Shown: positions 1 to 64,000 of the stretch, one piece after another
Position numbering within the stretch: the first letter of the stretch is position 1
Layout of the letters: each line of letters begins with the position of its first letter
Program-made: the position numbers and the translations under genes
Notes under the pieces: generated by a model
Seen by the model: only the letters and a program-made list of their open reading frames with translations
Databases searched by the model: none
What the model was told of the DNA's origin: nothing
Source of the DNA: an uncultured Gammaproteobacteria bacterium
Lineage (GTDB): Bacteria; Patescibacteriota; Microgenomatia; Levybacterales; UBA12049
Direction: 5' to 3'
NCBI GenBank assembly: GCA_964525395.1
Contig: CAZGGU010000003.1
Coordinates: 2,883 to 66,882 of the forward strand
DNA: 64,000 bases

Positions 1-79
1 ACAGTCTGCTCATATTGTCGAGAAGCAGGAGGGTTCAAGTGCGGAAATATTAGCCTTAGTTAAGGAATCAGCAGGGATC

Positions 80-757
80 ATGTTTCCTCAGTTTACAGAT
101 TTTGATCCAAGTGAGTTTGAAAATTATGATGAAGCTGCTGATGTGAATAAGAGGGGAAAGGTAGTAAGTTTGTATACAGAAGAAGGGCGAGCTGAAGAAA
201 GTCCAAGAATTCAATTTATTTTTCGAACAGATAATACTTTTGTTTTAAACTTTTATAACTCATCTGAGCCTAATACACCTTATACTCATAGAAATATTAC
301 AGATTCTTCCTATGCCCCAGGTGAAAGAAGATGGCGAGCGGATGAGGCGATGCTGGCACTGGGAAAAATTAAAATTAAAACAGAAGGAATTGATATTAAT
401 GACCCTAAGTTTCTTGGTCAGTATGTAGGCTGGAATGAAGCCGAAGAAAGATTTATTACCATGAAAGAGATCATTGATCAATCTGCTAATGCAAAAAAAT
501 TAAAGAAGAAGTTAAGAATAATTGATGCTTTAACGCCTGAAAAAGCTGCTCTGCTCGCAAGCGAAAGAATTAGACAGTCAGATACGGGTGAGCTTAGTGT
601 GTTCGCTACCCAGAGCGTGGATCATATTAATCTAAAGGATGATATAGGCAATAATTTAATTAGCACAGAGCTTAATAAAATCGATGCACAACTATGCTTA
701 CTAGGAGATAAGTTTGTAATTCCACGAATGAAAAGCGCGGTAGTGGTAACAGGCTAA
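80..757 (+). CDS. hypothetical protein; frame is open back to nt 2, so the true start may lie upstream of the window
   Basis: 678-nt ORF in AT-rich DNA. No in-frame stop between nt 2 and ATG 80. No recognisable motif. Confidence 0.45.
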   Translation: MFPQFTDFDPSEFENYDEAADVNKRGKVVSLYTEEGRAEESPRIQFIFRTDNTFVLNFYNSSEPNTPYTHRNITDSSYAPGERRWRADEAMLALGKIKIKTEGIDINDPKFLGQYVGWNEAEERFITMKEIIDQSANAKKLKKKLRIIDALTPEKAALLASERIRQSDTGELSVFATQSVDHINLKDDIGNNLISTELNKIDAQLCLLGDKFVIPRMKSAVVVTG

Positions 758-796
758 ATCTTTGATTAAAGTTATTTTTTATATTACTATTGATTA

Positions 797-1336
797 ATGG
801 ATAATAAGCCTACGATTACCAGAACTCCGATTGGATTATATCTGATAGATAGACCTACATTTTCAGATGATAGAGGTTTTTTTCGTGAACCAGTAAGAAT
901 AAAAGAGCTAGAGAAAGAAATGAACGAAGAGTTTGAGGTCGTCCAAATGAATCATGCAAGAAGTGAGAAAAATATCTTGCGTGGAATTCATATCGCTCCT
1001 TGGAATAAATTAATTTATGTACCTCGCGGTAAAGTTCAGTCTGTTCTAGTAGATCTTCGTCTTGGTTCTCCAACTTATGGTAAACATGAGTCATATATTT
1101 TGGGAGATGAAAATAAAACAGCGATCTTCGTTCCTAAGGGTTATGGTAATTCATATCTAGTTTTGTCTGATGAAGCAGATTATATTTATCTAACAGATAT
1201 GGAATGGGCTCCAGGACTAGAAAAAAGTTTAGCCTGGGATGATCCAAGGCTGGGGATTAAATGGGAAAGTTCGTCTCCAATTCTTTCAGAAAAAGATCAA
1301 ACAAATCCCACACTTCAAGAACTTCACCAGGCATAA
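797..1336 (+). CDS. RmlC-like cupin (dTDP-4-dehydrorhamnose 3,5-epimerase family)
   Basis: 179 aa. Segment RGIHIAPWNKLIYVPRGKVQSVLVDLR...FVPKGYGNSYLV resembles the RmlC double-stranded beta-helix core. Confidence 0.55.
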   Translation: MDNKPTITRTPIGLYLIDRPTFSDDRGFFREPVRIKELEKEMNEEFEVVQMNHARSEKNILRGIHIAPWNKLIYVPRGKVQSVLVDLRLGSPTYGKHESYILGDENKTAIFVPKGYGNSYLVLSDEADYIYLTDMEWAPGLEKSLAWDDPRLGIKWESSSPILSEKDQTNPTLQELHQA

Positions 1337-1358
1337 ATTCAGCAAAAATTAAGCAACT

Positions 1359-1367
1359 TGCTATAAT
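1359..1367 (+). promoter_or_regulatory. extended -10 element TGcTATAAT, 8 nt upstream of ATG 1376 (leaderless-type promoter)
   Basis: Perfect TATAAT preceded by TGn. No SD between it and the start codon. Confidence 0.5.
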
Positions 1368-1375
1368 CTAGTCTC

Positions 1376-2032
1376 ATGAGAATATTAATCGTCGAAGACG
1401 AACATAAAATCGCTAATTCCCTTAAGCAGGGTCTCACTCAGGAAGGATTCGTGGTGGATGTTTGTTTCGATGGTGAGTCAGGCTTGGATCTAGCAACTGA
1501 AGAAGAATTTGATTTGATTATTCTTGATCGTATGCTTCCTGGAATGGATGGAGTCGAGATTATAAAAAAGATGCGTGAGAAAAAAGTTCATACACCAGTT
1601 CTTTTTCTGACAGCCAAAGGACAAGTCACTGATAAAGTGGAGGGATTGAATGCTGGAGCTGATGATTATTTAGTTAAACCTTTTGCATTTACGGAGCTCC
1701 TTGCTAGAGTACGAGCGCTCATTAGAAGACCGAATAAATCTTTAGGAGATAAATTGATAATTGATAGTCTAACGCTTTCTCCAGATATTTTTGAAGTAAA
1801 GAGAGAAGGAAAGAAAATTGAATTATCTAATAAAGAATTTTCTCTTCTTGAGTATTTAATGCGACATCCAAATCAAATAATTAAAAAAGAACAAATAATT
1901 AATCATGTATGGAGCTATGAATCTGATGTCTTGCCAAATTCTGTGGAAGTTTATGTAAAACATCTTCGAGATAAATTAGGAAAACCGAATGTAATAACTA
2001 CTGTTAGAGGGTTCGGGTATAAAATAGGTTAA
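1376..2032 (+). CDS. OmpR/PhoB-family response regulator (receiver + winged-helix DNA-binding domain)
   Basis: MRILIVEDE...DLIILDRMLPGMDG...LTAKG...GADDYLVKPF receiver signature. C-terminal ...VRGFGYKI winged helix. Confidence 0.9.
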   Translation: MRILIVEDEHKIANSLKQGLTQEGFVVDVCFDGESGLDLATEEEFDLIILDRMLPGMDGVEIIKKMREKKVHTPVLFLTAKGQVTDKVEGLNAGADDYLVKPFAFTELLARVRALIRRPNKSLGDKLIIDSLTLSPDIFEVKREGKKIELSNKEFSLLEYLMRHPNQIIKKEQIINHVWSYESDVLPNSVEVYVKHLRDKLGKPNVITTVRGFGYKIG

Positions 2033-2033
2033 T

Positions 2034-3032
2034 ATGTTTTCTCGTGCAAGAATCAAATTAACTGCTTATTATCTTCTTATACTAATGTCGATTAGTATTT
2101 CATTTAGTGTAATTATTTTTCAATTAGTCAACGCAGATTTTAAAAGGTTAGAAAAAGTTCAAAACAGAATTCAGCGAGAATATAATCCAGAATTTATTGG
2201 TCCTCGACCGCCACATTTAACACCTCAAGAGTTAGAGCTAGTGGGAGAAGCGAGAAATAGATTTATACTTAATTTAATTTTTATTAATTTAGTGGTATTA
2301 ATGGGCGCTGGAACTGCTGCATATTTTCTTGCAGGAATGACATTAAAACCAATTAAAGAAATGATGGATGAGCAAAATAGATTTATTTCAGATTCTTCAC
2401 ATGAACTACGAACTCCACTAACCAATCTCCGTTCAGAAATAGAAGTGACGCTTAGAAATAAAAAATTAACTAAAGATGAAGCGGTAAAAATAATAGAGAG
2501 TAATTTGGAAGAAGTAATTGTTCTTCAGAAATTGTCAGATGAATTATTAGAATTGGTTCAAGGGAAAAATAAAATCGACAAAATAAATCTTGAGAAAATT
2601 TTAATTGGTAAAGTTATTGATCAGGCGTTAGATAAAACTAAAAGTATGGCGAAAATTAAAAATATAAAAATTGAAAATAAAGTAAAAAAAGGTTATACCT
2701 TGGCTGACGAATCAAGATTGACTCAGTTATTTACTATTCTTTTTGATAATGCCATTAAGTACTCGGATAGAAACGGTAAGATTCAAATTTCTTCAGTCAC
2801 TAATAAATCTAAAATTAAAATTAATCTAGAAAATGGTGGTACAGGAATAGACAAAGAAGACTTACCTTTTATTTTCGACAGATTTTATCGGGGAAGTAAG
2901 TCAAGAAGCGAAGACGGTCATGGTTTGGGTTTGTCAATTGCTAAGAAAATCACTGAAGAATTTCAAGGATCTATCTCAGCAAAGAGTGAAAATAATAAAA
3001 CCACTTTCATTTTAATCTTCCCTGCTGCTTAA
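2034..3032 (+). CDS. sensor histidine kinase (two TM segments, HisKA + HATPase_c)
   Basis: H-box SHELRTPLTNL. N/G boxes FDNAIKYSD and GGTGIDKEDLPFIFDRFYRG...GHGLGLSIAK. Starts 2 nt after the RR stop, so likely an operon. Confidence 0.85.
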   Translation: MFSRARIKLTAYYLLILMSISISFSVIIFQLVNADFKRLEKVQNRIQREYNPEFIGPRPPHLTPQELELVGEARNRFILNLIFINLVVLMGAGTAAYFLAGMTLKPIKEMMDEQNRFISDSSHELRTPLTNLRSEIEVTLRNKKLTKDEAVKIIESNLEEVIVLQKLSDELLELVQGKNKIDKINLEKILIGKVIDQALDKTKSMAKIKNIKIENKVKKGYTLADESRLTQLFTILFDNAIKYSDRNGKIQISSVTNKSKIKINLENGGTGIDKEDLPFIFDRFYRGSKSRSEDGHGLGLSIAKKITEEFQGSISAKSENNKTTFILIFPAA

Positions 3033-3084
3033 GCTTCATTTCAGTTTGCACTGCTAAATTATTCATATGAAAGGAGGTGAGAGA

Positions 3085-3561
3085 ATGAATAAAAAACTAT
3101 TACTACCAGCAGTAACTTTACTCGTAGTTGGAGCAAGTATTTTCGGTGTACATGGCGTTTTGGCGGCTGACACTGATAATCCAGAATCTACTCTTGTTCA
3201 AAAAATTGCAACAAAGTTTAATTTAAATCAAGACGAAGTTCAAAAAGTTTTTGATGAAGAACACGCTGTAAGAGAAGCAGAGATGCAAACTAAGAATGAA
3301 GATAGACTTTCTCAGCTGGTTACTGATGGAAAAATCACTGAAGCTCAAAAAACATTGATTTTAAATAAGCAGAAAGAGCTTAAAGCGAATAGGCCAGACA
3401 AAGACAGTTTTAAGAATTTGACGCCTGAAGAGAGAAAATCTCAGATGGAAGCGAAAAAGACTGAGTTAGAAAATTGGGCCAAGGAAAACGGAATAGATAT
3501 AAAGTATCTTTTCGGTTTCGGAGGTCATGGTTTTCGAGGCGGACCAGGAGTCAATAAATAA
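3085..3561 (+). CDS. secreted hypothetical protein (signal peptide, Gly-rich C-terminus)
   Basis: Strong SD AAGGAGGTGA at 3071-3080, 7 nt before ATG 3085. The track ORF starts at 3067, but the SD sits inside its first codons. N-terminus MNKKLLLPAVTLLVVGASIFGVHGVLA is signal-peptide-like. Confidence 0.6.
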   Translation: MNKKLLLPAVTLLVVGASIFGVHGVLAADTDNPESTLVQKIATKFNLNQDEVQKVFDEEHAVREAEMQTKNEDRLSQLVTDGKITEAQKTLILNKQKELKANRPDKDSFKNLTPEERKSQMEAKKTELENWAKENGIDIKYLFGFGGHGFRGGPGVNK

Positions 3562-3575
3562 TCATATATCGGATT

Positions 3576-3620
3576 CCCAAAAATCTCTTCTTTAACGGGA
3601 GATTTTTGGGTTTTTATTTT
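3576..3620. terminator. rho-independent terminator: 12-bp perfect stem CCCAAAAATCTC/GAGATTTTTGGG followed by TTTTTATTTT
   Basis: Inverted repeat read directly. The T-tract follows on the + strand. The hairpin overlaps the stop of the convergent minus-strand gene ending at 3592. Confidence 0.75.
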
Positions 3621-4620
3621 GAATAGACAAGCATCCAAAAATAAACAGACCGATGGATAGTAAAAGTTCACATGGTTCTTGCCACTGCCAATGTTTGCCA
3701 GAGAGGAAATTAATATGGATATAAAAAAAGAAAATTGGCAAAAAGTAAAAAATTAAATATTTAGAGGGAACAAAAGATTCATATTTTGTTCTTAACTTAT
3801 TAGGAAGAGCTGAAACAAGTAACCAAGCAAAAGAAAGAAAACCTGAGAAGACTAAATAAATATATGGTTGAAGTTCTTGAAGTCCATTTATGTTATGAAT
3901 GGTAGTCTCACCTTGAGCATTATTTACCTGAACTACTTCAGGAGAACTAATTCCAAAAATTCTTTGTCCCCATGAAATTTCTTCTCCTGTGATAAATAAT
4001 AATCCTAACCCAAAAATTAGAAAATAGATAAAAAATAATTTATTTGATTTGAAATATTTAAAAGAAATAGTAAAAAATAAAATTGATGAAAAGCCATAAA
4101 AAACTACTTGCAAATTTTCTAGTAAATTATCTTCTCGAATAATATCGTTAAAAACACCACCCGGCCAAGTTTTAATTAGAGCCATTATTCCTAAAAGTAG
4201 AAGAGAAATTAGAAAAATAAAGTTATTTTTGTTTTTGGTAATTTTAGATTTATCAAAAGTGAATATTCTTACGGAAAGGCTTATTAAAAATAGGAAAAAG
4301 ATTATTTCATAATGAATATGGAAATTTTGAAAAACAAAATTGGGATATGTAAATATTTCTAACAAAGTAAAAAGAATTGTGACACTAAAAGTTAAAGGTA
4401 GAATAATGAAAGAATTTATTTGATCAATTAATCTTGGGAGTTTGGTGGGTTTGTTTCTTAGTAAATTAAGTATAGAAAACAAGAATGTCATTAAGACCAA
4501 AAGTTGGATATTGAAGGGTAAATATTTTTCAATATATCCTTGATAAGAAAAAGATTCAACACCTACGAGAACAGTAGAAAGTGACGCAAGTACTAAAAAT
4601 AATAGGGCAGAGTAAGACAT
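3592..4620 (-). CDS. polytopic integral membrane protein, function unknown
   Basis: 342 aa with about 9-10 hydrophobic segments. No catalytic motif recognised. Confidence 0.55.
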   Translation of the reverse strand: MSYSALLFLVLASLSTVLVGVESFSYQGYIEKYLPFNIQLLVLMTFLFSILNLLRNKPTKLPRLIDQINSFIILPLTFSVTILFTLLEIFTYPNFVFQNFHIHYEIIFFLFLISLSVRIFTFDKSKITKNKNNFIFLISLLLLGIMALIKTWPGGVFNDIIREDNLLENLQVVFYGFSSILFFTISFKYFKSNKLFFIYFLIFGLGLLFITGEEISWGQRIFGISSPEVVQVNNAQGETTIHNINGLQELQPYIYLVFSGFLSFAWLLVSALPNKLRTKYESFVPSKYLIFYFLPIFFFYIHINFLSGKHWQWQEPCELLLSIGLFIFGCLSIQNKNPKISR

Positions 4621-5268
4621 TTATTTATCTTCGCTGATTAGTTTTTTAATTTCCTGAAGAGGATTGGGTGCCTCAGGTATGGTTGGGAGACTTATTTTTT
4701 TAAGTGGAAGAATAGGGGCTCCACTTTCCATCTGACGTTCAAGAGCTTTCTCAATTCCTTCAGTATTGGTTGGTTGAAGCATTTCAGCCAAAATTTCATC
4801 TTTGGAAATATCGATTTTATTTTTTTCAGCGATCTGGGTAACTAGCATAAGAATTTTAGTTATTTCTTTTTCTGAAATAAGCCCTATTTGATAATTAACT
4901 TCTTCTCGTAATTCATCTACTTTTGATTGTCTGTTTTGAGAGATTAGTACGAAAATAGCTAAAATAATTGCTTCAAGTGATACCGCGGTGGTTAATAGAT
5001 TAAAAGGATAAGGATCAAAAATTGGAAAGAATGGAATATAACCTTTATTTATTAATAACCAAAATACAAATACAATAAGATTAAATACAAGAAAGAGAAT
5101 TGTTCCAAAAGTTAAAGTCATCCAGTCAGCTAATTTTTCACTCGGTGTTCTATTCCTATTAGCTTTCGCTTTAAAACTTTTGATTACTCTTCGGCTTTTA
5201 CGAATTTCTTCCTGAAAAGGAGTATATGCTGACTGTTCTTTTGATATATCTTTTTCTTTGTTGCTCAT
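4621..5268 (-). CDS. DUF1003-family membrane protein with C-terminal coiled-coil region
   Basis: Motif FFPIFDPYPFNLLTTAVSLEAIILAIFVLISQNRQ matches the DUF1003 signature DPYPF...SLEA...SQNRQ. Paralogue of the 7020-7520 gene. Confidence 0.65.
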   Translation of the reverse strand: MSNKEKDISKEQSAYTPFQEEIRKSRRVIKSFKAKANRNRTPSEKLADWMTLTFGTILFLVFNLIVFVFWLLINKGYIPFFPIFDPYPFNLLTTAVSLEAIILAIFVLISQNRQSKVDELREEVNYQIGLISEKEITKILMLVTQIAEKNKIDISKDEILAEMLQPTNTEGIEKALERQMESGAPILPLKKISLPTIPEAPNPLQEIKKLISEDK

Positions 5269-5348
5269 AGTAAAAGCATCTCACTTTTCAATTTCTCTTG
5301 TCAAGCTCAAAAGTTGTAATTTATTGCAAATTATTTTATGTTTATAGG

Positions 5349-5978
5349 ATGCTTAAAAAGAAGCAAATAAATTTGATAATTGGAGTAATCGTTATAGTTT
5401 TTTCACTGCTGGCTGTCTTTTTTAGTAATCAGAATTCAAGCTTAATTGGAGTTGACTCCAGGGGCTCACTCAGTCCTACAGTAGAGGTTAAAGGAGAATC
5501 GGTAGTCCTCGAAATCACACCCTCAATTACTCCCGGGGAATCATTGCCTAATAAAACGCTTTATAGAGTCTTAAAGGTAATTGATGGAGATACTATCGAT
5601 GTAGCACTGGACGGTAAAAGTGAACGTCTTCGTTTGATCGGCATAAATACTCCTGAGACAGTAGATCCTAGAAAAGAAGTAGAGTGCTTCGGTCATGAAG
5701 CAAGTGATAAAGCTAAGGAGATTCTCAAAGATCAATTCGTAGTTCTAGAAAATGATCCTTCTCAGTCAGAGCGAGATAAGTATGGAAGACTCCTCCGATA
5801 TGTTTTTCTTCCAGACGGCACAAATTATAATTTGTTTATGATCGAAGAAGGGTTTGCATATGAATATACATATAATAGTGCTTATAAGTATCAAAAAGAA
5901 TTTAAAGCTGCTCAGGAGTATGCGCAAAATAATGGAAAAGGACTTTGGAGCTCCACTACTTGTTCTGGGGAAAAATAA
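5349..5978 (+). CDS. membrane-anchored/secreted thermonuclease (staphylococcal nuclease SNase-like)
   Basis: YRVLKVIDGDTIDV...ERLRLIGINTPET...ECFGHEASD...YGRLLRYVF resembles the SNase catalytic core. The track ORF begins with TTG at 5298. First ATG at 5349 gives MLKKKQINLIIGVIVIVFSLLAVFF, a signal-anchor. Confidence 0.8.
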   Translation: MLKKKQINLIIGVIVIVFSLLAVFFSNQNSSLIGVDSRGSLSPTVEVKGESVVLEITPSITPGESLPNKTLYRVLKVIDGDTIDVALDGKSERLRLIGINTPETVDPRKEVECFGHEASDKAKEILKDQFVVLENDPSQSERDKYGRLLRYVFLPDGTNYNLFMIEEGFAYEYTYNSAYKYQKEFKAAQEYAQNNGKGLWSSTTCSGEK

Positions 5979-6088
5979 ATTTTATAATAGATTCATGTTA
6001 ATCCGAGAAATTGTAAAGACCACCACCAACACCTTCCAGCTTAGCTGGGAGATGTGTTAGTGGAATAACTCCTAATTCCTCCAAGACA

Positions 6089-6113
6089 CCTCCCAACTAG
6101 CGGGAGGTTTTTT
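6089..6113 (+). terminator. rho-independent terminator CCTCCC-aactagc-GGGAGG + TTTTTT
   Basis: 6-bp GC stem, 7-nt loop, 6 T's. Lies downstream of the nuclease gene. Confidence 0.65.
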
Positions 6114-6124
6114 ATCATTAAAAA

Positions 6125-6153
6125 TTAACTGGTTAATAAATTAATGCGTTAAT
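6125..6153 (+). promoter_or_regulatory. two near-palindromes TTAACTGGTTAA and TTAATGCGTTAAT just upstream of the small acidic protein gene
   Basis: Same TTAAC-N2-3-GTTAA(C/T) motif family as the repeats around the four-helix-bundle gene at 58282-58310 and 58724-58736. Confidence 0.35.
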
Positions 6154-6175
6154 GAAATGAAGGGGGGTGAGTATT

Positions 6176-6373
6176 ATGGCAGAATTTGAAGGAAGAATTG
6201 ACGACGGTCATGAAGGTGAGGGAGTTTTATATTTCTCCTCAAGCTTGGATGAATTGCCAATGAACGTAGCTTTAGCTAAAAGATTGGATTCAATGAGCGA
6301 TGATGAATGGGAAGAAGTTCTGAAAAAGCATCTAGAGCTTGCTGAAAGATACGACGGACCAGGAGGCCCGTAA
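6176..6373 (+). CDS. small acidic hypothetical protein (65 aa)
   Basis: Strong SD GGGGGGTGA at 6162-6170, 5 nt before ATG 6176. Protein MAEFEGRIDDGHEGEG...DDEWEEVLKKHLELAERYDGPGGP. Terminator hairpins lie on both sides. Confidence 0.5.
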   Translation: MAEFEGRIDDGHEGEGVLYFSSSLDELPMNVALAKRLDSMSDDEWEEVLKKHLELAERYDGPGGP

Positions 6374-6381
6374 CATATTTG

Positions 6382-6408
6382 GCCGGGGCTAGTTCCCGGC
6401 TATCTTTT
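6382..6408. terminator. hairpin GCCGGG-gctagtt-CCCGGC followed by TATCTTTT; shared terminator for the convergent genes
   Basis: Inverted repeat read directly. Overlaps the stop codon of nth on the minus strand. Confidence 0.55.
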
Positions 6409-7023
6409 AACTATATATTCCCTTAAAGGACAATCAATATGTTTGCAGCGAGCGGTGCAATACTTCCTACCATACTCTGCGAATAGGTAAGAAATTTCTC
6501 CCCAATCTTTTTTAGGAAATGCATCCATAAGTTCTTTTTCAATTTTTACCACATCATCTGTATCAGCGAATCCGAACAGCTGAGCGAACCTTCTAGCATG
6601 AGTGTCAATGGCAATTCCCTCTGTCTTGCCATAAATAGTATAAAGAACCACATTGGCAGTTTTTCTACCTACTCCTGGAAGCTTGATAAGCTTTTCCATA
6701 GTGTCAGGCACAACTCCGTCATATTGTTCGTCTAGGATTTTAACTGCAGCCATAATATTTTTCGCTTTGGCTCTAAAAAGTCCAATTCGCCTTATATCTT
6801 GTTCAAATTCTAAGGGATCTGCTGCGGCGTAGTCTTTTACCGTGGGATATTTCTTAAAAAGATCGGCTGTGATGACATTTACCTGTTTGTCTGTGGACTG
6901 AGCAGACATGATGACAGCGATAAGAAGTTCATAAGGAGTGGTGTAGTTGATAGCAATATTAACATTAGGGAAAAGTTTTTCAAGCTTTTGGACTATTTTG
7001 ACGGCTTTTTCATTTTTGGTCAT
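6400..7023 (-). CDS. nth: endonuclease III (HhH-GPD DNA glycosylase with [4Fe-4S] loop)
   Basis: LPGVGRKTANVVL...IAIDTHARRF HhH-GPD motif with catalytic Lys/Asp context. C-terminal C-X6-C-X2-C-X5-C (CTARCKHIDCPLREYIVKR). Confidence 0.9.
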   Translation of the reverse strand: MTKNEKAVKIVQKLEKLFPNVNIAINYTTPYELLIAVIMSAQSTDKQVNVITADLFKKYPTVKDYAAADPLEFEQDIRRIGLFRAKAKNIMAAVKILDEQYDGVVPDTMEKLIKLPGVGRKTANVVLYTIYGKTEGIAIDTHARRFAQLFGFADTDDVVKIEKELMDAFPKKDWGEISYLFAEYGRKYCTARCKHIDCPLREYIVKR

Positions 7024-7520
7024 TTAATTTTCTTTTCTGGTGCAGGTGGAAGTTTTTCCATGGCGGCAATTTTTTGAGAGATAAATGTCATGGCATTTTT
7101 TATGTCATCAAGGTCTTTTTGGATATCTTCGACGTCTTCTTCAAGTTCTTCCTGCTCTTTATCTTCTTCTGCCTGCTCCTGATCTTCTTCCAAATCTCTA
7201 GCAGTTTCAATTAAGGCTTGTCGATTTTGACTAACCATAATAAAAGTAGCTAGAAATATGGCTTCGAGCGAAACAATCATGGTTAATAGTCCGAATGGGT
7301 ATGGGTCAAAAGGTGGGAACCAGCGGTTAATTCTAGGATCATTTAGGGCAAACCAGGCAATAAACCATATAGCATTAAGATAAACAAACCACATGCTACC
7401 CGCAAAACCGGTTATAAAGTCAGCTAGTCTACCTTCAAATGAGTGAAGTTTTTTAGCGATTTGTTCTGGAGTTGTGCTTTCCATCGGTAAGACTTGTGTT
7501 TCTTTTAGCTTTTTTTGCAT
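7020..7520 (-). CDS. DUF1003-family membrane protein with acidic coiled-coil tail
   Basis: WFPPFDPYPFGLLTMIVSLEAIFLATFIMVSQNRQ signature. Overlaps the nth start by 4 nt, so a likely operon. Paralogue of 4621-5268. Confidence 0.65.
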   Translation of the reverse strand: MQKKLKETQVLPMESTTPEQIAKKLHSFEGRLADFITGFAGSMWFVYLNAIWFIAWFALNDPRINRWFPPFDPYPFGLLTMIVSLEAIFLATFIMVSQNRQALIETARDLEEDQEQAEEDKEQEELEEDVEDIQKDLDDIKNAMTFISQKIAAMEKLPPAPEKKIK

Positions 7521-7661
7521 AATTTAATATTACCTTGCCTTGATTTGGTCAGTCAACCCAGGAGAATAAAGGAGCTTGTTTCTCTTGACCCCACCAATTT
7601 TAGCATTCAGCTTACCTACTATTCGTAGCGCGCTTCATGCTGCAATTTTGGAGGGGTCTTC

Positions 7662-7680
7662 GCTCCGATTAAATCGGAGC
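7662..7680 (+). other. 8-bp hairpin GCTCCGAT-taa-ATCGGAGC immediately upstream of the lon -35 box
   Basis: Perfect inverted repeat in the divergent promoter region. Confidence 0.3.
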
Positions 7681-7709
7681 TTGACACCTAGCAGGTCTTG
7701 TGATAGAGT
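7681..7709 (+). promoter_or_regulatory. sigma70-like promoter of lon: TTGACA-N17-TGaTAGAGT, ending 9 nt before ATG 7719
   Basis: Consensus -35, 17-nt spacer, extended -10. GAGTGCTAA at 7706-7714 equals the right half of a CIRCE element. Confidence 0.55.
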
Positions 7710-7718
7710 GCTAATACG

Positions 7719-10091
7719 ATGGAACGAGTGGTCCCCATAATCCCGATTAGGGACGGTATAATTTTTCCAAATACAGATTCAGTTTTGACTTTTGGCAGGC
7801 CAAAAAGTTTGGCAGCGCTTGAGATTTCTTTTTCCCAAGAAAGAATAGTTTGTTTCGTGCTGCAAAAGAGCGCTAGAATCAATGATCCGAGCCCAGCGGA
7901 TATATATAAAGTGGGAACTCTTTGCAAGATTGAGCGTATGATTAAGACTGACGGTGAGATTAATGCTCAGGTTCGAGGCTTGTCTAGGGTGGAGATTCAA
8001 TCATTTCATGAGAATGAAAACTTTCTTATTGGTCATGTTCGGGAAATTCCTGAAGATTTATCTGACACCCCTGAGATAAAGGCTCTTTGTAATCATTTGA
8101 CTAATGAATTTAGACGAGCAATGAATCTAGGAAAAACTGCTGACTTTTTAGTATTCATGAACATTATGTCTCCTGACAATCCGCCCTCACAGCTCGCTGA
8201 CTTAATAGCCTCTGTTTTAGATCTTAAACCTCCTCAGAAGCAAATCTTGCTAGAGGTTATGAATGTTCAGGAAAGACTCGAGAAGGTTACTGAGCTTCTT
8301 GCAAAAGAGATAAAAGTGCTTGAGCTAGAAAAGAAAATTACTTCGAAAACTCAAGAAAGATTTGAAAAAGGTGCAAGAGAGGTAATGCTTAGAGAGAGAT
8401 TAAAAACTATTGAGAAAGAATTGGGGGAAAGTGATGAAGACAGTGAGATTAGAGAATTAATGCAGAAAATTAAAGCCGCTGGCATGCCTGAGGATATTGA
8501 GGAGAAGGCTAGAAAAGAAGCAAAGAAGCTTGCGCAAATGACTCAGTTTAATCCTGAAGCAGGTTATATTAGGAATTATTTGGAATGGTTAGTAGATTTG
8601 CCATGGAGCAATGAAACAAATGGAAAACTTGAAGTAAAGGCCGCTGAGAAAATGCTAAATCGTGATCATTATGGCTTGAAAGATGCAAAAGAGCGAATAC
8701 TTGAGTACCTAGCGGTTCAAAAGCTTTCAGGAAAAATGAAAGGACCGATTCTTTGCTTCGTGGGACCTCCAGGTGTAGGTAAGACTTCAATTGGTAAATC
8801 AATTGCTCAGTCTTTGGGTCGAGAGTTTATAAAAGTTTCTCTCGGAGGAATTCGGGACGAAGCTGAAATAAGGGGACACAGAAGAACTTATGTGGGGGCA
8901 ATGCCAGGAAGAATAATTCAAGGAATCAAAGATGCAGGAACCAAAAACCCAGTCTTTATGCTGGATGAGATTGATAAGGTGGGCGCAGATTTCAGAGGCG
9001 ATCCATCATCAGCCCTTCTTGAGGCGCTGGATCCAGAACAAAATTCGGCTTTTTCAGATCATTATCTGGAAGTTCCATTTGATCTTTCTAATGTAATGTT
9101 TATAACAACTGCAAACGTCTTACATACTATTCCACCTGCATTGAGAGATCGTTTAGAAATAATTAACTTCGCAGGATATACTCATTCTGAAAAATTCCAT
9201 ATAGCGAGTGACTATCTTGTTAAAAAGCAGATGGAGCTACATGGACTAACAGAAAAAAATATCGAAATTAACGATAAAGGTTTGAAATTTATCATTGAAC
9301 ATTACACTCAAGAAGCTGGAGTAAGAAATTTAGAAAGACAGTTGGCAAAACTATTCAGAAAAGTAGCTAAGCTAGTCGCAGAGGGCAATAAGAGAAAAAT
9401 TACCATAACTGATGGAAATGTAACTAAATATCTAGGACCTATTAAAGTTCGCGGAAACCTCATTGAGAAGAAAGATGAAGTGGGGATGTCTACAGGACTT
9501 GCTTATACTGAAGCGGGTGGAGATATTCTTTTTATCGAAGTAGCACTCATGCCAGGAAAAGGAAGCTTAATTCTTACAGGCCAGCTGGGAGATGTGATGA
9601 AAGAATCTATGCAAGCTGCTATGTCTTACATCCGGGCTCGTGGAATTGAACTTGGTCTATCATCTAAATTCTTTCATAAGCTGGATGTTCACGTTCACGT
9701 TCCTGAAGGAGCAGTTCCTAAAGATGGTCCTAGTGCAGGAGCTGCTATCACTACAGCAATTATTTCAGCGCTCACAAAGATTCCAGTCAAGCGCACTGTA
9801 GGGATGACAGGAGAAATAACTTTGAGAGGTCGCGTACTAGAGATTGGCGGAGTAAAAGAAAAAGTTATCGCAGCTCATCGTTCAGGACTTAAAACAATAA
9901 TTCTTCCAAAAGATAATAAAAAAGATTTAATTGATGTGCCTAAAGAGGTAATCGATGATCTAGATTTCAGATTCGTATCTCATATCGATGAAGTGCTCGA
10001 TATAGCATTTGTAACTAAGCTACCAAAAAGTAAAATGCAGAAAGAAGAAAAGACAGTTAGACATACAGCAGCTCCATATAAGGCAGACTAA
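7719..10091 (+). CDS. lon: ATP-dependent Lon protease
   Basis: 790 aa. Lon N-domain. Walker A GPPGVGKTS. Catalytic Ser motif PKDGPSAGAA with downstream Lys. Collinear with LonA. Confidence 0.95.
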   Translation: MERVVPIIPIRDGIIFPNTDSVLTFGRPKSLAALEISFSQERIVCFVLQKSARINDPSPADIYKVGTLCKIERMIKTDGEINAQVRGLSRVEIQSFHENENFLIGHVREIPEDLSDTPEIKALCNHLTNEFRRAMNLGKTADFLVFMNIMSPDNPPSQLADLIASVLDLKPPQKQILLEVMNVQERLEKVTELLAKEIKVLELEKKITSKTQERFEKGAREVMLRERLKTIEKELGESDEDSEIRELMQKIKAAGMPEDIEEKARKEAKKLAQMTQFNPEAGYIRNYLEWLVDLPWSNETNGKLEVKAAEKMLNRDHYGLKDAKERILEYLAVQKLSGKMKGPILCFVGPPGVGKTSIGKSIAQSLGREFIKVSLGGIRDEAEIRGHRRTYVGAMPGRIIQGIKDAGTKNPVFMLDEIDKVGADFRGDPSSALLEALDPEQNSAFSDHYLEVPFDLSNVMFITTANVLHTIPPALRDRLEIINFAGYTHSEKFHIASDYLVKKQMELHGLTEKNIEINDKGLKFIIEHYTQEAGVRNLERQLAKLFRKVAKLVAEGNKRKITITDGNVTKYLGPIKVRGNLIEKKDEVGMSTGLAYTEAGGDILFIEVALMPGKGSLILTGQLGDVMKESMQAAMSYIRARGIELGLSSKFFHKLDVHVHVPEGAVPKDGPSAGAAITTAIISALTKIPVKRTVGMTGEITLRGRVLEIGGVKEKVIAAHRSGLKTIILPKDNKKDLIDVPKEVIDDLDFRFVSHIDEVLDIAFVTKLPKSKMQKEEKTVRHTAAPYKAD

Positions 10092-10101
10092 TTTCTTCCT
10101 T

Positions 10102-10128
10102 GTGTTACTTTTTCCGGAAAAGTAACAC
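10102..10128 (+). terminator. perfect palindromic hairpin GTGTTACTTTT-tccgg-AAAAGTAACAC, 10 nt after the lon stop
   Basis: 11-bp stem. AT-rich, with no clean downstream T-tract, so terminator function is uncertain. Confidence 0.35.
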
Positions 10129-10369
10129 AAAAACTCTTGCGATGAAGTCGAACTTGTTTCTATTCACTTGTTCGTCGGGTAATTTCACCCCTTCCTCGTC
10201 AAGTTTGCGAGGAATTCCCCTGATGTCACAAGTTCATAAAAACTTAACGTTCTATGTTCAATCGCAAAGGGGACGAAAATAGAAGAAAAACGTCTTTTGT
10301 TCTAGGATGTAAAGGGGAACTTTGGATACTGTATTGACAAAGGAGGGGAATTGTGGGAAAAATTAGTTA

Positions 10370-10516
10370 ATGCCTAAAAAGAAATCCAGATCCACAAGAA
10401 AAAGTAACGGCCTTCACAATGTAAAAAAGGGTTATGCGGGCTTCACTCCATTTCAACTCATTGTCGTCTTCTCAGTTTTTATAGTCTTCGCCGTCTTCGT
10501 AATGATGTATTACTAA
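10370..10516 (+). CDS. possible small tail-anchored membrane protein (48 aa), not in the ORF track
   Basis: MPKKKSRSTRKSNGLHNVKKGYAGFTPFQLIVVFSVFIVFAVFVMMYY: basic N-terminus plus a single C-terminal TM. AAGGAGG lies 22 nt upstream, which is too far. Confidence 0.3.
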   Translation: MPKKKSRSTRKSNGLHNVKKGYAGFTPFQLIVVFSVFIVFAVFVMMYY

Positions 10517-10573
10517 TTTGTACGCTGCAAATTATTTGTTTTGGTTTCAATTTTAAGGTAAAATAGAGGCTAA

Positions 10574-10647
10574 GCCCCGTTCGTCTAGTGGCCTAGGACG
10601 TCGGATTCTCATTCCGAAAATCACCGGTTCAACTCCGGTACGGGGTA
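10574..10647 (+). tRNA. tRNA-Glu (anticodon CUC)
   Basis: Cloverleaf read by eye. Acceptor GCCCCGT/ACGGGGT (G1-U72). D-arm TCGTCTAGTGGCCTAGGACG. Anticodon stem TCGGA/TCCGA with loop TTCTCAT. T-arm CCGG-TTCAACT-CCGG. Discriminator A; CCA not encoded. Resembles bacterial tRNA-Glu. Confidence 0.8.
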
Positions 10648-10678
10648 CATATTCAATTTGTTTGCTTTACTTCTTTTT

Positions 10679-10686
10679 TGTATAAT
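10679..10686 (+). promoter_or_regulatory. extended -10 TGTATAAT, 6 nt upstream of GTG 10693
   Basis: Perfect TATAAT right after the tRNA. Supports GTG 10693 rather than TTG 10678 as the start. Confidence 0.45.
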
Positions 10687-10692
10687 CCTAAT

Positions 10693-11454
10693 GTGGCTAA
10701 TAAAGTTTTTCTTTCTGTGGTTATTCCTTCATACAACGAGAAGGTCAATTTACGTAAAGGCGTCTTAGATAAGATTGATCACTACCTCTCCAAACAGAAG
10801 TTTTCCTACGAAGTAATCATTGTAGATGATGGTTCAGATGATGGTTCTGCTGAGTTTGCTGAGAAATATGCGAAAGAAAATAAGCATTTCGAGCTCATAA
10901 AAAGTCCTCATATGGGAAAAGCTGGAGCAGTCACACAGGGAATGCTTAGAGCTGAGGGGGAGTATAGATTGTTTACTGATATGGATCAGGCTACTCCGAT
11001 TGAAGAAGTAGAGCAGCTCTTGCCATTTTTCGAAGAAGATTTTGATATCGTAATTGGTTCTCGAAAAACCAGTAGAAAAGGTTCTCCGTTGTCTCGAAGA
11101 GTTATGTCTAGAAGTATGATTGTTCTTCGTAAAGCATTGGTGGGCATGAATAATATCGAAGATACCCAGTGTGGATTTAAAATGTTTAAAGCCAGTGCAT
11201 CTGACAGAATCTTTAAAAGAATTAATGAGCTGCATCAAGGGTTCACGAAAATTTCCGGATCTAATGTGACTGCTGGATTCGATGTCGAGCTTCTAATCTT
11301 GGCTACTAAAATGGGATACAGAATTATTGAAGTTCCAGTGGAGTGGTATTATGTAGAAACCAGAAGAGTAAGTCCGATTTCAGATTCCATAAATGGTTTA
11401 AAAGATTTAGTTTCTATCAGCATGAGTAAGCATGCAGGTAAGTACAATTCATGA
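10693..11454 (+). CDS. GT2 polyprenyl-phosphate sugar synthase-like glycosyltransferase (Dpm1/CsbB/GtrB-like)
   Basis: LSVVIPSYNE...YEVIIVDDGSDDGS...TDMDQATP...IVIGSR. The track ORF starts at TTG 10678. GTG 10693 is preferred because of the -10 position. Confidence 0.8.
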   Translation: MANKVFLSVVIPSYNEKVNLRKGVLDKIDHYLSKQKFSYEVIIVDDGSDDGSAEFAEKYAKENKHFELIKSPHMGKAGAVTQGMLRAEGEYRLFTDMDQATPIEEVEQLLPFFEEDFDIVIGSRKTSRKGSPLSRRVMSRSMIVLRKALVGMNNIEDTQCGFKMFKASASDRIFKRINELHQGFTKISGSNVTAGFDVELLILATKMGYRIIEVPVEWYYVETRRVSPISDSINGLKDLVSISMSKHAGKYNS

Positions 11455-12629
11455 TTAAGAGAAATTTAGCCTACACGTATTTTATTGCAGTTATTGCACT
11501 TTTCTTCTATTCTTTTACTCAAGTTGACCTAAGCTTAACTTTATCTAGTTCTGGTATTGCTCAAACAATTCAAAAAAGTTTTCAGCAGATCGGCTATTTT
11601 AATCGGCCACTTTCCACAGAAATATATATTATTATCTTAATTGCTCTTTTTGGGTTTTATATTTATTTTTTATATTTAGCTTATAAAAATAAGATTGATA
11701 AGAAAAAAATTTGGATACTTATTATTGGCACAGCCATAATTCTGGCACCTTCGTATACAGCATTTTCCTACGACATTTTTAACTATATATTTGATGCAAA
11801 AATAATTACCCATTATCACCAAAATCCTTATTTTCATAAAGCGCTAGACTATCCGGGAGATCCAATGCTTTCCTTTATGCACTGGACTCACAGGCTCTAT
11901 CCATATGGCCCCGCTTGGTTAGTAGTGACTGTTCCATTTTCATTTATAGGAATGAATATTTTCGTAGTAACTTATTTCTTGTTTAAGTTATTGATAGTCG
12001 CTTTTTATCTAGGGTGCGTTTATTTAATCGGTAAAATATCTCAAAAAATCGATCCTAAATCAGAAAAGTTTAATTTAATTTTATTTGCATTAAATCCTTT
12101 GGTAATAATTGAAGCATTAGTGACTTCTCATAATGATGTGGCGATGATTTTTTTAGCGCTTTTTGGAGTTTTTTTGTTCTTTTTAAGAAAAAGAATTTGG
12201 GCAATAATACTAATAATTATTTCTGCAATGATAAAGATACCGACTTTAGTTCTTCTTGCGCCCATTGTAATATCGTTTGCGCCAAATATTAAAGAAAGAC
12301 TTGATGACCAGAAATATATGTGGTTATTTTTGTTGTTCTCAGTTGGGGGGCTTATTTATTCTATGACCAAGCTTGAAATTCAACCGTGGTATTTCTTATG
12401 GGTGTTGCCATTCGCATGCTTACTTAAGCCAAACAGATATATAATTGCCTTAATAATTGGAATCACCTTCGGACTACTTATCCGTTATGCTGAATTTCTT
12501 TTTTATGGAAATTGGGACGATGTGATCTTGCGAAACAGTATGACGATTGCTGCGATACTTTTTCCAATCTCTTTAGTTTGTATTTATGATTTTCTTCCAA
12601 AAAATTTAAAAGTTGGAAGCAAAAAGTAA
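11451..12629 (+). CDS. polytopic membrane protein (about 10 TM), likely GT-C-like glycosyltransferase or accessory protein
   Basis: 392 aa and highly hydrophobic. Start overlaps the preceding stop. Confidence 0.55.
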   Translation: MIKRNLAYTYFIAVIALFFYSFTQVDLSLTLSSSGIAQTIQKSFQQIGYFNRPLSTEIYIIILIALFGFYIYFLYLAYKNKIDKKKIWILIIGTAIILAPSYTAFSYDIFNYIFDAKIITHYHQNPYFHKALDYPGDPMLSFMHWTHRLYPYGPAWLVVTVPFSFIGMNIFVVTYFLFKLLIVAFYLGCVYLIGKISQKIDPKSEKFNLILFALNPLVIIEALVTSHNDVAMIFLALFGVFLFFLRKRIWAIILIIISAMIKIPTLVLLAPIVISFAPNIKERLDDQKYMWLFLLFSVGGLIYSMTKLEIQPWYFLWVLPFACLLKPNRYIIALIIGITFGLLIRYAEFLFYGNWDDVILRNSMTIAAILFPISLVCIYDFLPKNLKVGSKK

Positions 12630-12632
12630 ACT

Positions 12633-14189
12633 ATGTATAATCAAATGATGGAAATGATACTGAAATATAAAAAAGAAATTTTAGCAGCTGTTGGGCTTAT
12701 TATTTTATATTTTGTAACACGCCTTGTTTTGCTCGGAAATTTCCCAATCTTCACAGATGAGGCAATTTATATTCGTTGGACACAAATTGCTGCCAATGAC
12801 GCAACCTGGAGGTATATTTCTTTGACGGACGGAAAGCAGCCTATGTTTGTTTGGTTGGGAATGCCACTGCTTAAGTTTATTTCTGATCCACTGGTTGCGG
12901 GTAGATTAGTTTCGGTGGCAGCAGGTTTTTTTACGTTAATTGGATTATTTCTTCTTACTTATGAACTGTTTAAAAATAGATTTACAGCGTTTCTCGTCTC
13001 CCTTTTATATTTAGTTTTCCCCTTCGCAGTAGTTTATGACAGAATGGCTCTGTATGATAGTTTGGTGGCAGCATTTGCTGTATGGGCGATTTATTTTTCA
13101 GTACTTTTAGTCAGAAAAGTAAGATTAGACATTGCTCTAATTTTGGGATTTATTATTGGCGGGGGGATGCTGACGAAATCTAATGCTAATTTTAGTATTC
13201 TAATGCTGCCATTTACATTACTTCTTTTTAATTTTAAAGAAAAAAAATGGAAAGCTCATCTAATTAGATGGGGAATTTTTGTTTTACTTGCTGTAGTAAT
13301 GGCAGAAGTCATTTATAACTTTTTAAGACTATCTCCTTTTTTCCACATTATTAAAGAAAAGAATCAGACCTTTATTTATTATCCATTAAGTATTCCAATT
13401 TCTCAAAATATTGAACTTTTCTTTGGAAATCTCAAGGGATTATTAAATTGGCTGCTAACTTATTTAACTCCTGCATATATTGTTTTAATTATTATTTCTA
13501 TTTTTACTTTTAAATTTTGGAGAGAAAGAATATTATTATTTTTATATTTCCTTGCCCCTTTTATGGCACTTGCACTTTTTGGTAAGGTAATCTTCCCAAG
13601 ATTTATTTTCTTCATGAGCATTTATCTTCTGCCGCTTGCTGCTTTTGGTTTAACAATAGCAATTGATTGGGTAAATAAATTTATGAAAGAGAGAAAAATG
13701 AATATGCCCTATGTAATTTCAGCACTGCTTATAATTGTTGTAATTATTTATCCTATTAAAATTTCACTGGATTTTATTTTCAGTCCTGCAAATGCAAAGA
13801 TTGCAGATGCTGATGTGAGGCAGTTGATTTCAGAATGGCCAGCAGGGGGAGGAGTGAAAGAAAGTGTGGAGTTTTTCGAAAATGAGTCTAAAAAAGGAAA
13901 AATCTTAGTAGCAACTGAGGGAACATTTGGTCTTATGCCAGGAGCACTAGATATCTATTTAGGAGATAATCCAAATATCAAGACTGTAGGAATTTGGCCA
14001 ATCGAGCAGTTCCCTGAGGAGCTAAGTGAATCCGCTAAGACGATGCCTGTGTACTACGTGTTCTATCAACCGTGTCCTTCATGTGAATTCTCAGGAGATG
14101 CTCCTAATGAATATCCTTTAGAGTTGGTAAAGCAATATAAGAAAGCAGATAATGTTTATTACTCAATCTATAAAGTGAAAAATCAATAA
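12633..14189 (+). CDS. GT-C family membrane glycosyltransferase (ArnT/PMT-like, GT39/GT83)
   Basis: N-terminal loop FTDEAIYIRWTQ...DGKQPMFVW resembles the ArnT/PMT DE...Y...KPP motif. About 11 TM plus a C-terminal soluble domain. TATAAT at 12636 suggests an internal start around ATG 12645/12648. Confidence 0.65.
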   Translation: MYNQMMEMILKYKKEILAAVGLIILYFVTRLVLLGNFPIFTDEAIYIRWTQIAANDATWRYISLTDGKQPMFVWLGMPLLKFISDPLVAGRLVSVAAGFFTLIGLFLLTYELFKNRFTAFLVSLLYLVFPFAVVYDRMALYDSLVAAFAVWAIYFSVLLVRKVRLDIALILGFIIGGGMLTKSNANFSILMLPFTLLLFNFKEKKWKAHLIRWGIFVLLAVVMAEVIYNFLRLSPFFHIIKEKNQTFIYYPLSIPISQNIELFFGNLKGLLNWLLTYLTPAYIVLIIISIFTFKFWRERILLFLYFLAPFMALALFGKVIFPRFIFFMSIYLLPLAAFGLTIAIDWVNKFMKERKMNMPYVISALLIIVVIIYPIKISLDFIFSPANAKIADADVRQLISEWPAGGGVKESVEFFENESKKGKILVATEGTFGLMPGALDIYLGDNPNIKTVGIWPIEQFPEELSESAKTMPVYYVFYQPCPSCEFSGDAPNEYPLELVKQYKKADNVYYSIYKVKNQ

Positions 14190-15851
14190 ATGAGAAAAGT
14201 ATTTATTTTTTATTTTTTTGTATTAGTTTTCTCACTGTTAATTTCTCTCCCTCTCTTAATTCCATATTTTCATCCCGGATATTTCCCTACTCATGATGGC
14301 GAATGGGCAGTAGTGCGTTTGGCGGATATGTTTCGTGAGGTAAAAGACTTGCAGTTTCCTCCACGATTTAGTGCAAATTTGAATTTCGGCTATGGCTATC
14401 CTCTCTTTAATTTCGCATATCCTCTTCCATATTATATGGGAGTATTCATTCATTCAGTCGGGTTTAACTTCGTCGACACCATAAAAATAATCTTTGCTGC
14501 CTCAATTCCTTTGTCTGCATTCTTTATGTTTCTGGCTTCACGTTCTATTTGGAAAAATGATTATGCTGGAATAATTAGTGCAGTTTTATATTTATATTTT
14601 CCATACCGATTAGTAGATCTTTATGTGCGAGGATCCATTGGGGAGTCAGTGACTTTTGTATTGTTCCCAATTATTTTATTCGCGCTAAGTAAATTAAATG
14701 AGAAGCCAAAAGCATGGGGTTATGTGTTGCTTGGAGGTGTTTCTTTTGGTTTATTAATTTTGGCTCACAATATTATGTCAGTGTTGTTTAGTATTTCAGT
14801 TCTTATTTTCTTTTTGGCATCTCTTATTTCAGGAAGTAAAAAGATTTTTTGGTCATATGTTTTTACTGGTGGTTTAGGTTTCATTCTTTCTGCATTTTTC
14901 TGGATACCAGCGCTTCTTGAGAAAAATAATATTTTGCTTTCTGTTGTTCCTATTTCTGATCGAAATTTATATTTCGTAAACATAAAACAATTGCTTTTTT
15001 CTCCATGGGGCTATGGGGTGCCTACAGATATACAAAACGGATTTACTTATCAAGTGGGCTGGCCATTCTTATTAGTTTTATTATTAGCTTTACTAATTAT
15101 TGCTTATAAAGCATTCCAAAAAATAAAAATTGATGAGATGGATAAATTTTCCTTGGTAATCCTTATAGGAATATTAGTCTTTTCAATCCTAATGTTCTCT
15201 TTCACGAAACCTATTTGGAAACTTCCTATGCTTTCTGAGATTAATTATCCTTGGACAATTCTTTCTCAAATTGGTTTATTAACTTCAATGCTCGCGGGAT
15301 ATTTAGTGCTGGGTAAGATTTCAAGATATGTAGCATTTGGGATCGCGCTTTTAGCTCTTCTTTTGTATTTACCACTTGCTAAGCCATCAGTTTATTTTGA
15401 TAAAGGTGACGGTTTTTATTTTACAAATCAAGGGACCACCACGTCATCAAGTGAGTTAATGCCGCTCTGGGTAAAATCTCATCCAGTTTCAAGCCCAGTA
15501 GAGAAGATTGAAATATTAAAAGAGAAAGGGAAAATCGAAAATTTAATGGTTAAGTCGAACAAGATTATATTTAATGCAAATCTTGAAAATCCAGCGACTG
15601 TACGAATAAATACTATTTATTATCCAGGGTGGAAAATTACAAATAATGGAAAACCTGTAGAAATTAATTATCAAAATCAGCACGGCGTGATGGAGGTTGA
15701 TCTTCCTCAGGGAGCAAATATTGTTGAAGCAAAGTTCGGGGAAACAAATTTACGTTTGCTTGCTGACTTAATGAGCTTAGTGGGTATTGGTGTTGTTATC
15801 GTTGTTGCAATATATTTAATTGTCCCTAAAATTAAAAAATGGAAAAAGTAA
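14190..15851 (+). CDS. YfhO-like polytopic membrane protein (GT-C fold)
   Basis: HDGEWAVVRLADMFRE...FPPRFSANLNFGYGYPLFNFAYP resembles the YfhO N-terminal loop motif (remembered, not searched). Paralogue of the next gene. Confidence 0.6.
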   Translation: MRKVFIFYFFVLVFSLLISLPLLIPYFHPGYFPTHDGEWAVVRLADMFREVKDLQFPPRFSANLNFGYGYPLFNFAYPLPYYMGVFIHSVGFNFVDTIKIIFAASIPLSAFFMFLASRSIWKNDYAGIISAVLYLYFPYRLVDLYVRGSIGESVTFVLFPIILFALSKLNEKPKAWGYVLLGGVSFGLLILAHNIMSVLFSISVLIFFLASLISGSKKIFWSYVFTGGLGFILSAFFWIPALLEKNNILLSVVPISDRNLYFVNIKQLLFSPWGYGVPTDIQNGFTYQVGWPFLLVLLLALLIIAYKAFQKIKIDEMDKFSLVILIGILVFSILMFSFTKPIWKLPMLSEINYPWTILSQIGLLTSMLAGYLVLGKISRYVAFGIALLALLLYLPLAKPSVYFDKGDGFYFTNQGTTTSSSELMPLWVKSHPVSSPVEKIEILKEKGKIENLMVKSNKIIFNANLENPATVRINTIYYPGWKITNNGKPVEINYQNQHGVMEVDLPQGANIVEAKFGETNLRLLADLMSLVGIGVVIVVAIYLIVPKIKKWKK

Positions 15852-17545
15852 AAAAACACATATTTTTTATTCTAGTAATCCTGCTTAGTTTTTTTGCTAT
15901 TGCTGCGCTTTTGCAGCCAGGTTTTTTTCCAATTCACGACGATGAGCAAGTCGGGAGACTTTATGAGTTAAATTATTCGCTTGAATCATTACACATTCCT
16001 CCAAGAATTTCTCAGAATTTAGGCTTCGGATATGGATATCCATTTTTTAATTTTTATCCCTCTTTTGTTTATTATGTAGGTGAGATATTTGTTCTACTTG
16101 GTTTTTCCTACATTGTCTCGATAAAAATAATGGTTGGCTTAGGTTTTGTTTTATCCGCATTGTTCATGTACTTATTCTCACGTCGGCATATAGGTGAGTT
16201 AGGAGGGCTGGTGGCATCTGTTTTGTATTTATATGCACCTTACCACAGCTTAGACGCTTATGTAAGGGGAGCATTTCCTGAATTTTGGTCCTTTGTTTTT
16301 ATTCCTGCTGTATTTTGGGCAATTGATAGGACTTATAAAAACAGTTCAGTAGGAAACATAGTTTTATTGGGATTCTTGGGAGCATTCCTAATGCTTACTC
16401 ATAATCTGATTACTCTAATGTCGATTCCTTTTTTCTTTTTATATTATTTATTCATTCTTTATAAAAATAAAGAAAAAAAGAATATCACTGTCTCACTTAT
16501 TTCGGGAGGGATTATCGCACTATTATTATCTGCGTATTTTTGGATTCCGGCAATTCTAGAAAATAAATATACAATGGTGAGTTTACTTACTAATCAATTA
16601 GCTAGTTATGGATTGCATTTCGTATCACTTCCACAGTTTATTAATTCTCCTTGGGGGTATGGTGGTTCCATTTTGGGGCCAATGGACGGATTTTCATTAG
16701 AGATAGGAAAGATTCAGTTAATTTTAGCTGGAGCCGTCGGAATATTTATTTTAATTAGTATTGCTCGAAAAAAATACAAAATCGATATTGCTTTACTTTT
16801 TCTTATTATGTTTGCTCTGTCTGTATTTTTGCAGTCATATTATTCAAAATTTATTTGGGATCATATATTTGCTCTTTCATATATTCAGTTTCCATGGAGA
16901 TTCATGCTTTTTTCTGTATTTACCTCAGCTTTTCTCGGAGGATATTTATTCTCTTTGAAATTTGACTCTCGACTTAAATATATCTTCGCAACAGGACTTA
17001 TTATTGGAACAATAATTTTTTATGGAAGTTTGTTTCAGCCATCTAAATACCTGACTTCAGTCACCGACAAAGATTATATTGATCAATCAGTAATACGATG
17101 GAAAACAAGCGCAATGGCTTTTGAGTACGTTCCTGCGGGAATTGCTACCAAGAATTCGAGCTTGAATACGACAATTGTGGATATTGATCAGTCAGGAGTT
17201 GCAAAAGAAACTGCAACAGCGCTTGATGAGAATACTCTTGTAAATACATTGGTAGATAAGCCACAGTATAAAAAGATTGAGATTAATTCGGAAAAGGGTG
17301 GAAAAGTAAGAATAAATACATTTTCATTCCCAGGATGGAAGGTATTTATTAATGACCGTGAGACAGTATATAATGATGAAAATAAATTGAAATTGATCGA
17401 TATTACTGTCCCGGAAGGGAAATCGATAGTCGAAGTAAAGTTGACTGACACAAGTATTCGCCTAGTTGCTAACTTGTTAACTTTAATTGGATTGATTCTT
17501 GTAATTATTTCAGTTCCATTTTATTCTAGGAAAGTGAATTTATGA
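15839..17545 (+). CDS. YfhO-like polytopic membrane protein, paralogue of 14190-15851
   Basis: HDDEQVGRLYELNYSLESLHIPPRISQNLGFGYGYPFFNFYP. Similar C-terminal YYPGWK...VEVK region. Confidence 0.6.
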   Translation: MEKVKKHIFFILVILLSFFAIAALLQPGFFPIHDDEQVGRLYELNYSLESLHIPPRISQNLGFGYGYPFFNFYPSFVYYVGEIFVLLGFSYIVSIKIMVGLGFVLSALFMYLFSRRHIGELGGLVASVLYLYAPYHSLDAYVRGAFPEFWSFVFIPAVFWAIDRTYKNSSVGNIVLLGFLGAFLMLTHNLITLMSIPFFFLYYLFILYKNKEKKNITVSLISGGIIALLLSAYFWIPAILENKYTMVSLLTNQLASYGLHFVSLPQFINSPWGYGGSILGPMDGFSLEIGKIQLILAGAVGIFILISIARKKYKIDIALLFLIMFALSVFLQSYYSKFIWDHIFALSYIQFPWRFMLFSVFTSAFLGGYLFSLKFDSRLKYIFATGLIIGTIIFYGSLFQPSKYLTSVTDKDYIDQSVIRWKTSAMAFEYVPAGIATKNSSLNTTIVDIDQSGVAKETATALDENTLVNTLVDKPQYKKIEINSEKGGKVRINTFSFPGWKVFINDRETVYNDENKLKLIDITVPEGKSIVEVKLTDTSIRLVANLLTLIGLILVIISVPFYSRKVNL

Positions 17546-18252
17546 AAAAGTTGGATTCTTTATCAATCTTTTTTCCTTTTTGGAATGAAGGCAAAAATGT
17601 AGAAAATGTCGTAATGAGTGCAATTCCAGTAGCGAAGAAGATTGCGAAAAAATGGGAGATACTGATTATTGATGACGGCTCTAGAGATAACACCTTGGAT
17701 GTAGCGAAGAAGATTGCGAAAAAAGAACCTAATGTCAGAGTTATTTCCCACAGTCCTAACAGAGGTTACGGTGCTGCTCTTAAAGAAGGTTTTGAAAATG
17801 CGAAATATGATTATGTAGTGTTTACTGATGGAGATGCTCAATTCGATTTCGCAGAAATTGATAATTTCATTGAAGAAATAGATAAATGCGATATTGTTAT
17901 TGGTTATCGTAAGAAGCGACAAGATAATATCATTCGCCATATTTTAATGAATATGCTTAAAGCTTGGGATTATATTTTCTTCGGATTTTGGTTTAAAGAT
18001 ATAGATTGCGGATTTAAAATGTTTAAAAAAGAAGCCTTGGTTGAAATAATGCCATTTAGAAGTGAGGGAGCGATGATTACCACAGAAATTTTGGCAAAAT
18101 CAGTAAGAAAGAGGCTGAAAATTAAAGAAGTCGAGGTCACTCATTATCCTCGAAAATTTGGCAACCAGACAGGAGCCAATTTGGCTGTTATAATTAGAGC
18201 AGTCCTCGAAAGTCTGATACTTTGGTGGGACATAAGAAATAAAAGGATTTAA
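17542..18252 (+). CDS. GT2 polyprenyl-phosphate sugar synthase-like glycosyltransferase
   Basis: ILIIDDGSRDNT...GYGAALKEGF...YVVFTDGDAQFD. Contains an in-frame 24-bp direct repeat. Confidence 0.8.
   Translation: MKKLDSLSIFFPFWNEGKNVENVVMSAIPVAKKIAKKWEILIIDDGSRDNTLDVAKKIAKKEPNVRVISHSPNRGYGAALKEGFENAKYDYVVFTDGDAQFDFAEIDNFIEEIDKCDIVIGYRKKRQDNIIRHILMNMLKAWDYIFFGFWFKDIDCGFKMFKKEALVEIMPFRSEGAMITTEILAKSVRKRLKIKEVEVTHYPRKFGNQTGANLAVIIRAVLESLILWWDIRNKRI
17631..17726 (+). repeat. 24-bp exact direct repeat GTAGCGAAGAAGATTGCGAAAAAA (17631-17654 and 17703-17726), in frame, encoding VAKKIAKK twice
   Basis: Read directly in the sequence. The copies are 72 nt apart. Confidence 0.8.
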
Positions 18253-19700
18253 TGGAAGATTTTGATTTAGAGCTTGTCGCACGAAAGTCCGTTAAGAGTG
18301 TATTCGCCCTAATCTCCAGAACGTTTTTTATCCAGGTTCTAGGAGTAGTTGCGAGTTTTATTCTCACAATTTATTTATCTCCTGCTGATTTTGGTGTATT
18401 TTTTATTGTTTCTTCGTTTGTAGTATTTCTTAATTATTTCGCTGATATTGGACTTGCGGCTTCTTTGATTCAGAAGAAGGAAGAACCCACGCTTAAAGAT
18501 TATAGAATCGCGTTTACTGTTCAGCAGGTTTTGGTTTTATCTATCGTTATTCCAGCCTTAATTTTGACTGAGCCTATTGGACACTTTTTTCATATAGATA
18601 GTCAGGGAATTTTTCTTTTCTTCGCATTTTTGTTTTCATTTGTGCTCTCATCCTTAAAAACAATTCCTACTGTGATGCTTGAGAGAAAACTTGATTTTCA
18701 TAAACTGGTGGTTCCTCAGATCGGTGAAAATCTCGTTTATAATTTAGCTTTAATCGTTATGGCGGTAGGTGGTTTTGGAGTCACAAGCTTTACTGTCGCA
18801 ATAGCTTTGCGAAGCATCGTAGGCCTTGCCATGATGTATTGGATTCAGCCATGGCAGGTAGGGCTTGCATATGATAAAAAGACTTTAAAAAGTTTACTTA
18901 CATTTGGCATACCCTTCCAAGCGAATAGTCTTTTAGCCTTAGTAAAAGACGACTTAATAAATGTTTATTTAGGAAAAGTATTGCCCCTTACTCAAGTGGG
19001 TTACATAGGTTTTGCTCAGAAGTGGGCGTTCTTACCTCTCAGGTTAGTTCTAGACAATGTAGTGAAGATCATGTTCCCATCACTCTCCCGTCTTCAGCAT
19101 GATACTAATGCGCAGCGCGTGGTAATCGAGAAATCATTATTTGTTATCTCTATGCTCATTATGCCTTGTGCAGTGGGTTTTATGATGCTTTCACCATATT
19201 TCTTAGATTTTATACCAAGTTATCAAAAATGGGAGCCAGCATATATAGCGCTGGTATTTTTCGCGCTAAATACTGTTTTTGGTTCAATCTCGACACCTAT
19301 TACAAATCTTTTATATGCGACTGGAAAATCAAAGATAACGCTTTATTTCATGGCTGGTTGGACTATTCTGACTTGGATTTTGACACCACTTTTAGTTATG
19401 AAAATCGGCTTTAATGGTGCCGCGATAGCCTCATTCTTAGTCGCTGTAAGTACTTTGAGTATTTATCCAGTGGCGCGAAAATACGTAAAATTCTCTTTAT
19501 TAGGTCCCATTTTGAAGCCTTTTATAGTAAGTATAATTATGCTTGTTTATATCTATTTAACTCAAAGATTTATTACAAATCTTTGGACTTTATTGTTAGA
19601 AATAATAATAGCGGGTATTATTTACCTGTCAATCATTTCACTTTTAAGTAGAGACGATATTAAGGCAATAATTAGATTTGTTCGTCATAACGAAAAATGA
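18252..19700 (+). CDS. Wzx-like oligosaccharide/polysaccharide flippase (MOP superfamily)
   Basis: 482 aa and about 12-14 TM. Architecture and composition typical of the polysaccharide-biosynthesis-protein family. Confidence 0.7.
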   Translation: MEDFDLELVARKSVKSVFALISRTFFIQVLGVVASFILTIYLSPADFGVFFIVSSFVVFLNYFADIGLAASLIQKKEEPTLKDYRIAFTVQQVLVLSIVIPALILTEPIGHFFHIDSQGIFLFFAFLFSFVLSSLKTIPTVMLERKLDFHKLVVPQIGENLVYNLALIVMAVGGFGVTSFTVAIALRSIVGLAMMYWIQPWQVGLAYDKKTLKSLLTFGIPFQANSLLALVKDDLINVYLGKVLPLTQVGYIGFAQKWAFLPLRLVLDNVVKIMFPSLSRLQHDTNAQRVVIEKSLFVISMLIMPCAVGFMMLSPYFLDFIPSYQKWEPAYIALVFFALNTVFGSISTPITNLLYATGKSKITLYFMAGWTILTWILTPLLVMKIGFNGAAIASFLVAVSTLSIYPVARKYVKFSLLGPILKPFIVSIIMLVYIYLTQRFITNLWTLLLEIIIAGIIYLSIISLLSRDDIKAIIRFVRHNEK

Positions 19701-19739
19701 TCTTTTCGACAAGCTCTTCAGAGTGAGCTCAGGATACTT

Positions 19740-19747
19740 TGTAAAAT
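19740..19747 (+). promoter_or_regulatory. extended -10 TGTAAAAT, 6 nt upstream of ATG 19754
   Basis: Same TGTAnAAT-N6-start geometry as at 10679 and 34255. Confidence 0.45.
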
Positions 19748-19753
19748 CGAAAA

Positions 19754-20668
19754 ATGAAAAAAATCTATATAATTCTTATAAATTATAATAGTCAAAAAAA
19801 TACTATTGAGTGTCTAGACTCATTATCAAAAATCAAAACTTCTGGATTTGAAATTTCTACAATAGTGGTTAATAATTCACCGGAAAATATAATTGTGGTA
19901 AATGAAGAAAGATACAAGAGTATTGGATTGAAATTAATTTTTAGTGCAGAAAATGTTGGTTTTTCAGGTGGCATGAATTTAGGTATTTCTGAAGCAATTA
20001 AAAATAATACAGACTATATTTTAATTCATAATAATGACACCCTTGTAAAACAAGATTTTCTTCAGAAGCTCTTTGATTTTGCTGAGAAAAATGAAAATGT
20101 TGGCATAATGTCTCCTAAAATATATTTTGCAAAAGGTTTCGAATTTCATAAAGACAGATATAGAAACGATGAATTAGGGAGAGTGGTTTGGTACGCCGGA
20201 GGAGAAATTGATTGGAAAAATGTAATAGGGCAAAATATGAATGTAGATGAAGTAGACAATGGGCAATTTGATAAAAATATTGAAGTAGATTTTGCCACAG
20301 GCTGTTCAATGCTGATCAGATCTGATTTAATAAGAAAGATTGGTTCGTTCAATGAAAAATATTTCCTATATTATGAGGATGCTGATTTATCAGTCCGTGC
20401 TAAAAAGAATGGGGATAAAGTTTATTTAGTAGCAGATTCTATAGTCTGGCATAAGAACGCAGGCTCAGCTGGAGGATCAGGGTCAAAATTACAAGATTAT
20501 TACATTACTCGAAATAGACTTTATTTTGGAAATAAATATGCTCCAGTTAGAGCCAAGATTGCATTAACAAGAGAGGGTTTATCCTTGATAAAAAAGGGCA
20601 GAGAGGGTCAGAAATGGGGAGCTGCTGATTATTTCAGGGGTAAAATGGGAAGAAGTAATCACTTTTAA
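19754..20668 (+). CDS. GT2 glycosyltransferase
   Basis: IYIILINYNSQKNT...VVNNSPEN...GFSGGMNLGI...DYILIHNNDTLV DXD-type GT-A motifs. Confidence 0.8.
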   Translation: MKKIYIILINYNSQKNTIECLDSLSKIKTSGFEISTIVVNNSPENIIVVNEERYKSIGLKLIFSAENVGFSGGMNLGISEAIKNNTDYILIHNNDTLVKQDFLQKLFDFAEKNENVGIMSPKIYFAKGFEFHKDRYRNDELGRVVWYAGGEIDWKNVIGQNMNVDEVDNGQFDKNIEVDFATGCSMLIRSDLIRKIGSFNEKYFLYYEDADLSVRAKKNGDKVYLVADSIVWHKNAGSAGGSGSKLQDYYITRNRLYFGNKYAPVRAKIALTREGLSLIKKGREGQKWGAADYFRGKMGRSNHF

Positions 20669-20672
20669 GATT

Positions 20673-21416
20673 ATGAAATTAACAACGATAATTATTACAA
20701 AGAATGAAGAAAAAAATATCGCAGATTGTTTGGACTCAGTTAAATTTTCCGACGAAATAATCGTAGTTGATAATAATTCAACTGACTTAACACCCGAGAT
20801 TGCTAAAAAATTTGGTGCAAAAGTCATAAGGGAAAAATTTGAAAGTTTTTCTGCTCAGCGTGAAGCAGGACTTAAAGCTGCTAAATCTGACTGGGTTTTA
20901 TATTTGGATGCTGATGAAAGAATCAGTGAGAAGTTAAAAGAAAATATATTAGAGACAATTAAAGACAATAATACGAAAGAGGTTTATAAAATAAAGAGAA
21001 AAAACTTCTATTTTTATAAATATGAATGGAAATTTTATGATGATTTGGAAAGGTTGTTCAAAAAAGATGCGCTTAAGAGTTGGTATGGGGAAATTCATGA
21101 AAGTCCTAATTTTATCGGTGAAGTTGGTAGTTTAAATGGATTTATAATTCACTATACTCATAATGATTTAACCTCAATGCTTAATAAAACTATAAAGTGG
21201 TCTGATACTGAAGCAAAACTTAGAATTGAAGCAAATCATCCAAATATGGGTTGGTGGAGATTTCCACGGGTCATGGTGCCCACATTTTTTAACTATTATG
21301 TTCGTCAGAAAGGATACAAGCTTGGGACAGCAGGGTTAATTGAATCAATTTTTCAGTCTTATAGCATGTTTATTACTTATGCGAAGTTATGGGAAATGCA
21401 GCAAAAGAAGTCTTAA
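20673..21416 (+). CDS. GT2 glycosyltransferase
   Basis: LTTIIITKNEEKNI...EIIVVDNNSTD...LDADERI. Paralogous in style to 33386-34240. Confidence 0.75.
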   Translation: MKLTTIIITKNEEKNIADCLDSVKFSDEIIVVDNNSTDLTPEIAKKFGAKVIREKFESFSAQREAGLKAAKSDWVLYLDADERISEKLKENILETIKDNNTKEVYKIKRKNFYFYKYEWKFYDDLERLFKKDALKSWYGEIHESPNFIGEVGSLNGFIIHYTHNDLTSMLNKTIKWSDTEAKLRIEANHPNMGWWRFPRVMVPTFFNYYVRQKGYKLGTAGLIESIFQSYSMFITYAKLWEMQQKKS

Positions 21417-21643
21417 GGTAGAAAATTAGTCTTTTTAAAATCTTCAATTTTAATTCTGGTTTTAGCAAATCTAAATAAATAAATAATCTCGAGTATTCCA
21501 AGAGTAATGGTATTTAAAATTAGCATAGCTACGAACCAATTTTTCTGATCATATTTTGCCGCGCGCCAAAGTGCTAGCGCTTTCCAGAAAAGGGTCCATG
21601 CGAGTATTACTATTCCAATTAAGGGGTTAAAGCCAGAATCCAT
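21413..21643 (-). CDS. small two-TM membrane protein (76 aa); the only minus-strand gene inside the glycosylation array
   Basis: PLIGIVILAWTLFWKALALW and WFVAMLILNTITLGILEIIYLF hydrophobic segments. Positive-inside loop. Fills an otherwise empty 280-bp gap. Confidence 0.4.
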   Translation of the reverse strand: MDSGFNPLIGIVILAWTLFWKALALWRAAKYDQKNWFVAMLILNTITLGILEIIYLFRFAKTRIKIEDFKKTNFLP

Positions 21644-21682
21644 ACCTGAATATTATCATTTCTTTCACAAAAGAGCAAAAAT

Positions 21683-21691
21683 TGTTAGAAT
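21683..21691 (+). promoter_or_regulatory. extended -10 TGtTAGAAT, 6 nt upstream of GTG 21698
   Basis: Same geometry as the other leaderless-type promoters. The transcript would begin at GUGAGUCCCGUU. Confidence 0.4.
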
Positions 21692-21697
21692 AAACAT

Positions 21698-22822
21698 GTG
21701 AGTCCCGTTGAGAATTGCGGTGATTTGAGTATGATTGATAATAAAAAAATATCTAACGGGTTAAAAATAGGAATTTATGATCCATATCTAGATGACATTG
21801 GAGGTGGCGAGAAATACATGATGACTATCGCCGAATTTTTATCAAAATCTCACGATGTTGATGTTTTTTGGGATGAAATATCTGTTATCGATAAAATATC
21901 CGAGAGATTTGGATTAAACCTGACTAATGTAAATATTGCTAATAACATTTTTAAGTACCCATTTGTTAAAAGACAGAAAGCTTCTAAAAAATACGATATT
22001 ATTATTTTTCTTTCAGATGGCAGTATCCCGATTTTGTCTTCAAAAAAAATCTTTATTCATATTCAGCAGCCAATTCTTAATAAAAAATTAACGATTAAGG
22101 ATAAATTAAAGCTCAAAAGGATAAGTGGTATTTTCGTTAATTCAGAATTTACAAAAAAATTCGTGGATCGGGTATTTGGGGTAAAAAGTAAAATTTTATT
22201 TCCACCAGTAAATATTTACGGAATGCATAACGAAAAGCAGAATATTATTTTACATGTTGGGCGTTTTAGGGTCATTCAGGTAAGTTCAGATGACTATAAA
22301 AAACAGTCAGTGATGATTAACGTTTTTAAGAAAATGGTTGATTCAGGCCTGAAAGACTGGAAGTTTGTAATTGCAGTAAGCCTCCCTGATGAGTTTGATC
22401 CAAAATTTGTGGCGATGAAAAATAGCGCTAAGGGATATCCAATTGAATTCCTTATTAATTCTTCAAATGAGTCACTTTGGAAAAAAGGAGCAAAGGCAAA
22501 AATTTATTGGCATGCAAGTGGATTTGGTGAGGATCTAGAAAAGCATCCTGAGCTTGCCGAGCATTTTGGTATCTCAACAGTAGAAGCAATGGGTGTAGGA
22601 GCAGTGCCAGTGGTAATTAATGCTGGAGGACAAGCTGAGATAGTTCAAGATGATAAAAATGGACTTCTATGGGAGAGTTTGGATGAATTTGAAAAAGATA
22701 CTTTTAAGTTAATTAATGATCCAAAGCTACTTAAAGAAATGTCAGTGAATGCTTACAAAAGATCACTCGATTTTGATAAAGAAAATTTTTATAAAACAAT
22801 TAAGCAAATATTAAATGTTTAA
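21698..22822 (+). CDS. GT4 (GT-B fold) glycosyltransferase
   Basis: N-terminal LKIGIYDPYLDDIGGGEKY. C-terminal FGISTVEAMGVGAVPVV EX7E-type motif. The start may be GTG 21698 or ATG 21731 (MIDNKK). Confidence 0.8.
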   Translation: MSPVENCGDLSMIDNKKISNGLKIGIYDPYLDDIGGGEKYMMTIAEFLSKSHDVDVFWDEISVIDKISERFGLNLTNVNIANNIFKYPFVKRQKASKKYDIIIFLSDGSIPILSSKKIFIHIQQPILNKKLTIKDKLKLKRISGIFVNSEFTKKFVDRVFGVKSKILFPPVNIYGMHNEKQNIILHVGRFRVIQVSSDDYKKQSVMINVFKKMVDSGLKDWKFVIAVSLPDEFDPKFVAMKNSAKGYPIEFLINSSNESLWKKGAKAKIYWHASGFGEDLEKHPELAEHFGISTVEAMGVGAVPVVINAGGQAEIVQDDKNGLLWESLDEFEKDTFKLINDPKLLKEMSVNAYKRSLDFDKENFYKTIKQILNV

Positions 22823-25052
22823 GAAATTATTACCGATCTTTGGATTTATTTTTATTTCCGTAATATTTTTTTGGCAGTTTTTTTTCAAAGGTCTTGTGCC
22901 AATTTCCTCTGACACAGTAGTTGGATTGTATCATCCGTATAGAGATTTCTATGCGAAAGAATTTCCAAGAGGATATCCTTTTAAAAACTTTTTAATCACA
23001 GATCCCGTTCGTCAACAATATCCTTGGAGAACCCAATCTTTGATTTCATTTGAAAATGGTAAGTTACCAACTTGGAATTCTTACGCTTTTTCTGGTACCC
23101 CAGGGTTAGCCAATTTTCAATCTGCTGCATTTTACCCATTTAATATTTTATTCTTTTTTCTGCCTTATATATATTCTTGGTCAATTTTAATATTTCTCCA
23201 ACCACTACTTGCTGGAATTTTTTTATATTTTTATCTTCGTAATTTAAAACTTGATGGCTATTCCAGTTTTTTCGGAGGAATTGTTTTTGCATTTTCAGGA
23301 TTTTTTGTTACCTGGCTTGAATGGGGAACGGTTCTTTCTACCGCTCTTTGGCTGCCATTAGTTTTACTTTCAATCGACAAAATATTTGAACATAAAAAAG
23401 ATAAAAGAATTATTTGGCCTATTTTATTATTTATTAGCTTAGCTTTTGCAATATTTGGTGGGCATTTGCAGACATTATTTTATTTGTTTATTTTTTCCTT
23501 TGTTTATTTTCTGTGTCGACTATGGCAATCCAAGAAAAAAATACAGTTTTCTTTTAGCGTTGGAGTTTCCATAATTTCAGCGTTAATTATTGGATCGATT
23601 CAATTGGTACCAACCTTTAAATTTATTCAGCTTTCTGGTCGTGGGATGGATATGATTTTATGGAAAGAAGAAGGATGGTTTTTGCCTTTTAGACACATGA
23701 TCCAATTTGTTTCACCTGATTTTTTTGGAAATCCTACCACTCTTAATTATTGGGGGGCTTGGAATTATGGAGAACTTACTGCTTATGCAGGCATTACCAC
23801 TTTAATGTTTGGTTTAGTGGCGATTCTATTTAGAAGAGATAAAAAAACTTGGCTATATCTTTCTGCAATTATTTTTTGCTTAATGCTAATTCTACCTAGT
23901 CCGATTTCTAAATTACCATTCATCTTAAACCTACCATTTATATCAACCTCGCAGCCTACAAGGTTAATCTTTGTCATCGACTTTTCATTGTCTGTTCTAG
24001 GAGCGCTTGGTCTTAATTATTTAATAGTTAAAGGAAAAATAAAAAATGTTGTTATACCAGTTGCTTTCATTTGTTTGATTTTGCTATTTCTCGTCGCCTT
24101 TGCAGTTTTAGGCGGAAGATTTGGAATAGATCCAATAAATTTAATGATTGCAAAAAGAAATTTAATTTTACCAATCGGAATTTTTGCTTTTTCTTCAATT
24201 GCTGTCATTTGTTTTTTACTTTTACCGAAAAAGTTTAAATCAGTTTTTCTTATTTTATTAATTTTTATCACAGTCGCTGATTTATTTAGATTTTCTGGGA
24301 AATTCAATACCTTTTCAAATAAGGAATTTTTGTATCCTCAGACTAAATCTACTGAATTTATGAGAAATAATTTAGGGCTTTACAGAATAGGGACAGCTGA
24401 CGCAAGACTTATGGCGCCGAACTTTCAAATTATGCATGGTCTTTATTCAGTTGAAGGCTATGATCCACTTTATATTGGTCGATATGCAGAGTTTATAGCA
24501 GCTATTAATAGAAATAAGCCTGATATCGCTCCTCCTTTTGGATTTAACAGAATAATTAGAGTGGAAAATTATTCTTCACCACTCATTAATTTACTTGGTA
24601 TAAAGTTTGTTATGAGTATGACTGATATGAACAATCCTGGTTTTGAAAAAGTATTCGAAGAAGGTGAGACAAAAATTTATCAAAACAATAACGTTTTACC
24701 TAAAGCTTATTTTGTGGAAAATATCTTTTTTGCAAATTCCAAGCAAGAAGTAATCAATAAGATGTTTGCTAAAAATTTTAAACCTATGTCTACCGCTGTG
24801 GTTGAGAATAAAATTAATGAAAAATTTGAGGTTGGCTCAGTTGAAATCTTAAGATATTCATCAGATGAAGTTGTTTTAAGAACTACTAATAATGGTGAAG
24901 GATTTTTAGTTTTGACAGATTCATATTATCCAACATGGCATGTTATGATAGATAATCAGAAATCAAGAATATATCAGACAAATTATATTTTTAGGGGTGT
25001 AGTAGTGCCAAGTGGTGAACACAAAATAACATTTGAAAATAATTTATTATGA
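22815..25052 (+). CDS. large YfhO-like/GT-C-like polytopic membrane protein with C-terminal extracytoplasmic domain
   Basis: 745 aa. N-terminal loop YHPYRDFY...LPTWNSYAFSGTPGLANFQSAAFYPFNILF. About 13 TM. Confidence 0.5.
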   Translation: MFKKLLPIFGFIFISVIFFWQFFFKGLVPISSDTVVGLYHPYRDFYAKEFPRGYPFKNFLITDPVRQQYPWRTQSLISFENGKLPTWNSYAFSGTPGLANFQSAAFYPFNILFFFLPYIYSWSILIFLQPLLAGIFLYFYLRNLKLDGYSSFFGGIVFAFSGFFVTWLEWGTVLSTALWLPLVLLSIDKIFEHKKDKRIIWPILLFISLAFAIFGGHLQTLFYLFIFSFVYFLCRLWQSKKKIQFSFSVGVSIISALIIGSIQLVPTFKFIQLSGRGMDMILWKEEGWFLPFRHMIQFVSPDFFGNPTTLNYWGAWNYGELTAYAGITTLMFGLVAILFRRDKKTWLYLSAIIFCLMLILPSPISKLPFILNLPFISTSQPTRLIFVIDFSLSVLGALGLNYLIVKGKIKNVVIPVAFICLILLFLVAFAVLGGRFGIDPINLMIAKRNLILPIGIFAFSSIAVICFLLLPKKFKSVFLILLIFITVADLFRFSGKFNTFSNKEFLYPQTKSTEFMRNNLGLYRIGTADARLMAPNFQIMHGLYSVEGYDPLYIGRYAEFIAAINRNKPDIAPPFGFNRIIRVENYSSPLINLLGIKFVMSMTDMNNPGFEKVFEEGETKIYQNNNVLPKAYFVENIFFANSKQEVINKMFAKNFKPMSTAVVENKINEKFEVGSVEILRYSSDEVVLRTTNNGEGFLVLTDSYYPTWHVMIDNQKSRIYQTNYIFRGVVVPSGEHKITFENNLL

Positions 25053-25981
25053 AAATTAGTGTAATTATTCCAAATTATAATGGTGAGGAATTGCTAAAGA
25101 GAAATATTCCTAAGGTCATTGTGGCACTTCTTGAATATTCAGGACCTAAAGAAATTATTATAGCTGATGATGCATCTACTGATAATTCAATAGAAGTAAT
25201 AAAAAAAATAATTCAAGAAAATAAAAACGTTGATATAAAACTAGTGGACTCAATCGTTAATCGCGGATTTTCTTCCAATGTTAATGCTGGAGTGAATGTT
25301 TCAGTGGGGGACATAATAATTTTACTTAATACGGATGTTGCCCCAAAGAAGAATTTTTTAAAGCCGCTTCTTGCTCATTTTTCTGACGAAAAAACATTTG
25401 CAGTGGGGTCTTTAGATGAAAGTATTGAGGGCAGTAGAACTGTTTTAAGAGGAAGAGGTATTGGACAATTTAAGCGAGGATTTTTAGTTCATAAAGCGGG
25501 AGAATTAGATAAAGACAATACGCTTTGGGTAAGCGGAGGAAGTAGTGCGTTTAGAAAAAGTATTTGGGATAAATTAGGAGGACTTGATGAAAACTTTGAC
25601 CCCTTTTATTGGGAAGATATAGATTTGTCATTTAGAGCATTGAAATCTGGATATAAAATTTATTTTGAGAAAGAATCTGTAGTTGTTCATGAGCATGAAA
25701 AAGGAAGTATAAAAAATGAATTTAGTTCAAAAAAAATTAAAAAAATCGCTTATAGGAACCAGATTATGTTTATTTGGAAAAATACTAATTTTGGTACTTT
25801 AATTTCTAACATTTTTTGGCTACCATATCATTTGATAAAAACTTTAGTAAATGGTGACAGTTCATTTGTTAAGGGATTTATCTTAGCAGTAATTAAATTA
25901 CCAAGAATAATAGGTGGTCGAAGAAAAGCTCAGAAATTATTTTCGCTATCAGATTCTCAGGTGACTCAAAGTATTCAATGA
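25049..25981 (+). CDS. GT2 glycosyltransferase
   Basis: ISVIIPNYNGEE...IIIADDASTDNS...LLNTDV...WEDIDLSFR. Confidence 0.8.
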   Translation: MKISVIIPNYNGEELLKRNIPKVIVALLEYSGPKEIIIADDASTDNSIEVIKKIIQENKNVDIKLVDSIVNRGFSSNVNAGVNVSVGDIIILLNTDVAPKKNFLKPLLAHFSDEKTFAVGSLDESIEGSRTVLRGRGIGQFKRGFLVHKAGELDKDNTLWVSGGSSAFRKSIWDKLGGLDENFDPFYWEDIDLSFRALKSGYKIYFEKESVVVHEHEKGSIKNEFSSKKIKKIAYRNQIMFIWKNTNFGTLISNIFWLPYHLIKTLVNGDSSFVKGFILAVIKLPRIIGGRRKAQKLFSLSDSQVTQSIQ

Positions 25982-26679
25982 AATTATCAATAATCATTCC
26001 GGTTTACAACGAAGAAAAAACAATTGCAAAAATAATAGATCGCGTAAATGCGGTTAAGATTCCCGGTGTGCAGAAAGAAGTTATTGTTGTTGATGATGGG
26101 TCGACTGATAAAACAGTAAGTAAGATTAATAAAAATAAAGTTAAGTTTTTTGAAAACCCAGTAAATATGGGAAAGGGTGCAGCTGTAAAAAACGGGATTG
26201 ATCATGCTACTGGGGATTATGTAATTATTCAGGATGCTGATCTTGAATATGATCCCGAATTCATTAAAATTCTCATGAAGCCAATATTGGATAAAAAGGC
26301 AAAGGTGGTTTATGGAACAAGGCTTAAAAGAATGCCGCATTTTAAAGGAGAAGAGAAAAACTTCAGATTTTTACTTCATTATTTGGGCAATAGAGGTTTA
26401 AGTTTGGTAACAAGTGTTTTATATGGAAGCTGGATCACTGATATGGAGACATGTTACAAATTATTTCCAACGAAAGCTGGTAAGAATTTTAAGTTAAGAG
26501 CAAAAAGATTTGATTTTGAACCAGAGATTACTGCAAAACTCTTAAAAAAAGGCTATAAAATTTTAGAAGTTCCGATTACTACAATTCCGAGAGGATTCGA
26601 TGAGGGAAAAAAATTAAGAACATTTCATGATGGTTCAATTGCACTTTACACCTTAGTTAAATACAGGATTTATGATTAA
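25978..26679 (+). CDS. GT2 polyprenyl-phosphate sugar synthase-like glycosyltransferase (ArnC/GtrB/Dpm1-like)
   Basis: LSIIIPVYNEEKTI...EVIVVDDGSTDKT...GKGAAVKNGI...YVIIQDADLEYDP. Confidence 0.85.
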   Translation: MKLSIIIPVYNEEKTIAKIIDRVNAVKIPGVQKEVIVVDDGSTDKTVSKINKNKVKFFENPVNMGKGAAVKNGIDHATGDYVIIQDADLEYDPEFIKILMKPILDKKAKVVYGTRLKRMPHFKGEEKNFRFLLHYLGNRGLSLVTSVLYGSWITDMETCYKLFPTKAGKNFKLRAKRFDFEPEITAKLLKKGYKILEVPITTIPRGFDEGKKLRTFHDGSIALYTLVKYRIYD

Positions 26680-28360
26680 TTCTGTCCTAAAATATAGGAT
26701 CTACATTTTGCTGGTTCTTATTTTTTTAATTGGAGCATTCTTAAGATTTTATAGAATAAGTGATGTTCCAGTTTCTTTATATTGGGACGAGGTGTCTTCT
26801 GCTTATAACTCATTTTCACTTTTGCATACTGGAAAGGATGAGTTCGGAAAAACTCTTCCACTTCTTTTTAGAGCTTTTGAAGACTATAAAACTCCAGCCA
26901 ATATTTATTTGATGATTGTCCCGGTAGCGCTATTTGGCCTAAATGAGTTTAGCGCAAGATTTACCTCAGCATTTCTAGGATCATTACTAATTATCGTTAC
27001 ATTTTTTCTCGTACGTGAACTTTTTGGGAAAAAAATAAGAGTCTATGGAAGAGATATTAATACAGATTTTGTAGGATTATTATCAGCATTTTTGCTTGGA
27101 ATATCTCCTTGGGCGCTGCAATTTTCACGTACTGGTTTTGAAGCAAATTCAGGACTTTTTTTCGTAGTTTCGGCAATTACATTATTTTTGGGTGGTATAA
27201 ATCGAAATAGTAGAAATTACTATTTTATTTCAATGGCCACTTTTGCTATTAGTTTATATTTTTATAGAAGTATATGGGTCTTTGTTCCATTAATGCTTCT
27301 TAGTTTATTTATTATTTTTAGAAAAGAGATCTTAGATAAGAAAAATATTAAAAATACTATTCTCGGGATAATTATCTTTGGTGTACTTGTGGCTCCTTTT
27401 GCTCCCACAATGATTTCTAAGCAAGGAATGACACGAACTAGGCAAGTTAATGTTATTTCTAATTCTGTTGAGAGAACATATGCAAATGCAAAACTTCAGG
27501 ATTCAGCAGGAAATACATTCATTTCAAGAATTGTCTATAACAGAAGAATCGCATATGTCGAAATAATAATCGGAAATTATACGAAACATTTTCGTCCAGC
27601 ATATTTGTTCTTGAGGGGAGATGCTAATAATAGACATTCTGTAGAGGGGATGGGGGTAATGTATGTTTGGGAATCTATCTTTTTATTATTAGGATTGTTT
27701 CTTCTTATGCATGTTAATAAAAGGACAAGATATATAATTGTTCTTTGGCTTTTAATCGCTCCAATTCCTGCTGCTTTATCTGTTCCTTCACCGCATGCAC
27801 TGAGGAGCATGAATATGCTTCCTACCTTACAAATACTAAGTGCCTTGGGATTAGTCTTTATTTTTTATTACCTAAGAGGGAAGATGAAATTTGTTTATTT
27901 AGTATTTATTTTTGGTGTAATCGCTATCTATTTTATTCGTTATTTTTTTTCTTATTATGACTATACCGCGTTTAAGACAAGCGCAGACTGGGCAGATGGA
28001 TATAAGCAGCTAGCGACATATATGGAGGAAAATGAAAATAAATATGACAAGCTGGTCGTTTCAGGACACTATTGGCAACCCTATGTCTATTTTCTCTTTT
28101 ATAAAAATTATGATCCGAAGTCTTTTCAGGAGAGCGGTTCAAAATCAGGTTTTGGAAAGTATATTTTTGGCGGAACAAGCTGGGATATGAATGGAAAAGA
28201 GCTAGGGGATCAGAATTTAGAAAAGCTCGCTGGTTCAAAAAAGATTTTAGTTGCCTTGTCTCCTATTGAGTATGAGCTTCAAAAAGATAATATAGAAGTT
28301 GTAAAAGAAATAAAAAACCATAATAATGAACTAGTGTTTATTATTGGCACTCTTAAGTGA
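26672..28360 (+). CDS. GT-C membrane glycosyltransferase (ArnT/PMT-like), paralogue 1 of 3
   Basis: LYWDEVSSAYNSFSLLHTGKDEFGKTLPLLF loop-1 motif. About 11 TM plus a C-terminal domain. Confidence 0.75.
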   Translation: MINSVLKYRIYILLVLIFLIGAFLRFYRISDVPVSLYWDEVSSAYNSFSLLHTGKDEFGKTLPLLFRAFEDYKTPANIYLMIVPVALFGLNEFSARFTSAFLGSLLIIVTFFLVRELFGKKIRVYGRDINTDFVGLLSAFLLGISPWALQFSRTGFEANSGLFFVVSAITLFLGGINRNSRNYYFISMATFAISLYFYRSIWVFVPLMLLSLFIIFRKEILDKKNIKNTILGIIIFGVLVAPFAPTMISKQGMTRTRQVNVISNSVERTYANAKLQDSAGNTFISRIVYNRRIAYVEIIIGNYTKHFRPAYLFLRGDANNRHSVEGMGVMYVWESIFLLLGLFLLMHVNKRTRYIIVLWLLIAPIPAALSVPSPHALRSMNMLPTLQILSALGLVFIFYYLRGKMKFVYLVFIFGVIAIYFIRYFFSYYDYTAFKTSADWADGYKQLATYMEENENKYDKLVVSGHYWQPYVYFLFYKNYDPKSFQESGSKSGFGKYIFGGTSWDMNGKELGDQNLEKLAGSKKILVALSPIEYELQKDNIEVVKEIKNHNNELVFIIGTLK

Positions 28361-29988
28361 AAAAATTCTTAAAACCTAAATATATCCTATTTGTCATTGT
28401 TTTACTCGCAGCATTTCTGCGATTTTATAATCTGTCGATAAATCCTCCAGCATTAAATTGGGATGAAGCAGCGCTTGGATATAATGCTTATTTGCTTGGA
28501 ATAGATGGTAAAGATGAATTCGGTAAGACTTTACCACTAGCCTTTATCGAGTCTTACGGAGATTATAAGCCTGTTGTTTATTCATACCTCTCGATCGTTC
28601 CGGTAAGAATATTTGGTTTGAATGAATTAGGTGTGAGATTTTTGAGTGCATTTTTAGGAACATTTACTGTTCTTTTAACATATTTTTTAGTTAAGCAAAT
28701 TTTTTATAAGAAAGAAAATGAAAATATTGAATCGATCGCTTTATTTTCTTCCTTTATAATTGCAATTTCTCCTTGGACGATAATGCTTTCTCGAGGCGCT
28801 TATGAAGCAAATGTCTCAACTTTTTTTATTGTTCTTGGAATTTTATTTTTTCTTTATGCAGTTAATAAAAAGATTTGGTTTTTAGTTCCTTCTGCTATTT
28901 CTCTGGCGATCACTTTTTACACATTTAACACTGCGAGAATATTCATACCTTTAGTCATAGTCGTTATGGCAATTGTTTTTAGAAAAGTTCTAATTAAAAA
29001 TTATAAACAGGTACTAATCTCAGGAATTGTAGGATTAATTATTCTTCTTCCTACGCTCCCTTTTTTATTTTCTCCTCAGGCTAAAATTAGATTTCAGGAA
29101 GTAAATATCTTTAGTAATCCGAAAATTGTTGAAGATTCTAATCAATACATTGTTAATGACAATGGTGCAATTTGGTCCAAGATTATTCACAACAGGAGAG
29201 TTTTGTATGGAATTGAATTTTCGAAACATTATTTTGATAATTTAAATCCTGATTTCTTATTTATAAAAGGAGATGGGAATCCGAGATTTTCAACTCAGGA
29301 CGTAGGTCAGTTATATTTAATTGAACTGCCATTTTTGATTTCGGGAATATTTTTACTTTTCAGAAAAAGAGAAGGGCATTATTGGCTCATACCTGTCTGG
29401 TTTCTTTTAGGAATTATTCCAGCTGCTACAGCACGAGAGACGCCTCATGCTTTAAGAATTGAAACTGTAATTCCGATGCTACAAATCTTGGTGGCTTATG
29501 GAGCAGTAAATCTAATCATCATGATGAAGAAATATAGAGGTGTAGCATATAGTTTGATTATACTTTTTATGTTAGGAAGTTTGATCTATTTTTATCATGG
29601 TTTGATTTTTCACTATCCAAGAGAGTATTCATCTGAATGGCAGTATCCGTATAAGGAGGCTGTTGCATTCGCAAATAAGAATAAAGATAAATATTCATCA
29701 GTTTTGGTCACAGAAAAACTTGGCAGACCTTATATCTACTTTTTACTTTATGGAAAAGTAAGTCCAGTAGAATTCAGACAGAGTTCTAAGATTGACAGGG
29801 AGGCGCTGGGATTTGTACATGTGAGAAGTTTTGATAAATATAAATTCGTAAATGAAATAGAGAAGGAGCAAGAAAGTGGCGTTTTATATATCGATGTTCC
29901 AAATAACTTGCCAAAAGACGTGAAAGTTTTGAAGGAATTCAGATTGTTAAATGGAGACCAGGGCTTAGTGGCATATGAAAAAAATTGA
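28357..29988 (+). CDS. GT-C membrane glycosyltransferase (ArnT/PMT-like), paralogue 2 of 3
   Basis: LNWDEAALGYNAYLLGIDGKDEFGKTLPLAF. Collinear with neighbours, including HNRR..Y, FIKGDGNPRFS and PHALR motifs. Confidence 0.75.
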   Translation: MKKFLKPKYILFVIVLLAAFLRFYNLSINPPALNWDEAALGYNAYLLGIDGKDEFGKTLPLAFIESYGDYKPVVYSYLSIVPVRIFGLNELGVRFLSAFLGTFTVLLTYFLVKQIFYKKENENIESIALFSSFIIAISPWTIMLSRGAYEANVSTFFIVLGILFFLYAVNKKIWFLVPSAISLAITFYTFNTARIFIPLVIVVMAIVFRKVLIKNYKQVLISGIVGLIILLPTLPFLFSPQAKIRFQEVNIFSNPKIVEDSNQYIVNDNGAIWSKIIHNRRVLYGIEFSKHYFDNLNPDFLFIKGDGNPRFSTQDVGQLYLIELPFLISGIFLLFRKREGHYWLIPVWFLLGIIPAATARETPHALRIETVIPMLQILVAYGAVNLIIMMKKYRGVAYSLIILFMLGSLIYFYHGLIFHYPREYSSEWQYPYKEAVAFANKNKDKYSSVLVTEKLGRPYIYFLLYGKVSPVEFRQSSKIDREALGFVHVRSFDKYKFVNEIEKEQESGVLYIDVPNNLPKDVKVLKEFRLLNGDQGLVAYEKN

Positions 29989-31624
29989 TTTTAAAATTAT
30001 CATATTGTTCTTAGGAATTGTTTTACTAGCAATTTTTTTAAGATTTTCGCATCTCGATCAAACTCCACCCTCACTAAATTGGGATGAAACATCATGGGGT
30101 TACAATGCATATTCAATTTTAATGACAGGAAAAGACGAGTATGGATCAAAGCTCCCATTGATAATTAGATCGTTTAATGATTACAAGCCTGGGCTTTATG
30201 CCTATTTACTAATTCCATTCATCTCTGTATTTGGGCTCTCAGATTTTATTGTTCGTTTTCCAAATGCATTATTTGGGGTTTTGACTGTAATTACTACTTA
30301 TTTCCTTGCAAAGGAATTGTTTAAAAATAGAGCTATAGCATTTATTAGTATGTTTCTCATGGCAATTTCTCCGTGGAGTATTCAGTTTTCTAGATTTGCT
30401 CATGAAGGTATCGTGGGACTTGAGTTCAACTTACTTATGGCGTTTTTCTTTATTAAGGGAATGAAGAATCCTAAATTGTTATGTTTATCAGCACTTTTTG
30501 CAGGATTGTCTCTGTATAGTTATCAAAATGAAAAAGTTTTTGTTCCTCTGTTTGGCTTAATACTTTTAGTTGCTTACATTAAAGATTTTATAATAGTCCC
30601 AAAGAAATATATAAGTGCAGCTTTTATGGTGGGTTTAGTCGTAGCTTTGCCTATTATTTATATAACTTTGACTAATCCTGCATCTTTAACTCGTGCCAAA
30701 GGAGCAAGTTTTCTAAATAATCCAATTGGAGTGCTTAGACAAGACCAGCCGGAAAGAATTTTAAAGGATAAGAATAATGGTGATGTCATAGGATTGGCAA
30801 TTGATAACAGGAGGATTTCATATGTCAAAGAAATTGTAGGGAATTATTTAGTTCATTACGATCCTAACTTTTTGTTTATAAATGGCGATGTTATTCCAAG
30901 ACATCAAGCATCAGGAATGGGCCACTTATATCTAATCGAACTGCCTTTCCTATTGTTGGGTTTGTATTTTTTTGTTTTCGGTAAATTTGACCGAAAAAGT
31001 AAGATTTTTGTAATTCTTTGGATACTCATTGTGCCAATTGCTGCGTCGATTACATGGGATGTTCCTAATTCAGGGAGGACATTAAATTTCTTGCCCACCT
31101 TCCAAATGATAATTGCGATAGGGATAGTTAGCTTCTATTTCATAATAAAAAATGCTAAATTCCACAGATATATTAAATATGGAATTTTTGGAGTGATAAT
31201 CTTACTTGCTACTTTTAATTTTATTTACTATCTAAATCAATACTTTGTTCAATATAGATACTTTAATTCTCAAGCTTGGCAATATGGCTATAATCAGATC
31301 ATTCCAGTAATAGAAAAAGAATATCCGAATTATAAAAAAATTCATGTAGGCACTATGGTTCCTCTTGATCAGTCATATATTTTCTTTTTATATGGTTTGA
31401 GATTTGATCCAGCTACTTATCAAAAAACATCATCTTCAGGTGAGTATCAGGCAAATCATAATTTCGATAAGTTTGAATTTTCAAATTTTGATTGGAAAGA
31501 CAGAAAATCTGGAGAACTTTATATAGGAAAAGCTAATCAATTTTCTGGAGTTGAGGAATCAAATATTATAAAAAGGATTAAATTCCTTGATGGGTCATCA
31601 GATATTTTAATAGTAAAAAATTAA
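29975..31624 (+). CDS. GT-C membrane glycosyltransferase (ArnT/PMT-like), paralogue 3 of 3
   Basis: LNWDETSWGYNAYSILMTGKDEYGSKLPLII. Same collinear motifs. Confidence 0.75.
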   Translation: MKKIDFKIIILFLGIVLLAIFLRFSHLDQTPPSLNWDETSWGYNAYSILMTGKDEYGSKLPLIIRSFNDYKPGLYAYLLIPFISVFGLSDFIVRFPNALFGVLTVITTYFLAKELFKNRAIAFISMFLMAISPWSIQFSRFAHEGIVGLEFNLLMAFFFIKGMKNPKLLCLSALFAGLSLYSYQNEKVFVPLFGLILLVAYIKDFIIVPKKYISAAFMVGLVVALPIIYITLTNPASLTRAKGASFLNNPIGVLRQDQPERILKDKNNGDVIGLAIDNRRISYVKEIVGNYLVHYDPNFLFINGDVIPRHQASGMGHLYLIELPFLLLGLYFFVFGKFDRKSKIFVILWILIVPIAASITWDVPNSGRTLNFLPTFQMIIAIGIVSFYFIIKNAKFHRYIKYGIFGVIILLATFNFIYYLNQYFVQYRYFNSQAWQYGYNQIIPVIEKEYPNYKKIHVGTMVPLDQSYIFFLYGLRFDPATYQKTSSSGEYQANHNFDKFEFSNFDWKDRKSGELYIGKANQFSGVEESNIIKRIKFLDGSSDILIVKN

Positions 31625-31634
31625 ATTAATAAAG

Positions 31635-31665
31635 TTGACAGAAATTATCTGTATCGTGCTAAAAT
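31635..31665 (+). promoter_or_regulatory. promoter TTGACA-N16-TGcTAAAAT, ending 5 nt before ATG 31671
   Basis: Consensus -35 at 31635-31640. Extended -10 at 31657-31665. Confidence 0.45.
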
Positions 31666-31670
31666 AAATT

Positions 31671-33386
31671 ATGAAGCTAAATAGAATTAAATTAAAAGTA
31701 AAGGAGTTAATAAAAAATCAGAATTTTTGGATATTTTTAGCCTTTTTTATCTTCGTAGCAGCGATATTTATAATTGATAGTAAGCATGAGAGATATCCTG
31801 ACGAATTTGACAATATTTTAGGTGGAAAGTACTTATTACAAGGTAAATTAATCTATAAAGATTGGTTTACTCATCATGGACCTTTTTCATATGTGGTTGC
31901 AGCTGTAGTAAATTTATTTAGCTTTAATTCCTTTGTTCTTTTTAGATTCTTCTATGCAATATTTTTACTTTTGCTAACATTTGGTTCATATTTTTATATC
32001 AAGTCTAGCCTTAAAACAGTTGAAACTAAATTTTATTTATTTTTTATATTCTTTTTGGGATTAGCATCAACATATTTCTGGGGACAAATGCTTCTCGCTG
32101 ATAATCTGGCAGCTTTTCTTCTAACTCCAGTTTTTGCATTGGTCTTTTTGAAATCAATCAATAATTTGAAGTTTAGTACAAAAGATTTTATTTTTATTTC
32201 AGTATTTTCATTCCTCGCGTTGATGAGCGCACTAACATATTCGTATTTAGTGGCGGGTGTTTATGGTTTTGTATTTATTTATTACTTATACCAAGAAAGA
32301 AGGAAGTCTGACCCAATATATTTATTGAAAATGATTGGTGTAATTCTATTGCCATTTGTTTTATTCCTACTTTATTTAATTGTCACGGGATCTTTAGGAA
32401 GCTATTTTTATGATGCAGTGAAATTTAATCGAGATTTTTATATCTACTATCCAGGATTTGAAGGAAAACCTCCCTCAAATCCAATTAGATACGGAATTAT
32501 CATGCTTCAAGGTTTTCATAATAATTTTTCTTCGATGATGCTAGGCGTTAGAGATTTCAATTTCACTTATCCATTTAACATTTCTCTAGGTGTCGCCAAT
32601 ACAGCTCTCGCAATTTATTTAATTCTTAAAAAGAAATATTTACCAGTTTTACTTCTCGTAGGTGTTTTAGTGTATGCAAATGCAAGAACTAATCCTTTTA
32701 GTTCTGCTGAAACTGACTATCAGTCAGCAGTTTACATAATGATCTCTCTTTTTAATCTTTGTTTCGTAATCCCTGCGCTTTATAGAGAAATAAACATTTC
32801 ATCAGATTCAGCTAAAAAAATTATTTGTGGAGTACTTTTTATACTGGTATTAGTTTATAGCTTTTTCTGTTTCACATTTATATTAAGAAAGTTTTCTTAT
32901 AAAGCTTATGATAAATATATGGGATTGGCTTCCTCTATCTATGACGGTCCTAGAATCGCACCTGTGATGAATAGAATTGTTCCTAGTGATCATTATTCCT
33001 GGATTGGTCCTTTTGCATTTGAAGATTTGTATTACTTAGATTCCAAAATCCCTTCTAGATATCAGGTTTTACTTCCAGGAATGGGTAAATCTGAGAAAAT
33101 TCCCGCTGAAATAATTTCAGATTTTGAAAAAAATAAACCTGACGTAATTTATTTTGATAAAGATTTCTTTATTTTAGGGGGTAATCCCGCAGTTTACGGA
33201 AAATTCTTTATGGACTTCTTAGGAGAGAATTATTACAAGCTTGATGAGATCGATAACGGAGCATATCAGTATTCCGATGGCGTTGATAGATCATTTTTAT
33301 TTGAACAAAAGCTTTATATAAGCAAAGATAAAGCGCCTGAGGTAGTTAAGCGACTTAAATCAGAAGGATTAATAATAAATAACTAA
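31671..33386 (+). CDS. GT-C-like polytopic membrane protein (ArnT-like N-terminal loop)
   Basis: DEFDNILGGKYLLQGKLIYKDWFTHHGPFSY fits the DE...Y...G...Y..(K/H)PP ArnT-type motif. About 12 TM plus a C-terminal soluble region. Confidence 0.55.
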   Translation: MKLNRIKLKVKELIKNQNFWIFLAFFIFVAAIFIIDSKHERYPDEFDNILGGKYLLQGKLIYKDWFTHHGPFSYVVAAVVNLFSFNSFVLFRFFYAIFLLLLTFGSYFYIKSSLKTVETKFYLFFIFFLGLASTYFWGQMLLADNLAAFLLTPVFALVFLKSINNLKFSTKDFIFISVFSFLALMSALTYSYLVAGVYGFVFIYYLYQERRKSDPIYLLKMIGVILLPFVLFLLYLIVTGSLGSYFYDAVKFNRDFYIYYPGFEGKPPSNPIRYGIIMLQGFHNNFSSMMLGVRDFNFTYPFNISLGVANTALAIYLILKKKYLPVLLLVGVLVYANARTNPFSSAETDYQSAVYIMISLFNLCFVIPALYREINISSDSAKKIICGVLFILVLVYSFFCFTFILRKFSYKAYDKYMGLASSIYDGPRIAPVMNRIVPSDHYSWIGPFAFEDLYYLDSKIPSRYQVLLPGMGKSEKIPAEIISDFEKNKPDVIYFDKDFFILGGNPAVYGKFFMDFLGENYYKLDEIDNGAYQYSDGVDRSFLFEQKLYISKDKAPEVVKRLKSEGLIINN

Positions 33387-34240
33387 TGAAAATCTCCGTA
33401 GCGCTAGCTGTATTTAATGAAGAAAAAAATTTAGAGAGGTGTCTTAAATCTGTCGAAGAGTTAGCTGATGAAATAGTTATAGTAGATGGGTCTTCTAATG
33501 ATAAAACAGTGGAGATTGCTAAGAAATTTAAAGCTAAAATTCTCATAAAGGATAATCCTCCCATGTTTCATATCAATAAACAAAAAGCGATTGATATGTG
33601 CTTGGGATCGTGGATCTTGCAGCTTGATGCGGACGAAGTGGTAAGTCACGAGTTGGCTGAAGAAATAAAGTTAATCAGCAGTTTAAGCGACAAGGAGATT
33701 GAAGAATATCAGGAAAGTGTTAAAAATATTGAAATGCTAAGGCGTCACCAGTCTCTAATTGATAAGCGAGATGGAAAAATTGGGGATGATAAAAAAGAGT
33801 ATGCAGCATTTTTCATTCCAAGAGCGAATTTTTTTCTGGGTCGATACTTAAAATATGGGGGAGTTTACCCAGATGGTGTAATCAGGTTATTTAAAAAAGG
33901 AAAAGCTTATTTACCTTGTAAAGATGTGCATGAACAGTTCGAAGTTTCAGGGCGTGTAGGGTGGCTACAAAATGATTTACTGCACTACGATTCTCCGACA
34001 TTCGAAAAGTATATTAAAAGAAATAATAGATATACGACCTTTATTGCATCGCAGTATAAGGATGAAAATCTTCCAAAGAATCCAATCTATTTTATTAAGT
34101 ATGTTTTTGTTTTGCCGATTAAATGGTTTTTCTTAACATTTTTTAGACATAAAGGTTTTCTTGATTCATGGCAAGGATTTGTATTTTCATTTTTTTCTTC
34201 ATTAAGATTTGCAATATCCTACATTAAATACATTAGCTAA
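33386..34240 (+). CDS. GT2 glycosyltransferase
   Basis: ISVALAVFNEEKNL...EIVIVDGSSNDKT...LQLDADEVV. Confidence 0.75.
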   Translation: MKISVALAVFNEEKNLERCLKSVEELADEIVIVDGSSNDKTVEIAKKFKAKILIKDNPPMFHINKQKAIDMCLGSWILQLDADEVVSHELAEEIKLISSLSDKEIEEYQESVKNIEMLRRHQSLIDKRDGKIGDDKKEYAAFFIPRANFFLGRYLKYGGVYPDGVIRLFKKGKAYLPCKDVHEQFEVSGRVGWLQNDLLHYDSPTFEKYIKRNNRYTTFIASQYKDENLPKNPIYFIKYVFVLPIKWFFLTFFRHKGFLDSWQGFVFSFFSSLRFAISYIKYIS

Positions 34241-34254
34241 TCTTCTTAACATTT

Positions 34255-34262
34255 TGTAGAAT
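34255..34262 (+). promoter_or_regulatory. extended -10 TGTAGAAT, 6 nt upstream of ATG 34269
   Basis: Lies in the 28-bp gap after the preceding stop. Confidence 0.45.
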
Positions 34263-34268
34263 AGAAAT

Positions 34269-35237
34269 ATGAAATATCTTGTCACGGGCGGAGCCGGATA
34301 CATCGGAAGTTTTATGGTTAAATCTCTTCTTGAGAGAGGAGAAGAGGTAGTTGTCCTAGATAATTTGGAGAGAGGCCATGACTGGGCTGTGTCTAAAGGG
34401 GCAATACTAGTCACGGGTGACATTCGGGATAAAAGTATTCTTCATAAAATTTTTGAAGAAAATAAGATTGAGGCTATTTTTCATTTTGCTGGATTAATTT
34501 CTGTTGAAGAGTCGACTAAAAATCCTAATATGTACTTCGAAAATAATGTATTAGGTTCAAAAATTTTGTTTGAAACAGCTGTTGAAAAGGGAATTAAGAA
34601 ATTCATTTTTTCATCCACTGCGGCGGTTTATGGTAATCCAGAGATTATACCTATTCCCGAAGATCATCCAAAAGCTCCTACGAGTCCTTATGGTGAGTCT
34701 AAGCTTGAGACTGAGCAGAATCTATCTGGGTTAAGAGAGGACAATCCTGATGTTAGTTTTGTATGCCTTAGGTATTTTAATGCTTGTGGAGCAGCTTTGG
34801 ACGGCTCTCTGGGGGAAGATCATAAGCCAGAAACACATATTATTCCTCTTGCCATTAAGGCTGCAAGGAGTGGTCAAGAATTTAAGATATTTGGCACAGA
34901 CTATGACACGCCAGATGGTTCGTGCTTGAGAGATTACATCCATGTTCTTGATTTAATAGATGCTCATTTCTTAGCTCTTGGGCATATATCAACAAATCCA
35001 GGCGGATATTTTTTCAATGTGGGAACTGGAAAAGGAATATCTAACCGAGAAATCATTGAAGAAGTAAAAAGAATTAGTGGGAAAGACTTTCCGGTCGTTG
35101 AATTTGAGCGTAGAGCGGGAGATGCAGATCGATTAATTGCTGATCCAACGAAAATTAATTCATTAGGATTTTCTCCAAAATATTCAGACATAAAAACTAT
35201 TATTGAATCTGCATGGAATTGGCATAATTCTAGATGA
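34269..35237 (+). CDS. galE: UDP-glucose 4-epimerase
   Basis: MKYLVTGGAGYIGSFMVKSLLERGEEVVVLDNL Rossmann. Catalytic YGESK. Full-length collinear with GalE. Confidence 0.85.
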   Translation: MKYLVTGGAGYIGSFMVKSLLERGEEVVVLDNLERGHDWAVSKGAILVTGDIRDKSILHKIFEENKIEAIFHFAGLISVEESTKNPNMYFENNVLGSKILFETAVEKGIKKFIFSSTAAVYGNPEIIPIPEDHPKAPTSPYGESKLETEQNLSGLREDNPDVSFVCLRYFNACGAALDGSLGEDHKPETHIIPLAIKAARSGQEFKIFGTDYDTPDGSCLRDYIHVLDLIDAHFLALGHISTNPGGYFFNVGTGKGISNREIIEEVKRISGKDFPVVEFERRAGDADRLIADPTKINSLGFSPKYSDIKTIIESAWNWHNSR

Positions 35238-36286
35238 AAATAGCAATTGATATTTCACCTTTAACTTCAGGACACAGTGTTCGTGGAACAGGTTTCTATT
35301 TATTAAATCTCAAGTCAGCACTCGAAAAATACTTTCCTGAAAACGAATATGTTTTTTTTAAAACTGAAGATGAAATCCCACACGATGCACAGCTAGTTCA
35401 TTTTCCTTATTTTGATCCCTTTTTCTTAAATTATCCTAAAACCAATTTACCTAGTGTAATTACAGTTCATGATTTAACGCCCATTGTTTTTAAAGATCAG
35501 TTTCCTGCTGGGATAAAAGGGAATATTAAATGGCAGGTGCAAAAAAGAAAGCTTAAGTCTACGAAAAATATAATTACAGATTCTCATGCTTCTAAAAAAG
35601 ATATAGTTAAGTTTGTTGGGCTACCTCAAAACAGTGTGGAGGTTGTCTATTTGGCTGCTGCAGAGCATTTTAAGCCAATTTCTAAATCGGAAAAAGAAAA
35701 AATAAATAAGAAGTTTAATCTTCCTAATAAATTTTTACTTTATGTGGGTGATGTTACCTGGAATAAAAACCTTCCAAACCTAATTAGAGCTGTTATTGAA
35801 TCTGATGTTAATCTAGTTATTGCTGGTAAAGCTTTTATAAATGAAGAGTATGATAAGGCTAATCCATGGAATAAAAGTTTTCACGAAGCTAAAGTGCTCG
35901 CAAGTTCAAGTGAAAAAATTAAAGCATTGGGTTTTATTTCAGATGTTGATTTAGTAGGGTTATATAACTGTGCCCTAGCTACCATTATGCCTTCATTTTA
36001 TGAAGGCTTTGGTTTACCTGTTCTTGAAGCAATGCAGTCAGGTTGCCCAGTTATCACATCAAAGCGAGGGTCACTTGAAGAAGTGGCTGGTAGCGCAGCT
36101 TATTTTATTGATCCCGACAGCACTCTTTCTATAAAAGAGGGGATACTGGAGGTTTTCTCTAATGATAATTTAAGAAAAGCAATGTCAAAAAAGGGCATTA
36201 TTCAAGCTAAGAAATTTAGCTGGAAGAAAACTGCAGAAGAGACACTAAAAGCTTATGAAAAAGTTATTCTTGAATCAGGAAGTTAA
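35234..36286 (+). CDS. GT4 (GT-B) glycosyltransferase
   Basis: MKIAIDISPL N-terminus. EGFGLPVLEAMQSGCPVITS C-terminal motif. Confidence 0.85.
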   Translation: MKIAIDISPLTSGHSVRGTGFYLLNLKSALEKYFPENEYVFFKTEDEIPHDAQLVHFPYFDPFFLNYPKTNLPSVITVHDLTPIVFKDQFPAGIKGNIKWQVQKRKLKSTKNIITDSHASKKDIVKFVGLPQNSVEVVYLAAAEHFKPISKSEKEKINKKFNLPNKFLLYVGDVTWNKNLPNLIRAVIESDVNLVIAGKAFINEEYDKANPWNKSFHEAKVLASSSEKIKALGFISDVDLVGLYNCALATIMPSFYEGFGLPVLEAMQSGCPVITSKRGSLEEVAGSAAYFIDPDSTLSIKEGILEVFSNDNLRKAMSKKGIIQAKKFSWKKTAEETLKAYEKVILESGS

Positions 36287-37421
36287 TGTTAGGATAATTG
36301 CAGTTTTGTTTATTGCATGGAAAATTTTAGATTTGGTTTCAATCTATTTTTCTTCACAAATTTTAAAACCTAGTAATTTCCCGTACAAGGATATACTTGC
36401 GAAATTTTACTTACCCCATACTATTACCTCTTTTGCTAATTTTGATGGAATTCAGTACATTACGATAGCAAAAGAGGGGTACTATAATTTCAGTCAAGCA
36501 TTTTTCCCTTTCTATCCTATCTTTATTAAATATGTAGCCTTGTTCTTGAACTACAATTACATACTTGCAGGCGTATTAATTTCAAATATATTTTTCTTCT
36601 TAGGACTTATTATATTTGCCAAATTATTAAGAGTGCTTAAATTTTCAGAAAATAACATATTATGGTCTATTTTATTTCTTTTATTTTTTCCTACTTCTTT
36701 TTACTTTGGCTCAGTATATGTGACTGGTTTTTTCTTCTTTCTATTAATAGTTTTCATATACTTAATGCATAAGAAGAGAATTATTGGGAATATTTTTATT
36801 GGGATAATAATGGGGCTCTCTACGATTAACGGTATTCTAGTTTCTATTTCTGTGATACCTCAGATAATACTGGAAAGAAAAATCGACAGAACACTAGTAG
36901 TCTATATTCTCAGTCCCATAGTCGGTCTTTTAATATATTCAGCATATTTATATCAATCTAAAGGAGATGCGATTTATTATTTGCATTCTCTCCCCGCATT
37001 TGGAGTGAATAGAAGTACTTCTATAGTATTTTTACCACAGGTTTTGTATAGATATATAAAAATATTCCTAACTTCCCAGATTAATTATCAATTATTTATT
37101 GCAGTATTAGAATTTATTTTTTTTAGTTTAGGTTTTTTCTTGATTCTTTATTTCCTTTACCTTGTTTTTAAAAAAAGAGAAAGTAAAAATTATAATACCT
37201 TGTTGTTTATTGGAATTTTTTCTTTAGCTAATATATTAATCTCAACACTAACGGGTACGTTGACCTCTACTCCTAGATATATTTTATATTCTTTGTCAAT
37301 ATTTGTAGTTTTACCTATCATTTTAAATAAAAGGTATGTTAAATTTATGGTTTTGCTGATATTCTTAGTATTGCATGTAATTCTTGTATCGTTTTTCTCT
37401 CAAGGGTATTTTGTTTCATGA
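36255..37421 (+). CDS. polytopic membrane protein, possibly PIG-V/GT-C-like mannosyltransferase
   Basis: FDGIQYITIAKEGYYNFSQAFFPFYP resembles the W/FDxxxYxxIAxxGY...AFFPLYP motif of that family (from memory). About 10 TM. Confidence 0.45.
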   Translation: MKKLFLNQEVNVRIIAVLFIAWKILDLVSIYFSSQILKPSNFPYKDILAKFYLPHTITSFANFDGIQYITIAKEGYYNFSQAFFPFYPIFIKYVALFLNYNYILAGVLISNIFFFLGLIIFAKLLRVLKFSENNILWSILFLLFFPTSFYFGSVYVTGFFFFLLIVFIYLMHKKRIIGNIFIGIIMGLSTINGILVSISVIPQIILERKIDRTLVVYILSPIVGLLIYSAYLYQSKGDAIYYLHSLPAFGVNRSTSIVFLPQVLYRYIKIFLTSQINYQLFIAVLEFIFFSLGFFLILYFLYLVFKKRESKNYNTLLFIGIFSLANILISTLTGTLTSTPRYILYSLSIFVVLPIILNKRYVKFMVLLIFLVLHVILVSFFSQGYFVS

Positions 37422-38701
37422 ATAAATATTTAAATTTAATAAAGGGATTCGGAAAGCACGAGCTGGTCAGTGGAAGTTTTTATGTATTTATTGGAACTAC
37501 GGTTTCAAGTTTCTTAGCCTTTGTTTTAAATATATTTTTTGCAAGAGAATTAACTTATGTTGAGTATGGTGTTTTGGCATCTTTATTGTCCCTCGTTACA
37601 CTTTTTACAATTCCAGCATCCTCACTTTCAGCAGTAATAGTACGATATGCCACAAATTTCTTTGCAGAAAAGAAAACAAAGCAGGCAGGAGCTCTTTATA
37701 AAAAATCATTTTTGTGGTTAATCGTCATCGGAATTGGTATAAATGTTTTATTTTTTCTTCTGTTTCCCATATTTTCTAATTTTCTAAAAATTGATAATTT
37801 GCCACTCGTAATGATTACAGCTATTTCTGTTTCCATGTTCTATTTCGCCACTCTTAATATGTCATTCATTCAAAGTATGCTTAAGTTTAGGTTGCTTGGT
37901 GTTTTGTATTCTATTGCCGGAGTCGGCAAATTAGTGGGTGGTGTGGTTCTTATCTTAATGGGATTTAATATTTATGGTGCGATTCTTGCAACATTTATTT
38001 TTTCATTTATTGATTTTGTTTTTGGATTATTTCCACTTAGGGAAACTATTAAAAATGCAGGAAAAGATGTGAAAATCGGAACTAGAGACTTTACATCCTA
38101 TGCAATTCCTACTTCTATAGCTGTGATTGCGCTTTCCTCGTTTATTGCGTCCGATGTGCTTTTAGTTAAGCATTTCTTTAGTCCATATCAAGCTGGCCTT
38201 TATGGAGGGTTAAATTTGGTGGGAAAAGTAATTTTTTACTTCACAGGTCCGATTGCTTTGGCAATGTTTCCTTTAATAGTTAAGAGGCATTCAAATAATG
38301 GAAATTTTAATAATCTTTTTTATCTTTCAATTGGGCTTGTTTTATTTTGCTCACTATTGATTACTGCATTTTATTTAATATTTCCAGAGTTTGTTCTTCA
38401 AATATTCTTGGGAGGGAAGCAGTATCTAACAATGGCGCCATATCTAGGAATTTTCGCTATCTTTCTAACAATCTTTAGTTTAAATAATGTTTTCGTTAGC
38501 TTTTTCTTATCAATTAAAAAAACGAATGTGTTTCCGATTGTAGTAATTTTTGCAGTTATGCAGATAGTTTTAATTTGTTTATATCATTCAAATTTTTATC
38601 AAATAATTTATATTTCTATTATCGTTTCGGCCTTGCTTCTGGCCTCACTTGTGATATATTATCTTAAGCTTTATGGTGGGATTTATCTTAAGAAAAAATA
38701 G
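37418..38701 (+). CDS. Wzx-like flippase / polysaccharide biosynthesis membrane protein
   Basis: 427 aa and about 12 TM. N-terminal amphipathic region plus hydrophobic repeats typical of the MOP family. Confidence 0.65.
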   Translation: MNKYLNLIKGFGKHELVSGSFYVFIGTTVSSFLAFVLNIFFARELTYVEYGVLASLLSLVTLFTIPASSLSAVIVRYATNFFAEKKTKQAGALYKKSFLWLIVIGIGINVLFFLLFPIFSNFLKIDNLPLVMITAISVSMFYFATLNMSFIQSMLKFRLLGVLYSIAGVGKLVGGVVLILMGFNIYGAILATFIFSFIDFVFGLFPLRETIKNAGKDVKIGTRDFTSYAIPTSIAVIALSSFIASDVLLVKHFFSPYQAGLYGGLNLVGKVIFYFTGPIALAMFPLIVKRHSNNGNFNNLFYLSIGLVLFCSLLITAFYLIFPEFVLQIFLGGKQYLTMAPYLGIFAIFLTIFSLNNVFVSFFLSIKKTNVFPIVVIFAVMQIVLICLYHSNFYQIIYISIIVSALLLASLVIYYLKLYGGIYLKKK

Positions 38702-38721
38702 TATTTATTCGCTTCTTTATT

Positions 38722-39459
38722 ATGGCAGTTGATTTGAGTCTAATCATGCCTGCCTACAAACAAGAAAAAACAATCGTTAAGGATATCAAAGAGATTGATA
38801 AAGTTCTCTCCACGCTTAAATTGAAATACGAAATAATCGTTGTTGTTGATGGGTTTGTCGATAAAACATTCCAAAAAGCCAAAAGAATTAAAAAAAGAAA
38901 AGTAAAAGTTATAGGTTACGAAAAAAATCTAGGCAAAGGATTTGCGATTAAGACTGGTGTTGAAAAAGCAAATGGAGATATTATTGGCTTCATCGATGCA
39001 GGAATGGATTTAGATCCCAGAGAGATAAAATATATGTTAGATATTATGTCCTGGAAAAATGCTGATATAGTTGTTGGAAGTAAACTTCATCCGGATTCAG
39101 TTGTAAATTACCCAATTAGCCGTAAAGTTATTTCATGGTGTTATAGATTGGTAACGCGTTCTTTATTTAATTTAAATATTAAGGATACACAGGTGGGTCT
39201 GAAAATTTTTAAGTATAAAGTTGCTAAGAAAGTTTTTCCCAAAATAGTAGTTAAAGCATTTGCATTTGATATAGAAGTTTTAGCAGTAGCTCACAGTTTT
39301 GGTTATAAGAAAATATATGAAGCACCTATTAGATTAAGATTTCGTCAAGGCAGTATTACGAATACCAATTTTTGGAAAGTGGGCTTTTGGACATTAGTTG
39401 ATACGATGGCCATATTTTACAGAATGCACATCATCAATTACTATAAAAAGAATGGGTAA
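38722..39459 (+). CDS. GT2 polyprenyl-phosphate sugar synthase-like glycosyltransferase
   Basis: LSLIMPAYKQEKTI...YEIIVVVDGFVDKT...GKGFAIKTGV...IGFIDAGMDLDP. Confidence 0.8.
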   Translation: MAVDLSLIMPAYKQEKTIVKDIKEIDKVLSTLKLKYEIIVVVDGFVDKTFQKAKRIKKRKVKVIGYEKNLGKGFAIKTGVEKANGDIIGFIDAGMDLDPREIKYMLDIMSWKNADIVVGSKLHPDSVVNYPISRKVISWCYRLVTRSLFNLNIKDTQVGLKIFKYKVAKKVFPKIVVKAFAFDIEVLAVAHSFGYKKIYEAPIRLRFRQGSITNTNFWKVGFWTLVDTMAIFYRMHIINYYKKNG

Positions 39460-40780
39460 GCTTCTTAAAAATAAATTTTTAGTTATTTTAGTGTCAATTT
39501 TACTTTTGGCATTTTTTCTAAGAGCTTATAACCTGACCAATTCTCCTCGACTTGGTGCAACTTTTGACGAATTCGCTTGGACATGGATAGGAATTAGTTT
39601 AATACAAGAGCATGTTCCTAGCTCTTGGTCTCCGCACCCTCAATACGAAGGACACAGGGAGTATAAGAAATACCTAAATGCAGATTTTTGGATAGTTAAG
39701 CCTTATCTTGAGCATCCACCCTTCTTTGGGCTTGTAGCAGGTTCTTTTGCGATCTTAAACGGGGCAGACGGGATGTTTGATGTGACTCTTGATAAAATTC
39801 GCCCACTGGCTCTTATTTTGGGTTTAGTATCAATTGGCACGTTATTTTTGCTAGTCAGAGAAATATATGATGAAAAAATTGCATTGCTCTCAACGCTTAT
39901 ATATGCCACTATTCCGACTGTGGTTATAGGATCACGCTTAGTCCAGAATGAGAATTTTTTTATCCCGATATATTTATCTGCTTTATTTTTAATTGCGAAA
40001 TATTTTAGAACAAAGAATAAGAAATTAATCTACATGTCAGCGGTATTGTGCGGATTGTTGGTTATTTCAAAAGTTCCTTGGATTGCAGCTTCAGTGGGAA
40101 TTATTTCCATATTGTTTTATAAGCAGAAATATAATTTGGGATTAAGAGTTGGATTGATTGTAGCTCTATTTTTCATTGGATATTTAATTTATGGATTATT
40201 TTTTAATTCTGATTTATTTTTGGGTCTTTGGGGTCTCCAGTTGCAAAGATATGACATTTCATTTAACAGCGTTTACGCTCTGTTTACAGAGCCGTATTTA
40301 ACTGATAGGTACTTCATTGATGGGTGGATATTTTTTGGGTGGTTTGCTTTTATTCTCTTATTGATTAAAGATTATAAAAAGAACATTGTAGTTATCCTTG
40401 GGCTGCTTGCATATTTAGGAATTTTTATTTTTGCAATTCCAAATGAAGCAGGTCATGGTTGGTATAGATATCCGTTTTATCCATTTCTTGCGATTTCTGT
40501 CGCATTATTTATAAAAGAATATTTTAATAAAAACATTCTTTTAACCTTTCTATTTATTTTACTTGTTGGATTGTCGATGCTTGAAGTTTCTTACGGAACA
40601 AAGTTTGGGTTTTCATTTTTAGTTTTTAGAGGATTTTTGTTTGTATGCGCTTTATCACTCTTGCCACTATTTTTTAGAAGTAATAATTTGTTAAAATTCT
40701 CGCACGGACTTAACTTTATATTGCTGATTGGAGTATTTGGTTTAAATGTCCTCGCTGTCCTCACATATCTAGAAATTTAA
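39452..40780 (+). CDS. GT-C-like membrane glycosyltransferase (ArnT-like)
   Basis: TFDEFAWTWIGISL...VKPYLEHPPFFG matches the ArnT YFEKPP-type motif. The track ORF starts at 39398. ATG 39452 (MGKLLKNKF) overlaps the preceding stop by 8 nt and is preferred. Confidence 0.6.
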   Translation: MGKLLKNKFLVILVSILLLAFFLRAYNLTNSPRLGATFDEFAWTWIGISLIQEHVPSSWSPHPQYEGHREYKKYLNADFWIVKPYLEHPPFFGLVAGSFAILNGADGMFDVTLDKIRPLALILGLVSIGTLFLLVREIYDEKIALLSTLIYATIPTVVIGSRLVQNENFFIPIYLSALFLIAKYFRTKNKKLIYMSAVLCGLLVISKVPWIAASVGIISILFYKQKYNLGLRVGLIVALFFIGYLIYGLFFNSDLFLGLWGLQLQRYDISFNSVYALFTEPYLTDRYFIDGWIFFGWFAFILLLIKDYKKNIVVILGLLAYLGIFIFAIPNEAGHGWYRYPFYPFLAISVALFIKEYFNKNILLTFLFILLVGLSMLEVSYGTKFGFSFLVFRGFLFVCALSLLPLFFRSNNLLKFSHGLNFILLIGVFGLNVLAVLTYLEI

Positions 40781-41880
40781 TGAATATTTTAATTCTCAAT
40801 TGGAAGGATATTAAGAATCCTACTGCAGGTGGGGCTGAAATTGTCACATACGAGCATGCAAGAAGATGGATAAAGGCAGGGCACACTGTTACCTGGCTTT
40901 CTTCAGCATTTAGAAAGAGTCTAAAGGAAGAGACTATAGAGGGTATTAAGATTAGAAGGTTCGGAAATATATATCAAGTATATTTATTTGCCCCCTACTT
41001 TTATTTGTTCGGCGGCCAGAAGTTTGATTTAGTGATTGATGAGGTCCATGGTATTCCTTTTTTTACCCCTTTTTATGTGAGAAAGCCTAAGTTAATTCTT
41101 ATCCACGAAATAGCAGGAGAGATTTGGGATTACATGTATAGTTTTCCCTTTAATTATTTAGGAAAAGTTCTGGAGCGATTTTATCTAACAATTTATAGAA
41201 ATCAATATTTTTGGACCGATTGTAAATCAACGATCGATGAGTTAGTCAAGAACGGAATTAAAAGAAAAAGATGTATTGCAATTCCTTGTCCTTCAAACGC
41301 CAAGCCTATTAGTAAGCCAATTATAAATAAGCAATTAATTTTCGTTTCGGTTTCCAGAATTGTAAAGATGAAAGGAATAGAAGATGTAATAAAAGCCTTT
41401 TCAATAGTGAATAAAAAATTTTTAAACTCAAAACTACTTATTATTGGAGACGGCGACAAGAGATATATTAATTACCTAAAAAAGGAATTAGTCAGAGCAA
41501 ATGGAATTGAGAAAAATGTACAATTTTTAGGTTATGTAGAAGAAAAGAAAAAACTTAATATTTTAAAAAAATCTTACCTACTTCTCCATGCTTCTGTGAA
41601 AGAAGGTTGGGGAATAGTTGTGATTGAGGCAGCCAGTCAGTCTACGCCTGCAGTTGTATATAACGTTCCAGGTTTAAGTGAGTCGGTTAAAAATAAATTG
41701 ACTGGAGTAGTTCTCTCGAAAAATTCATTCGAGGAGATGGCTAATAGTGTGATTAGATTGACTCAGCAGAAAAATACATATCGCAAATATCAAAAAAATT
41801 GTTTAGAATGGGCTAATGATTTAAATTGGGATGACCAAGTTAAAAAGAGTTTATCAATGTTAAATAAATTAAAGTCATGA
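40780..41880 (+). CDS. GT4 (GT-B) glycosyltransferase
   Basis: MNILILNWKDIKNPTAGGAE...EGWGIVVIEAASQSTPAVV. Confidence 0.8.
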   Translation: MNILILNWKDIKNPTAGGAEIVTYEHARRWIKAGHTVTWLSSAFRKSLKEETIEGIKIRRFGNIYQVYLFAPYFYLFGGQKFDLVIDEVHGIPFFTPFYVRKPKLILIHEIAGEIWDYMYSFPFNYLGKVLERFYLTIYRNQYFWTDCKSTIDELVKNGIKRKRCIAIPCPSNAKPISKPIINKQLIFVSVSRIVKMKGIEDVIKAFSIVNKKFLNSKLLIIGDGDKRYINYLKKELVRANGIEKNVQFLGYVEEKKKLNILKKSYLLLHASVKEGWGIVVIEAASQSTPAVVYNVPGLSESVKNKLTGVVLSKNSFEEMANSVIRLTQQKNTYRKYQKNCLEWANDLNWDDQVKKSLSMLNKLKS

Positions 41881-42896
41881 AATTATCTAAGCCATCTGTA
41901 ACAATTATTTTAATCACATGGAATGTAGAGAGAACAATAAGTAAAGTTCTTAAAACAATCGAGGAGCAGGAATATCCAAAAAAATTAATTGAGGTTATTG
42001 CAGTTGATGGTGATTCAGATGATTCAACAGTTAAAATATTAAAGAAATCTCCTCTAAAAATAAAAGTTCTGAATAGTCCTTATCCTAAAGATCCTGAGGC
42101 TTGTAGGGGCGTAGGGCTTAAAGCTGCAAAAAACGATATTATCTGTTTTATAGATTCTGACAATTATCTACCTCATAGGAAATGGCTCAGTAAGATGATT
42201 GAGCCTTTTAATAAAGAGCCAAACATAGTTGGAACAGAGACTTTAAGGTTTGCATATAGAAAGTCAGATAATTACTTAAATAGGTATTTTGCTCTTATTG
42301 GTTCGGCAGATCCTGTGGGCCTATATCTTGGGAAAGCAGATAAGCTCTCTTATTTGACTGATAATTGGAAGTTGTATGGAAATGTGATTGGTGATGAAAA
42401 AGATTACTTCGTAGTTAATTTTAGTCCTAATGAATTTCCAACTCTAGGTTCAAACGGATTCTGCGCGCGAAGAAAACTTCTTTTAAAAGGAAAATCAGAT
42501 CCTAAGCACTATTTTCATATTGATGTGCCTTTAGATTTAGCTAGGATGGGTTTTACAAAATACGGTGTAGTAAGAGACGTAATTATTCATGACACAGCTA
42601 CTACTCTGTCAAACTTTTTAAGTAAGAGAGCAAAATACATGAGACTTCATTATCAAAAGAGATCTCGAGATAGAAGATATAAGGTATTTGATCCAAATAG
42701 TCATGATGATTTGCTTAGAATATTCCTATTCATTTTCTTTTCATTAACTTTTGTTCAACCTACTTATGTGGCGCTTAAGGGATTTTTAAAAATTAGAGAT
42801 TTGGCTTGGTTTACTCATCCAATATTTTGTTTTTCCATTATGACAATTTATACATATGCTGTACTAGAGAAATTTATAAAAACAAAATTAAAATGA
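41877..42896 (+). CDS. GT2 glycosyltransferase
   Basis: VTIILITWNVERTI...EVIAVDGDSDDST...FIDSDNYL. Confidence 0.75.
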   Translation: MKLSKPSVTIILITWNVERTISKVLKTIEEQEYPKKLIEVIAVDGDSDDSTVKILKKSPLKIKVLNSPYPKDPEACRGVGLKAAKNDIICFIDSDNYLPHRKWLSKMIEPFNKEPNIVGTETLRFAYRKSDNYLNRYFALIGSADPVGLYLGKADKLSYLTDNWKLYGNVIGDEKDYFVVNFSPNEFPTLGSNGFCARRKLLLKGKSDPKHYFHIDVPLDLARMGFTKYGVVRDVIIHDTATTLSNFLSKRAKYMRLHYQKRSRDRRYKVFDPNSHDDLLRIFLFIFFSLTFVQPTYVALKGFLKIRDLAWFTHPIFCFSIMTIYTYAVLEKFIKTKLK

Positions 42897-44068
42897 TCCC
42901 ACTTATAAAATCAACATTCTATAACGAAACAAAAGTAAAAAAAGATTTGATAAGTTTTATTAAAAAATCTAAAAAATTAAGTTTTGGTAGAGAATGTGAA
43001 AAATTTGAAAAAAACTTTGCAAAGTATCAAGGTAGAAAAAGATGCGTTTTTGTAAATAGTGGAAGTTCGGCAAATTTAGCGCTCATTCAAGCTTTGTTAA
43101 ATCTCAAAAGATTGAAGAGAGGAGATAAAGTGGCTTTTTCAGCATTAACATGGGCAACCAATGCTATGCCGCTAATTCAGCTTGGCTTGGATCCGGTGCC
43201 CGTCGATATTGAAGTAGAAACACTTAATATTTCCAGTCAAAATTTTCTAGAAGTGATTAAAAAAGAAAAAGTAAAAGCATTATTTATAACGAATATTTTA
43301 GGGTTTTGTGGCGATATAGATAAAATTAAAAAAATATGTAGAGAGAAAAATATTATTTTGATTGAAGACAATTGCGAATCTCTTGGCACGATCTATAAAG
43401 GGAAAAAACTTGGTAATTTCGGCCTCGCTTCTACTTTTTCTTTTTATGTGGGACATCATATGTCTACGATAGAGGGCGGATCAATATGCACAGATGATAA
43501 TGAGCTGGCGGACATGCTTTCTCTGGTAAGGGCACATGGTTGGGATCGAAACTTAGATTTTTCAAAACAAGATAAAATTAGAAAAAAGTTCAATGTTAAT
43601 TCCACCTTTTATTCTAGATATACATTTTATGATCTGGGATATAATTTGAGGCCAACAGAAATTAATGGATTTATCGGAAACCAGGAGCTTAGGCATATAA
43701 ATAAGATTGTAAAGCAGAGAAACAAAAATTTCTTAAAGATTGCAAAGGAAATTTATGAAAACGAAAATTTTTATCCTCTTAAATACGATCATATTGATTT
43801 AATTTCAAACTTCGCAATTCCAATTGTTTGCAAGAGTAGGGAAATTAGGGACAGAATTGTTAAGGAGTGTGAGAACAAGATTGAGATTAGGCCGATTGTT
43901 GGCGGAGATTTAACGCTTCAACCATTTTTTAGTAAATATGTAAAAAAGAGATATAAAAATTCTAATGCCAGGCTAGCTCATGAGCAGGGTTTGTATTTGG
44001 GGAATAACCCAGAATTAACAGAAAAAGAAATAAAAATTATTACTAAATTATTATCTAATGCAATATGA
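42893..44068 (+). CDS. PLP-dependent sugar 3-dehydratase of the ColD/E1 type (DegT/AAT class V fold, His replacing the Schiff-base Lys)
   Basis: TFSFYVGHHMSTIEGGSICTDD...VRAHGWDRNL closely parallels the ColD active-site region. NSGSSANLALIQAL PLP region. The track ORF starts at 42806. ATG 42893 overlaps the upstream stop (ATGA). Confidence 0.75.
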   Translation: MIPLIKSTFYNETKVKKDLISFIKKSKKLSFGRECEKFEKNFAKYQGRKRCVFVNSGSSANLALIQALLNLKRLKRGDKVAFSALTWATNAMPLIQLGLDPVPVDIEVETLNISSQNFLEVIKKEKVKALFITNILGFCGDIDKIKKICREKNIILIEDNCESLGTIYKGKKLGNFGLASTFSFYVGHHMSTIEGGSICTDDNELADMLSLVRAHGWDRNLDFSKQDKIRKKFNVNSTFYSRYTFYDLGYNLRPTEINGFIGNQELRHINKIVKQRNKNFLKIAKEIYENENFYPLKYDHIDLISNFAIPIVCKSREIRDRIVKECENKIEIRPIVGGDLTLQPFFSKYVKKRYKNSNARLAHEQGLYLGNNPELTEKEIKIITKLLSNAI

Positions 44069-44766
44069 AGATACTAGAAATAGGATCTGGTCAAGGATTC
44101 CATTTAAGCGTTTTAGCAAGAGATGATTCAAACGAAGTTATTGGCATAGATTTATCCAAAAACGATTTAAAAATCTCAAGAAAGAGGTATCCAAATTTAG
44201 ATTTTAGATATATGAACGCCGAAAAGCTTAAATTTAAAAAAAATACTTTTGATGAAATATATGCGCTCGATGTATTAGAGCATGTCGATAATTTAAATAA
44301 GGTCCTTAATGAAATTACCAGGGTTTTAAAACCTGGAGGAAAATTTATTATTAATATTCCTTACCATAAATCTGAGCGTTGGCTTCTTAAAGTTCGCCCT
44401 ACATTTCATAAAGAAATTCACCATGTCCGAATTTTTGGAGAGAAAGAGCTTGAATCTATCTTAAAAAAGAAAAAATATAAATTGCTTAAGAAGGAAAGAA
44501 AAGAGTTTCTTCAGCACATTGAGCTATATGTCTTATTTAGACGAAAAATAAAATCAAAAACACAATTAAGTATTGGTAGTTGGAGAGACACATATTTTAC
44601 AAAATTTGTTCATGTAGCAGTCCTTTACACGAATCCAGCTGTATTAAAAACTCCATTAGTATATTTTCCAATTTGGATTATTACACTTCCGGTTGGAGGT
44701 GTTATTAACTTTATTGCTAATCAAAAATTTCCAAGATCTCTATATTACATATTTGAGAAAAAATAA
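44065..44766 (+). CDS. class I SAM-dependent methyltransferase
   Basis: ILEIGSGQGFH motif I. LDVLEHV...LKPGGKFII post-I motifs. Confidence 0.7.
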   Translation: MKILEIGSGQGFHLSVLARDDSNEVIGIDLSKNDLKISRKRYPNLDFRYMNAEKLKFKKNTFDEIYALDVLEHVDNLNKVLNEITRVLKPGGKFIINIPYHKSERWLLKVRPTFHKEIHHVRIFGEKELESILKKKKYKLLKKERKEFLQHIELYVLFRRKIKSKTQLSIGSWRDTYFTKFVHVAVLYTNPAVLKTPLVYFPIWIITLPVGGVINFIANQKFPRSLYYIFEKK

Positions 44767-44768
44767 AA

Positions 44769-45734
44769 ATGAAAAAAAACGAGAAAATTACTATCTTTAC
44801 AGTTAACTGGAATGGTAAGAAGTGGCTTAAAAAATATTTAGATTCTGTCGAGAATCAAACATATCCAAATATTGAAAATATTGTTGTTGATAATGCTTCC
44901 AATGATGGTTCAGTAGAATTTATTAAGAAATATTATCCTAAGGTAAAAATTATTCAAAATAAAAAAAATTTTGGTTTAGCAAAAGCAACACAAATTGGTG
45001 TTAAAAATGCAAAAGGGAAGTATATTTTATTTATTAACAACGATACTTGGTTTAATAAAGCTTTTGTAAGTGATTTATTTGAGTTTTATCAGAATAATAA
45101 TTATACGGTAGTCTCAGCTAGGGAGGAAAGATATTTTGATAATAAAAAATTCAACTGTAATACAACTATTGATCTAACAGGTAGTCCTGCATATTTTAAG
45201 CCTGCTTATTCAAAACCTCATAAAATATTTTATTTAACTGTATGTTTTTTATGCTTAAAAGATGACTTTATTAAATCGAAAGGAACTGACGAGGATTTTT
45301 TTATGTACTATGAGGATGTTGATTGGTTTTGGAGATTAACTTTATTAGGTAAAAAATTTAGAGTAGCAGAAAAAATAAAAATTCATCATGCAGGAGCAGG
45401 AAGTAGCGGCTCTGGAATTAGATATGATTTCTTCCTTTGGAGAAATCAAAACTCATTACAATCTTTAATCAAGAACTATTCATCAAAAATGCTATTAGTG
45501 ACGCTACCGTTATTTGTTCTGCAAAATATTTTTGAAATAATATTTTTTTTAGTAATTCTTAAGCCAAAAATTTCTTATTCATATATTGAAGGATGGATTT
45601 TTAATTTAAAGAATGTAAGGAGAACTTTAAAAAAGAGAAAATGGATTCAGAATAATCGAATCGTGGGGGACTTAGAGGTCATTAAGAAAATGTATATTGG
45701 GCCATCTAAATTAAAAACATTATTGAATCATTAA
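44769..45734 (+). CDS. GT2 glycosyltransferase
   Basis: ITIFTVNWNGKKWL...NIVVDNASNDGS...LFINNDTWF. Confidence 0.8.
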   Translation: MKKNEKITIFTVNWNGKKWLKKYLDSVENQTYPNIENIVVDNASNDGSVEFIKKYYPKVKIIQNKKNFGLAKATQIGVKNAKGKYILFINNDTWFNKAFVSDLFEFYQNNNYTVVSAREERYFDNKKFNCNTTIDLTGSPAYFKPAYSKPHKIFYLTVCFLCLKDDFIKSKGTDEDFFMYYEDVDWFWRLTLLGKKFRVAEKIKIHHAGAGSSGSGIRYDFFLWRNQNSLQSLIKNYSSKMLLVTLPLFVLQNIFEIIFFLVILKPKISYSYIEGWIFNLKNVRRTLKKRKWIQNNRIVGDLEVIKKMYIGPSKLKTLLNH

Positions 45735-45735
45735 T

Positions 45736-46731
45736 ATGAAAAAGAAATTACTCTTATCTATTATTACGCCTACATTAAACAACCAGAAAGATATTAAGAG
45801 ATTTCTGAATTATATTAATTCTCAAAAAAAAGAAACATTCAATACTGAAATAATTGTTTTTGATGGTGGATCATCTGATAGAACCGTAGAGATTGCAAGA
45901 AAACTTGGTGCAAAGGTATATGAAAACCCTTTTGTTTTAGCTGATTCTGGAGTTAATTTAGGAATTAAAAAAGCTAAAGGTGAAATCTTGATGATTCTTG
46001 CAGTGGATAATATTTTTTATGAAAAAGATTCACTTCAGAAAATGGTTAATGTTTTCAAAGATAAAACTATTATGGCAGCATTTCCCATACATTCAAGTTT
46101 AAAAAGTGATTCGCTATTTACGAAGTACATAAATAATTTTACTGATCCATTTAATAATTTTGTTTATGGTTACGCAGCAAACGGAAGAACATTTAAAAAG
46201 GTATTTAAAACACTTGAGTCAAATGAACTATATGAAATTTATGATTTCTCTTCAAGTAGTGAAAGGCCTTTAATTGCTTTTGCTCAAGGTTTTACAATCC
46301 GTAAAGGTTTTACAAGAAATAAAGATAGAAGTCACGATGATGTATTGCCGGTAATTGATTTGATAGTGCAAGGAAAGAAAATAGCATTTGTTTATTCTGT
46401 GCGACTGCATCATCACACAGTGCGAAATTTAAGTCATTTTATTAGAAAACAGGCTTGGGCTACTTTAAATTCTCTTCAAAGAAAAAAATATGGAATATCC
46501 TTTCGAAGGGTTTACTTGTCTGAAGGACAGCAGCTTCGGATGAATTTCTGGCCATTTTATTCACTGCTCATTTTTCCAGTAGTCATCAGGGCTTCTTACA
46601 AGCTTGTTAGAGATCGTGATAAATTATGGCTTTTAGATCCTATTTTGTGTATTATTTCTGCTTACACAAGCTTAGTAGTAGGATTATCATATTTATTTAA
46701 TAAAAAAATGGCATTTAAGAGACAAAAATGA
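45736..46731 (+). CDS. GT2-like glycosyltransferase
   Basis: LSIITPTLNNQKDI...EIIVFDGGSSDRT. The DXD equivalent is less clear. Confidence 0.65.
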   Translation: MKKKLLLSIITPTLNNQKDIKRFLNYINSQKKETFNTEIIVFDGGSSDRTVEIARKLGAKVYENPFVLADSGVNLGIKKAKGEILMILAVDNIFYEKDSLQKMVNVFKDKTIMAAFPIHSSLKSDSLFTKYINNFTDPFNNFVYGYAANGRTFKKVFKTLESNELYEIYDFSSSSERPLIAFAQGFTIRKGFTRNKDRSHDDVLPVIDLIVQGKKIAFVYSVRLHHHTVRNLSHFIRKQAWATLNSLQRKKYGISFRRVYLSEGQQLRMNFWPFYSLLIFPVVIRASYKLVRDRDKLWLLDPILCIISAYTSLVVGLSYLFNKKMAFKRQK

Positions 46732-47660
46732 AAACTTTTATTCACCCTTCAGCGATTGTAAAAACAAAAAAAATAGGTGATAAAACTACAATTTGGGCAT
46801 TTTGTAATATTTTAGAAAAAGCCTCAATTGGAGAGAATTGTAATATTAATGATAGGGTTTTCATTGAAAATGATGTTGTAGTAGGAAACAACGTGACAAT
46901 AAAAGTCGGTGTGTCTCTGTGGGATGGATTAAGAGTGGAAGATAATGTTTTTATTGGCCCGAATGCTACTTTTTCTAACGATATTTTCCCAAGAAGTAAG
47001 AAATATCTTAAGAAATATCCTCAAACGGTACTTAAGAAGGGATCTTCTGTCGGAGCAAATTCAACAATTCTCCCAGGGATTACAATTGGTGTAAATTCAA
47101 TGGTAGGGGCAGGTGCAGTTGTAACGAAAGATGTTCCTCAGAATGCAATAGTTGCGGGAAATCCGGCAAGGATAATTGGATATATTGATGCTAAAAATGA
47201 GAAGCTTAAGCAAGTCAATGCTGGAAATGGTCTCAAGAAAAGTAAAAGCCACATAAGAGTTAAAGGTGTTAAGGTCTATTCTCTTCCAGAATTTAGTGAT
47301 ATTAGAGGAGATTTAATTGCTGGAGAATTTCTGGATCAGATCCCTTTTTTAATCAAGAGGTTCTTTATTGTTCACAATGTGCCTAATCAGGAGGTAAGAG
47401 GAGAGCACGCTCATAAAAAATTACAACAATATCTTATCTGCCTGAGTGGCTCTGTAAGTGTAATCGTAGACGATGGTAAAAAATCGGCTGAGATATTGCT
47501 TTCTCCGCTTCAGACAGGGCTGTACATAGGACCAAAAGTGTGGAGCGTGCAGTACAAGTTTAGCAATAACGCTTCTTTGCTTGTTTTGGCTTCAGAAAAG
47601 TACAAATCGGAGGATTATTTAAGAAATTATAATGATTTCTTGGACTTTATTAAAAAATGA
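46728..47660 (+). CDS. WxcM-like bifunctional protein: N-terminal hexapeptide-repeat sugar N-acetyltransferase + C-terminal FdtA-like cupin (dTDP-4-keto-6-deoxyhexose 3,4-ketoisomerase)
   Basis: LbH repeats VVGNNVTIKVGVSL...IGVNSMVGAGAVV. C-terminal RGEHAH motif and cupin strands as in FdtA. Confidence 0.75.
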   Translation: MKTFIHPSAIVKTKKIGDKTTIWAFCNILEKASIGENCNINDRVFIENDVVVGNNVTIKVGVSLWDGLRVEDNVFIGPNATFSNDIFPRSKKYLKKYPQTVLKKGSSVGANSTILPGITIGVNSMVGAGAVVTKDVPQNAIVAGNPARIIGYIDAKNEKLKQVNAGNGLKKSKSHIRVKGVKVYSLPEFSDIRGDLIAGEFLDQIPFLIKRFFIVHNVPNQEVRGEHAHKKLQQYLICLSGSVSVIVDDGKKSAEILLSPLQTGLYIGPKVWSVQYKFSNNASLLVLASEKYKSEDYLRNYNDFLDFIKK

Positions 47661-48763
47661 AAATTAATTATCTTGATATTAAAAGGGCTCATAATTTTAT
47701 TCTTCCTGAGTTAAATAATTCACTTGAGAAGGTAATAAAAAGTGGATTGTTAATTTTAGGTAAAGAGCTAGAGGGGTTTGAGAGAAAATACGCTAAGTTT
47801 ACAGGGACTAAGTATGCTTTAGGAGTTGCTAATGGCTTAGATGCGCTCATACTTTCGTTAATGGCTCTTGATGTTAAGGAAGGAGACGAAGTTATTGTTC
47901 CATCCAATACATATATTGCTACAGTTTTAGCAATTTCTAGAGTTGGTGCAAAACCAATTTTAGTTGAACCAAACAAAGAAACGTATAATATTGATCCGAT
48001 GGAGATAGAGAAAAATATTTCTAAGAAAACAAAGGTAATCATTCCAGTTCATTTATTTGGTCAAGTTGCACAAATGGATGCAATTATGAAGATTGCTATA
48101 AAGCATAAGTTATTTGTCGTGGAGGATAATGCTCAGTCACACGGAGCAAAATATATGAATAAAATGGCAGGTAGCTTTGGGCATATTAATGCTACAAGTT
48201 TTTATCCTGGAAAAAATTTAGGTGCATTAGGGGATGGGGGGATGATCACAACTAATAGTAAATCTTTATATGAAAAAGTGAAGATAATGCGCAATTATGG
48301 TTCAAAAATAAAATACTATAATGAGATCAAAGGTTATAATTCTCGACTGGATGAACTTCAAGCTGCTTTTCTGAAAATAAAACTTAATTATTTGAAATCG
48401 AATAATAAATTAAGAAAAATGAAAGCTGATAAATATCTCTCTGAGTTAAAAAATATAGGAGATATTATTTTACCCATGACAGATTCAAATTCTACGCATG
48501 TTTATCATATATTCAACATCAGAACTAAAAAAAGAGATTCATTGAAGAAGTACTTAGATCAAAATAAGATTGGAAATTTGATTCATTATCCAGTCCCCCC
48601 TCATCTTCAGAAAGCTTATGCCGAATTAGGATTTAAAAAAGGAGATTTCCCCATCGCAGAAGAACTTGCTAGTACTTCGATAAGCCTACCGATTTATCCA
48701 GAATTAACCGATAATGAGCAAAATTTTGTTATATTAAAAATAAAGGAATTTTATGAAAAATAG
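47657..48763 (+). CDS. DegT/DnrJ/EryC1/StrS-family sugar aminotransferase (FdtB-like, PLP-dependent)
   Basis: GVANGLDALILSL...DNAQSHGA...SFYPGKNLGALGDGG, with the Schiff-base Lys present. Confidence 0.85.
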   Translation: MKINYLDIKRAHNFILPELNNSLEKVIKSGLLILGKELEGFERKYAKFTGTKYALGVANGLDALILSLMALDVKEGDEVIVPSNTYIATVLAISRVGAKPILVEPNKETYNIDPMEIEKNISKKTKVIIPVHLFGQVAQMDAIMKIAIKHKLFVVEDNAQSHGAKYMNKMAGSFGHINATSFYPGKNLGALGDGGMITTNSKSLYEKVKIMRNYGSKIKYYNEIKGYNSRLDELQAAFLKIKLNYLKSNNKLRKMKADKYLSELKNIGDIILPMTDSNSTHVYHIFNIRTKKRDSLKKYLDQNKIGNLIHYPVPPHLQKAYAELGFKKGDFPIAEELASTSISLPIYPELTDNEQNFVILKIKEFYEK

Positions 48764-49718
48764 TCCCTTAGTTTCAATTGTTATTCCGACATATAATAGA
48801 AAAATACTTGTTGAAAGATTGATTAAGAGCATATTGAAAAGTACCTATAAAAATCTTGAAATAATTGTGATAGATGACGCATCTGCTGATAATACTCTCG
48901 AATATATATCTTCAAAATTTAGAAAAAATAAAAATATAAAAATTTTTAGAAATAAAATTAATCAGTTTGCTGCAGGAAGTAAAAATATAGGTCAATCAAA
49001 AGCCCAAGGAAAATTTATTGCATTTATAGACGATGATAATGTTGTGGATCAACAAATGATAGAGAAGCTTGTAAATGTTTTGTTAAAAAATGATGTTGTG
49101 GGCGAGGTGGGTCCAATTAACTATAATTTTAATAAAAAAAAATTGGTACTTCTAACTAGATCTACTAGAAATATGTGGACGACCAAAACTAACCATTTAA
49201 GAACTTTTAAGCCGTTTGGGGCTCTTAAAGAATGGGAAGCAGATGATATACCAAATGCTTTCATGGTCAGAGCAGATGTAGTAATTAAAAATAAAATTAA
49301 ATTCAGACCAAAATATGGAATTATGTATGAAGAAAGCGATTATGCATATAGAATCAGAAGGGCTGGCTTTAAAGTTTTGATGGTACGTGAGGCTAAGATA
49401 TATCATGACATTGAGGATTCAAATTCTAAAGAGAATAGTAAAGATTACCTGTATCATTTTATGGAAGATAAAAGAAGACCATTTGTTTTTGCAAGAAACA
49501 GAGTAATTTTTCACTCCTTATATTCAACCCCTTTGCAAAAATTCGTAATTTATTTATTTTGGATTTGGTTTTTCACAGCTTATTACGTTTATAAATTTTT
49601 ATTTTATAATGGATATGGCAATTTTAAGTTTAAAAATAAATTATCTGCAGCAATTAGCTATATAAAAGGGACTTTTAACGGGTTTGGTTTTGCACTTCTG
49701 AAAACCTCTAAAATATGA
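48753..49718 (+). CDS. GT2 glycosyltransferase
   Basis: VSIVIPTYNRKILV...EIIVIDDASADNT...FIDDDNVV. Confidence 0.8.
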   Translation: MKNSPLVSIVIPTYNRKILVERLIKSILKSTYKNLEIIVIDDASADNTLEYISSKFRKNKNIKIFRNKINQFAAGSKNIGQSKAQGKFIAFIDDDNVVDQQMIEKLVNVLLKNDVVGEVGPINYNFNKKKLVLLTRSTRNMWTTKTNHLRTFKPFGALKEWEADDIPNAFMVRADVVIKNKIKFRPKYGIMYEESDYAYRIRRAGFKVLMVREAKIYHDIEDSNSKENSKDYLYHFMEDKRRPFVFARNRVIFHSLYSTPLQKFVIYLFWIWFFTAYYVYKFLFYNGYGNFKFKNKLSAAISYIKGTFNGFGFALLKTSKI

Positions 49719-50527
49719 AGAAATTCAATTATTCTAAGCAGTCAATTTTTAAGTTTTATTTCTTTTATTTATTTTATAAACTATTAATCCCATTTGAAGT
49801 AAAAAAAGGAAAAATAAATATTATTGTAGCGGAGTTTATATGGGTTAGTAGTAAGTTATTTAGATTTAAACCATTCCTCTTTAAAAATTTTACCTCTAAT
49901 TATTATGAAACAAAATTTGGGAAATTTTACATAAATCCAGACTTGATTAGTACAATTGCTGCCTCTCCTTCTTTTGAGAGGAAAGAGATTGAGATTCTTT
50001 TAAAAATGATAGAGTCTGACGTTTCGAATAATAAGAAAATATTATTTATTGATGTTGGGGCATTTTTTGGTCTATATACCGTATTGGTTGGTAATAGATA
50101 TAAAAAATATAAGAATTTGGACATCATGTCATTTGAGCCAGACACATTTTATCTGTCAGATGCCACATTTAATTTAATCAAAAAAAATATAAAGGTTAAC
50201 AATATAAAAAATTCAAAGTTATATCATTTTGGTTTGGGATCAATCAATTCAAACAAAAAAAATAAGAAAGGAATAATTACCAAAAAATTAGACACAGTTT
50301 TAACTAAAAAGATACTAGTTAAATACGATTCAGTATATATAAAAATAGATGTGGACGGTTCAGAAAAAGATGTATTATTGGGTGCAAAGAGCTCTATAAA
50401 AAATGCCAAGGAGATTACACTTCTTATTGAAGATTTTGTTGACCAAAGAATAGTTAAGTATTTATCGAAAGATTTTGAATTTATCTCAAAACCTTCTAGT
50501 TATAACAGTTTTTGGAAAAAGAAATGA
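49715..50527 (+). CDS. FkbM-family methyltransferase (putative sugar O-methyltransferase)
   Basis: IDVGAFFGLYTVLVG...FEPDTFYLSDATFNL resembles the FkbM domain. Confidence 0.55.
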   Translation: MKKFNYSKQSIFKFYFFYLFYKLLIPFEVKKGKINIIVAEFIWVSSKLFRFKPFLFKNFTSNYYETKFGKFYINPDLISTIAASPSFERKEIEILLKMIESDVSNNKKILFIDVGAFFGLYTVLVGNRYKKYKNLDIMSFEPDTFYLSDATFNLIKKNIKVNNIKNSKLYHFGLGSINSNKKNKKGIITKKLDTVLTKKILVKYDSVYIKIDVDGSEKDVLLGAKSSIKNAKEITLLIEDFVDQRIVKYLSKDFEFISKPSSYNSFWKKK

Positions 50528-52812
50528 AGAAGCTATTTTCTCTAAAGTTTTTCAATCTTTTAGCAATAATTTTTATTTTAGCGCTCCCATACTATTTATT
50601 TGATGGAAAGCTATTTTTAGGGGGAGATGACACCAGGCTTCTTTATTCTTATCCAGTTGAATTTGTGAAGAATATAACTTTTTTCTCATGGCATAATGTT
50701 TCAACGACAGGCATTAGTGCAGCAGATCAATATATACTGCCATTTTTATCAGTTTGGGTACTTCTTTCAGCAATCATTCCCTCAAAGTTAATTTTGGCTT
50801 ATCTCGCATTCTCACTCCCTGTGATAGTGGGCATGATTGGTTTTCAAAAATTAGTCAGAGAACTTTTTGAATTAGAAAATAATAATGTCGTGATTTTTCT
50901 TGGTAGCTTATTTTATGTATTTTCTCCAATTCTGATTCAAGATCAGTATTTTATTTTTCTCACAGCAATTTGGCTCATAGGGTTAATTCCTATTAATATC
51001 TATTTATTTATACGGTATTTAAAAACTTCTGATTTTAAATATGTATTTTTTGCCGCCACATTTTGTATATTCTTTTTAGGAATATTATATTCACTTCCAT
51101 GGGTTTTTGGAACATTTTTACCTCTATTTCTTGGACTGATTTTTGTTTCTATATTTTTCAGGAAAAAAGATATTTTATTTTTTATTAAAAAACTATTTAT
51201 TTTTTGTGGATTTATAGGATTAACTCAGTTTTTTTGGATCGCAAATTTTGCATTATCTTATTTTTCGAAGAGTTCAAATAGTTTTGCGCAAAAATTTGTT
51301 TCTCAAGATTTTCTTGACACGTTTACTCCGACTGTATTTACTACTGCAACAGGGAGCATATTTTACCCAATACTCAACTTATTTCATCGACAAATAGCAT
51401 TTGATTTTGAATGGACATTATCAGGAATATTTAATAATTATTATGATAAAACGTATATCTTTAACGTCGTTTTCATTTTTGTTCTTTTTATTGGTCTTTT
51501 ATACTTTCGAAAATATTCAAATAAAAAGAATCAGATTATCTTTATATTTTTATTCATAAGTTTTCTTATCTCTTTGTTTTTATTCACGGTTAACATAGGA
51601 CCTTTAAAAGATTTGTTTACATACTTGAGATATGTTCCCGGATTTATTATGTTTAGGAATTTCTATGACAAATTTGCAATTGGCTACATTCTAATTTACT
51701 CCTTATTAATAACTTACTCATTGTTAATAGTTCATTTGAAATTTAATATAAAATTTTGGCTAGTATTTGGAATATTTTCGCTAGCGATATTCTTTAATTT
51801 TTTACCAATTAAGCAAACTATAAATTCTCCTCTGTGGAAAACTAAGTCAATTTATCGTGTGATAAATATTCCAAATGAATATTTGGAAACTATGAAATTT
51901 GTTAATTCGGAAATTCCTTCTACGAACACAATTTTAAGTGTTCCTTTTGGAGCATCGATCTACACTGTGATAAAAGAAGATAAATCAAATAACGTTTATG
52001 TGGGTGCTTCTCCTGTCAGGATTTTTAGCGGAGTAAATGACATTTCAGGTCATTATTCATTTAATTTTAGTGATCAGGCAAATACAATAGACGCTGTATT
52101 TGTAGATAGAGAATTTGAAAAACTAAAGAAAATTCTTTTTGAATATAACATTAATTATATTCTGGTCACCAAGAATTTACCTGAAGAAGTAAAGAGGGCG
52201 AAGTGGCTTTATGATGAGCAAATGCTTTCTGTTCAGAATCAGGAATTTATAAATGGCATTGCAAATAAAAAGATATACACAAGCGATAATAAAAATTATG
52301 AGATTTATGATCTGAAAAATAAAAATACGATTCTTTCATCAAAAAACATTACATATCAAAAAGTAAGTCCAGTGAAGTATAGATTTTTTATTAGAAATAT
52401 AAATTCACAAAATTTAGACTTTCATGATACATATCATGGTGACTGGAAGATTTTTATCCAAAAAAATCCAAATTTAAATTGGTGTAAAAATAAAAAGTTT
52501 CTCAAAAGTGATGTAGTCGAATGCCAAGAAGCAAAAAAACTATTTGAAATTAATGATTTGAAGTATTTCTTTGAGAAACCAGTTTTTGATGACAAACATA
52601 GTACTGTTTTTGGATACGGCAATAGATGGAGTATAAACAATAAAGAAATTTCTACTAACTATAATCAAGATTTTTATGTAAAAAATAAAGATGGAAGTAT
52701 TGATGCAGAATTCGTTCTTTATTTTAAGCCGCAAACCTATTTTTATTATGGTTTTATTTTCTCATTCGTAGTCTATTTATTAGGAGCAATTTATGTCATC
52801 AAAAAAAGATAA
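50512..52812 (+). CDS. large polytopic membrane protein with C-terminal extracytoplasmic domain (GT-C-like, uncharacterised)
   Basis: 766 aa. About 14 TM in the first 450 aa, then a hydrophilic domain and a terminal TM. Confidence 0.5.
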   Translation: MEKEMKKLFSLKFFNLLAIIFILALPYYLFDGKLFLGGDDTRLLYSYPVEFVKNITFFSWHNVSTTGISAADQYILPFLSVWVLLSAIIPSKLILAYLAFSLPVIVGMIGFQKLVRELFELENNNVVIFLGSLFYVFSPILIQDQYFIFLTAIWLIGLIPINIYLFIRYLKTSDFKYVFFAATFCIFFLGILYSLPWVFGTFLPLFLGLIFVSIFFRKKDILFFIKKLFIFCGFIGLTQFFWIANFALSYFSKSSNSFAQKFVSQDFLDTFTPTVFTTATGSIFYPILNLFHRQIAFDFEWTLSGIFNNYYDKTYIFNVVFIFVLFIGLLYFRKYSNKKNQIIFIFLFISFLISLFLFTVNIGPLKDLFTYLRYVPGFIMFRNFYDKFAIGYILIYSLLITYSLLIVHLKFNIKFWLVFGIFSLAIFFNFLPIKQTINSPLWKTKSIYRVINIPNEYLETMKFVNSEIPSTNTILSVPFGASIYTVIKEDKSNNVYVGASPVRIFSGVNDISGHYSFNFSDQANTIDAVFVDREFEKLKKILFEYNINYILVTKNLPEEVKRAKWLYDEQMLSVQNQEFINGIANKKIYTSDNKNYEIYDLKNKNTILSSKNITYQKVSPVKYRFFIRNINSQNLDFHDTYHGDWKIFIQKNPNLNWCKNKKFLKSDVVECQEAKKLFEINDLKYFFEKPVFDDKHSTVFGYGNRWSINNKEISTNYNQDFYVKNKDGSIDAEFVLYFKPQTYFYYGFIFSFVVYLLGAIYVIKKR

Positions 52813-53755
52813 AAAAATAAAATATTTAATCTGCGCCACTATTTTTGGTTTATTAATTTTTTGGTGGAGCGCATCACTACTTTTTAACGAGAGTATAAGT
52901 TTTAAAGTATTAAGATACCATCATGAATTGTCTGGAGATGTTAATTCAAAAATATTAAAAGGAGATAAAATTAATAGTGAGTTTTATTCTAAGAGGCAAA
53001 ACTTAGGAATAGTAAATATCAAATTCAACAGGTATGTTAAACCTGATTTTGAAAAAGAAGATCAAATTATTTTCAGAATTAAAGAAAAAGGAATGAAAGA
53101 CTGGTTATATGAACAGAAGTATCAATCAGGGCTTTTCCAAGATTCGCCAATTTTTCCATTTGGATTTCCAATAATTACTAACTCAAGCGATAAAGACTAT
53201 CAAATTCAAATAGAATCCTTAAAAGGGAATAACTCTAATGCTTTAAGTTTAAGAAATAAAGATTATGAGGTGGATTACTTTAATACAAATCAAGATATTA
53301 AAAAGAACGTTCCTGAATATTTAATTCTAAAATCAATAAATTCTGTTTTAGATTTGAATTTCTTAATTTATTCGAGTGTTTTTTTGATTCCTTTATTCAT
53401 TTTTCTTTTTTTAATTTCTTTATTTAGGAAAAAAAATAAAAAAAACAAATATTTGCTGTTTGTCTCAATATCTTTAATTTTTATTGATATATTTATTGTT
53501 CCCGTTTATACATTTGGAATTCTGATAATTTCTATTTTAGTTTGGCTTATTAATATGAGAGTTAATAAAATAAGTAGTAATTTTAACTTTACATTTGCAT
53601 TCATTTTGTTTCTCATCTGGATTTTCTTGAAACTATTGAACATAGACGTATATACATCAAAGCTTAATATTTGGACATATGTATTTTTATCCATTGGCGC
53701 AGGAACGCTTTTATTAGAAAGTAAATTAAAAATAAGAAAAAATGCAAAAATTTAA
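52793..53755 (+). CDS. hypothetical membrane-anchored protein
   Basis: N-terminal TM, 180-aa hydrophilic domain, C-terminal 4 TM. Confidence 0.45.
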   Translation: MSSKKDKKIKYLICATIFGLLIFWWSASLLFNESISFKVLRYHHELSGDVNSKILKGDKINSEFYSKRQNLGIVNIKFNRYVKPDFEKEDQIIFRIKEKGMKDWLYEQKYQSGLFQDSPIFPFGFPIITNSSDKDYQIQIESLKGNNSNALSLRNKDYEVDYFNTNQDIKKNVPEYLILKSINSVLDLNFLIYSSVFLIPLFIFLFLISLFRKKNKKNKYLLFVSISLIFIDIFIVPVYTFGILIISILVWLINMRVNKISSNFNFTFAFILFLIWIFLKLLNIDVYTSKLNIWTYVFLSIGAGTLLLESKLKIRKNAKI

Positions 53756-54488
53756 TTACGAAAATAAACAATATCTTAGTAAATTGAATGATTTAGGGGA
53801 AAGTTATTATTCTAAATACATCTCGTTTATTAAGTTCTATTCGAAAAGAAAAGATAAAATTTTGGACGTAGGGTGTGGAACTGGGACAGTACTCTTTAAT
53901 TTGCAAAACAAAGGTTTTGTAAATCTTTATGGTATTGATGTTTCTCGGATGTTTATTAAGGAAGCCCAAAGGAAGAAGCTAAAAAATTTGAAATCTTTTT
54001 CAGGTAAAAAATTTCCTTATAAAAATGAATCATTTAATGTCGTAGGCTCATTTAATGTCTTAGAGCATACCCAGAATCCAAACTTTTTCATAAGCGAACA
54101 GATAAGGCTTCTTAAACCGGGTGGTAAATTAATAATAGCCTGTCCCAATTTCCTGTCGATCATGCTTATCAATAATTGGCATCCAAGATTGAGAGGTTTT
54201 AGGCAAAAATCAAAAAATTTTGTTTGTGTCCTTAAGAAAGTGCTTGATAAAAATTCTGAATTTGAAAAAATAAAACCGATTAAAATGAAAATCTTTAAAT
54301 ATGATAGCGATGCGATAGTCATTACTAATCTTATCGATTTAAAAAGACAGTTGAAAAAAGAAAAATGTGAAATAATATACGAGAGTGGTTTTATAAAAAT
54401 GGATTCATATATAGTTAAGATTTTGAATTTGGTTCCCTTGATAAGATATGTAAGTCCCTCCTGCTTTATAGTCGCTCAAAAAAAATGA
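53742..54488 (+). CDS. class I SAM-dependent methyltransferase
   Basis: ILDVGCGTGTVLFNL motif I. LKPGGKLIIACPNF. Confidence 0.7.
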   Translation: MQKFNYENKQYLSKLNDLGESYYSKYISFIKFYSKRKDKILDVGCGTGTVLFNLQNKGFVNLYGIDVSRMFIKEAQRKKLKNLKSFSGKKFPYKNESFNVVGSFNVLEHTQNPNFFISEQIRLLKPGGKLIIACPNFLSIMLINNWHPRLRGFRQKSKNFVCVLKKVLDKNSEFEKIKPIKMKIFKYDSDAIVITNLIDLKRQLKKEKCEIIYESGFIKMDSYIVKILNLVPLIRYVSPSCFIVAQKK

Positions 54489-56497
54489 AAAATATTTCTA
54501 ACTTGATTCAGCTCTCAATAATCATCGTACTTATTTTAATCGTATTTAGAGCATGGATTTTTGGCAGTATTATTTCAGCGGGGGATAATTGGTATTACTA
54601 TCCTTCGATGTACAGTAATCATTTTCTAAATCCTTACTCTTGGTATACTCAAGCAACGGCAAATGGATTGGGCGGTCAGGGATTCGCTTATATAAATACA
54701 TACATTGTTGTTGGATTCCTTTTAGAAATTGCTAAATTATTTCATCTTTCTTGGGATCTGACTTCAAAATTAGGCTTATATATTCTCTTTTTAATCATCT
54801 CCTCAATTTCATCAATATTTTTAATTAAAAAACTTTTTCCTGAAAATAGAGTTTGGATACTTGCCCCATTTATTTTTATTTTTAATACCTATGTACTAAT
54901 GACAGTGGGCGGGGGACAAATAATAACCGCACTTTCATATTCACTTGTTCCATTTTCTATTTATTCTGTAATTTCACTAATTGATCTAGAGAAGAGAAAT
55001 CTAAAATTAAAATTTGTTTTTTTAACATCAATATTATTTTTTCTTCAAGCAATTTTAGATTTAAGAATTGCATTTGTCACAACTATTGCTGTTTTTGTCT
55101 ATTTAATAATTTCTTTTATTCAAAATAAATTTAAATTAAATTTAATTAATTCTATTTACTTCGTATGTGCATTTTTATTGTTTGCATTGATGTGTTCTTA
55201 CTGGTTAATTCCAATTCTTTTATATGGAATAAATCCAATCGAACAGTTAGGCGTAGATTATAGTTCAGCGACAATTGTAAAATTTTTAAGTTTTGCAAAA
55301 TTAGAAAATTCATTAGGACTTATGCATCCATATTGGCCAGAAAATATTTTTGGAAAAATTGGATTTATGAAAGCAGAATTTCTATTTCTTCCAATTGCGG
55401 CATTTTCCTCATTATTATTTCTTGATAAAGAAAAAAGAAAATATATTTTATTTTTTGCACTGATTGGGCTTTTCGGTATATTTTTAGGAAAAGGAGCGAG
55501 CGAGCCATTAGGTGGTGTTTATTTATTTTTATTTGAACACGTCCCAGGGTTTCAATTATTCAGGGATTCAATAAAATGGTATGTTTTAATTGCAATCTCA
55601 TTTTCAATTCTCATTCCTTATTCCCTAGACAAGATTTCTTTATTGATTGAAGAAAAAATTAATAAGAAAAACTTTTACTTATTAGTTGAAATTCTATTTA
55701 TTATTTACATTTGCATTTTTCTTAGACCTGCTTTTATGAATCAATTAAGTGGAACATTTAAGGAAAGAATAATTCCTAAAGAATATATTTCTCTAAATAA
55801 TTTTTTATCATCTCAAAATAATTTTTACAGAACGCTTTGGGTTCCTAATACTATGCTGTTAGGTTATTATTCAAATATGAATCCTCAGATTTCAGCAAGA
55901 GATTATTTCAAAGAATATTCCCAAGAAAAATTGTATAAAGTTATTGCGAAAAATGAATCAAATAACTCTTTAGATTATGCTTCTGTTAAATATGTGATTA
56001 TTCCGAAAGATACAGAAAAGGAAATATTTTTAACTGACAGAGAATTTGATAAAGAAAAATATAAAAATGCAGTTAAATCTTTAGATAAAATTTCATGGTT
56101 GGAAAAGGTGAAAGCATTTGGAGACATAGTTGTTTATGAAAATAAAAATTATAAAGATCATATTTGGTGTGATTGTGATGCAAAGATTAATTATCAATTT
56201 GTAAATCCAACTTTATATAAAATTTCAGTTAAAAATTATAAGAAAGGGGATAAAATAATTTTCTCCGAAGCATATGATTCTTTATGGACAATTAATGATG
56301 GTAAAAATATAAAAAATTCAGAAAGATTTGAAAAAAGCCTTAACAGTTTTATATTGCCTGGAGATGGAAATTATACGATTGAATATTCTGCGCAAAAGTT
56401 GGTAGATAAAAGTTTAATAATAAGTTTAATCGCAGTATTTTTAACAATTAGCGGCCTAACATTTTTAGTAATAAAAAATAAAAATGAAAATAAATAA
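54485..56497 (+). CDS. large polytopic membrane protein with extracytoplasmic domain (GT-C-like, uncharacterised)
   Basis: 670 aa. About 13 TM, then a soluble domain and a terminal TM. Architecture parallels 50512-52812. Confidence 0.5.
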   Translation: MKNISNLIQLSIIIVLILIVFRAWIFGSIISAGDNWYYYPSMYSNHFLNPYSWYTQATANGLGGQGFAYINTYIVVGFLLEIAKLFHLSWDLTSKLGLYILFLIISSISSIFLIKKLFPENRVWILAPFIFIFNTYVLMTVGGGQIITALSYSLVPFSIYSVISLIDLEKRNLKLKFVFLTSILFFLQAILDLRIAFVTTIAVFVYLIISFIQNKFKLNLINSIYFVCAFLLFALMCSYWLIPILLYGINPIEQLGVDYSSATIVKFLSFAKLENSLGLMHPYWPENIFGKIGFMKAEFLFLPIAAFSSLLFLDKEKRKYILFFALIGLFGIFLGKGASEPLGGVYLFLFEHVPGFQLFRDSIKWYVLIAISFSILIPYSLDKISLLIEEKINKKNFYLLVEILFIIYICIFLRPAFMNQLSGTFKERIIPKEYISLNNFLSSQNNFYRTLWVPNTMLLGYYSNMNPQISARDYFKEYSQEKLYKVIAKNESNNSLDYASVKYVIIPKDTEKEIFLTDREFDKEKYKNAVKSLDKISWLEKVKAFGDIVVYENKNYKDHIWCDCDAKINYQFVNPTLYKISVKNYKKGDKIIFSEAYDSLWTINDGKNIKNSERFEKSLNSFILPGDGNYTIEYSAQKLVDKSLIISLIAVFLTISGLTFLVIKNKNENK

Positions 56498-57461
56498 TTC
56501 TGAAATTTTAATTACAGGGGGTGCTGGATTTATTGGTAGTAGTCTTGCTGATGAATTAGTAAAGCAAGGAGCAACGGTTACCATTCTTGATGCAATGATT
56601 GCCCCATATGGTGGCAATATGTTTAATATCAAACAAATAAAAAATAAAGTTAATTTTATTAAAGGAGATGTGAGAAATCACAAAGCTGTGGAAAAAGCAG
56701 TCAAAGGAAAAGATTTTGTTTTTCACCTGGCTGGACAGACAGGCAGAAATATTTCTATGGAGAACCCTATTCTAGATACCGAAATAAATATAATAGGGAC
56801 ATTAAATGTAATTGATGGTATTAGAAGGCAAATGAAAAAACCTAAACTTATTTTTGCTGGAAGTAGGGGAGCTTGTGGAATGCCAACATATTTACCAGTT
56901 AATGAGAAACATCCAGATAACCCTAGGGATGTCTATGGAATTAATAAAATGTCAGCTGAAAAAATGTGTCTACTTTTAGGAAAAGAAAACGATTTTGAAG
57001 TAGTATCCTTGCGACTTAATAATGTTTACGGACCAAGATGCCAAATAAAAAGTAACCATTATGGAACTATTAATTTGTTTGTTTCTTACGCATTGCAGGG
57101 AAAAGTAATGCCAATTTATGGAGATGGTTTACAAACAAGAGATTATGTGTACGTAACAGACGTAGTGAATGCTTTTATTAGTTCTATGAATCCAAAAGCA
57201 AATAATAATATGTATTATGTGGGAACTGGAGTTCCTACTTCGTTACTGGAAATAGTAGGGATAATTCAAGAAAAGATTCCTGATGCCAAATTTAAAAAGG
57301 TACCTTTTCCAAAAGAACTTAAAAGTGTAGATTTTCCAGAGTTTTATTCCGACTCATCGTTTATAGAAAAACAACTTGGTTGGAAACCAAAAATTAATAT
57401 AGAAAAAGGTATTGAAGAGACTATAGTGTTTTATAAAGAGAACTTGAAATACTATTTATGA
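56484..57461 (+). CDS. NAD-dependent nucleotide-sugar epimerase/dehydratase (extended SDR)
   Basis: ILITGGAGFIGSSLADELVKQGATVTILD. Catalytic YGINK. Confidence 0.8.
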   Translation: MKINNSEILITGGAGFIGSSLADELVKQGATVTILDAMIAPYGGNMFNIKQIKNKVNFIKGDVRNHKAVEKAVKGKDFVFHLAGQTGRNISMENPILDTEINIIGTLNVIDGIRRQMKKPKLIFAGSRGACGMPTYLPVNEKHPDNPRDVYGINKMSAEKMCLLLGKENDFEVVSLRLNNVYGPRCQIKSNHYGTINLFVSYALQGKVMPIYGDGLQTRDYVYVTDVVNAFISSMNPKANNNMYYVGTGVPTSLLEIVGIIQEKIPDAKFKKVPFPKELKSVDFPEFYSDSSFIEKQLGWKPKINIEKGIEETIVFYKENLKYYL

Positions 57462-57679
57462 AACCACAAGATATATTATTCTTAATAATTCTAGGTATAC
57501 TTTTATACAAAAGAGATTCTAGGTTGTTTGTCTGGGCAGGACTCATCTCTCTTTTAATCTCGATCCCTTTATTCGCAAAATGGATTTTCTTTACTGCTGA
57601 GAGATTTACTCTATATGCATTTGTTTTTCTTTTAATCGCGGTTCTTTTCAATTTAGCTAAAATTAGGCATAATAAATGA
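57458..57679 (+). CDS. small two-TM membrane protein (73 aa)
   Basis: Two hydrophobic helices. Start overlaps the upstream stop. Confidence 0.4.
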   Translation: MKPQDILFLIILGILLYKRDSRLFVWAGLISLLISIPLFAKWIFFTAERFTLYAFVFLLIAVLFNLAKIRHNK

Positions 57680-57682
57680 ATG

Positions 57683-57708
57683 AGTCCCGTTAGGATTTTA
57701 ATGGGACT
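57683..57708 (+). other. hairpin AGTCCC-N14-GGGACT containing the conserved TGAGTCCCGTT element
   Basis: The same 11-mer occurs at 21699-21709, also immediately 5' of a GT4 gene. Confidence 0.35.
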
Positions 57709-57747
57709 ATTTATTTATGTTGTTATTGAAAGGAAAAATCTAACGGG

Positions 57748-58293
57748 ATGAAAATCGGAATTGATATTAGCCAGCTTGCTTATCCAAATACAGGCGTAGC
57801 TAATTATCTCGAAAATCTTATTGATTCATTGTTGAAGGTGGACTCAAAGAATGAATATGTTCTTTTCTATTCATCGATGAGAAAAAATTTACAATTTACA
57901 ATTTTCAATTTTCAATCAAATCCAAATGTTTCAATTAAAAAATTTAAATTACCACCGACTTTATTAAACCTGTTATGGAATAAATTACATATTCTGCCAA
58001 TTGAAAGAATTATTGGTCCAGTAGACTTGTTTATCACTTCCGACTGGACAGAGCCTCCTGCGAAAGCTAAGAAGGCTACGATCATTTATGACATGATTGT
58101 TTATAAAAATCCTGAAGAAACAGCCAAAAGTATTGTAGAGACTCAAAAGAGAAAACTAAAATGGGTTAAGAAAGAATCAGACATAATATTTGCCATCTCT
58201 AAATCTACTAAGAAAGATATTGAAGAAATATTAGGAATTGATTCATCAAAAATTAAAGTAATTTATCCAGGGCTGAATAAATTAACTAGTTAA
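57748..58293 (+). pseudogene. GT4 glycosyltransferase N-terminal-domain-only fragment (C-terminal catalytic half missing)
   Basis: MKIGIDISQL... ends at ...KVIYPGLNKLTS, the inter-domain linker position in the intact neighbouring GT4 genes. Confidence 0.45.
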
Positions 58294-58310
58294 CACATTA
58301 ACTTGTTAAC
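58282..58310 (+). repeat. tandem palindromic repeats TTAACTAGTTAAC and TTAACTTGTTAAC upstream of the four-helix-bundle gene
   Basis: Read directly. The second copy is repeated exactly at 58724-58736. Confidence 0.8.
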
Positions 58311-58324
58311 GCGTTAATAACTTT

Positions 58325-58714
58325 ATGAAGATTACCAAATATGAGGAGTTGGAAATTTGGAATCTCAGCATCGAGATTGCATTAAAAGTTTATGAATTAA
58401 CTAGCAAGGGGAAATTCATGAAAGTTTATGGCTTAAGAGATCAAATTCGGCGTGCATCTGTTTCAATCAGTTCAAATATTGCAGAAGGTTTTGAAATGAA
58501 TAATAACAACGATTTTATTAGATTTTTGAGAATAGCTAAGAGTTCGGCTGGAGAAGTTAGAAGTCAACTTTATATTTCGTATGAGCTTGGTTATATTAAT
58601 TCAAGAGAATATAATGAATTAACCGATAAATTAATAACTTTATCCTCACAGAACGGAAAATTTATTAGTTATCTTTTGAGCAAGAAGAATAATAAAGAAT
58701 TTTTGAACCGATGA
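58325..58714 (+). CDS. four-helix-bundle protein (so-called 23S rRNA intervening-sequence protein family)
   Basis: 129 aa. YEELEIWNLSIEIALKVYELTSK...DQIRRASVSISSNIAEGF...SAGEVRSQLYIS typical of that family. Confidence 0.75.
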   Translation: MKITKYEELEIWNLSIEIALKVYELTSKGKFMKVYGLRDQIRRASVSISSNIAEGFEMNNNNDFIRFLRIAKSSAGEVRSQLYISYELGYINSREYNELTDKLITLSSQNGKFISYLLSKKNNKEFLNR

Positions 58715-58723
58715 AAGAACTTT

Positions 58724-58736
58724 TTAACTTGTTAAC
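58724..58736 (+). repeat. direct repeat TTAACTTGTTAAC (exact copy of 58298-58310) downstream of the four-helix-bundle gene
   Basis: 13/13 identical. Together the two copies bracket the 390-nt gene. Confidence 0.8.
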
Positions 58737-58751
58737 TTATTTAATTATCCG

Positions 58752-59882
58752 ATGAAGATTGCAATTAATGGTTACGAAGCCGCGGTTCCACGTTTTGGTT
58801 ATGATGAGATAACAGGACTTCCTAATAGGGTTGGTTCTAGTGCATATGTATTTGAATTACTCCTCAACCTGAACAGACTAGATCATGATAATGAATACGT
58901 AATTTATTTGCCGGTCAATCCGACAAAGGATATGCCTGCTGAATCTGAAAAATGGAAATACAATGTTCTTCCTGCGAGAAAACTTTGGACCCTTACTGCT
59001 CTTTCTCGAGAATTTGCATTGAAAAAACCATACTATGATGCTTTCTGGAATCCTGGACATTATCTTCCTCCCTTTGCTCCGAAAAACTCTATCGTCTCTA
59101 TACTCGATTTGTCCTATGTATATTTCCCAGAACTATTTGCTAAAACTGACCTTCTGAAGCTAAATAAGTGGAGTAAATATTCAGCAAAGCACGCAAAAAA
59201 GATTCTTACGATAAGTATTAGTAGTAAGAATGATATAATTAAAGAGTACAAGATTGACTCTGGAAAGGTAGAAGTAATCTATCCTGGAATAGGCATTGAA
59301 TCTAGAATTAAGAATAATGAATTAAGCATGGAGAATTTATCTAAAAAATATAGCGTCACTAGTCCTTATATTTTATTTGTTGGTACACTTCAGCCTCGTA
59401 AAAATGTAGCTCGTCTCATTGAAGCCTTTTCAAAACTTGATAGTGATATCTCTTTAGTTGTGATTGGAAAAAAAGGATGGCAATATGAAGAAATATTGGC
59501 TGCTCCAGCTAAGTTTGGCGTAGAGTCTAAAGTAAGATTTCTTCATAACGTAACAAGTGAGGATCTTCCATCCTTTTATAAAAATGCCGAGTTTTTTGTG
59601 CTCCCTAGTCTTTATGAAGGTTTTGGTCTACCTGTGCTTGAGGCAATGCAACTTGGTTGCCCAGTAATAACCAGTGACATTTCTAGCCTTCCAGAAGCGG
59701 GAGGGAATGCAGCTCTTTACTTTGATCCAAAAAACGTAGACGATATAAAAGAGAAAATGCAAAAAGTGTTGAATGACAAAGATTTAAGAAAAAAAATGAT
59801 TGACAAAGGGCATGATCAGGTGAAGAAATTTTCATGGGAAAAATCTGCTAAAGAAACATTGGCTATTATTGAATCTTTATGA
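58752..59882 (+). CDS. GT4 (GT-B) glycosyltransferase
   Basis: MKIAINGYEA...EGFGLPVLEAMQLGCPVITSDISSLPE. Full-length two-domain architecture. Confidence 0.85.
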   Translation: MKIAINGYEAAVPRFGYDEITGLPNRVGSSAYVFELLLNLNRLDHDNEYVIYLPVNPTKDMPAESEKWKYNVLPARKLWTLTALSREFALKKPYYDAFWNPGHYLPPFAPKNSIVSILDLSYVYFPELFAKTDLLKLNKWSKYSAKHAKKILTISISSKNDIIKEYKIDSGKVEVIYPGIGIESRIKNNELSMENLSKKYSVTSPYILFVGTLQPRKNVARLIEAFSKLDSDISLVVIGKKGWQYEEILAAPAKFGVESKVRFLHNVTSEDLPSFYKNAEFFVLPSLYEGFGLPVLEAMQLGCPVITSDISSLPEAGGNAALYFDPKNVDDIKEKMQKVLNDKDLRKKMIDKGHDQVKKFSWEKSAKETLAIIESL

Positions 59883-60430
59883 AAAGAGTAATGAGAAGAG
59901 GAACGACATTAATTCGTGAATTCGAAAATATGATTATGGCTTGGAGTGGCCATGTTCCATCGCACCATTTCCGCCGTTTTATTTATAGACTTGGGGGAAT
60001 GAGAATTGGTAAAGGTTCTACGATTCACTGCGGTGCTAAGTTTTACAACGCTCATAAAATAAGAATTGGGTCTGACACTATTATAGGCGAAGATGCAGTG
60101 CTTGATGGGCGAGATATGCTTGTGATTGGAAGCCATGTAGATATTGCTTCAGAAGTAATGATTTATAATGCTGAGCATGATGTAAACGATGCATCTTTCT
60201 CAGCAATTACTGGAGCTGTTGAGGTAGAAGATTATGTGTTCATTGGTCCGCGAGCAATAATTCTCCCAGGAGTAAAGATTGGAAGAGGTGCCGTAATAGG
60301 CGCTGGGGCAGTAGTCACTAAAGATGTAGAGCCGTTTAAAATAGTAGGTGGTGTGCCAGCAAAAGAAATTGGTGAGAGAACGAATAAAGATCCTCATTAC
60401 AGACTGGGAAGAGCTGCTTGGTTTAGATAA
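59879..60430 (+). CDS. hexapeptide-repeat (left-handed beta-helix) sugar O-acetyltransferase, WbbJ/WcaF-like
   Basis: IGEDAVLDGRDMLVIGSHVDIASEVMIYN...IGPRAIILPGVKIGRGAVIGAGAVVTKDV. GC looks higher than the flanks. Confidence 0.8.
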   Translation: MKRVMRRGTTLIREFENMIMAWSGHVPSHHFRRFIYRLGGMRIGKGSTIHCGAKFYNAHKIRIGSDTIIGEDAVLDGRDMLVIGSHVDIASEVMIYNAEHDVNDASFSAITGAVEVEDYVFIGPRAIILPGVKIGRGAVIGAGAVVTKDVEPFKIVGGVPAKEIGERTNKDPHYRLGRAAWFR

Positions 60431-61302
60431 TGAAATTATCAATTGTTATTCTTAGCTACAATACTCCGGATTTGATAAAAAATTGCTTAGATTCTCTCGA
60501 AAAATTCTACAAAGATGATTTAGGGAAAAATATTGAAGCTATTGTGGTAGATAATAAATCAGAAAAAGAGAACTTAGACAAAACTAAAAAATTTGTTTCA
60601 AGTAAAAAATTTGCATATTTTATCGAAAACAGTGAAAATGCAGGTTTTGGAAAAGGCTGTAATTTAGGCGTAGCTAAAGCGAAAGCAGACTATGTTTTAT
60701 TTTTAAATTCCGATGCAGAAGTAATTGACTCTAATCTGTTAGAAATGTCAGGTTTCCTTGATAAGAATCATGATATTGGAATCTTGGGTGGGAAAATTTT
60801 AAATCCTGATAAATCTCCTCAGAAATCTGCTGGCAAATTTTATAATCTATTAAATTTTTTAATTATGATTTTAGGCGGAGAAAAATTTGGTTTGCTTAGA
60901 AAAAGTCCAGAAAAAATTGAAAAAGTTGATTGGGTAAGTGGCGCATTTATGATGGTAAATAAAAAAATGTTTAATCTGATTGGTGGATTTGATAAGAATA
61001 TTTTTATGTACATGGAGGATATGGAGATTTCTTTTAAGGCAAAAAAGAAGGGAATTGAAACCTACTTTTACCCAGATGCGAAAGTAATTCATAAAGAATA
61101 TGGAAGCAGTAATCGTGGATTTGCCATTGTAAATATTTATAAAGGACTTTTATATTTTTACAAAAAATATAAAAGTCCTTGGGAATACGGGATTGTTAAA
61201 TTATGTTTATATACCAAAGCAATGCTTATTTACTTATTGGGGAAATTGACTAATAATAGTTATTACGTAAAAACATACGGGGAAGCATTAAAGATTATAT
61301 GA
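60430..61302 (+). CDS. GT2 glycosyltransferase
   Basis: LSIVILSYNTPDLI...EAIVVDNKSEKEN...LFLNSDAEV...YMEDMEISF. Confidence 0.8.
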   Translation: MKLSIVILSYNTPDLIKNCLDSLEKFYKDDLGKNIEAIVVDNKSEKENLDKTKKFVSSKKFAYFIENSENAGFGKGCNLGVAKAKADYVLFLNSDAEVIDSNLLEMSGFLDKNHDIGILGGKILNPDKSPQKSAGKFYNLLNFLIMILGGEKFGLLRKSPEKIEKVDWVSGAFMMVNKKMFNLIGGFDKNIFMYMEDMEISFKAKKKGIETYFYPDAKVIHKEYGSSNRGFAIVNIYKGLLYFYKKYKSPWEYGIVKLCLYTKAMLIYLLGKLTNNSYYVKTYGEALKII

Positions 61303-64000
61303 AAAAAGGTTTAGCTTGGCTTTGGGACAATATTTTATTTATCGAAACAATCTTTCTTTTAGTTTTTATTCCCCTTTTTCCCAAAATCCCAATTTTAGAT
61401 GTGAGAAACACATGGGTTTATATTCGTGCTGAAGATTTTATAGTTTTCTTTGTATTAATCTCATGGTTAATCTTGCTAATTAAGAATAAAGTTACCCTCA
61501 GAACCCCAATCACATTTCCAATACTCATTTTTTGGATTATTGGTCTTATCGCAACTGTTCATGGAGTTCTCATTATTTTTCCAGAAATTGCCAATGCCTA
61601 TCCGAATGTGGCATTTCTCAGCCTGCTTCGACATATCGAATATATGAGCATTTTCTTCATCGCTTTTGCTGGAATTAGAGACAAAAATCAGCTTAAGTGG
61701 GTTATTGCAGCTTTATTTGTAACTCTTCTTGGAGTCATTCTTTATGGATTTGGACAGAAATTCCTTGGATTTCCAGCTTATTTAACGATGAATGAGGAAT
61801 TTGCTAAAGGAATTCCTATTAAACTATCTGAACTTTCGCGTGTTCCTTCTACTTTCGCAGGACATTATGATTTAGCAGCTTATCTAGTATTAATAATTCC
61901 AATTATGGCAAGTTTATTCTTTGGAGTTAAAAATTATATAGCAAAAGCTTCATTTGTAGTTATCTCATTTTTGGGATTAATTCTTCTATTTATGACGGTT
62001 TCAAGAGTTTCATTCGCTGTTCTTTTTATCGCGCTTTTTGCAGTTTTATTTTTCCAAAAAAGAAAATTGGCACTTTTGGCCATTCCTTTGGGAATATTAA
62101 TGATCGTAGGCTTATTAACATTCCAGTCTTCTCTTACTGACAGATTTAAAAGTACAGTTTCAGAAGTGGATGTTTTAGTGGATGCAAAAACAGGAGATTC
62201 TCTCGGCCATGTGAGATTTGTAAACAAGGAAGAGCTAAAAGACAAAGTAGTTCTGCAAAGAAGAGTAAAAGATAAGACTGAACTAGAAGTAGCACTTAGT
62301 GGAGAAGATCCAAATGCTTATTCCACAACATCGGCTATTTTACCGTTTAAATATATTCCTGAAGAAGTGCCTTTGGTAACAGCAGTGAATATTTCAACCG
62401 GCGAAAGTCTTTCTCAAGGAACAGGCTATACAAATTTGTATCTTTCTCCTGTGGTAAAGCGTTTAGGAAATTTTTATTATGAACTTCCACCTGATTTTAA
62501 AGCCTCTCCTTCAGCGCAGATTCTAGTATTACATGGTGACTTTATTGTAAAGCGCGCGTCTGCTTATGATTTATCATTTACCACTCGTTTCCAGGGTGAA
62601 TGGCCAAATGCAATCCAAGCATTTAAGAGAAATCTTTTGGTGGGCAGTGGATATGGGTCAGTTAGTTTGGCAGTAGATAATAACTATTTAAGAATTTTAG
62701 GTGAAATTGGAGTTCTTGGATTCGTTTCATTTTTGTTAATCTTTATTTCCCTGGGAATTTATATAAGAAAAGTATTCTCTGATATCGATTCTATATTGGT
62801 TAGAAGTTACATAATTGGATTTGGGGCAGGTCTTATTGGTTTAGCATTAAATGCTACTTTGATCGACGTTTTCGAAGCATCTAAGATAGCATTTCTTCTT
62901 TGGACACTCACTGGTGTAACATTTGGAATATTAGTTTTCTATCAGAAGAAAAGTTTTAGTCTCAAAGATGAACTTATCAGAGTAGCCACTTCTTCTTACG
63001 CTATTTTAATTTATCTTTTCCTGTTTACTTTTGTAATTTTCGTACCAACCCTAGGAAATAATTTCGTGGGTGATGATTTCACATGGCTTAGATGGGTAGC
63101 TGATTGCAAAAATGCATGTGGTCCGGTTCATTCGCTTTCAAATTATCTGATTAATGCTGATGGATTTTTCTATCGACCGGGCACTAAAGCTTATTTCTAT
63201 TTCATGTATAACTCATTTTGGCTTAATCAAGTTGTTTATCATTTGGTTTCATTAGTCTTACATTTCGTGGTCGCAGCTCTATTTTATTTACTTGCTAGAA
63301 AAATTCTAAAAAATAATTTGCTTGCAACAATCGCTGCATTCTTGTTCGTAATTATGAGTGGATCTGCTGAAGCAGTACTTTGGGTTTCTTCAACGGGATA
63401 TTTATTTAATGCAGTTTTCGGTTTGATCGGTCTACTTTCATTTATCTATTGGGACGAGAAAAAGAAAATATATTGGTTAATAATTTCGATCGTTTCATTT
63501 TCTGCTGCGATGCTCTTTCATGAATTAGGTGTAGTTCTACCGTTCCTAGTCCCGGTTTACCTTTGGTATAAAGATTTTTCTATTAAAGGTTTGAAAAATA
63601 TTGTGAAGAGATGGGATGTATTAATCCTCTTGGTGCCAATGATTTTATATATTCTTCTTAGATTTATCGCTGGAAGTCATTGGTTTAACGGAGATTATAG
63701 CTATGATCCTCTTATGCTTCCGTTTAACTTTATAGGTAATTCAATTGGATACCTAATGCTTAGTACAGTAGGATCAATGTCGTTGTCTATCTATGAAAGC
63801 ATTAGGATGGTTGCAAGACAAAATATACTTGCAATGCTAGTGATTATTCCAATATTCGTTGCTGGAGTTTATTTAGCAATTCGATATGGCAAGAAATATA
63901 TTACAAATGAAGAAAAGAAGACGATAGTATTTGGAATTTTGTTCTTTATCGTGGCACTTTTGCCGTTCATTGCTCTGGGAAATATAACCTCAAGATATAG
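61299..64000 (+). CDS. Wzy/O-antigen-ligase-like polymerase domain fused to a C-terminal GT-C-like membrane domain; partial, runs off the window end
   Basis: Stop-free frame for at least 900 codons from an ATG overlapping the previous stop (ATGA); not in the supplied ORF track. Wzy_C-like motif GSGYGSVSLAVDNNYLRILGEIGVLG. Large hydrophilic loop around aa 280-440. Second module with DDFTWLRW...YHLVSLVLHFVVAALFYLLA. Confidence 0.7.
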   Translation, partial: MKKGLAWLWDNILFIETIFLLVFIPLFPKIPILDVRNTWVYIRAEDFIVFFVLISWLILLIKNKVTLRTPITFPILIFWIIGLIATVHGVLIIFPEIANAYPNVAFLSLLRHIEYMSIFFIAFAGIRDKNQLKWVIAALFVTLLGVILYGFGQKFLGFPAYLTMNEEFAKGIPIKLSELSRVPSTFAGHYDLAAYLVLIIPIMASLFFGVKNYIAKASFVVISFLGLILLFMTVSRVSFAVLFIALFAVLFFQKRKLALLAIPLGILMIVGLLTFQSSLTDRFKSTVSEVDVLVDAKTGDSLGHVRFVNKEELKDKVVLQRRVKDKTELEVALSGEDPNAYSTTSAILPFKYIPEEVPLVTAVNISTGESLSQGTGYTNLYLSPVVKRLGNFYYELPPDFKASPSAQILVLHGDFIVKRASAYDLSFTTRFQGEWPNAIQAFKRNLLVGSGYGSVSLAVDNNYLRILGEIGVLGFVSFLLIFISLGIYIRKVFSDIDSILVRSYIIGFGAGLIGLALNATLIDVFEASKIAFLLWTLTGVTFGILVFYQKKSFSLKDELIRVATSSYAILIYLFLFTFVIFVPTLGNNFVGDDFTWLRWVADCKNACGPVHSLSNYLINADGFFYRPGTKAYFYFMYNSFWLNQVVYHLVSLVLHFVVAALFYLLARKILKNNLLATIAAFLFVIMSGSAEAVLWVSSTGYLFNAVFGLIGLLSFIYWDEKKKIYWLIISIVSFSAAMLFHELGVVLPFLVPVYLWYKDFSIKGLKNIVKRWDVLILLVPMILYILLRFIAGSHWFNGDYSYDPLMLPFNFIGNSIGYLMLSTVGSMSLSIYESIRMVARQNILAMLVIIPIFVAGVYLAIRYGKKYITNEEKKTIVFGILFFIVALLPFIALGNITSRY

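Follow-up and report, generated by a model that had tools for sequence, protein, structure and literature searches.

Three adjoining open reading frames on the plus strand of an uncultivated ultra-small bacterium (Microgenomates/Levybacteria), called c1, c2 and c3 here, are likely to encode anciently diverged, functional GT-C_A glycosyltransferases of a family expanded in Microgenomates, working in an envelope glycan operon with one donor and different acceptors. These sugar-transferases probably decorate the cell surface. They lie within a 64,000-nucleotide stretch of DNA (the window; Table 1), and each reading frame overlaps the last, c1 and c2 by 4 nt and c2 and c3 by 14 nt. Their coordinates and lengths (543-562 aa) are exactly those given in the original prediction.

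Table 1. Genes in and around the c1-c3 array, in window coordinates.
Feature	Position	Strand	Length and start	Annotation and remarks
GT4	21698-22822	+		Pfam
YfhO-type GT-C	22815-25052	+		Pfam
GT2	25049-25981	+		Pfam
GT2	25978-26679	+	233 aa	Dpm1/GtrB-like; overlaps c1 start by 8 nt
c1	26672-28360	+	562 aa, ATG start	GT-C (PMT_2) paralogue, lineage-restricted member
c2	28357-29988	+	543 aa, GTG start	GT-C (PMT + PMT_2), most widely conserved member
c3	29975-31624	+	549 aa	GT-C (PMT_2 + PMT), usual downstream partner of c2
Polytopic membrane protein	31671-33386	+	571 aa	No Pfam or NCBIfam match
GT2	33386-34240	+		Pfam, conserved synteny
GalE-like epimerase	34269-35237	+		Pfam, conserved synteny
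GT4	35234-36286	+		Pfam, conserved synteny

Family assignment and the relation to ArnT

In full-length pairwise BLASTP comparisons the three proteins are 35.7%, 33.6% and 33.9% identical (E = 1.8e-94, 9.4e-86 and 3.0e-84), a similarity far above chance that identifies them, at the level of sequence, as full-length paralogues. All three exceed the curated gathering threshold of Pfam PMT_2 (PF13231; 26.1 bits), with 35.2 bits for c1, 35.9 for c2 and 52.1 for c3, while that of PMT (PF02366; 22.7 bits) is exceeded by c2 (47.4 bits) and c3 (31.2 bits), c1 having no reported match. A database search with c2 returned 4715 homologues, of which the best 120 are 54-69% identical. No characterised close homologue of c1-c3 was found, matches to NCBIfam models lie far under their cut-offs, and literature searches returned no paper on this GT-C family in CPR bacteria. 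Relatives are publicly annotated as 'glycosyltransferase family 39' by NCBI and as 'ArnT-like' by JGI; such labels were thus in place already, and in other respects the array is an ordinary instance of an expanded glycosyltransferase family.

The AlphaFold (AF2) model of c2 (pLDDT 88.8, pTM 0.89) has a GT-C_A fold, roughly as near to STT3/AglB as to ArnT and PMT. As in ArnT, the family is built from about 13 TM helices followed by a C-terminal extracytoplasmic domain. A Foldseek comparison of this model with the PDB returned STT3, AglB, ArnT, ALG12, PglB and Pmt1/2/4, all with a probability of 1.00; the best matches have E-values down to 3e-8 and TM-scores of 0.49-0.56. ArnT gives the best reciprocal TM-score (0.55-0.56 both ways) at an identity of about 12%, and EmbB and AftA are weaker fold matches (TM 0.31-0.35). 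The C-terminal domain modelled alone reaches a pLDDT of 93.6 and has no meaningful match in the PDB (best E 0.06, TM at most 0.40), so it offers no clue to the acceptor class. Pfam, the fold and the profile match to ArnT described below agree with the assignment of c1-c3 as GT-C enzymes of the ArnT/PMT type that had been made from the sequence. For GT-C enzymology, the family offers compact proteins (about 545 aa) that are related to ArnT, PMT and STT3 and can be modelled with confidence, none of them characterised so far.

Solved structures were searched with profiles of three and of 38 sequences, and the ArnT of Cupriavidus metallidurans (GT83; PDB entries 5ezm/5f15) is the sole profile-level match among them. 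In this weak match (5ezm, E = 2.7e-4), which spans TM2-TM7, the invariant K71 and E150 are placed opposite chain residues K88 and D161, which would correspond to the functional K85 and D158 of ArnT if the numbering is offset by 3. D158 contacts the sugar (PMC7801869), and mutating D55, K85 or K203 abolishes ArnT function (PMC8698208).

That c1-c3 are true ArnT orthologues adding aminoarabinose to lipid A is nevertheless exceedingly improbable, despite the JGI label and the position of ArnT as the only sequence-level match in the PDB. The NCBIfam equivalog NF009784 scores 22.9 bits for c2 against a cut-off of 567 and does not match c1 or c3, a margin wide enough for orthology to be rejected. 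The identity to ArnT is low, as stated above, and no arnA, arnB or arnD set and no Ara4N pathway adjoins c1-c3. Patescibacteria are monoderm-like and are not known to have LPS, and the lineage offers no lipid A acceptor.

Motifs, selection and the age of the copies

In a MAFFT alignment of c1-c3 the motifs WDE, Y-N, GKDE[FY]G, LPL, DYK, ISPW, SR..E, NRR..Y, LF..GD...R and P...R occupy identical columns in all three copies, which upholds the positional equivalence on which their earlier comparison depended. WDE (residues 38-40 in c1, 35-37 in c2 and 36-38 in c3) directly follows TM1 (residues 7-23 in the model) and is invariant in the 38 sequences aligned. The putative catalytic Asp-Glu pair predicted for each protein is thus present (D39/E40, D36/E37 and D37/E38, respectively), and within every orthogroup its conservation is 85% or higher. 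A DE motif in the first extracytoplasmic loop is a hallmark of GT-C enzymes (PMC8698208, PMC7801869), and the WDE loop presumably faces outwards. Judged by its position after TM1 and the Pfam PMT match, WDE is the probable counterpart of ArnT D55 and of the PMT DE motif; the ArnT profile match, over TM2-TM7, does not take in the WDE loop.

Several motifs had been drawn too widely in the original prediction. The residue before WDE is Tyr in c1 and Asn in c2 and c3, never the Trp offered as an alternative. NRR is common to all three proteins, its preceding His being confined to c2 (Tyr in c1, Asp in c3). Similarly, GD of the proposed GDxNxR(H/F)S is found throughout and the full motif is lost in c3, which reads GDVIPRHQ, and the supposedly general PHALR is PNSGR in c3.

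These departures would make c3 the obvious candidate if one or two of the copies were decaying or non-catalytic relics of duplication, more so as PH..R takes the place of its PNSGR in 85% or more of the orthogroup. We consider this very unlikely. The His-to-Asn change is common to the nearest orthologues of c3 as well, and c3 retains WDE, GKDE, DYK, SR..E, NRR and GD. All three reading frames are intact and each has conserved orthologues of its own. Residues conserved within the orthogroups are kept at 117 of 123 positions in c1, 87 of 94 in c2 and 94 of 100 in c3 (92-95%), a rate that is the same for c3 as for the other two. Measured against the L001/L002 orthologues, dN/dS is at most 0.11-0.16 for c1-c3 (0.11 for c3), values constrained by saturation at synonymous positions (pS 0.70-0.79). 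These comparisons indicate that purifying selection acts on c1, c2 and c3, and the dN/dS and residue conservation bear out the expectation that all three are likely to be functional. The pseudogene reading is largely refuted by this conservation.

Orthologues in other Levybacteria MAGs stand in the same order, c1-c2-c3. Orthologues in other genomes are 45-69% identical, compared with 34-36% between the paralogues; being closer to each copy than the paralogues are to one another, they place the duplications far back. In the phylogeny each set clusters with its counterpart in the window, with bootstrap values of 95, 100 and 99 out of 100 for c1, c2 and c3, in line with the old duplication that had been proposed. 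Orthologues of c2 occur in 67-70 of 80 related loci and those of c1 (40-57% identity) in about 15-19 of the 80. Downstream sequence is long enough for a judgement in 55 c2-orthologue loci, and in 28 of these a c3 orthologue (40-58% identity) lies directly 3' of c2; some family member stands beside the c2 orthologue in 48 of 58. By these sequence counts c2-c3 is a widely conserved core pair across Microgenomates and c1 is lineage-restricted.

These data do not agree with one tandem triplication. In Microgenomates the GT-C family divides into about 14 orthogroup-like lineages (the old paralogue lineages number at least a dozen), with 1-6 copies per related locus (median 4), so 'triplication' is too narrow a term; relatives vary in copy number over a wider range than the one to three copies considered. 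Tandem GT-C arrays are normal in the Microgenomates/Levybacteria lineage. The three copies are distinct and selected rather than recent and redundant, which makes them well-delimited candidates for work by heterologous expression and by analysis of glycans.

An alternative is that the paralogues do not act singly but form an obligate hetero-oligomer. Like c1-c3, the PMTs (GT39; yeast Pmt1/2/4, actinobacterial Pmt) carry an Asp-Glu motif in the first outer loop, and in eukaryotes they form multigene families in which paralogues work together. Were c1-c3 a complex like yeast Pmt1-Pmt2 that O-glycosylates Ser/Thr of secreted or surface proteins (pilins, S-layer), the tandem layout would reflect co-expression of subunits and not distinct acceptor specificities. 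The frequency with which a c3 orthologue directly follows c2, or a family member stands beside it, suits such a complex, as do the scores of c2 and c3 above the Pfam PMT (protein O-mannosyltransferase) cut-off, the family 39 label that NCBI gives to relatives and the presence of Pmt1/Pmt2 and Pmt4 among the structural matches. However, PMTs align with the c2 model over only about 270 columns (TM 0.30-0.33), whereas the alignments with STT3 and ArnT are full-length. No MIR domain is matched by Pfam in c1-c3 and no beta-trefoil insert is present in the c2 model, while c1 falls below the PMT model altogether. A copy number of 1-6 between relatives fits a fixed complex poorly, and the operon is dominated by polysaccharide-type genes, in contrast to a stand-alone pmt gene with ppm1. 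We therefore regard the hetero-oligomer as unlikely.

The glycan locus and a proposed mechanism

The operon order is GT4 - YfhO - GT2 - GT2 - [c1] - c2 - c3 - [membrane protein] - GT2 - GalE - GT4, and the gene order of its upstream part (21698-25981) recurs in Microgenomates at dozens of loci; c2-c3 likewise belongs to what is conserved of this glycan locus across the group. The operon sits within a co-directional glycan cluster of roughly 46 kb that contains nine Pfam-supported GT-C-type genes (at 11451, 12633, 14190, 15839 and 22815, c1-c3, and at 39398), four Dpm1/GtrB-like GT2 paralogues and two MOP/Wzx-like flippase genes (at 18252 and 37418). Its content is of the polysaccharide type: GT2, GT4, YfhO, Wzx-like flippases and deoxy-amino-sugar synthesis. 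Patescibacteria genomes are tiny, yet about 46 kb are spent here on surface glycan genes, and at least nine of the encoded enzymes are of the GT-C type with Pfam support. Episymbiotic Patescibacteria meet their hosts at the cell surface.

The best solved relatives of the GT2 that overlaps c1 are the Dol-P-Man synthase of P. furiosus (5mlz, matched over residues 1-228, E = 1e-14), GtrB (5ekp) and ArnC. Among NCBIfam models it most resembles AglJ, PpgS and a Dol-P-hexose transferase, in each case under the equivalog cut-off. Of the 35 loci with an orthologue (45-82% identity), only 15 have it directly 5' of a GT-C family member, so the two are often but not always paired. The gene is a candidate polyprenyl-phosphate hexose synthase, and its position upstream of c1 points to a sugar linked to polyprenyl phosphate as the donor and to extracytoplasmic glycosylation.

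In the mechanism that we propose, this GT2 would take a hexose from its nucleotide-activated form and attach it to polyprenyl phosphate on the cytoplasmic side, and the lipid-linked sugar would be flipped across the membrane; the two MOP/Wzx-like genes lie elsewhere in the cluster, with no dedicated flippase gene beside c1-c3. As with ArnT, a neighbouring ArnC/GtrB-like GT2 would presumably supply the donor as a polyprenyl-phosphate monosaccharide. Each GT-C paralogue would then transfer the sugar at the outer face of the membrane through its loop-1 Asp-Glu site, with assistance from the conserved Lys of DYK and Glu of SR..E, roles borrowed from work on ArnT and PMT through the alignment to K85/D158. 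Identity among c1-c3 is highest in TM1 and loop 1 (46-55%) and lowest in the C-terminal extracytoplasmic domain (25-28%, with indels). Because the catalytic loop is best conserved and the outer domain most diverged, the three enzymes most likely share a donor type and differ in the acceptor positions that they use on an envelope glycopolymer or glycoprotein; any sub-functionalisation may be by acceptor or by sugar.

Tandem, anciently diverged GT-C paralogues are also a feature of the mycobacterial embC-embA-embB, Aft and Mpt systems, in which one polyprenyl-P-sugar donor serves different acceptors during assembly of cell-envelope glycans. Unlike c1-c3, the Emb proteins reach about 1,100 aa in length, with large carbohydrate-binding outer domains and another GT-C family signature, and the fold similarity of Emb and Aft to the c2 model is weak, as noted above. 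Precedents for the gene layout are the three-component systems of GT2, flippase and GT-C (GtrA/GtrB/GtrC, CsbB/GtcA/YfhO and PPPRS/MATE/GT136), in which a GT2 synthase adjoins the GT-C transferase(s), the GT-C enzyme acts outside the membrane and its C-terminal outer domain is implicated in acceptor binding (PMC11127046, PMC5836110). The YfhO gene two genes upstream of c1 recalls the second of these. Here, by contrast, a single synthase gene is followed by three or four GT-C genes, the GT-C family is PMT_2 and not GtrC, YfhO or GT136, and no GtrA/GtcA-type flippase is found beside c1-c3. The stretch from 21698 to 36286 contains no dedicated flippase gene of the GtrA/GtcA or MATE/MOP type, and no GtrA-type gene was found among ORFs of at least 120 aa. 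A GDP-mannose pathway and Ppm1 were likewise not identified.

The same locus could house an extracytoplasmic assembly line, in which successive GT-C paralogues, with YfhO and the cluster's other GT-C-like proteins, extend and branch one envelope glycan in steps from polyprenyl-P-sugars. Stepwise models for this are the mycobacterial MptA/MptB/MptC, AftA-D and EmbA-C and, in the ER lumen, ALG3/9/12. The nine GT-C-type genes in a single co-directional cluster, the GT2 paralogues and flippases that accompany them, the conserved operon order across Microgenomates and the fold matches to ALG12, AftA and EmbB all accord with it. However, the scan of ORFs turned up neither a pathway for a lipid-anchored primer nor a phosphoglycosyl transferase, and the data fit decoration and polymerisation alike. 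The idea also overlaps with our preferred explanation of shared donor and different acceptors, as the different acceptors could be successive intermediates. We hold the assembly line possible, though on balance doubtful.

A bolder version is offered only tentatively and with considerable doubt, namely that the conserved c2-c3 core, the variable extra paralogues, YfhO, other GT-C-like proteins and several Dpm1-like synthases form a Microgenomates-specific line outside the membrane that builds a major undescribed envelope polymer. If true, it would represent a bacterial equivalent of the mycobacterial arabinan/mannan or ER-lumen ALG pathways, fed by lipid-monophosphate sugars and run by a GT-C family without a characterised member that might merit its own CAZy family.

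Promoter and terminator scans gave fewer sites than shuffled sequence and are uninformative on the operon. In hhalign comparisons with the GT-C family the membrane protein encoded at 31671 reaches a probability of just 3%, and the values for this protein and the one at 14190 lie at 3-4%. The 31671-33386 gene co-occurs with c1, being present in 10 of the 12 loci that hold c1 and a c3-type gene.

Three tandem genes with aligned motifs

The genes c1, c2 and c3 form a consecutive run of intact ORFs, as had been predicted from the sequence. They overlap each other by 4 nt (c1/c2) and 14 nt (c2/c3), and the start of c1 overlaps the end of the gene before it by 8 nt, which gives the layout of a translationally coupled operon. 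In an all-against-all BLASTP comparison of the window ORFs, the three products match over their full length with pairwise identities of 35.7%, 33.6% and 33.9% (E = 1.8e-94, 9.4e-86 and 3.0e-84), and their MAFFT alignment contains 117 invariant columns. The motifs listed in the original prediction occupy identical columns of this alignment; the refutation proposed there, that they might not be positionally equivalent, thus fails and the observation stands. Their spelling needs some correction: the residue preceding WDE is Tyr or Asn rather than Trp or Asn, the His of HNRR is found in c2 only, and the GDxNxR(H/F)S and PHALR stretches, the latter present in c1 and c2, read GDVIPRHQ and PNSGR in c3.

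Coordinates of the features discussed in the text
Feature	Position	Strand	Description
c1	26672-28360	+	ORF, 562 aa
c2	28357-29988	+	ORF, 543 aa, GTG start
c2 C-terminal domain	29626-29985		Residues 424-543, extracytoplasmic
c3	29975-31624	+	ORF, 549 aa
c3 PNSGR	31064-31078		Residues 364-368
25978 gene	25978-26679	+	GT2, 233 aa, directly upstream of c1
31671 gene	31671-33386	+	Polytopic membrane protein, 571 aa
Glycan locus	~10.7 to 57.5 kb		Co-directional
Further small GT2 genes	10678-11454, 17542-18252, 38722-39459	+	Paralogues of the 25978 gene
14190 gene	14190-15851	+	Large membrane protein, 553 aa
15839 gene	15839-17545	+	Large membrane protein, 568 aa
MOP/Wzx-like genes	18252-19700, 37418-38701
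Intergenic gap	21416-21698		282 bp
Sigma-70-like match	21664-21691	+	10/12, extended TG
Second DegT gene	42806-44068
FdtA fusion and DegT gene	46728-48763	+	FdtA (WxcM-like) + hexapeptide acetyltransferase; DegT-family aminotransferase
50512 gene	50512-52812	+	766 aa
54485 gene	54485-56497	+	670 aa
GT4 region	57748-59882	+	Contains 181-aa ORF
Intervening-sequence protein gene	58325-58714		PF05635, E = 4e-35
Full-length GT4	58752-59882

All three genes are likely to be functional, as judged from their reading frames, residue conservation and substitution pattern. Of the positions conserved in at least 90% of each copy's own orthogroup, c1 keeps 117/123, c2 87/94 and c3 94/100. Nei-Gojobori dN/dS values against the orthologues in two related loci (L001 and L002) are 0.11-0.16; these values are rough because synonymous sites are saturated (pS 0.70-0.79), but their direction is clearly that of purifying selection. 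The three orthogroups have 50 residues in common (conserved at 85% or more), among them WDE, the DE of GKDE, D..K, SR..E, N.R, the D of GD and P-H..R. Conservation largely rules out that c3 is a pseudo-enzyme.

The PNSGR stretch of c3 replaces the PH(A/S)(L/V)R found in c1, c2 and most c3 orthologues. The His-to-Asn change is common to the few nearest c3 orthologues (PNSGR, PNAGR and PNAVR) and is therefore a feature of the lineage and not a sign of decay: as read from the sequences, this c3 sub-lineage has altered an otherwise near-invariant residue.

Age of the paralogues and copy number in related loci

Homologues of c2 number 4715 in the database. The best 120 of these are 54-69% identical; those with names come from Candidatus Levybacteria, Microgenomates or Patescibacteria and carry the annotation "glycosyltransferase family 39 protein" or "ArnT-like". 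Species-representative genomes gave 342 encoding stretches when scanned, and the best 80 loci were taken as related loci; informatively named records among them are Microgenomates-type MAGs. Many other records (L002, L003, L005, L007-L010 and others) are MAGs titled 'uncultured Gammaproteobacteria bacterium', and L048 is titled 'Bacteroidota'. These carry a Microgenomates-type operon at 40-64% identity with unchanged gene order, and their organism names are probably placeholders or errors.

The closest loci contain one orthologue of each window copy in the order c1-c2-c3. The L001 proteins are 57%, 63% and 58% identical to the matching copy vs 35-38% to the other copies, and L002, L004, L008 and L032 follow the same pattern. 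In a neighbour-joining tree of 238 family members, c1, c2 and c3 fall into separate clades of 20 members (19 loci), 73 members (70 loci) and 85 members (62 loci), respectively. In a bootstrap analysis of 85 taxa, orthologues encoded in triplet loci cluster with the corresponding window copy in 95, 100 and 99 of 100 replicates; the outer boundaries of the clades are not robustly placed. Records from Chisholmbacteria, Curtissbacteria and Gottesmanbacteria occur in both the c2 and c3 clades, and Daviesbacteria also in the c2 clade. Since orthologues group by copy, the paralogues predate the divergence of these genomes, which bears out the old duplication that had been proposed.

That duplication was originally described as a tandem triplication, and here the related loci tell otherwise. 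The 80 loci carry 1-6 family members (median 4), spread over 21 kb at most. When clustered by average linkage at about 40% identity, family members fall into 14 groups of at least four, and in 13 of these the member count equals the locus count, a pattern typical of orthogroups. A multigene family whose members were differentially retained explains these data, not one triplication event. c2 is the near-universal member and has a family member beside it in 48/58 cases; in 28 of the 55 loci whose downstream sequence is long enough, the next gene is a c3 orthologue (identity of 40% or higher). c1 is found in only about 15-19 loci, although similarity to c1 was the criterion by which the loci had been ranked. 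Elsewhere in the window are two additional, distantly related PMT_2 genes, which begin at 12633 and 39398.

Arrays of GT-C paralogues in tandem, with a lipid-P-sugar synthase beside them, are of a known kind, and public annotation already places these proteins in GT39 or calls them ArnT-like. The family has no characterised member, is remotely related to ArnT, PMT and STT3, and has expanded in Microgenomates into about a dozen old lineages, with the c2-c3 pair as a conserved core of their envelope glycan operon. A literature search found no paper on the family, this expansion or the c2-c3 core.

Fold and putative active-site residues

c1, c2 and c3 all pass the curated Pfam threshold for PMT_2, and c2 and c3 also that for PMT. 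All NCBIfam resemblances are below threshold; the ArnT equivalog scores 22.9 bits vs a cut-off of 567 bits. This failed test and the genomic context rule out true ArnT orthologues.

The AlphaFold2 model of c2, built from 38 sequences, is confident (pLDDT 88.8, pTM 0.89) and shows a C-terminal α/β domain (approximately residues 446-543) after about 13 membrane helices. Its top Foldseek matches in the PDB are GT-C_A enzymes only: STT3 and AglB (E = 3e-8 to 1e-7), ArnT with the best reciprocal score (TM 0.55-0.56 normalised either way), and further ALG12, PglB, Pmt4 and, partially, Pmt1/2. When the family profile is compared with solved sequences, ArnT is the sole match (E = 2.7e-4).

A DE motif in loop 1 is the hallmark of GT-C enzymes, and mutation of Asp55, Lys85 or Lys203 abolishes ArnT function (PMC8698208). 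WDE lies immediately after TM1, the expected place of this hallmark; from its position and the Pfam PMT match, we infer that it is equivalent to Asp55 of ArnT or Asp77/Glu78 of Pmt1. The profile alignment places the invariant Lys71 (DYK) and Glu150 (SR..E) opposite ArnT chain residues 88 and 161. If a constant offset of 3 applies, their partners would be Lys85 and Asp158, the latter of which touches the sugar (PMC7801869).

The C-terminal domain of c2 is modelled with confidence (pLDDT 93.6), but a Foldseek search of the PDB gives no significant match to it (best E = 0.06). The domain may represent a fold without a solved representative, or be too small and divergent for Foldseek.

The glycan locus and a possible division of labour

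The three genes lie in a glycan locus with numerous GT2 and GT4 genes, nine GT-C-type genes supported by Pfam, two MOP/Wzx-like flippases, methyltransferases and a 3-acetamido-3,6-dideoxyhexose pathway. The order GT4-YfhO-GT2-GT2(25978)-[c1]-c2-c3-[31671]-GT2-GalE-like epimerase-GT4 is kept in dozens of loci. The best solved relatives of the 25978 product are polyprenyl-phosphate sugar synthases: P. furiosus Dol-P-Man synthase (full-length, E = 1e-14), GtrB and ArnC. Its NCBIfam resemblances (AglJ, PpgS, Dol-P-hexose transferase) agree with this, although all are below cut-off. Its orthologues (45-82% identity) occur in 35 loci; in 15 of these they immediately precede a family member, and in the others one or two genes usually intervene.

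This context matches the established three-component logic of a lipid-P-sugar synthase, a flippase and a GT-C enzyme acting outside the membrane (PMC11127046, PMC5836110), on which we base the following proposal. The 25978 product would make polyprenyl-P-hexose, which would then be flipped, and c1, c2 and c3 would each pass the hexose to an acceptor site of its own on a glycan or glycoprotein of the envelope. Identity among the three is highest in TM1 and loop 1, the presumed catalytic/donor side (46-55%), drops to 28-35% in the membrane core and reaches 25-28% in the outer C-terminal domain, where indels also occur. This gradient fits a shared donor and different acceptors, although it is not proof. 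The tight pairing of c2 and c3 is also compatible with a PMT-like hetero-oligomer acting on proteins, against which speak the variable copy number and the polysaccharide-type gene context. Stepwise extracytoplasmic synthesis on an assembly line, comparable to the mycobacterial Emb/Aft/Mpt enzymes and the ALG enzymes, would refine rather than contradict transfer to separate acceptor sites.

Similar arrangements recur within the locus. The 14190 and 15839 products form a second tandem pair; they share 32.5% identity from end to end (E = 7e-74), match Pfam PTPS_related, a GT-C-like membrane family, and have homologues in related loci. The four small GT2 paralogues are 27-33% identical and Dpm1/GtrB-like, and each adjoins GT-C-type genes. 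The run 37418-38722-39398 looks like a complete three-component set of flippase, synthase and GT-C enzyme. The 31671 gene is present in 10/12 loci with c1 and a c3-type gene; its product has no Pfam or NCBIfam match, contains a Y-P-D-E-F-D stretch after the first hydrophobic helix and may be a further, unrecognised GT-C enzyme, with a probability of 3% in an hhalign comparison to the GT-C family.

The FdtA fusion and the DegT gene within 46728-48763 are together the signature of dTDP-3-acetamido-3,6-dideoxyhexose synthesis, a sugar typical of S-layer or O-antigen-type glycans. The large 50512 and 54485 products, also inside the locus, have no Pfam match; a weak similarity links the two (24% over about 500 aa, E = 2e-5). 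Between 20.5 and 36.5 kb there is a single intergenic gap of notable size. It holds the second-best sigma-70-like match on the + strand, just upstream of a GT4 gene; this match may be an internal promoter, in a scan that as a whole is not enriched over shuffled sequence. Further downstream, a 181-aa ORF corresponds to the N-terminal half of a GT4 (Glyco_transf_4). Next come a 23S rRNA intervening-sequence protein gene and a full-length GT4; the short ORF may be what is left of a truncated GT4, with an inserted gene next to it.

Follow-up and report, generated by a model that had tools for sequence, protein, structure and literature searches.

The window, by which we mean the whole 64-kb stretch of DNA that was analysed, contains a co-directional glycan cluster of about 50 kb that is rich in glycosyltransferases. 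Within this cluster lies a gene that we predict to encode a sugar 3-dehydratase of the ColD type. Its position, its neighbours and the motifs discussed below are as follows.

41877–42896, + strand: GT2 glycosyltransferase, directly upstream in the same co-directional glycan cluster; its stop overlaps the start of the dehydratase gene (ATGA)
42893–44068, + strand: predicted ColD-type NDP-4-keto-6-deoxyhexose 3-dehydratase gene; 391 residues, DegT fold, histidine replacing the Schiff-base lysine (Pfam, PDB, neighbour-joining tree, AF2)
43364–43381, + strand: EDNCES, residues 158–163, the same as EDNCES of ColD; includes Asp159, Cys161 and Glu162
43439–43480, + strand: active-site strand and loop SFYVGHHMSTIEGG, with His188 (codon 43454–43456) in the column of the catalytic lysine
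43529–43552, + strand: RAHGWDRN, residues 213–220, against RAHGWTRN in ColD; free of cysteine and invariant in the family; Arg219 corresponds to Arg219 of ColD
43889–43909, + strand: RPIVGGD, residues 333–339; Arg333 corresponds to Arg331 of ColD, and Asp339 is the subclade marker
44065–44766, + strand: class-I SAM methyltransferase, translationally coupled, its start overlapping the stop of the dehydratase gene (ATGA); this position is kept in loci L003 and L008
56484–57461, + strand: extended SDR of the epimerase/reductase type, with GSRGAC and YxxxK present; a weak candidate 4-ketoreductase and the only conceivable one in the window

Where does the reading frame of the dehydratase begin? 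The longest mechanical ORF at the locus opens at TTG 42806. However, the Met-Ile at 42893 is the shared N-terminus in 38 of 38 aligned homologues and, because all of them begin there, we take 42893 and not the TTG to be the true start. From ATG 42893 to the stop at 44066–44068 the frame is intact and 391 codons long. The gene called in the first-pass annotation is thus real.

To which known enzymes is the encoded protein, hereafter the query, most closely related? It matches the Pfam family DegT_DnrJ_EryC1 (PF01041) at 1.9e-66. Its best PDB match is ColD, also called WbdK, which in E. coli O55 is the GDP-4-keto-6-deoxy-D-mannose 3-dehydratase (PDB 2gms, 3b8x, 2r0t, 3gr9), with which it shares 36% identity (2gms, E 3.7e-62, 213 bits). 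Next among the solved chains (3e-45, 158 bits, 33% identity) comes E1, also known as RfbH, DdhC or AscC, the CDP-4-keto-6-deoxy-D-glucose 3-dehydrase (PDB 3bcx, 3bb8; NF011936). Aminotransferases reach at most 107 bits in the PDB sequence search, and then over the N-terminal half only, so that ordinary aminotransferases are not the best matches. In a neighbour-joining tree the family of the query is the sister of ColD, while the E1 clade stands apart. The AF2 model has a pLDDT of 82.9, and its 12 best PDB structure matches are all ColD chains (TM 0.80–0.84), against a query-normalised TM of 0.80–0.81 for E1; the confidence of the model is low precisely at the loop 186–192, which holds His188.

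The column of the Schiff-base lysine was read from the alignments. In the HMMER alignment GHH of the query stands opposite SHH of ColD 2gms, Gly187 replacing Ser187 of ColD before the catalytic histidine. His188 of the query aligns with His188 of E. coli ColD and with His220 of Yersinia E1; the same column is where 3b8x (titled ColD H188N), the lysine-carrying 2r0t chain and 3gr9 (H188K/S187N) depart from the wild type. The ordinary aminotransferases in the alignment, including the second DegT gene of the window, have GKN at this column. Since His188 is kept in all 121 close homologues among the matches listed, and in every related locus that covers the column, the replacement of lysine by histidine is family-defining and not a matter of chance. 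The placing of a histidine in the lysine column by the first-pass annotation is borne out by these alignments, and the two peptides that it quoted, SFYVGHHMSTIEGG and RAHGWDRN, were located at the positions listed above. So too is its assignment to the histidine-type PMP/PLP sugar 3-dehydratases, ColD heading both the sequence and the structure matches.

Glu158, Asp159, Asn160, Cys161 and Glu162 are all invariant in the family alignment, and we take Asp159 and Glu162 to be conserved cofactor-site residues. Two arginines of ColD, Arg219, which has a role in binding the pyrophosphate, and Arg331, have conserved counterparts in the query. The query thus has in common with ColD the DegT/aspartate-aminotransferase fold, the histidine, the motifs EDNCES and RAHGWxRN and both arginine counterparts.

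Is the query an iron–sulfur enzyme, as E1 is? With E1 it shares the fold and the histidine in place of lysine, together with the C-3 deoxygenation that E1 carries out and that we predict for the query. The [2Fe-2S] ligands of E1, which we take to be Cys193, Cys251, Cys253 and Cys261, can be placed on the 3bcx chain, where cysteine is present at all four positions. Cys251, Cys253 and Cys261 are without counterpart in the query, and the cysteine-rich segment of E1, DCYCAPGCDNTC, faces DRNLDFSKQDKI. Cys161, the sole counterpart (of E1 Cys193), is present in ColD too. At 391 residues the query is the length of the ColD chain (390) and lacks the 45 or so extra residues of E1 (437). Against the RfbH model NF011936, which carries the sole relevant NCBIfam cutoff, it scores 233.8 bits, below the equivalog cutoff of 423 bits. 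The absence of three of the four E1 cysteines, and the ColD-like length, place the query with the iron–sulfur-free ColD type and not with E1. The first-pass label, which had named the two together, stands for ColD and falls for E1. A [2Fe-2S] cysteine motif exists in E1, and SpnQ has an Fe–S motif and needs external reductases (PMC8987622); because the motif is absent from the query, we predict that it is independent of an E3 reductase. We conclude that the query is probably a histidine-type, iron–sulfur-free ColD-type sugar 3-dehydratase; the predicted C-3 deoxygenation of an NDP-4-keto-6-deoxyhexose draws its support from gene context, relatives having 4,6-dehydratase and 4-reductase genes beside them.

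How widespread is the family? The homologue search returned, among the matches listed, at least 120 homologues at 67% identity or more, and members are found in CPR bacteria and in DPANN archaea. The mean column identity of the family alignment is 76%. Automatic labels differ: JGI names members E1, whereas NCBI names them ‘DegT/DnrJ/EryC1/StrS aminotransferase’. Although 3,6-dideoxy sugars are a hallmark of Gram-negative O-antigens, to call such an enzyme unexpected in this genomic context, as had been done, is an overstatement, the family being large, highly conserved in CPR and DPANN, and named E1 by JGI already. A literature search for biochemical work on any family member found none, and a search for reports linking colitose or dideoxyhexoses to Patescibacteria found nothing relevant.

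Within the family, residue 339 marks a division. It is Asp in 119 of the 121 close homologues among the matches listed, the query included; it is Asn in ColD and in E1, and Asn or Ser in the family members of L011, L012, L013, L014, L017, L019, L020 and L044. By its sequence the query belongs to a derived Asp339 subclade, which is the prevailing one in CPR bacteria. The division extends to gene context: Gmd is adjacent in five of seven Asn/Ser339 loci but in only one of 15 Asp339 loci (Fisher p = 0.004).

What accompanies the gene in its relatives? Those 52–71% identical to the query sit in operons of the order gmd-(Nudix)-colD-like-fcl-like; this is the arrangement canonical for GDP-colitose, and the operons resemble the colitose gene set in it. 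A Gmd above the model cutoff adjoins the homologue (52–66% identity) in L013 (501 bits), L020 (507 bits), L014 (524 bits) and the archaeal L019 (547 bits), the last having its dehydratase fused to an SDR domain. In L044 a Gmd homologue, 85% identical to that of L013, lies directly upstream of a family protein whose N-terminal 300 residues are 71% identical to the query. A GDP-fucose-synthase-like SDR adjoins the homologue in eight loci (L013, L014, L015, L017, L020, L033, L040 and L045); these Fcl-like neighbours score 202–403 bits against the Fcl model, with a PDB match to GFS of 177 bits. Two of the gmd/colD-like operons also contain Nudix ORFs, for which GDP-mannose mannosyl hydrolase is the best match. 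The L017 locus holds a complete RfbF/RfbG/RfbH(E1) set, all above cutoff, alongside a separate family member paired with an Fcl-like SDR; for this reason we do not regard the family as orthologous to E1. True E1 orthologues, in L017 (691.8 bits to the RfbH model) and L021 (cysteine cluster present), form a separate clade.

Are the corresponding partner genes present around the query itself? Profile and sequence searches of the whole 64-kb window found no Gmd or other 4,6-dehydratase, no ManC and no Fcl/ColC-like gene, so that the earlier remark that neither a GDP-mannose 4,6-dehydratase nor a ColC-type reductase is evident nearby holds across all 64 kb. The SDR at 56484, which had been put forward as a reductase partner, is a poor candidate. 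It passes no NCBIfam cutoff (RmlB 151, GalE 149, Fcl 48 and Gmd 40 bits), is about 25% identical to the Fcl-like partners of other loci, and lacks the dehydratase acid/base residues. The missing acid/base pair rules it out as a 4,6-dehydratase (Gmd); its Fcl score and its identity to the Fcl-like partners leave it unsupported as a ColC orthologue. The GalE at 34269 is likewise ruled out as a partner because it lies above the cutoff for UDP-glucose 4-epimerase.

Taken with the operons of the relatives, the prediction of a 3,6-dideoxyhexose product, made in the first-pass annotation, is reasonable. We consider the query to be a ColD-type, iron–sulfur-free, PMP-dependent 3-dehydratase, its substrate most likely GDP-4-keto-6-deoxy-D-mannose and its product leading to a colitose-type sugar in a surface glycan, with a probability of roughly 80%. 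By analogy with ColD (PMC8987622), the 4-keto group of an NDP-4-keto-6-deoxyhexose would be bound as a Schiff base by PMP on the enzyme; His188 would take the C4′ proton of the cofactor, and the 3-OH would be expelled; hydrolysis of the enamine would yield an NDP-4-keto-3,6-dideoxyhexose and ammonia; and PLP with glutamate would give PMP again. Since glutamate regenerates PMP from PLP, an E3-type reductase would be needless in this scheme. Reduction at C-4, possibly with epimerization, would fall to an Fcl/ColC-like SDR, and a glycosyltransferase of the cluster would add the 3,6-dideoxyhexose to a glycan on the surface of the host, an ultra-small CPR bacterium of the Levybacteria type, so placed with the help of Lon homologues. 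Both the 4,6-dehydratase and the reductase would have to be encoded beyond the window. We infer, too, which nucleotide bears the sugar, what the final sugar is and where it ends up; for the carrier we favour GDP, with CDP as a serious alternative.

The modest identity to ColD, the score below the RfbH cutoff, the lack of Gmd, ManC, Fcl and ColC in the window, the rarity of gmd beside Asp339 genes, the cytidylyltransferase homologues near four of those genes and the low model confidence at the loop with His188 are the observations that we count against this reading. The query differs from ColD, further, in that its host is a CPR bacterium and not a Gram-negative with an O-antigen, and in that its subclade sometimes lies near CDP-glucose genes. 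Might the Asp339 subclade, the query included, apply the same iron–sulfur-free chemistry to CDP-4-keto-6-deoxy-D-glucose, yielding a CDP-3,6-dideoxyhexose of the paratose, abequose, tyvelose or ascarylose type with neither an Fe–S cluster nor E3? We regard this as possible, at odds of about one in four. A homologue of glucose-1-phosphate cytidylyltransferase (204 bits to 1tzf) lies 6–9 kb from the Asp339 genes of L004, L033, L040 and L049, none of which has a Gmd within 10 kb, and the L004 homologue is 73% identical to the query; RfbG-like ‘SDK’ SDRs accompany the cytidylyltransferase in L033 and L049, in the latter divergently adjacent to the family gene. The difference in context between Asp339 and Asn/Ser339 loci is, as noted, significant. 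But these RfbF-like proteins score 238 bits against an NCBIfam cutoff of 300, the cytidylyltransferase of L049 adjoins another DegT-like gene that may be its real partner, and the SDR translationally coupled to Asp339 genes is of the GDP-fucose-synthase-like kind. An Asp339 gene lies near gmd in L034 (a Gmd homologue 3.6 kb off, 280 bits to PDB 1rpn), while that of L045 adjoins the Fcl type of the gmd operons. As a signature of nucleotide specificity Asp339 is untenable, because the GDP enzyme ColD and the CDP enzyme E1 share Asn at that column; it is thus no mark of CDP. CDP-glucose genes, moreover, are absent from the window just as those for GDP are. That the Asp339 subclade as a whole comprises ColD-style, reductase-independent 3-dehydratases acting on CDP-4-keto-6-deoxy-D-glucose, or else promiscuous toward the nucleotide, we hold to be rather unlikely. 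Of the colitose, ascarylose or abequose offered by the first-pass annotation, the class of 3,6-dideoxy sugar is reasonable; among the three, with Gmd linked to one of 15 Asp339 loci and four loci near a CDP-glucose module, no distinction can be drawn.

A substrate on dTDP is improbable. The substrate of the query would then be dTDP-4-keto-6-deoxy-D-glucose or else a derivative of the 2,6-dideoxy kind, a precursor shared with the dTDP-type module that lies 2.7 kb downstream (a hexapeptide acyltransferase–FdtA fusion and a DegT aminotransferase), and the product, in the manner of SpnQ-type enzymes, would be a 3,6-dideoxy or trideoxy sugar on dTDP. An RmlC-like epimerase (146 bits) is present at 797–1336, the FdtA module and a family gene occur together in L003 and L008, and TylC3-type C-methyltransferases are near in L003, L008, L013, L014 and L049. 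Yet the FdtA module is missing from most family loci, and RmlA/RmlB were seen beside no family member. SpnQ, the dTDP-4-keto-2,6-dideoxyglucose 3-dehydratase, belongs to the same superfamily and performs the reaction type predicted for the query, but it has the Fe–S motif (PMC8987622) that the query lacks. Of the solved chains just one bears a glucose-type label, 9wvy (known to us by its deposited name alone, ‘putative NDP-4-keto-6-deoxyglucose-3-dehydratase’); its match to the query is full-length but, at 121 bits, far below that of ColD. Least credible of all is a reading of the query as a normal sugar aminotransferase, or as a paralogue that has lost its catalytic activity. NCBI gives its homologues the aminotransferase name, and SpnQ has aminotransferase side-activity, although ColD and E1 show no sugar transamination under comparable conditions (PMC8987622). 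Every listed homologue has histidine instead of the lysine, just like ColD and E1; for amination there is, elsewhere in the window, a normal aminotransferase that keeps its lysine; and the high mean column identity of the family argues against decay.

What, then, does the assignment contribute? The query adds one more unremarkable member to a large enzyme family that can already be recognized and, since the class, mechanism and signature of such enzymes are well established, it will not surprise specialists. The practical value is modest: it lies in annotation, where the NCBI ‘aminotransferase’ and the JGI ‘E1’ can be set against the evidence presented here for an iron–sulfur-free ColD type, and in the splitting of the family into Asn/Ser339 members that are gmd-linked and Asp339 members that are not. 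Were the Asp339 enzymes indeed to act on CDP sugars, or to be promiscuous, the reduced genomes of CPR bacteria, and those of DPANN archaea, would have a shortcut to CDP-3,6-dideoxyhexoses that dispenses with both the [2Fe-2S] cluster and E3. CPR bacteria live attached to host cells and, to our knowledge, almost nothing is known of their surface chemistry. If the prediction favoured here holds, that of a ColD-type 3-dehydratase, 3,6-dideoxyhexoses would extend beyond the O-antigens of Gram-negative bacteria.

What kind of enzyme is encoded where the first-pass annotation had placed a sugar 3-dehydratase of the ColD/E1 class? The gene and the two sites discussed here are as follows.

42893–44068, forward strand: target gene (putative dehydratase), ATG at 42893, stop at 44066–44068, 391 aa
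43439–43480, forward strand: active-site peptide SFYVGHHMSTIEGG, its first His being His188 (codon 43454–43456)
43889–43909, forward strand: RPIVGGD, with Asp339

A purely mechanical call of the longest ORF would begin at TTG 42806; Met-Ile at 42893 is the start in all 38 aligned homologues. The target's ATG shares bases (ATGA) with the stop of an upstream GT2 gene, and its stop does so with the ATG of a downstream methyltransferase, so that the three genes are translationally coupled. Pfam assigns the DegT/DnrJ/EryC1 fold (1.9e-66). The twelve best PDB matches of the AlphaFold model (pLDDT 82.9, pTM 0.84) are chains of ColD, the E. coli O55 GDP-4-keto-6-deoxy-D-mannose 3-dehydratase (TM 0.80–0.84), before E1, the CDP-4-keto-6-deoxy-D-glucose 3-dehydrase, and aminotransferases. 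The model is of low confidence in loops 186–192, which holds His188, 216–223 and 234–252.

Does histidine occupy the column of the Schiff-base lysine, as had been proposed? When the target was compared with all PDB chains, the top four were chains of E. coli ColD, wild type and variants (E about 4e-62, residues 19–375), followed by Yersinia E1 (3e-45) and, as the third-ranked type, a chain deposited as putative NDP-4-keto-6-deoxyglucose 3-dehydratase (5e-34). Aminotransferase chains rank lower and match only the N-terminal half. In these alignments ‘SHH’ of ColD lies opposite ‘GHH’ of the target, and the column that differs from wild type in 3b8x (titled ColD H188N), 3gr9 (H188K/S187N) and the Lys-carrying 2r0t is that of target His188. 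E1 His220 is aligned to the same column, at which four ordinary aminotransferases, the window's own second DegT gene included, have ‘GKN’. His188 is kept in 121 of 121 close homologues. Both the substitution and the ranking of ColD and E1 over ordinary aminotransferases are thus borne out.

To which of the two does the target belong? E1 and SpnQ hold a [2Fe-2S] cluster by four cysteines and require a reductase; ColD has no Fe-S cluster and regenerates PMP with glutamate (PMC8987622). The E1 chain has its cysteines at 193, 251, 253 and 261. Only Cys193 has a counterpart in the target, Cys161 (in EDNCES), which ColD carries too, and E1 DCYCAPGCDNTC faces a Cys-free DRNLDFSKQDKI. In length the target resembles the ColD chain (390 aa) and not E1 (437 aa); its EDNCES and RAHGW(D/T)RN motifs are like those of ColD, and ColD Arg219 and Arg331 have counterparts in it. 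A neighbour-joining tree makes the family the sister of ColD, with E1, a 447-aa protein of locus L017 and a 438-aa protein of L021, all bearing the Cys cluster, in a separate clade. Since identity is 36% to ColD and 33% to E1, and the NCBIfam RfbH model gives 234 bits, far under its cutoff of 423, we conclude that the target belongs to the ColD type, as a divergent member. Membership of E1 failed, which narrows the original ColD/E1 assignment. Among known systems, ColD/ColC of the GDP-colitose pathway comes nearest. The target differs from ColD in Gly187 for Ser187 and Asp339 for Asn, and from the ColD/ColC system in its CPR host and in the local lack of partner genes.

The window has a G+C content of about 30%. 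Named homologues of its Lon protease (74–84% identity) are all from Candidatus Levybacteria, Microgenomates or Patescibacteria, and we therefore identify the host, from sequence, as a Levybacteria-type CPR bacterium. The target lies within a glycan cluster.

797–1336, forward strand: RmlC-like dTDP-4-dehydrorhamnose 3,5-epimerase, 146 bits, just under the cutoff of 155.75; adjoins a two-component system
10574–10648: tRNA-Glu(CTC), just before the cluster
10678–64000, forward strand: glycan cluster, co-directional and uninterrupted, ~50 kb, running to the window's end
31671–33386, 36255–37421, 50512–52812, 52793–53755 and 54485–56497, forward strand: large membrane proteins, no Pfam match
46728–48763, forward strand: hexapeptide-repeat acyltransferase/FdtA (WxcM 3,4-ketoisomerase) fusion (310 aa) and ordinary Lys-type DegT aminotransferase (368 aa), translationally coupled
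49715–50527, forward strand: FkbM-type methyltransferase
57748–59882, forward strand: ORF with an N-terminal GT4 domain only (181 aa), 129-aa four-helix-bundle protein (TIGR02436), complete GT4 gene
61260 to beyond 64000, forward strand: ORF of at least 913 aa, running past the window's end

The cluster also holds about twenty GT2/GT4 glycosyltransferases, six PMT_2/GT-C membrane proteins and a YfhO, two flippase-type (Wzx-like) proteins and several methyltransferases and acetyltransferases. A GalE that passes its cutoff (390 bits) is also encoded in the window. Similar glycan clusters lie around homologues in other CPR genomes. Because 46728–48763 looks like a compact dTDP-3-acylamino-3,6-dideoxyhexose (Fuc3NAc/Qui3NAc type) module, another uncommon 6-deoxy sugar is a probable product of the cluster; loci L003 and L008 keep this module too. 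The RmlC-like gene at the far left hints at dTDP-sugar genes just upstream of the window. Three small four-helix-bundle genes are dispersed through the L008 glycan cluster, where equivalents of the 129-aa protein are labelled PF05635 (23S rRNA intervening-sequence protein); one of them also matches bAvd faintly.

Where are the target's partners? The absence of a GDP-mannose 4,6-dehydratase (Gmd) and a ColC-type reductase, noted earlier for the vicinity, holds across the window: its 64 kb yielded no Gmd, ManC, Fcl/ColC-like, RfbF or RfbG gene, nor a 4,6-dehydratase of whatever kind. The SDR at 56484, put forward as a partner, has ‘GSRGAC’ at the dehydratase acid/base-pair site, keeps YxxxK and is about 25% identical to Fcl-like partner SDRs elsewhere; this unclassifiable SDR is at most a weak candidate for a ketoreductase.

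In relatives the partners are present. Loci L013, L014, L020 and L044 run Gmd, sometimes a Nudix ORF, family member, Fcl-like SDR, and in many cases the stop codon of one gene overlaps the start of the next. The first three have Gmd at 501, 524 and 507 bits (cutoff 415), and the L044 Gmd is 85% identical to that of L013. SDRs adjoining family members score 202–403 bits with the Fcl model; the Nudix ORFs best match GDP-mannose mannosyl hydrolase (58–67 bits, below cutoff). In archaeal L019 a Gmd (547 bits) adjoins a 669-aa fusion (L019 4110–6116, from a MAG; ColD-like at residues ~30–409, RmlD/GalE-like SDR at ~416–639), a Rosetta-stone link of 3-dehydratase with reductase. This layout follows the scheme of GDP-colitose synthesis (gmd, colD, colC). 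L017 holds an above-cutoff CDP set (RfbF 393, RfbG 459, RfbH/E1 692 bits) and, apart from it, a family member abutted by an Fcl-like gene (403 bits); the family is therefore not the E1 orthologue.

TylC3-type sugar C-methyltransferases recur within 2–8 kb of family members: L003 16892–18139 and L008 18649–19896 (Pfam Methyltransf_13/14), and L013 2090–3268, L014 6425–7684 and L049 14538–15776 (32–36% BLAST identity to the L008 copy). The window's FkbM-type gene stands in the corresponding place. A 4-keto sugar intermediate may be C-methylated in these clusters. In the neighbourhood of family members, extended SDRs of some 350 aa (L033 12197–13246, L040 8244–9293, L012 13079–14122) show ‘STNKVYG’ and ‘FGxSK’, with Phe for the catalytic Tyr of YxxxK.

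On which nucleotide is the sugar carried? Column 339 is Asn or Ser in ColD, E1 and gmd-linked relatives, and Asp in the target and 119 of 121 close homologues. Where the flanks sufficed, a Gmd was present within 5 kb at 5 of 7 loci of the Asn/Ser type versus 1 of 15 of the Asp type (Fisher p = 0.004), the sole Asp-type case being L034 (Gmd homologue, 280 bits to PDB 1rpn). Asp-type genes often precede a GDP-fucose-synthase-like SDR (L015, L033, L040, L049, L045), and their SDR partners best match GFS (177 bits) and GDP-mannose 3,5-epimerase (150 bits) in the PDB. We favour GDP for the target, at a probability of about 0.55–0.6.

A CDP carrier we consider rather unlikely. A glucose-1-phosphate cytidylyltransferase homologue (204 bits to PDB 1tzf, next match 70) lies 6–9 kb from the family gene in L004, L033, L040 and L049, and beside it in L033 and L049 stands an SDR whose S-D-K motif is RfbG-like, in L049 divergently adjacent to the family gene. 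Asp339 was ruled out as a CDP signature in itself, E1 too having Asn at that column. That enzymes of the Asp339 subclade, Fe-S-free in the manner of ColD, take CDP-sugars as substrates is more doubtful, and dTDP or another carrier for the target quite improbable. The L049 cytidylyltransferase homologue also adjoins a 407-aa DegT-like protein (17346–18566), 35% identical to E1, with ‘FYGSHI’ at the catalytic column (Ser, where aminotransferases would have Lys and dehydratases His) and no Cys cluster.

How widespread is the family? Of 8,000 candidates scored from a large protein database, 7,941 matched the target at E ≤ 1e-20; the 120 top-ranking matches are all about 390 aa and 67–100% identical. 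Most members that carry a name are assigned to Levybacteria or to ‘Patescibacteria group’. Species genomes and metagenomes, when scanned, yielded about 40 loci, some of them from Yanofsky-, Gottesman- and Roizmanbacteria and from two DPANN-type archaea (52–54% identity). The MAG labels of record P0002 and loci L010, L011 and L017 (Niabella sp., ‘uncultured Gammaproteobacteria’, Chitinophaga pinensis) are at odds with the CPR picture and may be binning, labelling or taxonomy errors; the genes of L010 are ordered as in L001, and the L001 homologue is also present on a contig with a Levybacteria-like Lon. NCBI names family members aminotransferases, and JGI auto-labels many CDP-6-deoxy-D-xylo-4-hexulose-3-dehydrase (E1): the family is already recognisable by standard searches, and one pipeline annotates the 3-dehydrase automatically. 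Our literature search found no paper tying colitose or other dideoxyhexoses to Patescibacteria.

How might the enzyme act? By analogy with ColD (PMC8987622), PMP and the 4-keto sugar would form a Schiff base, His188 would take the C4' proton as the 3-OH leaves, hydrolysis of the enamine would release a 4-keto-3,6-dideoxy sugar and ammonia, and glutamate would regenerate PMP. An Fcl/ColC-like SDR would then set the configuration at C-4, possibly at C-5. What the analysis shows directly is the fold, the histidine in the lysine column, the missing Fe-S motif, the place in the tree and the operon contexts; activity, substrate, product stereochemistry and destination are predictions from these. The 3,6-dideoxyhexose predicted at first would then be destined for the glycan, used by one of the cluster's glycosyltransferases.

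Follow-up and report, generated by a model that had tools for sequence, protein, structure and literature searches.

3-Acetamido-3,6-dideoxyhexoses occur in O-antigens and in S-layer glycans. The FdtA, FdtB and FdtC enzymes of Aneurinibacillus thermoaerophilus carry out the same three chemical steps that we propose here, with the isomerase and the acetyltransferase as separate proteins. The pathway logic is also the same in the QdtA, QdtB and QdtC system of Thermoanaerobacterium thermosaccharolyticum (4O9E, 3FRK and 3FS8), which consists of three separate proteins and yields the gluco product Qui3NAc. In Campylobacter jejuni the ketoisomerases of the WlaRA, WlaRB and WlaRG set (5TPV, 5TPU and 5U1Z) are standalone, unfused homologues, and WlaRA is a named fucose ketoisomerase. 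FdtD of Shewanella denitrificans (4MZU), described as a 'WxcM-like protein' (Chantigian, Thoden & Holden 2013, cited as ref 26 of PMC9271549), instead joins an N-terminal β-helix acetyltransferase to a C-terminal FdtA cupin in a single chain. The wxcM-type genes of O-antigen clusters are likewise described as acetyltransferase-isomerase fusions working with fdtB on the RmlA/RmlB product, a bifunctional form assigned to WxcM of Xanthomonas campestris and to the enterobacterial wxcM/fdtC-type genes alike (PMC2905691).

Within a 64-kb window, the whole stretch of DNA that was analysed, we find a gene pair of this kind in a Levybacteria-like bacterium of the CPR. The first gene (46728..47660, + strand, 310 aa) is of the fdtD/wxcM type and encodes a predicted bifunctional dTDP-sugar 3,4-ketoisomerase/N-acetyltransferase. 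The second (47657..48763, + strand, 368 aa) is of the fdtB/qdtB type, and the two genes are joined by a 4-bp ATGA overlap between the 3' end of the fusion and the start of the aminotransferase. A sequence-only reading of this DNA had placed both reading frames at these coordinates, in exact agreement with the ORF list, and had described the first as a hexapeptide-repeat N-acetyltransferase domain fused to an FdtA-like cupin. The Pfam search bears this out, with 71 bits for Hexapep and 159.8 bits for FdtA (PF05523), the latter against a curated cutoff of 23 bits. The alignment with FdtD is collinear and runs over the full length of both proteins (residues 5-305 of the fusion against 2-299 of FdtD, which has 312 aa), with 54.5% identity, an E value of 3.1e-105 and 355 bits. 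The domain order is common to both, whereas the inter-domain linker differs, being 3 residues longer in the fusion, and FdtD comes from a member of the Gammaproteobacteria, a different phylum from that of the present protein. The fusion matched 6,414 homologues and the same architecture was present in 120 of the 120 best of these, so the arrangement is a common one. The domain calls of both ORFs are far beyond chance, and we regard the pair as a typical representative of a family already characterised, the FdtD-type 3-acetamido-sugar enzymes.

The N-terminal domain (46728..47207, + strand, residues ~1-160) contains three Hexapep stretches and a Hexapep_2 match. It is predicted to form a left-handed β-helix and to act as an acetyl-CoA-dependent N-acetyltransferase for a 3-amino sugar, step 5 of the proposed pathway. 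The helix starts from about residue 5 with no N-terminal globular lobe, a feature that marks the 3-amino-sugar N-acetyltransferases. The domain shares 63% identity with that of FdtD and scores 191 bits with the Helicobacter pullorum N-acetyltransferase 7S43, 126 bits with WlbB and 72 bits with QdtC. Scores with the His-base enzymes PerB (38 bits) and VioB (34 bits) are far below those of the 3-amino-sugar enzymes (for the definition of the PglD/PerB/VioB type see PMC9271549). The assignment as a sugar N-acetyltransferase therefore holds by these scores, and the type is that of FdtD, WlbB and QdtC. Asn84 and 20 other positions of the domain are invariant in the 118 homologues aligned. Going by homology, acetyl-CoA would be the donor and a dTDP sugar, through its C3 amine, the acceptor; a different acyl donor could also serve.

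The C-terminal domain (47265..47657, + strand, residues 180-310) is an FdtA cupin, the predicted dTDP-4-keto-6-deoxyglucose 3,4-ketoisomerase of step 3. The PF05523 match covers residues 180-308 and profile positions 2-130 of 131 (E 3.9e-47). Among solved structures the cupin scores 144 bits with the isolated FdtD cupin (4ZU4), 112 bits with FdtA (2PA7, 45% identity), 102 bits with WlaRB, 99 bits with 7N67, 90-93 bits with QdtA and 71 bits with WlaRA, and both QdtA and QdtC are clearly more distant from the fusion than is FdtD. The RGEHAH motif noted earlier occupies residues 224-229; it is identical in FdtD and aligns with RGFHAH in FdtA. Within it His227 and His229, the predicted catalytic pair (His227-Ala228-His229, codons at 47406..47414, + strand), align with His49 and His51 of FdtA, the residues altered in the deposited mutant entries 2PAE, 2PAK and 2PAM. 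All 118 fusion homologues have His227, and 117 of them have His229. The cupin would, we predict, convert dTDP-4-keto-6-deoxyglucose to dTDP-3-keto-6-deoxyhexose.

The product of the second gene is a predicted PLP-dependent dTDP-3-keto-6-deoxyhexose 3-aminotransferase, step 4 of the pathway. It matches DegT_DnrJ_EryC1 (PF01041) at 366 bits (E 2.4e-109) and carries the motif SFYPGKNLGALGDGG, in which Lys186 (codon 48212..48214, + strand) is the predicted Schiff-base lysine for PLP; SFYPGK186N aligns without gaps with SFYPAKN of QdtB. A lysine-containing DegT aminotransferase does, then, directly follow the fusion, as had been proposed. The best solved match is QdtB (3FRK), with 379 bits over residues 1-363 in a comparison that held no FdtB structure, and next to it stand 7N63 (355 bits), WlaRG (342 bits) and DesV (339 bits), with 7B0D also within 339-379 bits. 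QdtB, WlaRG and DesV are C3 aminotransferases, and we count 7N63 among the sugar 3-aminotransferases as well. Grouping with 4-aminotransferases such as ArnB had been raised as the result that would speak against the assignment. Those enzymes score only 96-185 bits (perosamine synthase 185, ArnB 136-143, WecE 137, PseC 103 and PglE 96), and none of the NCBIfam 4-aminotransferase models matched at its cutoff. By sequence comparison the enzyme groups with the C3 and not the C4 enzymes.

Taken with the family placement, these features lead us to propose, with a probability of about 85%, that the pair makes a dTDP-3-acetamido-3,6-dideoxyhexose for a surface glycan, supplying three of the five pathway activities from dTDP-4-keto-6-deoxyglucose. 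The substrate, dTDP-4-keto-6-deoxy-D-glucose, would come from RmlA and RmlB encoded elsewhere in the genome. The cupin would shift the keto function of the sugar from C4 to C3, with His227 and His229 as proton shuttles, and the aminotransferase would use Lys186 and PLP to transaminate C3, giving dTDP-3-amino-3,6-dideoxyhexose. The N-terminal β-helix domain would then acetylate this C3 amine with acetyl-CoA. The fusion would thus perform two steps that do not follow one another, 3 and 5, and the same holds for FdtD of Shewanella denitrificans. Such a pathway would indicate that a Levybacteria-like CPR bacterium carries a 3-acetamido-3,6-dideoxyhexose on its surface.

The supply of the substrate is an assumption in this scheme, because neither the 64-kb window nor the 10-kb flanks examined at four related CPR loci contain RmlA or RmlB. 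In wxcM O-antigen clusters, by contrast, rmlB-rmlA lie directly upstream. The earlier view that neither enzyme is part of the cassette was confirmed across the window by the domain scan, in which an NTP_transferase domain was found in none of the ORFs of at least 120 aa, and by a six-frame tblastn with Anoxybacillus RmlA, which returned no match at E <= 1e-3. Two genes had been put forward as candidates for the upstream steps, and neither withstood closer comparison. The SDR at 56484-57461 reaches 151 bits with the RmlB model, for which the cutoff is 365, and 149 bits with GalE; it reads G-S-R-G-A-C-G where true RmlB has S-T-D-E-V-Y-G, so that the Thr-Asp-Glu signature of the dehydratase is absent, and among solved structures it is closest to a UDP-glucose 4-epimerase and to UDP-glucuronate decarboxylases. 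The cupin at 797-1336 is RmlC-like (146 bits) and has the wrong activity; as a 3,5-epimerase it would compete for the same intermediate and therefore is no substitute for RmlA or RmlB. Its presence does suggest that the organism produces dTDP-4-keto-6-deoxyglucose. A further SDR, at 34269-35237, is GalE, with 390 bits and above the model cutoff.

For the configuration at C4 we lean weakly towards dTDP-Fuc3NAc (galacto) over dTDP-Qui3NAc (gluco), because the residues linked to stereochemistry are FdtD-like. FdtA, FdtD and the present cupin all have Arg at position 193, where QdtA presumably has a tyrosine. Position 273, which we take to be the equivalent of Arg97 in QdtA, is Ser here, Gly in FdtD, His in FdtA and, as read from an alignment with a Dysgonomonas cupin as query, Arg in WlaRB. 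In all 118 fusion homologues this position is G, S, A, T or N, and never Arg. Tyr17 and Arg97 of QdtA are said to determine the C4 stereochemistry, a finding attributed to Thoden et al. in 2015. FdtD has reportedly served as a stand-in for the galacto enzyme FdtA, and WlaRB is a gluco enzyme. FdtD is also the closest characterised relative of both the whole protein and the cupin. It is less probable that the isomerase leaves C4 in the gluco configuration and that the same pathway leads to dTDP-Qui3NAc, as with QdtA, QdtB and QdtC. In keeping with this outcome, the aminotransferase has its best solved match, in a set with no FdtB structure, in QdtB, an enzyme of the gluco pathway, and the cupin lies nearer to WlaRB, 7N67 and QdtA (93 bits) than to WlaRA. 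Overall similarity therefore does not separate Fuc3NAc from Qui3NAc.

A very unlikely alternative is that the substrate of the pair is a UDP-linked 2-acetamido sugar, as it is for WlbB/WbpD with WbpE, and the product a 2,3-diacetamido sugar. Similarity to WlbB is detectable in the N-terminal domain and similarity to WbpE in the aminotransferase, and several homologues bear the JGI automatic name for an N-acetyltransferase of this UDP-sugar pathway. However, the dTDP-sugar enzymes score far higher (FdtD 355 against WlbB 126 bits, QdtB 379 against WbpE 241 bits), and the WlbB pathway has no use for an FdtA cupin that is intact and retains its two catalytic histidines, nor were a UDP-GlcNAc 6-dehydrogenase or 3-dehydrogenase seen in the window. 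Gene order also bears on this point. The fusion is directly followed by the DegT aminotransferase in all eight loci compared, which come from CPR, Firmicutes and one deltaproteobacterial MAG, and in Anoxybacillus pushchinoensis the pair is itself directly followed by RmlA, RmlC, RmlB and RmlD. This adjoining rmlACBD ties the fusion and aminotransferase family to dTDP sugars and, together with the score ratios, speaks strongly against the WlbB-type assignment. That one domain of the fusion has lost its catalytic function, with a separate enzyme supplying the missing activity, is about as improbable: a tandem double FdtA cupin in Dysgonomonas, with HAF instead of HAH in one copy, means that degenerate copies of the fold exist, but here both domains match solved, active counterparts over their full length, the protein retains the two histidines, Arg193, Arg224 and those N-domain residues that do not vary across the 118 homologues, the window holds no standalone FdtA, and its only other hexapeptide acetyltransferase (59879-60430) is WcaF-like, of the O-acetyltransferase type.

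The dTDP-3-acetamido-3,6-dideoxyhexose proposed for the pair would have candidate users on both sides. A GT2 glycosyltransferase gene (45736..46731, + strand, Glycos_transf_2) lies upstream and is translationally coupled to the fusion through another ATGA overlap; its position is kept in the related loci L031, L032, L033 and L034, at 54-62% identity. A second GT2 gene (48753..49718, + strand, Glycos_transf_2, 118 bits) overlaps the 3' end of the aminotransferase gene, and this position is kept in L031, L032 and L034 at 57-67% identity. The flanking GT2 enzymes would probably place the product into a surface glycan of the Levybacteria-like bacterium. We found 77 promoter-like sites against 97 expected, which is no enrichment, and no internal promoter for the gene pair. 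The ORF at 42890-44068 matches WbdK/ColD at 213 bits and has His at the position of the PLP lysine, in line with the ColD-like enzyme that the sequence-only reading had placed in the locus.

Three large proteins without a recognisable family, of 766, 320 and 670 aa, are encoded at 50512-56497 (50512-52812, 52793-53755 and 54485-56497). A speculative reading, less likely than not, is that in Levybacteria-like CPR bacteria the pair belongs to a conserved module of GT2, FdtD, FdtB, GT2, a methyltransferase and then these three membrane proteins, and that the three would be a new kind of machinery for the polymerisation, export or attachment of a surface glycan that contains Fuc3NAc and is possibly methylated. 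Even if this were so, the FdtD and FdtB enzymes themselves would still be conventional. These conserved neighbours, together with the numerous GT-C paralogues of the 50-kb glycosylation locus, pose the more open question, and beyond annotation the gene pair is of little consequence. The gain in annotation concerns the public names of the fusion protein and its relatives, which are vague ('isomerase', 'UDP-2-acetamido-3-amino-2,3-dideoxy-glucuronate N-acetyltransferase') and can be corrected to FdtD-type bifunctional enzyme. A further arrangement was observed in a Methanocellaceae MAG, where a standalone FdtA is flanked by a DegT gene on one side and, on the other, by a 355-aa ORF whose start, MKGILLAGGHGTRLRPLT, is of the RmlA type as judged by eye.

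Two genes on the forward strand lie exactly where the sequence-only reading had placed a 3-acetamido-3,6-dideoxyhexose cassette. The first encodes a 310-residue fusion protein (46728-47660) and the second a 368-residue DegT-type aminotransferase (47657-48763). Both motifs quoted for them are present, RGEHAH at residues 224-229 of the fusion and SFYPGKNLGALGDGG, which contains Lys186 of the aminotransferase. The assignment to this pathway is supported by domain, residue and family comparisons, and the pair is a further member of a well-characterised enzyme family, here in an uncultivated lineage.

Pfam placed hexapeptide repeats in the N-terminal half of the fusion and an FdtA domain ('WxcM-like, C-terminal') at residues 180-308 (159.8 bits, E 3.9e-47), so the C-terminal domain does match the FdtA cupin. 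The best match among all PDB sequences was FdtD from Shewanella denitrificans (4MZU, 'WxcM-like protein', E 3.1e-105), which aligned in a single stretch (residues 5-305 to 2-299) with an overall identity of 54.5%; the acetyltransferase domains are 63% identical and the cupins 52%. Against PDB sequences the N-terminal domain scored 191 bits with a Helicobacter pullorum N-acetyltransferase, 126 with WlbB and 72 with QdtC, and just 34-38 bits with the 4-amino-sugar enzymes PerB and VioB. Enzymes of this last type have a catalytic histidine and an N-terminal globular lobe (PMC9271549). The cupin alone gave 144 bits to the isolated FdtD cupin (4ZU4), 112 to FdtA (2PA7), 102 to WlaRB, 99 to 7N67, 93 to QdtA and 71 to WlaRA. 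A search of 5.8 billion proteins (E <= 1e-20) returned 6,414 matches to the fusion. The best 120 of these all combine Hexapep and FdtA domains in ~300-430 residues; among them are a protein named 'fdtC fdtA' and another from Candidatus Levybacteria bacterium RBG_16_35_11. Full-length relatives with 52-59% identity were also found by a genome scan in Paenibacillus, Cohnella, Anoxybacillus, Lysinibacillus, Psychrobacillus and a deltaproteobacterial MAG.

Within the cupin, His227 and His229 align with both histidines, His49 and His51, of the FdtA RGFHAH motif. These represent the studied catalytic pair, since the deposited FdtA variants 2PAE, 2PAK and 2PAM are changed from wild type at precisely these two positions. 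Arg193, Arg224 and His227 are invariant in 118 aligned full-length homologues of the fusion, and His229 is retained in 117. A 291-residue protein from a Dysgonomonas sp. (8096-8971 of locus L018) has an architecture unlike the acetyltransferase fusion. It consists of a pair of FdtA cupins in tandem, the first with HAF rather than HAH and an arginine at the equivalent of QdtA position 97, the second with an intact HAH pair.

The aminotransferase matched DegT_DnrJ_EryC1 with 366 bits, and its Lys186 aligned to the lysine of SFYPAKN in QdtB. Its top solved relatives, at 339-379 bits, were QdtB (379, residues 1-363), 7N63 (355), 7B0D (344), WlaRG (342) and DesV (339), of which QdtB, WlaRG and DesV are known C3 aminotransferases. 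WbpE (241 bits) and NtdA (186) came next. The C4 aminotransferases ranged from 185 to 96 bits (perosamine synthase 185, ArnB 136-143, WecE 137, PseC 103, PglE 96), and none of the NCBIfam 4-aminotransferase equivalogs searched reached its cutoff. The enzyme therefore groups with sugar 3-aminotransferases and not with 4-aminotransferases.

By analogy with characterised homologues, RmlA and RmlB, encoded outside the window, would supply dTDP-4-keto-6-deoxyglucose, which the cupin would isomerise to the 3-keto sugar through its histidine pair. The PLP-dependent aminotransferase would then aminate C3, and the beta-helix domain of the fusion would acetylate the resulting amine. It follows from this mechanism that the fusion would join steps 3 and 5 of the pathway, as was reportedly found for FdtD.

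The product could have the galacto (Fuc3NAc) or the gluco (Qui3NAc) configuration. Qui3NAc is the alternative outcome; the best match of the aminotransferase is QdtB, and whole-domain similarity fails to separate the two classes. Thoden et al. 2015 reportedly linked Tyr17 and Arg97 of QdtA to the gluco outcome, and are said to have made a Y17R/R97H variant as an FdtA mimic. At the corresponding positions, 193 and 273, the fusion has Arg and Ser, FdtA has Arg and His, FdtD Arg and Gly, and WlaRB Arg and Arg. None of the 118 fusion homologues has R or H at position 273, which is occupied by G, S, A, T or N. Because of these residues we favour an FdtD-like, galacto product, Fuc3NAc, with a probability of roughly 0.6.

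Neither RmlA nor RmlB was found anywhere in the 64-kb window, in agreement with the view that they lie outside the cassette. No ORF has an NTP_transferase domain, and tblastn with the Anoxybacillus RmlA gave no match; of the SDR genes checked for RmlB (34269-35237 and 56484-57461), the first is GalE (390 bits, cutoff 262). The two candidates proposed earlier for these roles, the SDR at 56484 and the ORF at 797, both fail. The SDR reached 151 of the 365 bits needed for the RmlB model and 149 bits with GalE, and among solved proteins it is closest to a UDP-glucose 4-epimerase and to UDP-glucuronate decarboxylases. The Asp-Glu pair required by 4,6-dehydratases is missing, since GSRGACG replaces the STDEVYG of real RmlB, which rules the protein out. 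ORF 797-1336 is RmlC-like (146 bits, slightly below the equivalog cutoff of 155.75), and is ruled out as RmlC is a 3,5-epimerase. Its presence is indirect evidence that the host organism makes dTDP-4-keto-6-deoxyglucose.

Comparison with other genomes showed the DegT gene directly 3' of the fusion in all eight loci. In Anoxybacillus pushchinoensis (L014, 9965-15257) the fusion, DegT, RmlA, RmlC, RmlB and RmlD genes form a single run, direct comparative evidence that the fusion family acts on a dTDP-glucose-derived intermediate. This run is a compact, complete cassette for a dTDP-3-acetamido sugar plus rhamnose. In a Methanocellaceae MAG, a standalone FdtA lies between DegT and a 355-residue ORF that looks RmlA-like by eye. 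Enterobacterial O-antigen clusters follow the same pathway logic, with wxcM-type genes named as acetyltransferase-isomerase fusions (PMC2905691). A conserved block (GT2, fusion, DegT, GT2, methyltransferase, ~770-residue protein, ~320-residue protein, methyltransferase, ~670-residue protein) occurs in L031, L032 (a Levybacteria genome) and L034, and partially in L033; no rmlA or rmlB was found within 10 kb of the pair in these four loci. Downstream of the pair, L032 (4940-6199) and L034 (13871-15121) carry a ~417-residue gene with Methyltransf_13/Methyltransf_14 domains, presumably of the NDP-hexose C-methyltransferase type, which is absent from the window; these relatives may make a C-methylated derivative.

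The fusion shares 4-bp ATGA overlaps with the aminotransferase gene and with the upstream GT2 gene, and an 11-bp overlap joins the aminotransferase gene to the next GT2 gene. Owing to these overlaps the four genes are predicted to form one tightly packed transcription unit. A terminator-like hairpin (57683-57708, forward strand; 11-bp stem, T-rich tail), the only strong one in 41-58.5 kb, lies just past the SDR gene ending at 57461 and suggests that the operon containing the fusion and aminotransferase genes ends there.

The pair sits within a ~50-kb glycosylation locus (10678 to beyond 61302), all on the same strand, with many GT2 and GT4 genes, GT-C/PMT_2 paralogues, a YfhO protein, two flippases, GalE and a ColD-like dehydrase. 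A tRNA-Glu(CTC) gene (10574-10648, forward) lies 30 bp upstream of its first gene, and G+C is 0.36-0.40 in the flank (6-12 kb) versus 0.26-0.34 in the locus; together these may mark the boundary of a variable island. Organism-named homologues of the window's Lon protease at 76-84% identity are all from Candidatus Levybacteria, Microgenomates or Patescibacteria, which assigns the window to a Levybacteria-like CPR bacterium. A copy of the fusion at least 90% identical (TXI33637.1, 7.9-kb contig) was deposited as 'MAG: isomerase [Niabella sp.]'. As the Lon homologues and synteny indicate Candidatus Levybacteria, this label is probably a binning artefact, and the name 'isomerase' is incomplete.

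The ColD/WbdK-like ORF (42890-44068, forward; 213 bits to 2GMS) is of the PMP-dependent 3-dehydrase type, with His in place of the PLP lysine (SFYVGHHMS), and is 81-83% identical to its counterparts in L031 and L034. Its listed start is TTG 42806, and ATG 42890 is the likely true start because relatives have 389-390 residues. A SAM methyltransferase gene follows (44065-44766); neither a GDP-mannose 4,6-dehydratase nor a ColC-like partner was found in the window. Three large forward-strand proteins of 766, 320 and 670 residues (50512-52812, 52793-53755 and 54485-56497) gave no Pfam match even with a threshold of E <= 1, the sole exception being a PTPS_related hint of 14 bits in the 670-residue protein. 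They accompany the pair in the Levybacteria-like L031, L032 and L034 (34-55% identity) and may represent uncharacterised proteins that assemble or export glycans.

Further downstream, on the forward strand, a 181-residue ORF with an N-terminal GT4 domain alone (57748-58293) precedes a '23S rRNA intervening sequence protein' ORF (58325-58714; PF05635, 120 bits) and then a complete 376-residue GT4/GT1 gene (58752-59882). The arrangement resembles a remnant or duplicated copy of a glycosyltransferase gene beside an inserted four-helix-bundle gene. GT-C-type membrane glycosyltransferase paralogues (PMT_2, PMT, PTPS_related, YfhO) are unusually dense, at 12633-17545, 22815-25052, 26672-33386, 39398-40780 and from 61301 to the window end, and among them are runs of 3-4 tandem ~550-residue genes as well as a long membrane ORF extending past the window end.
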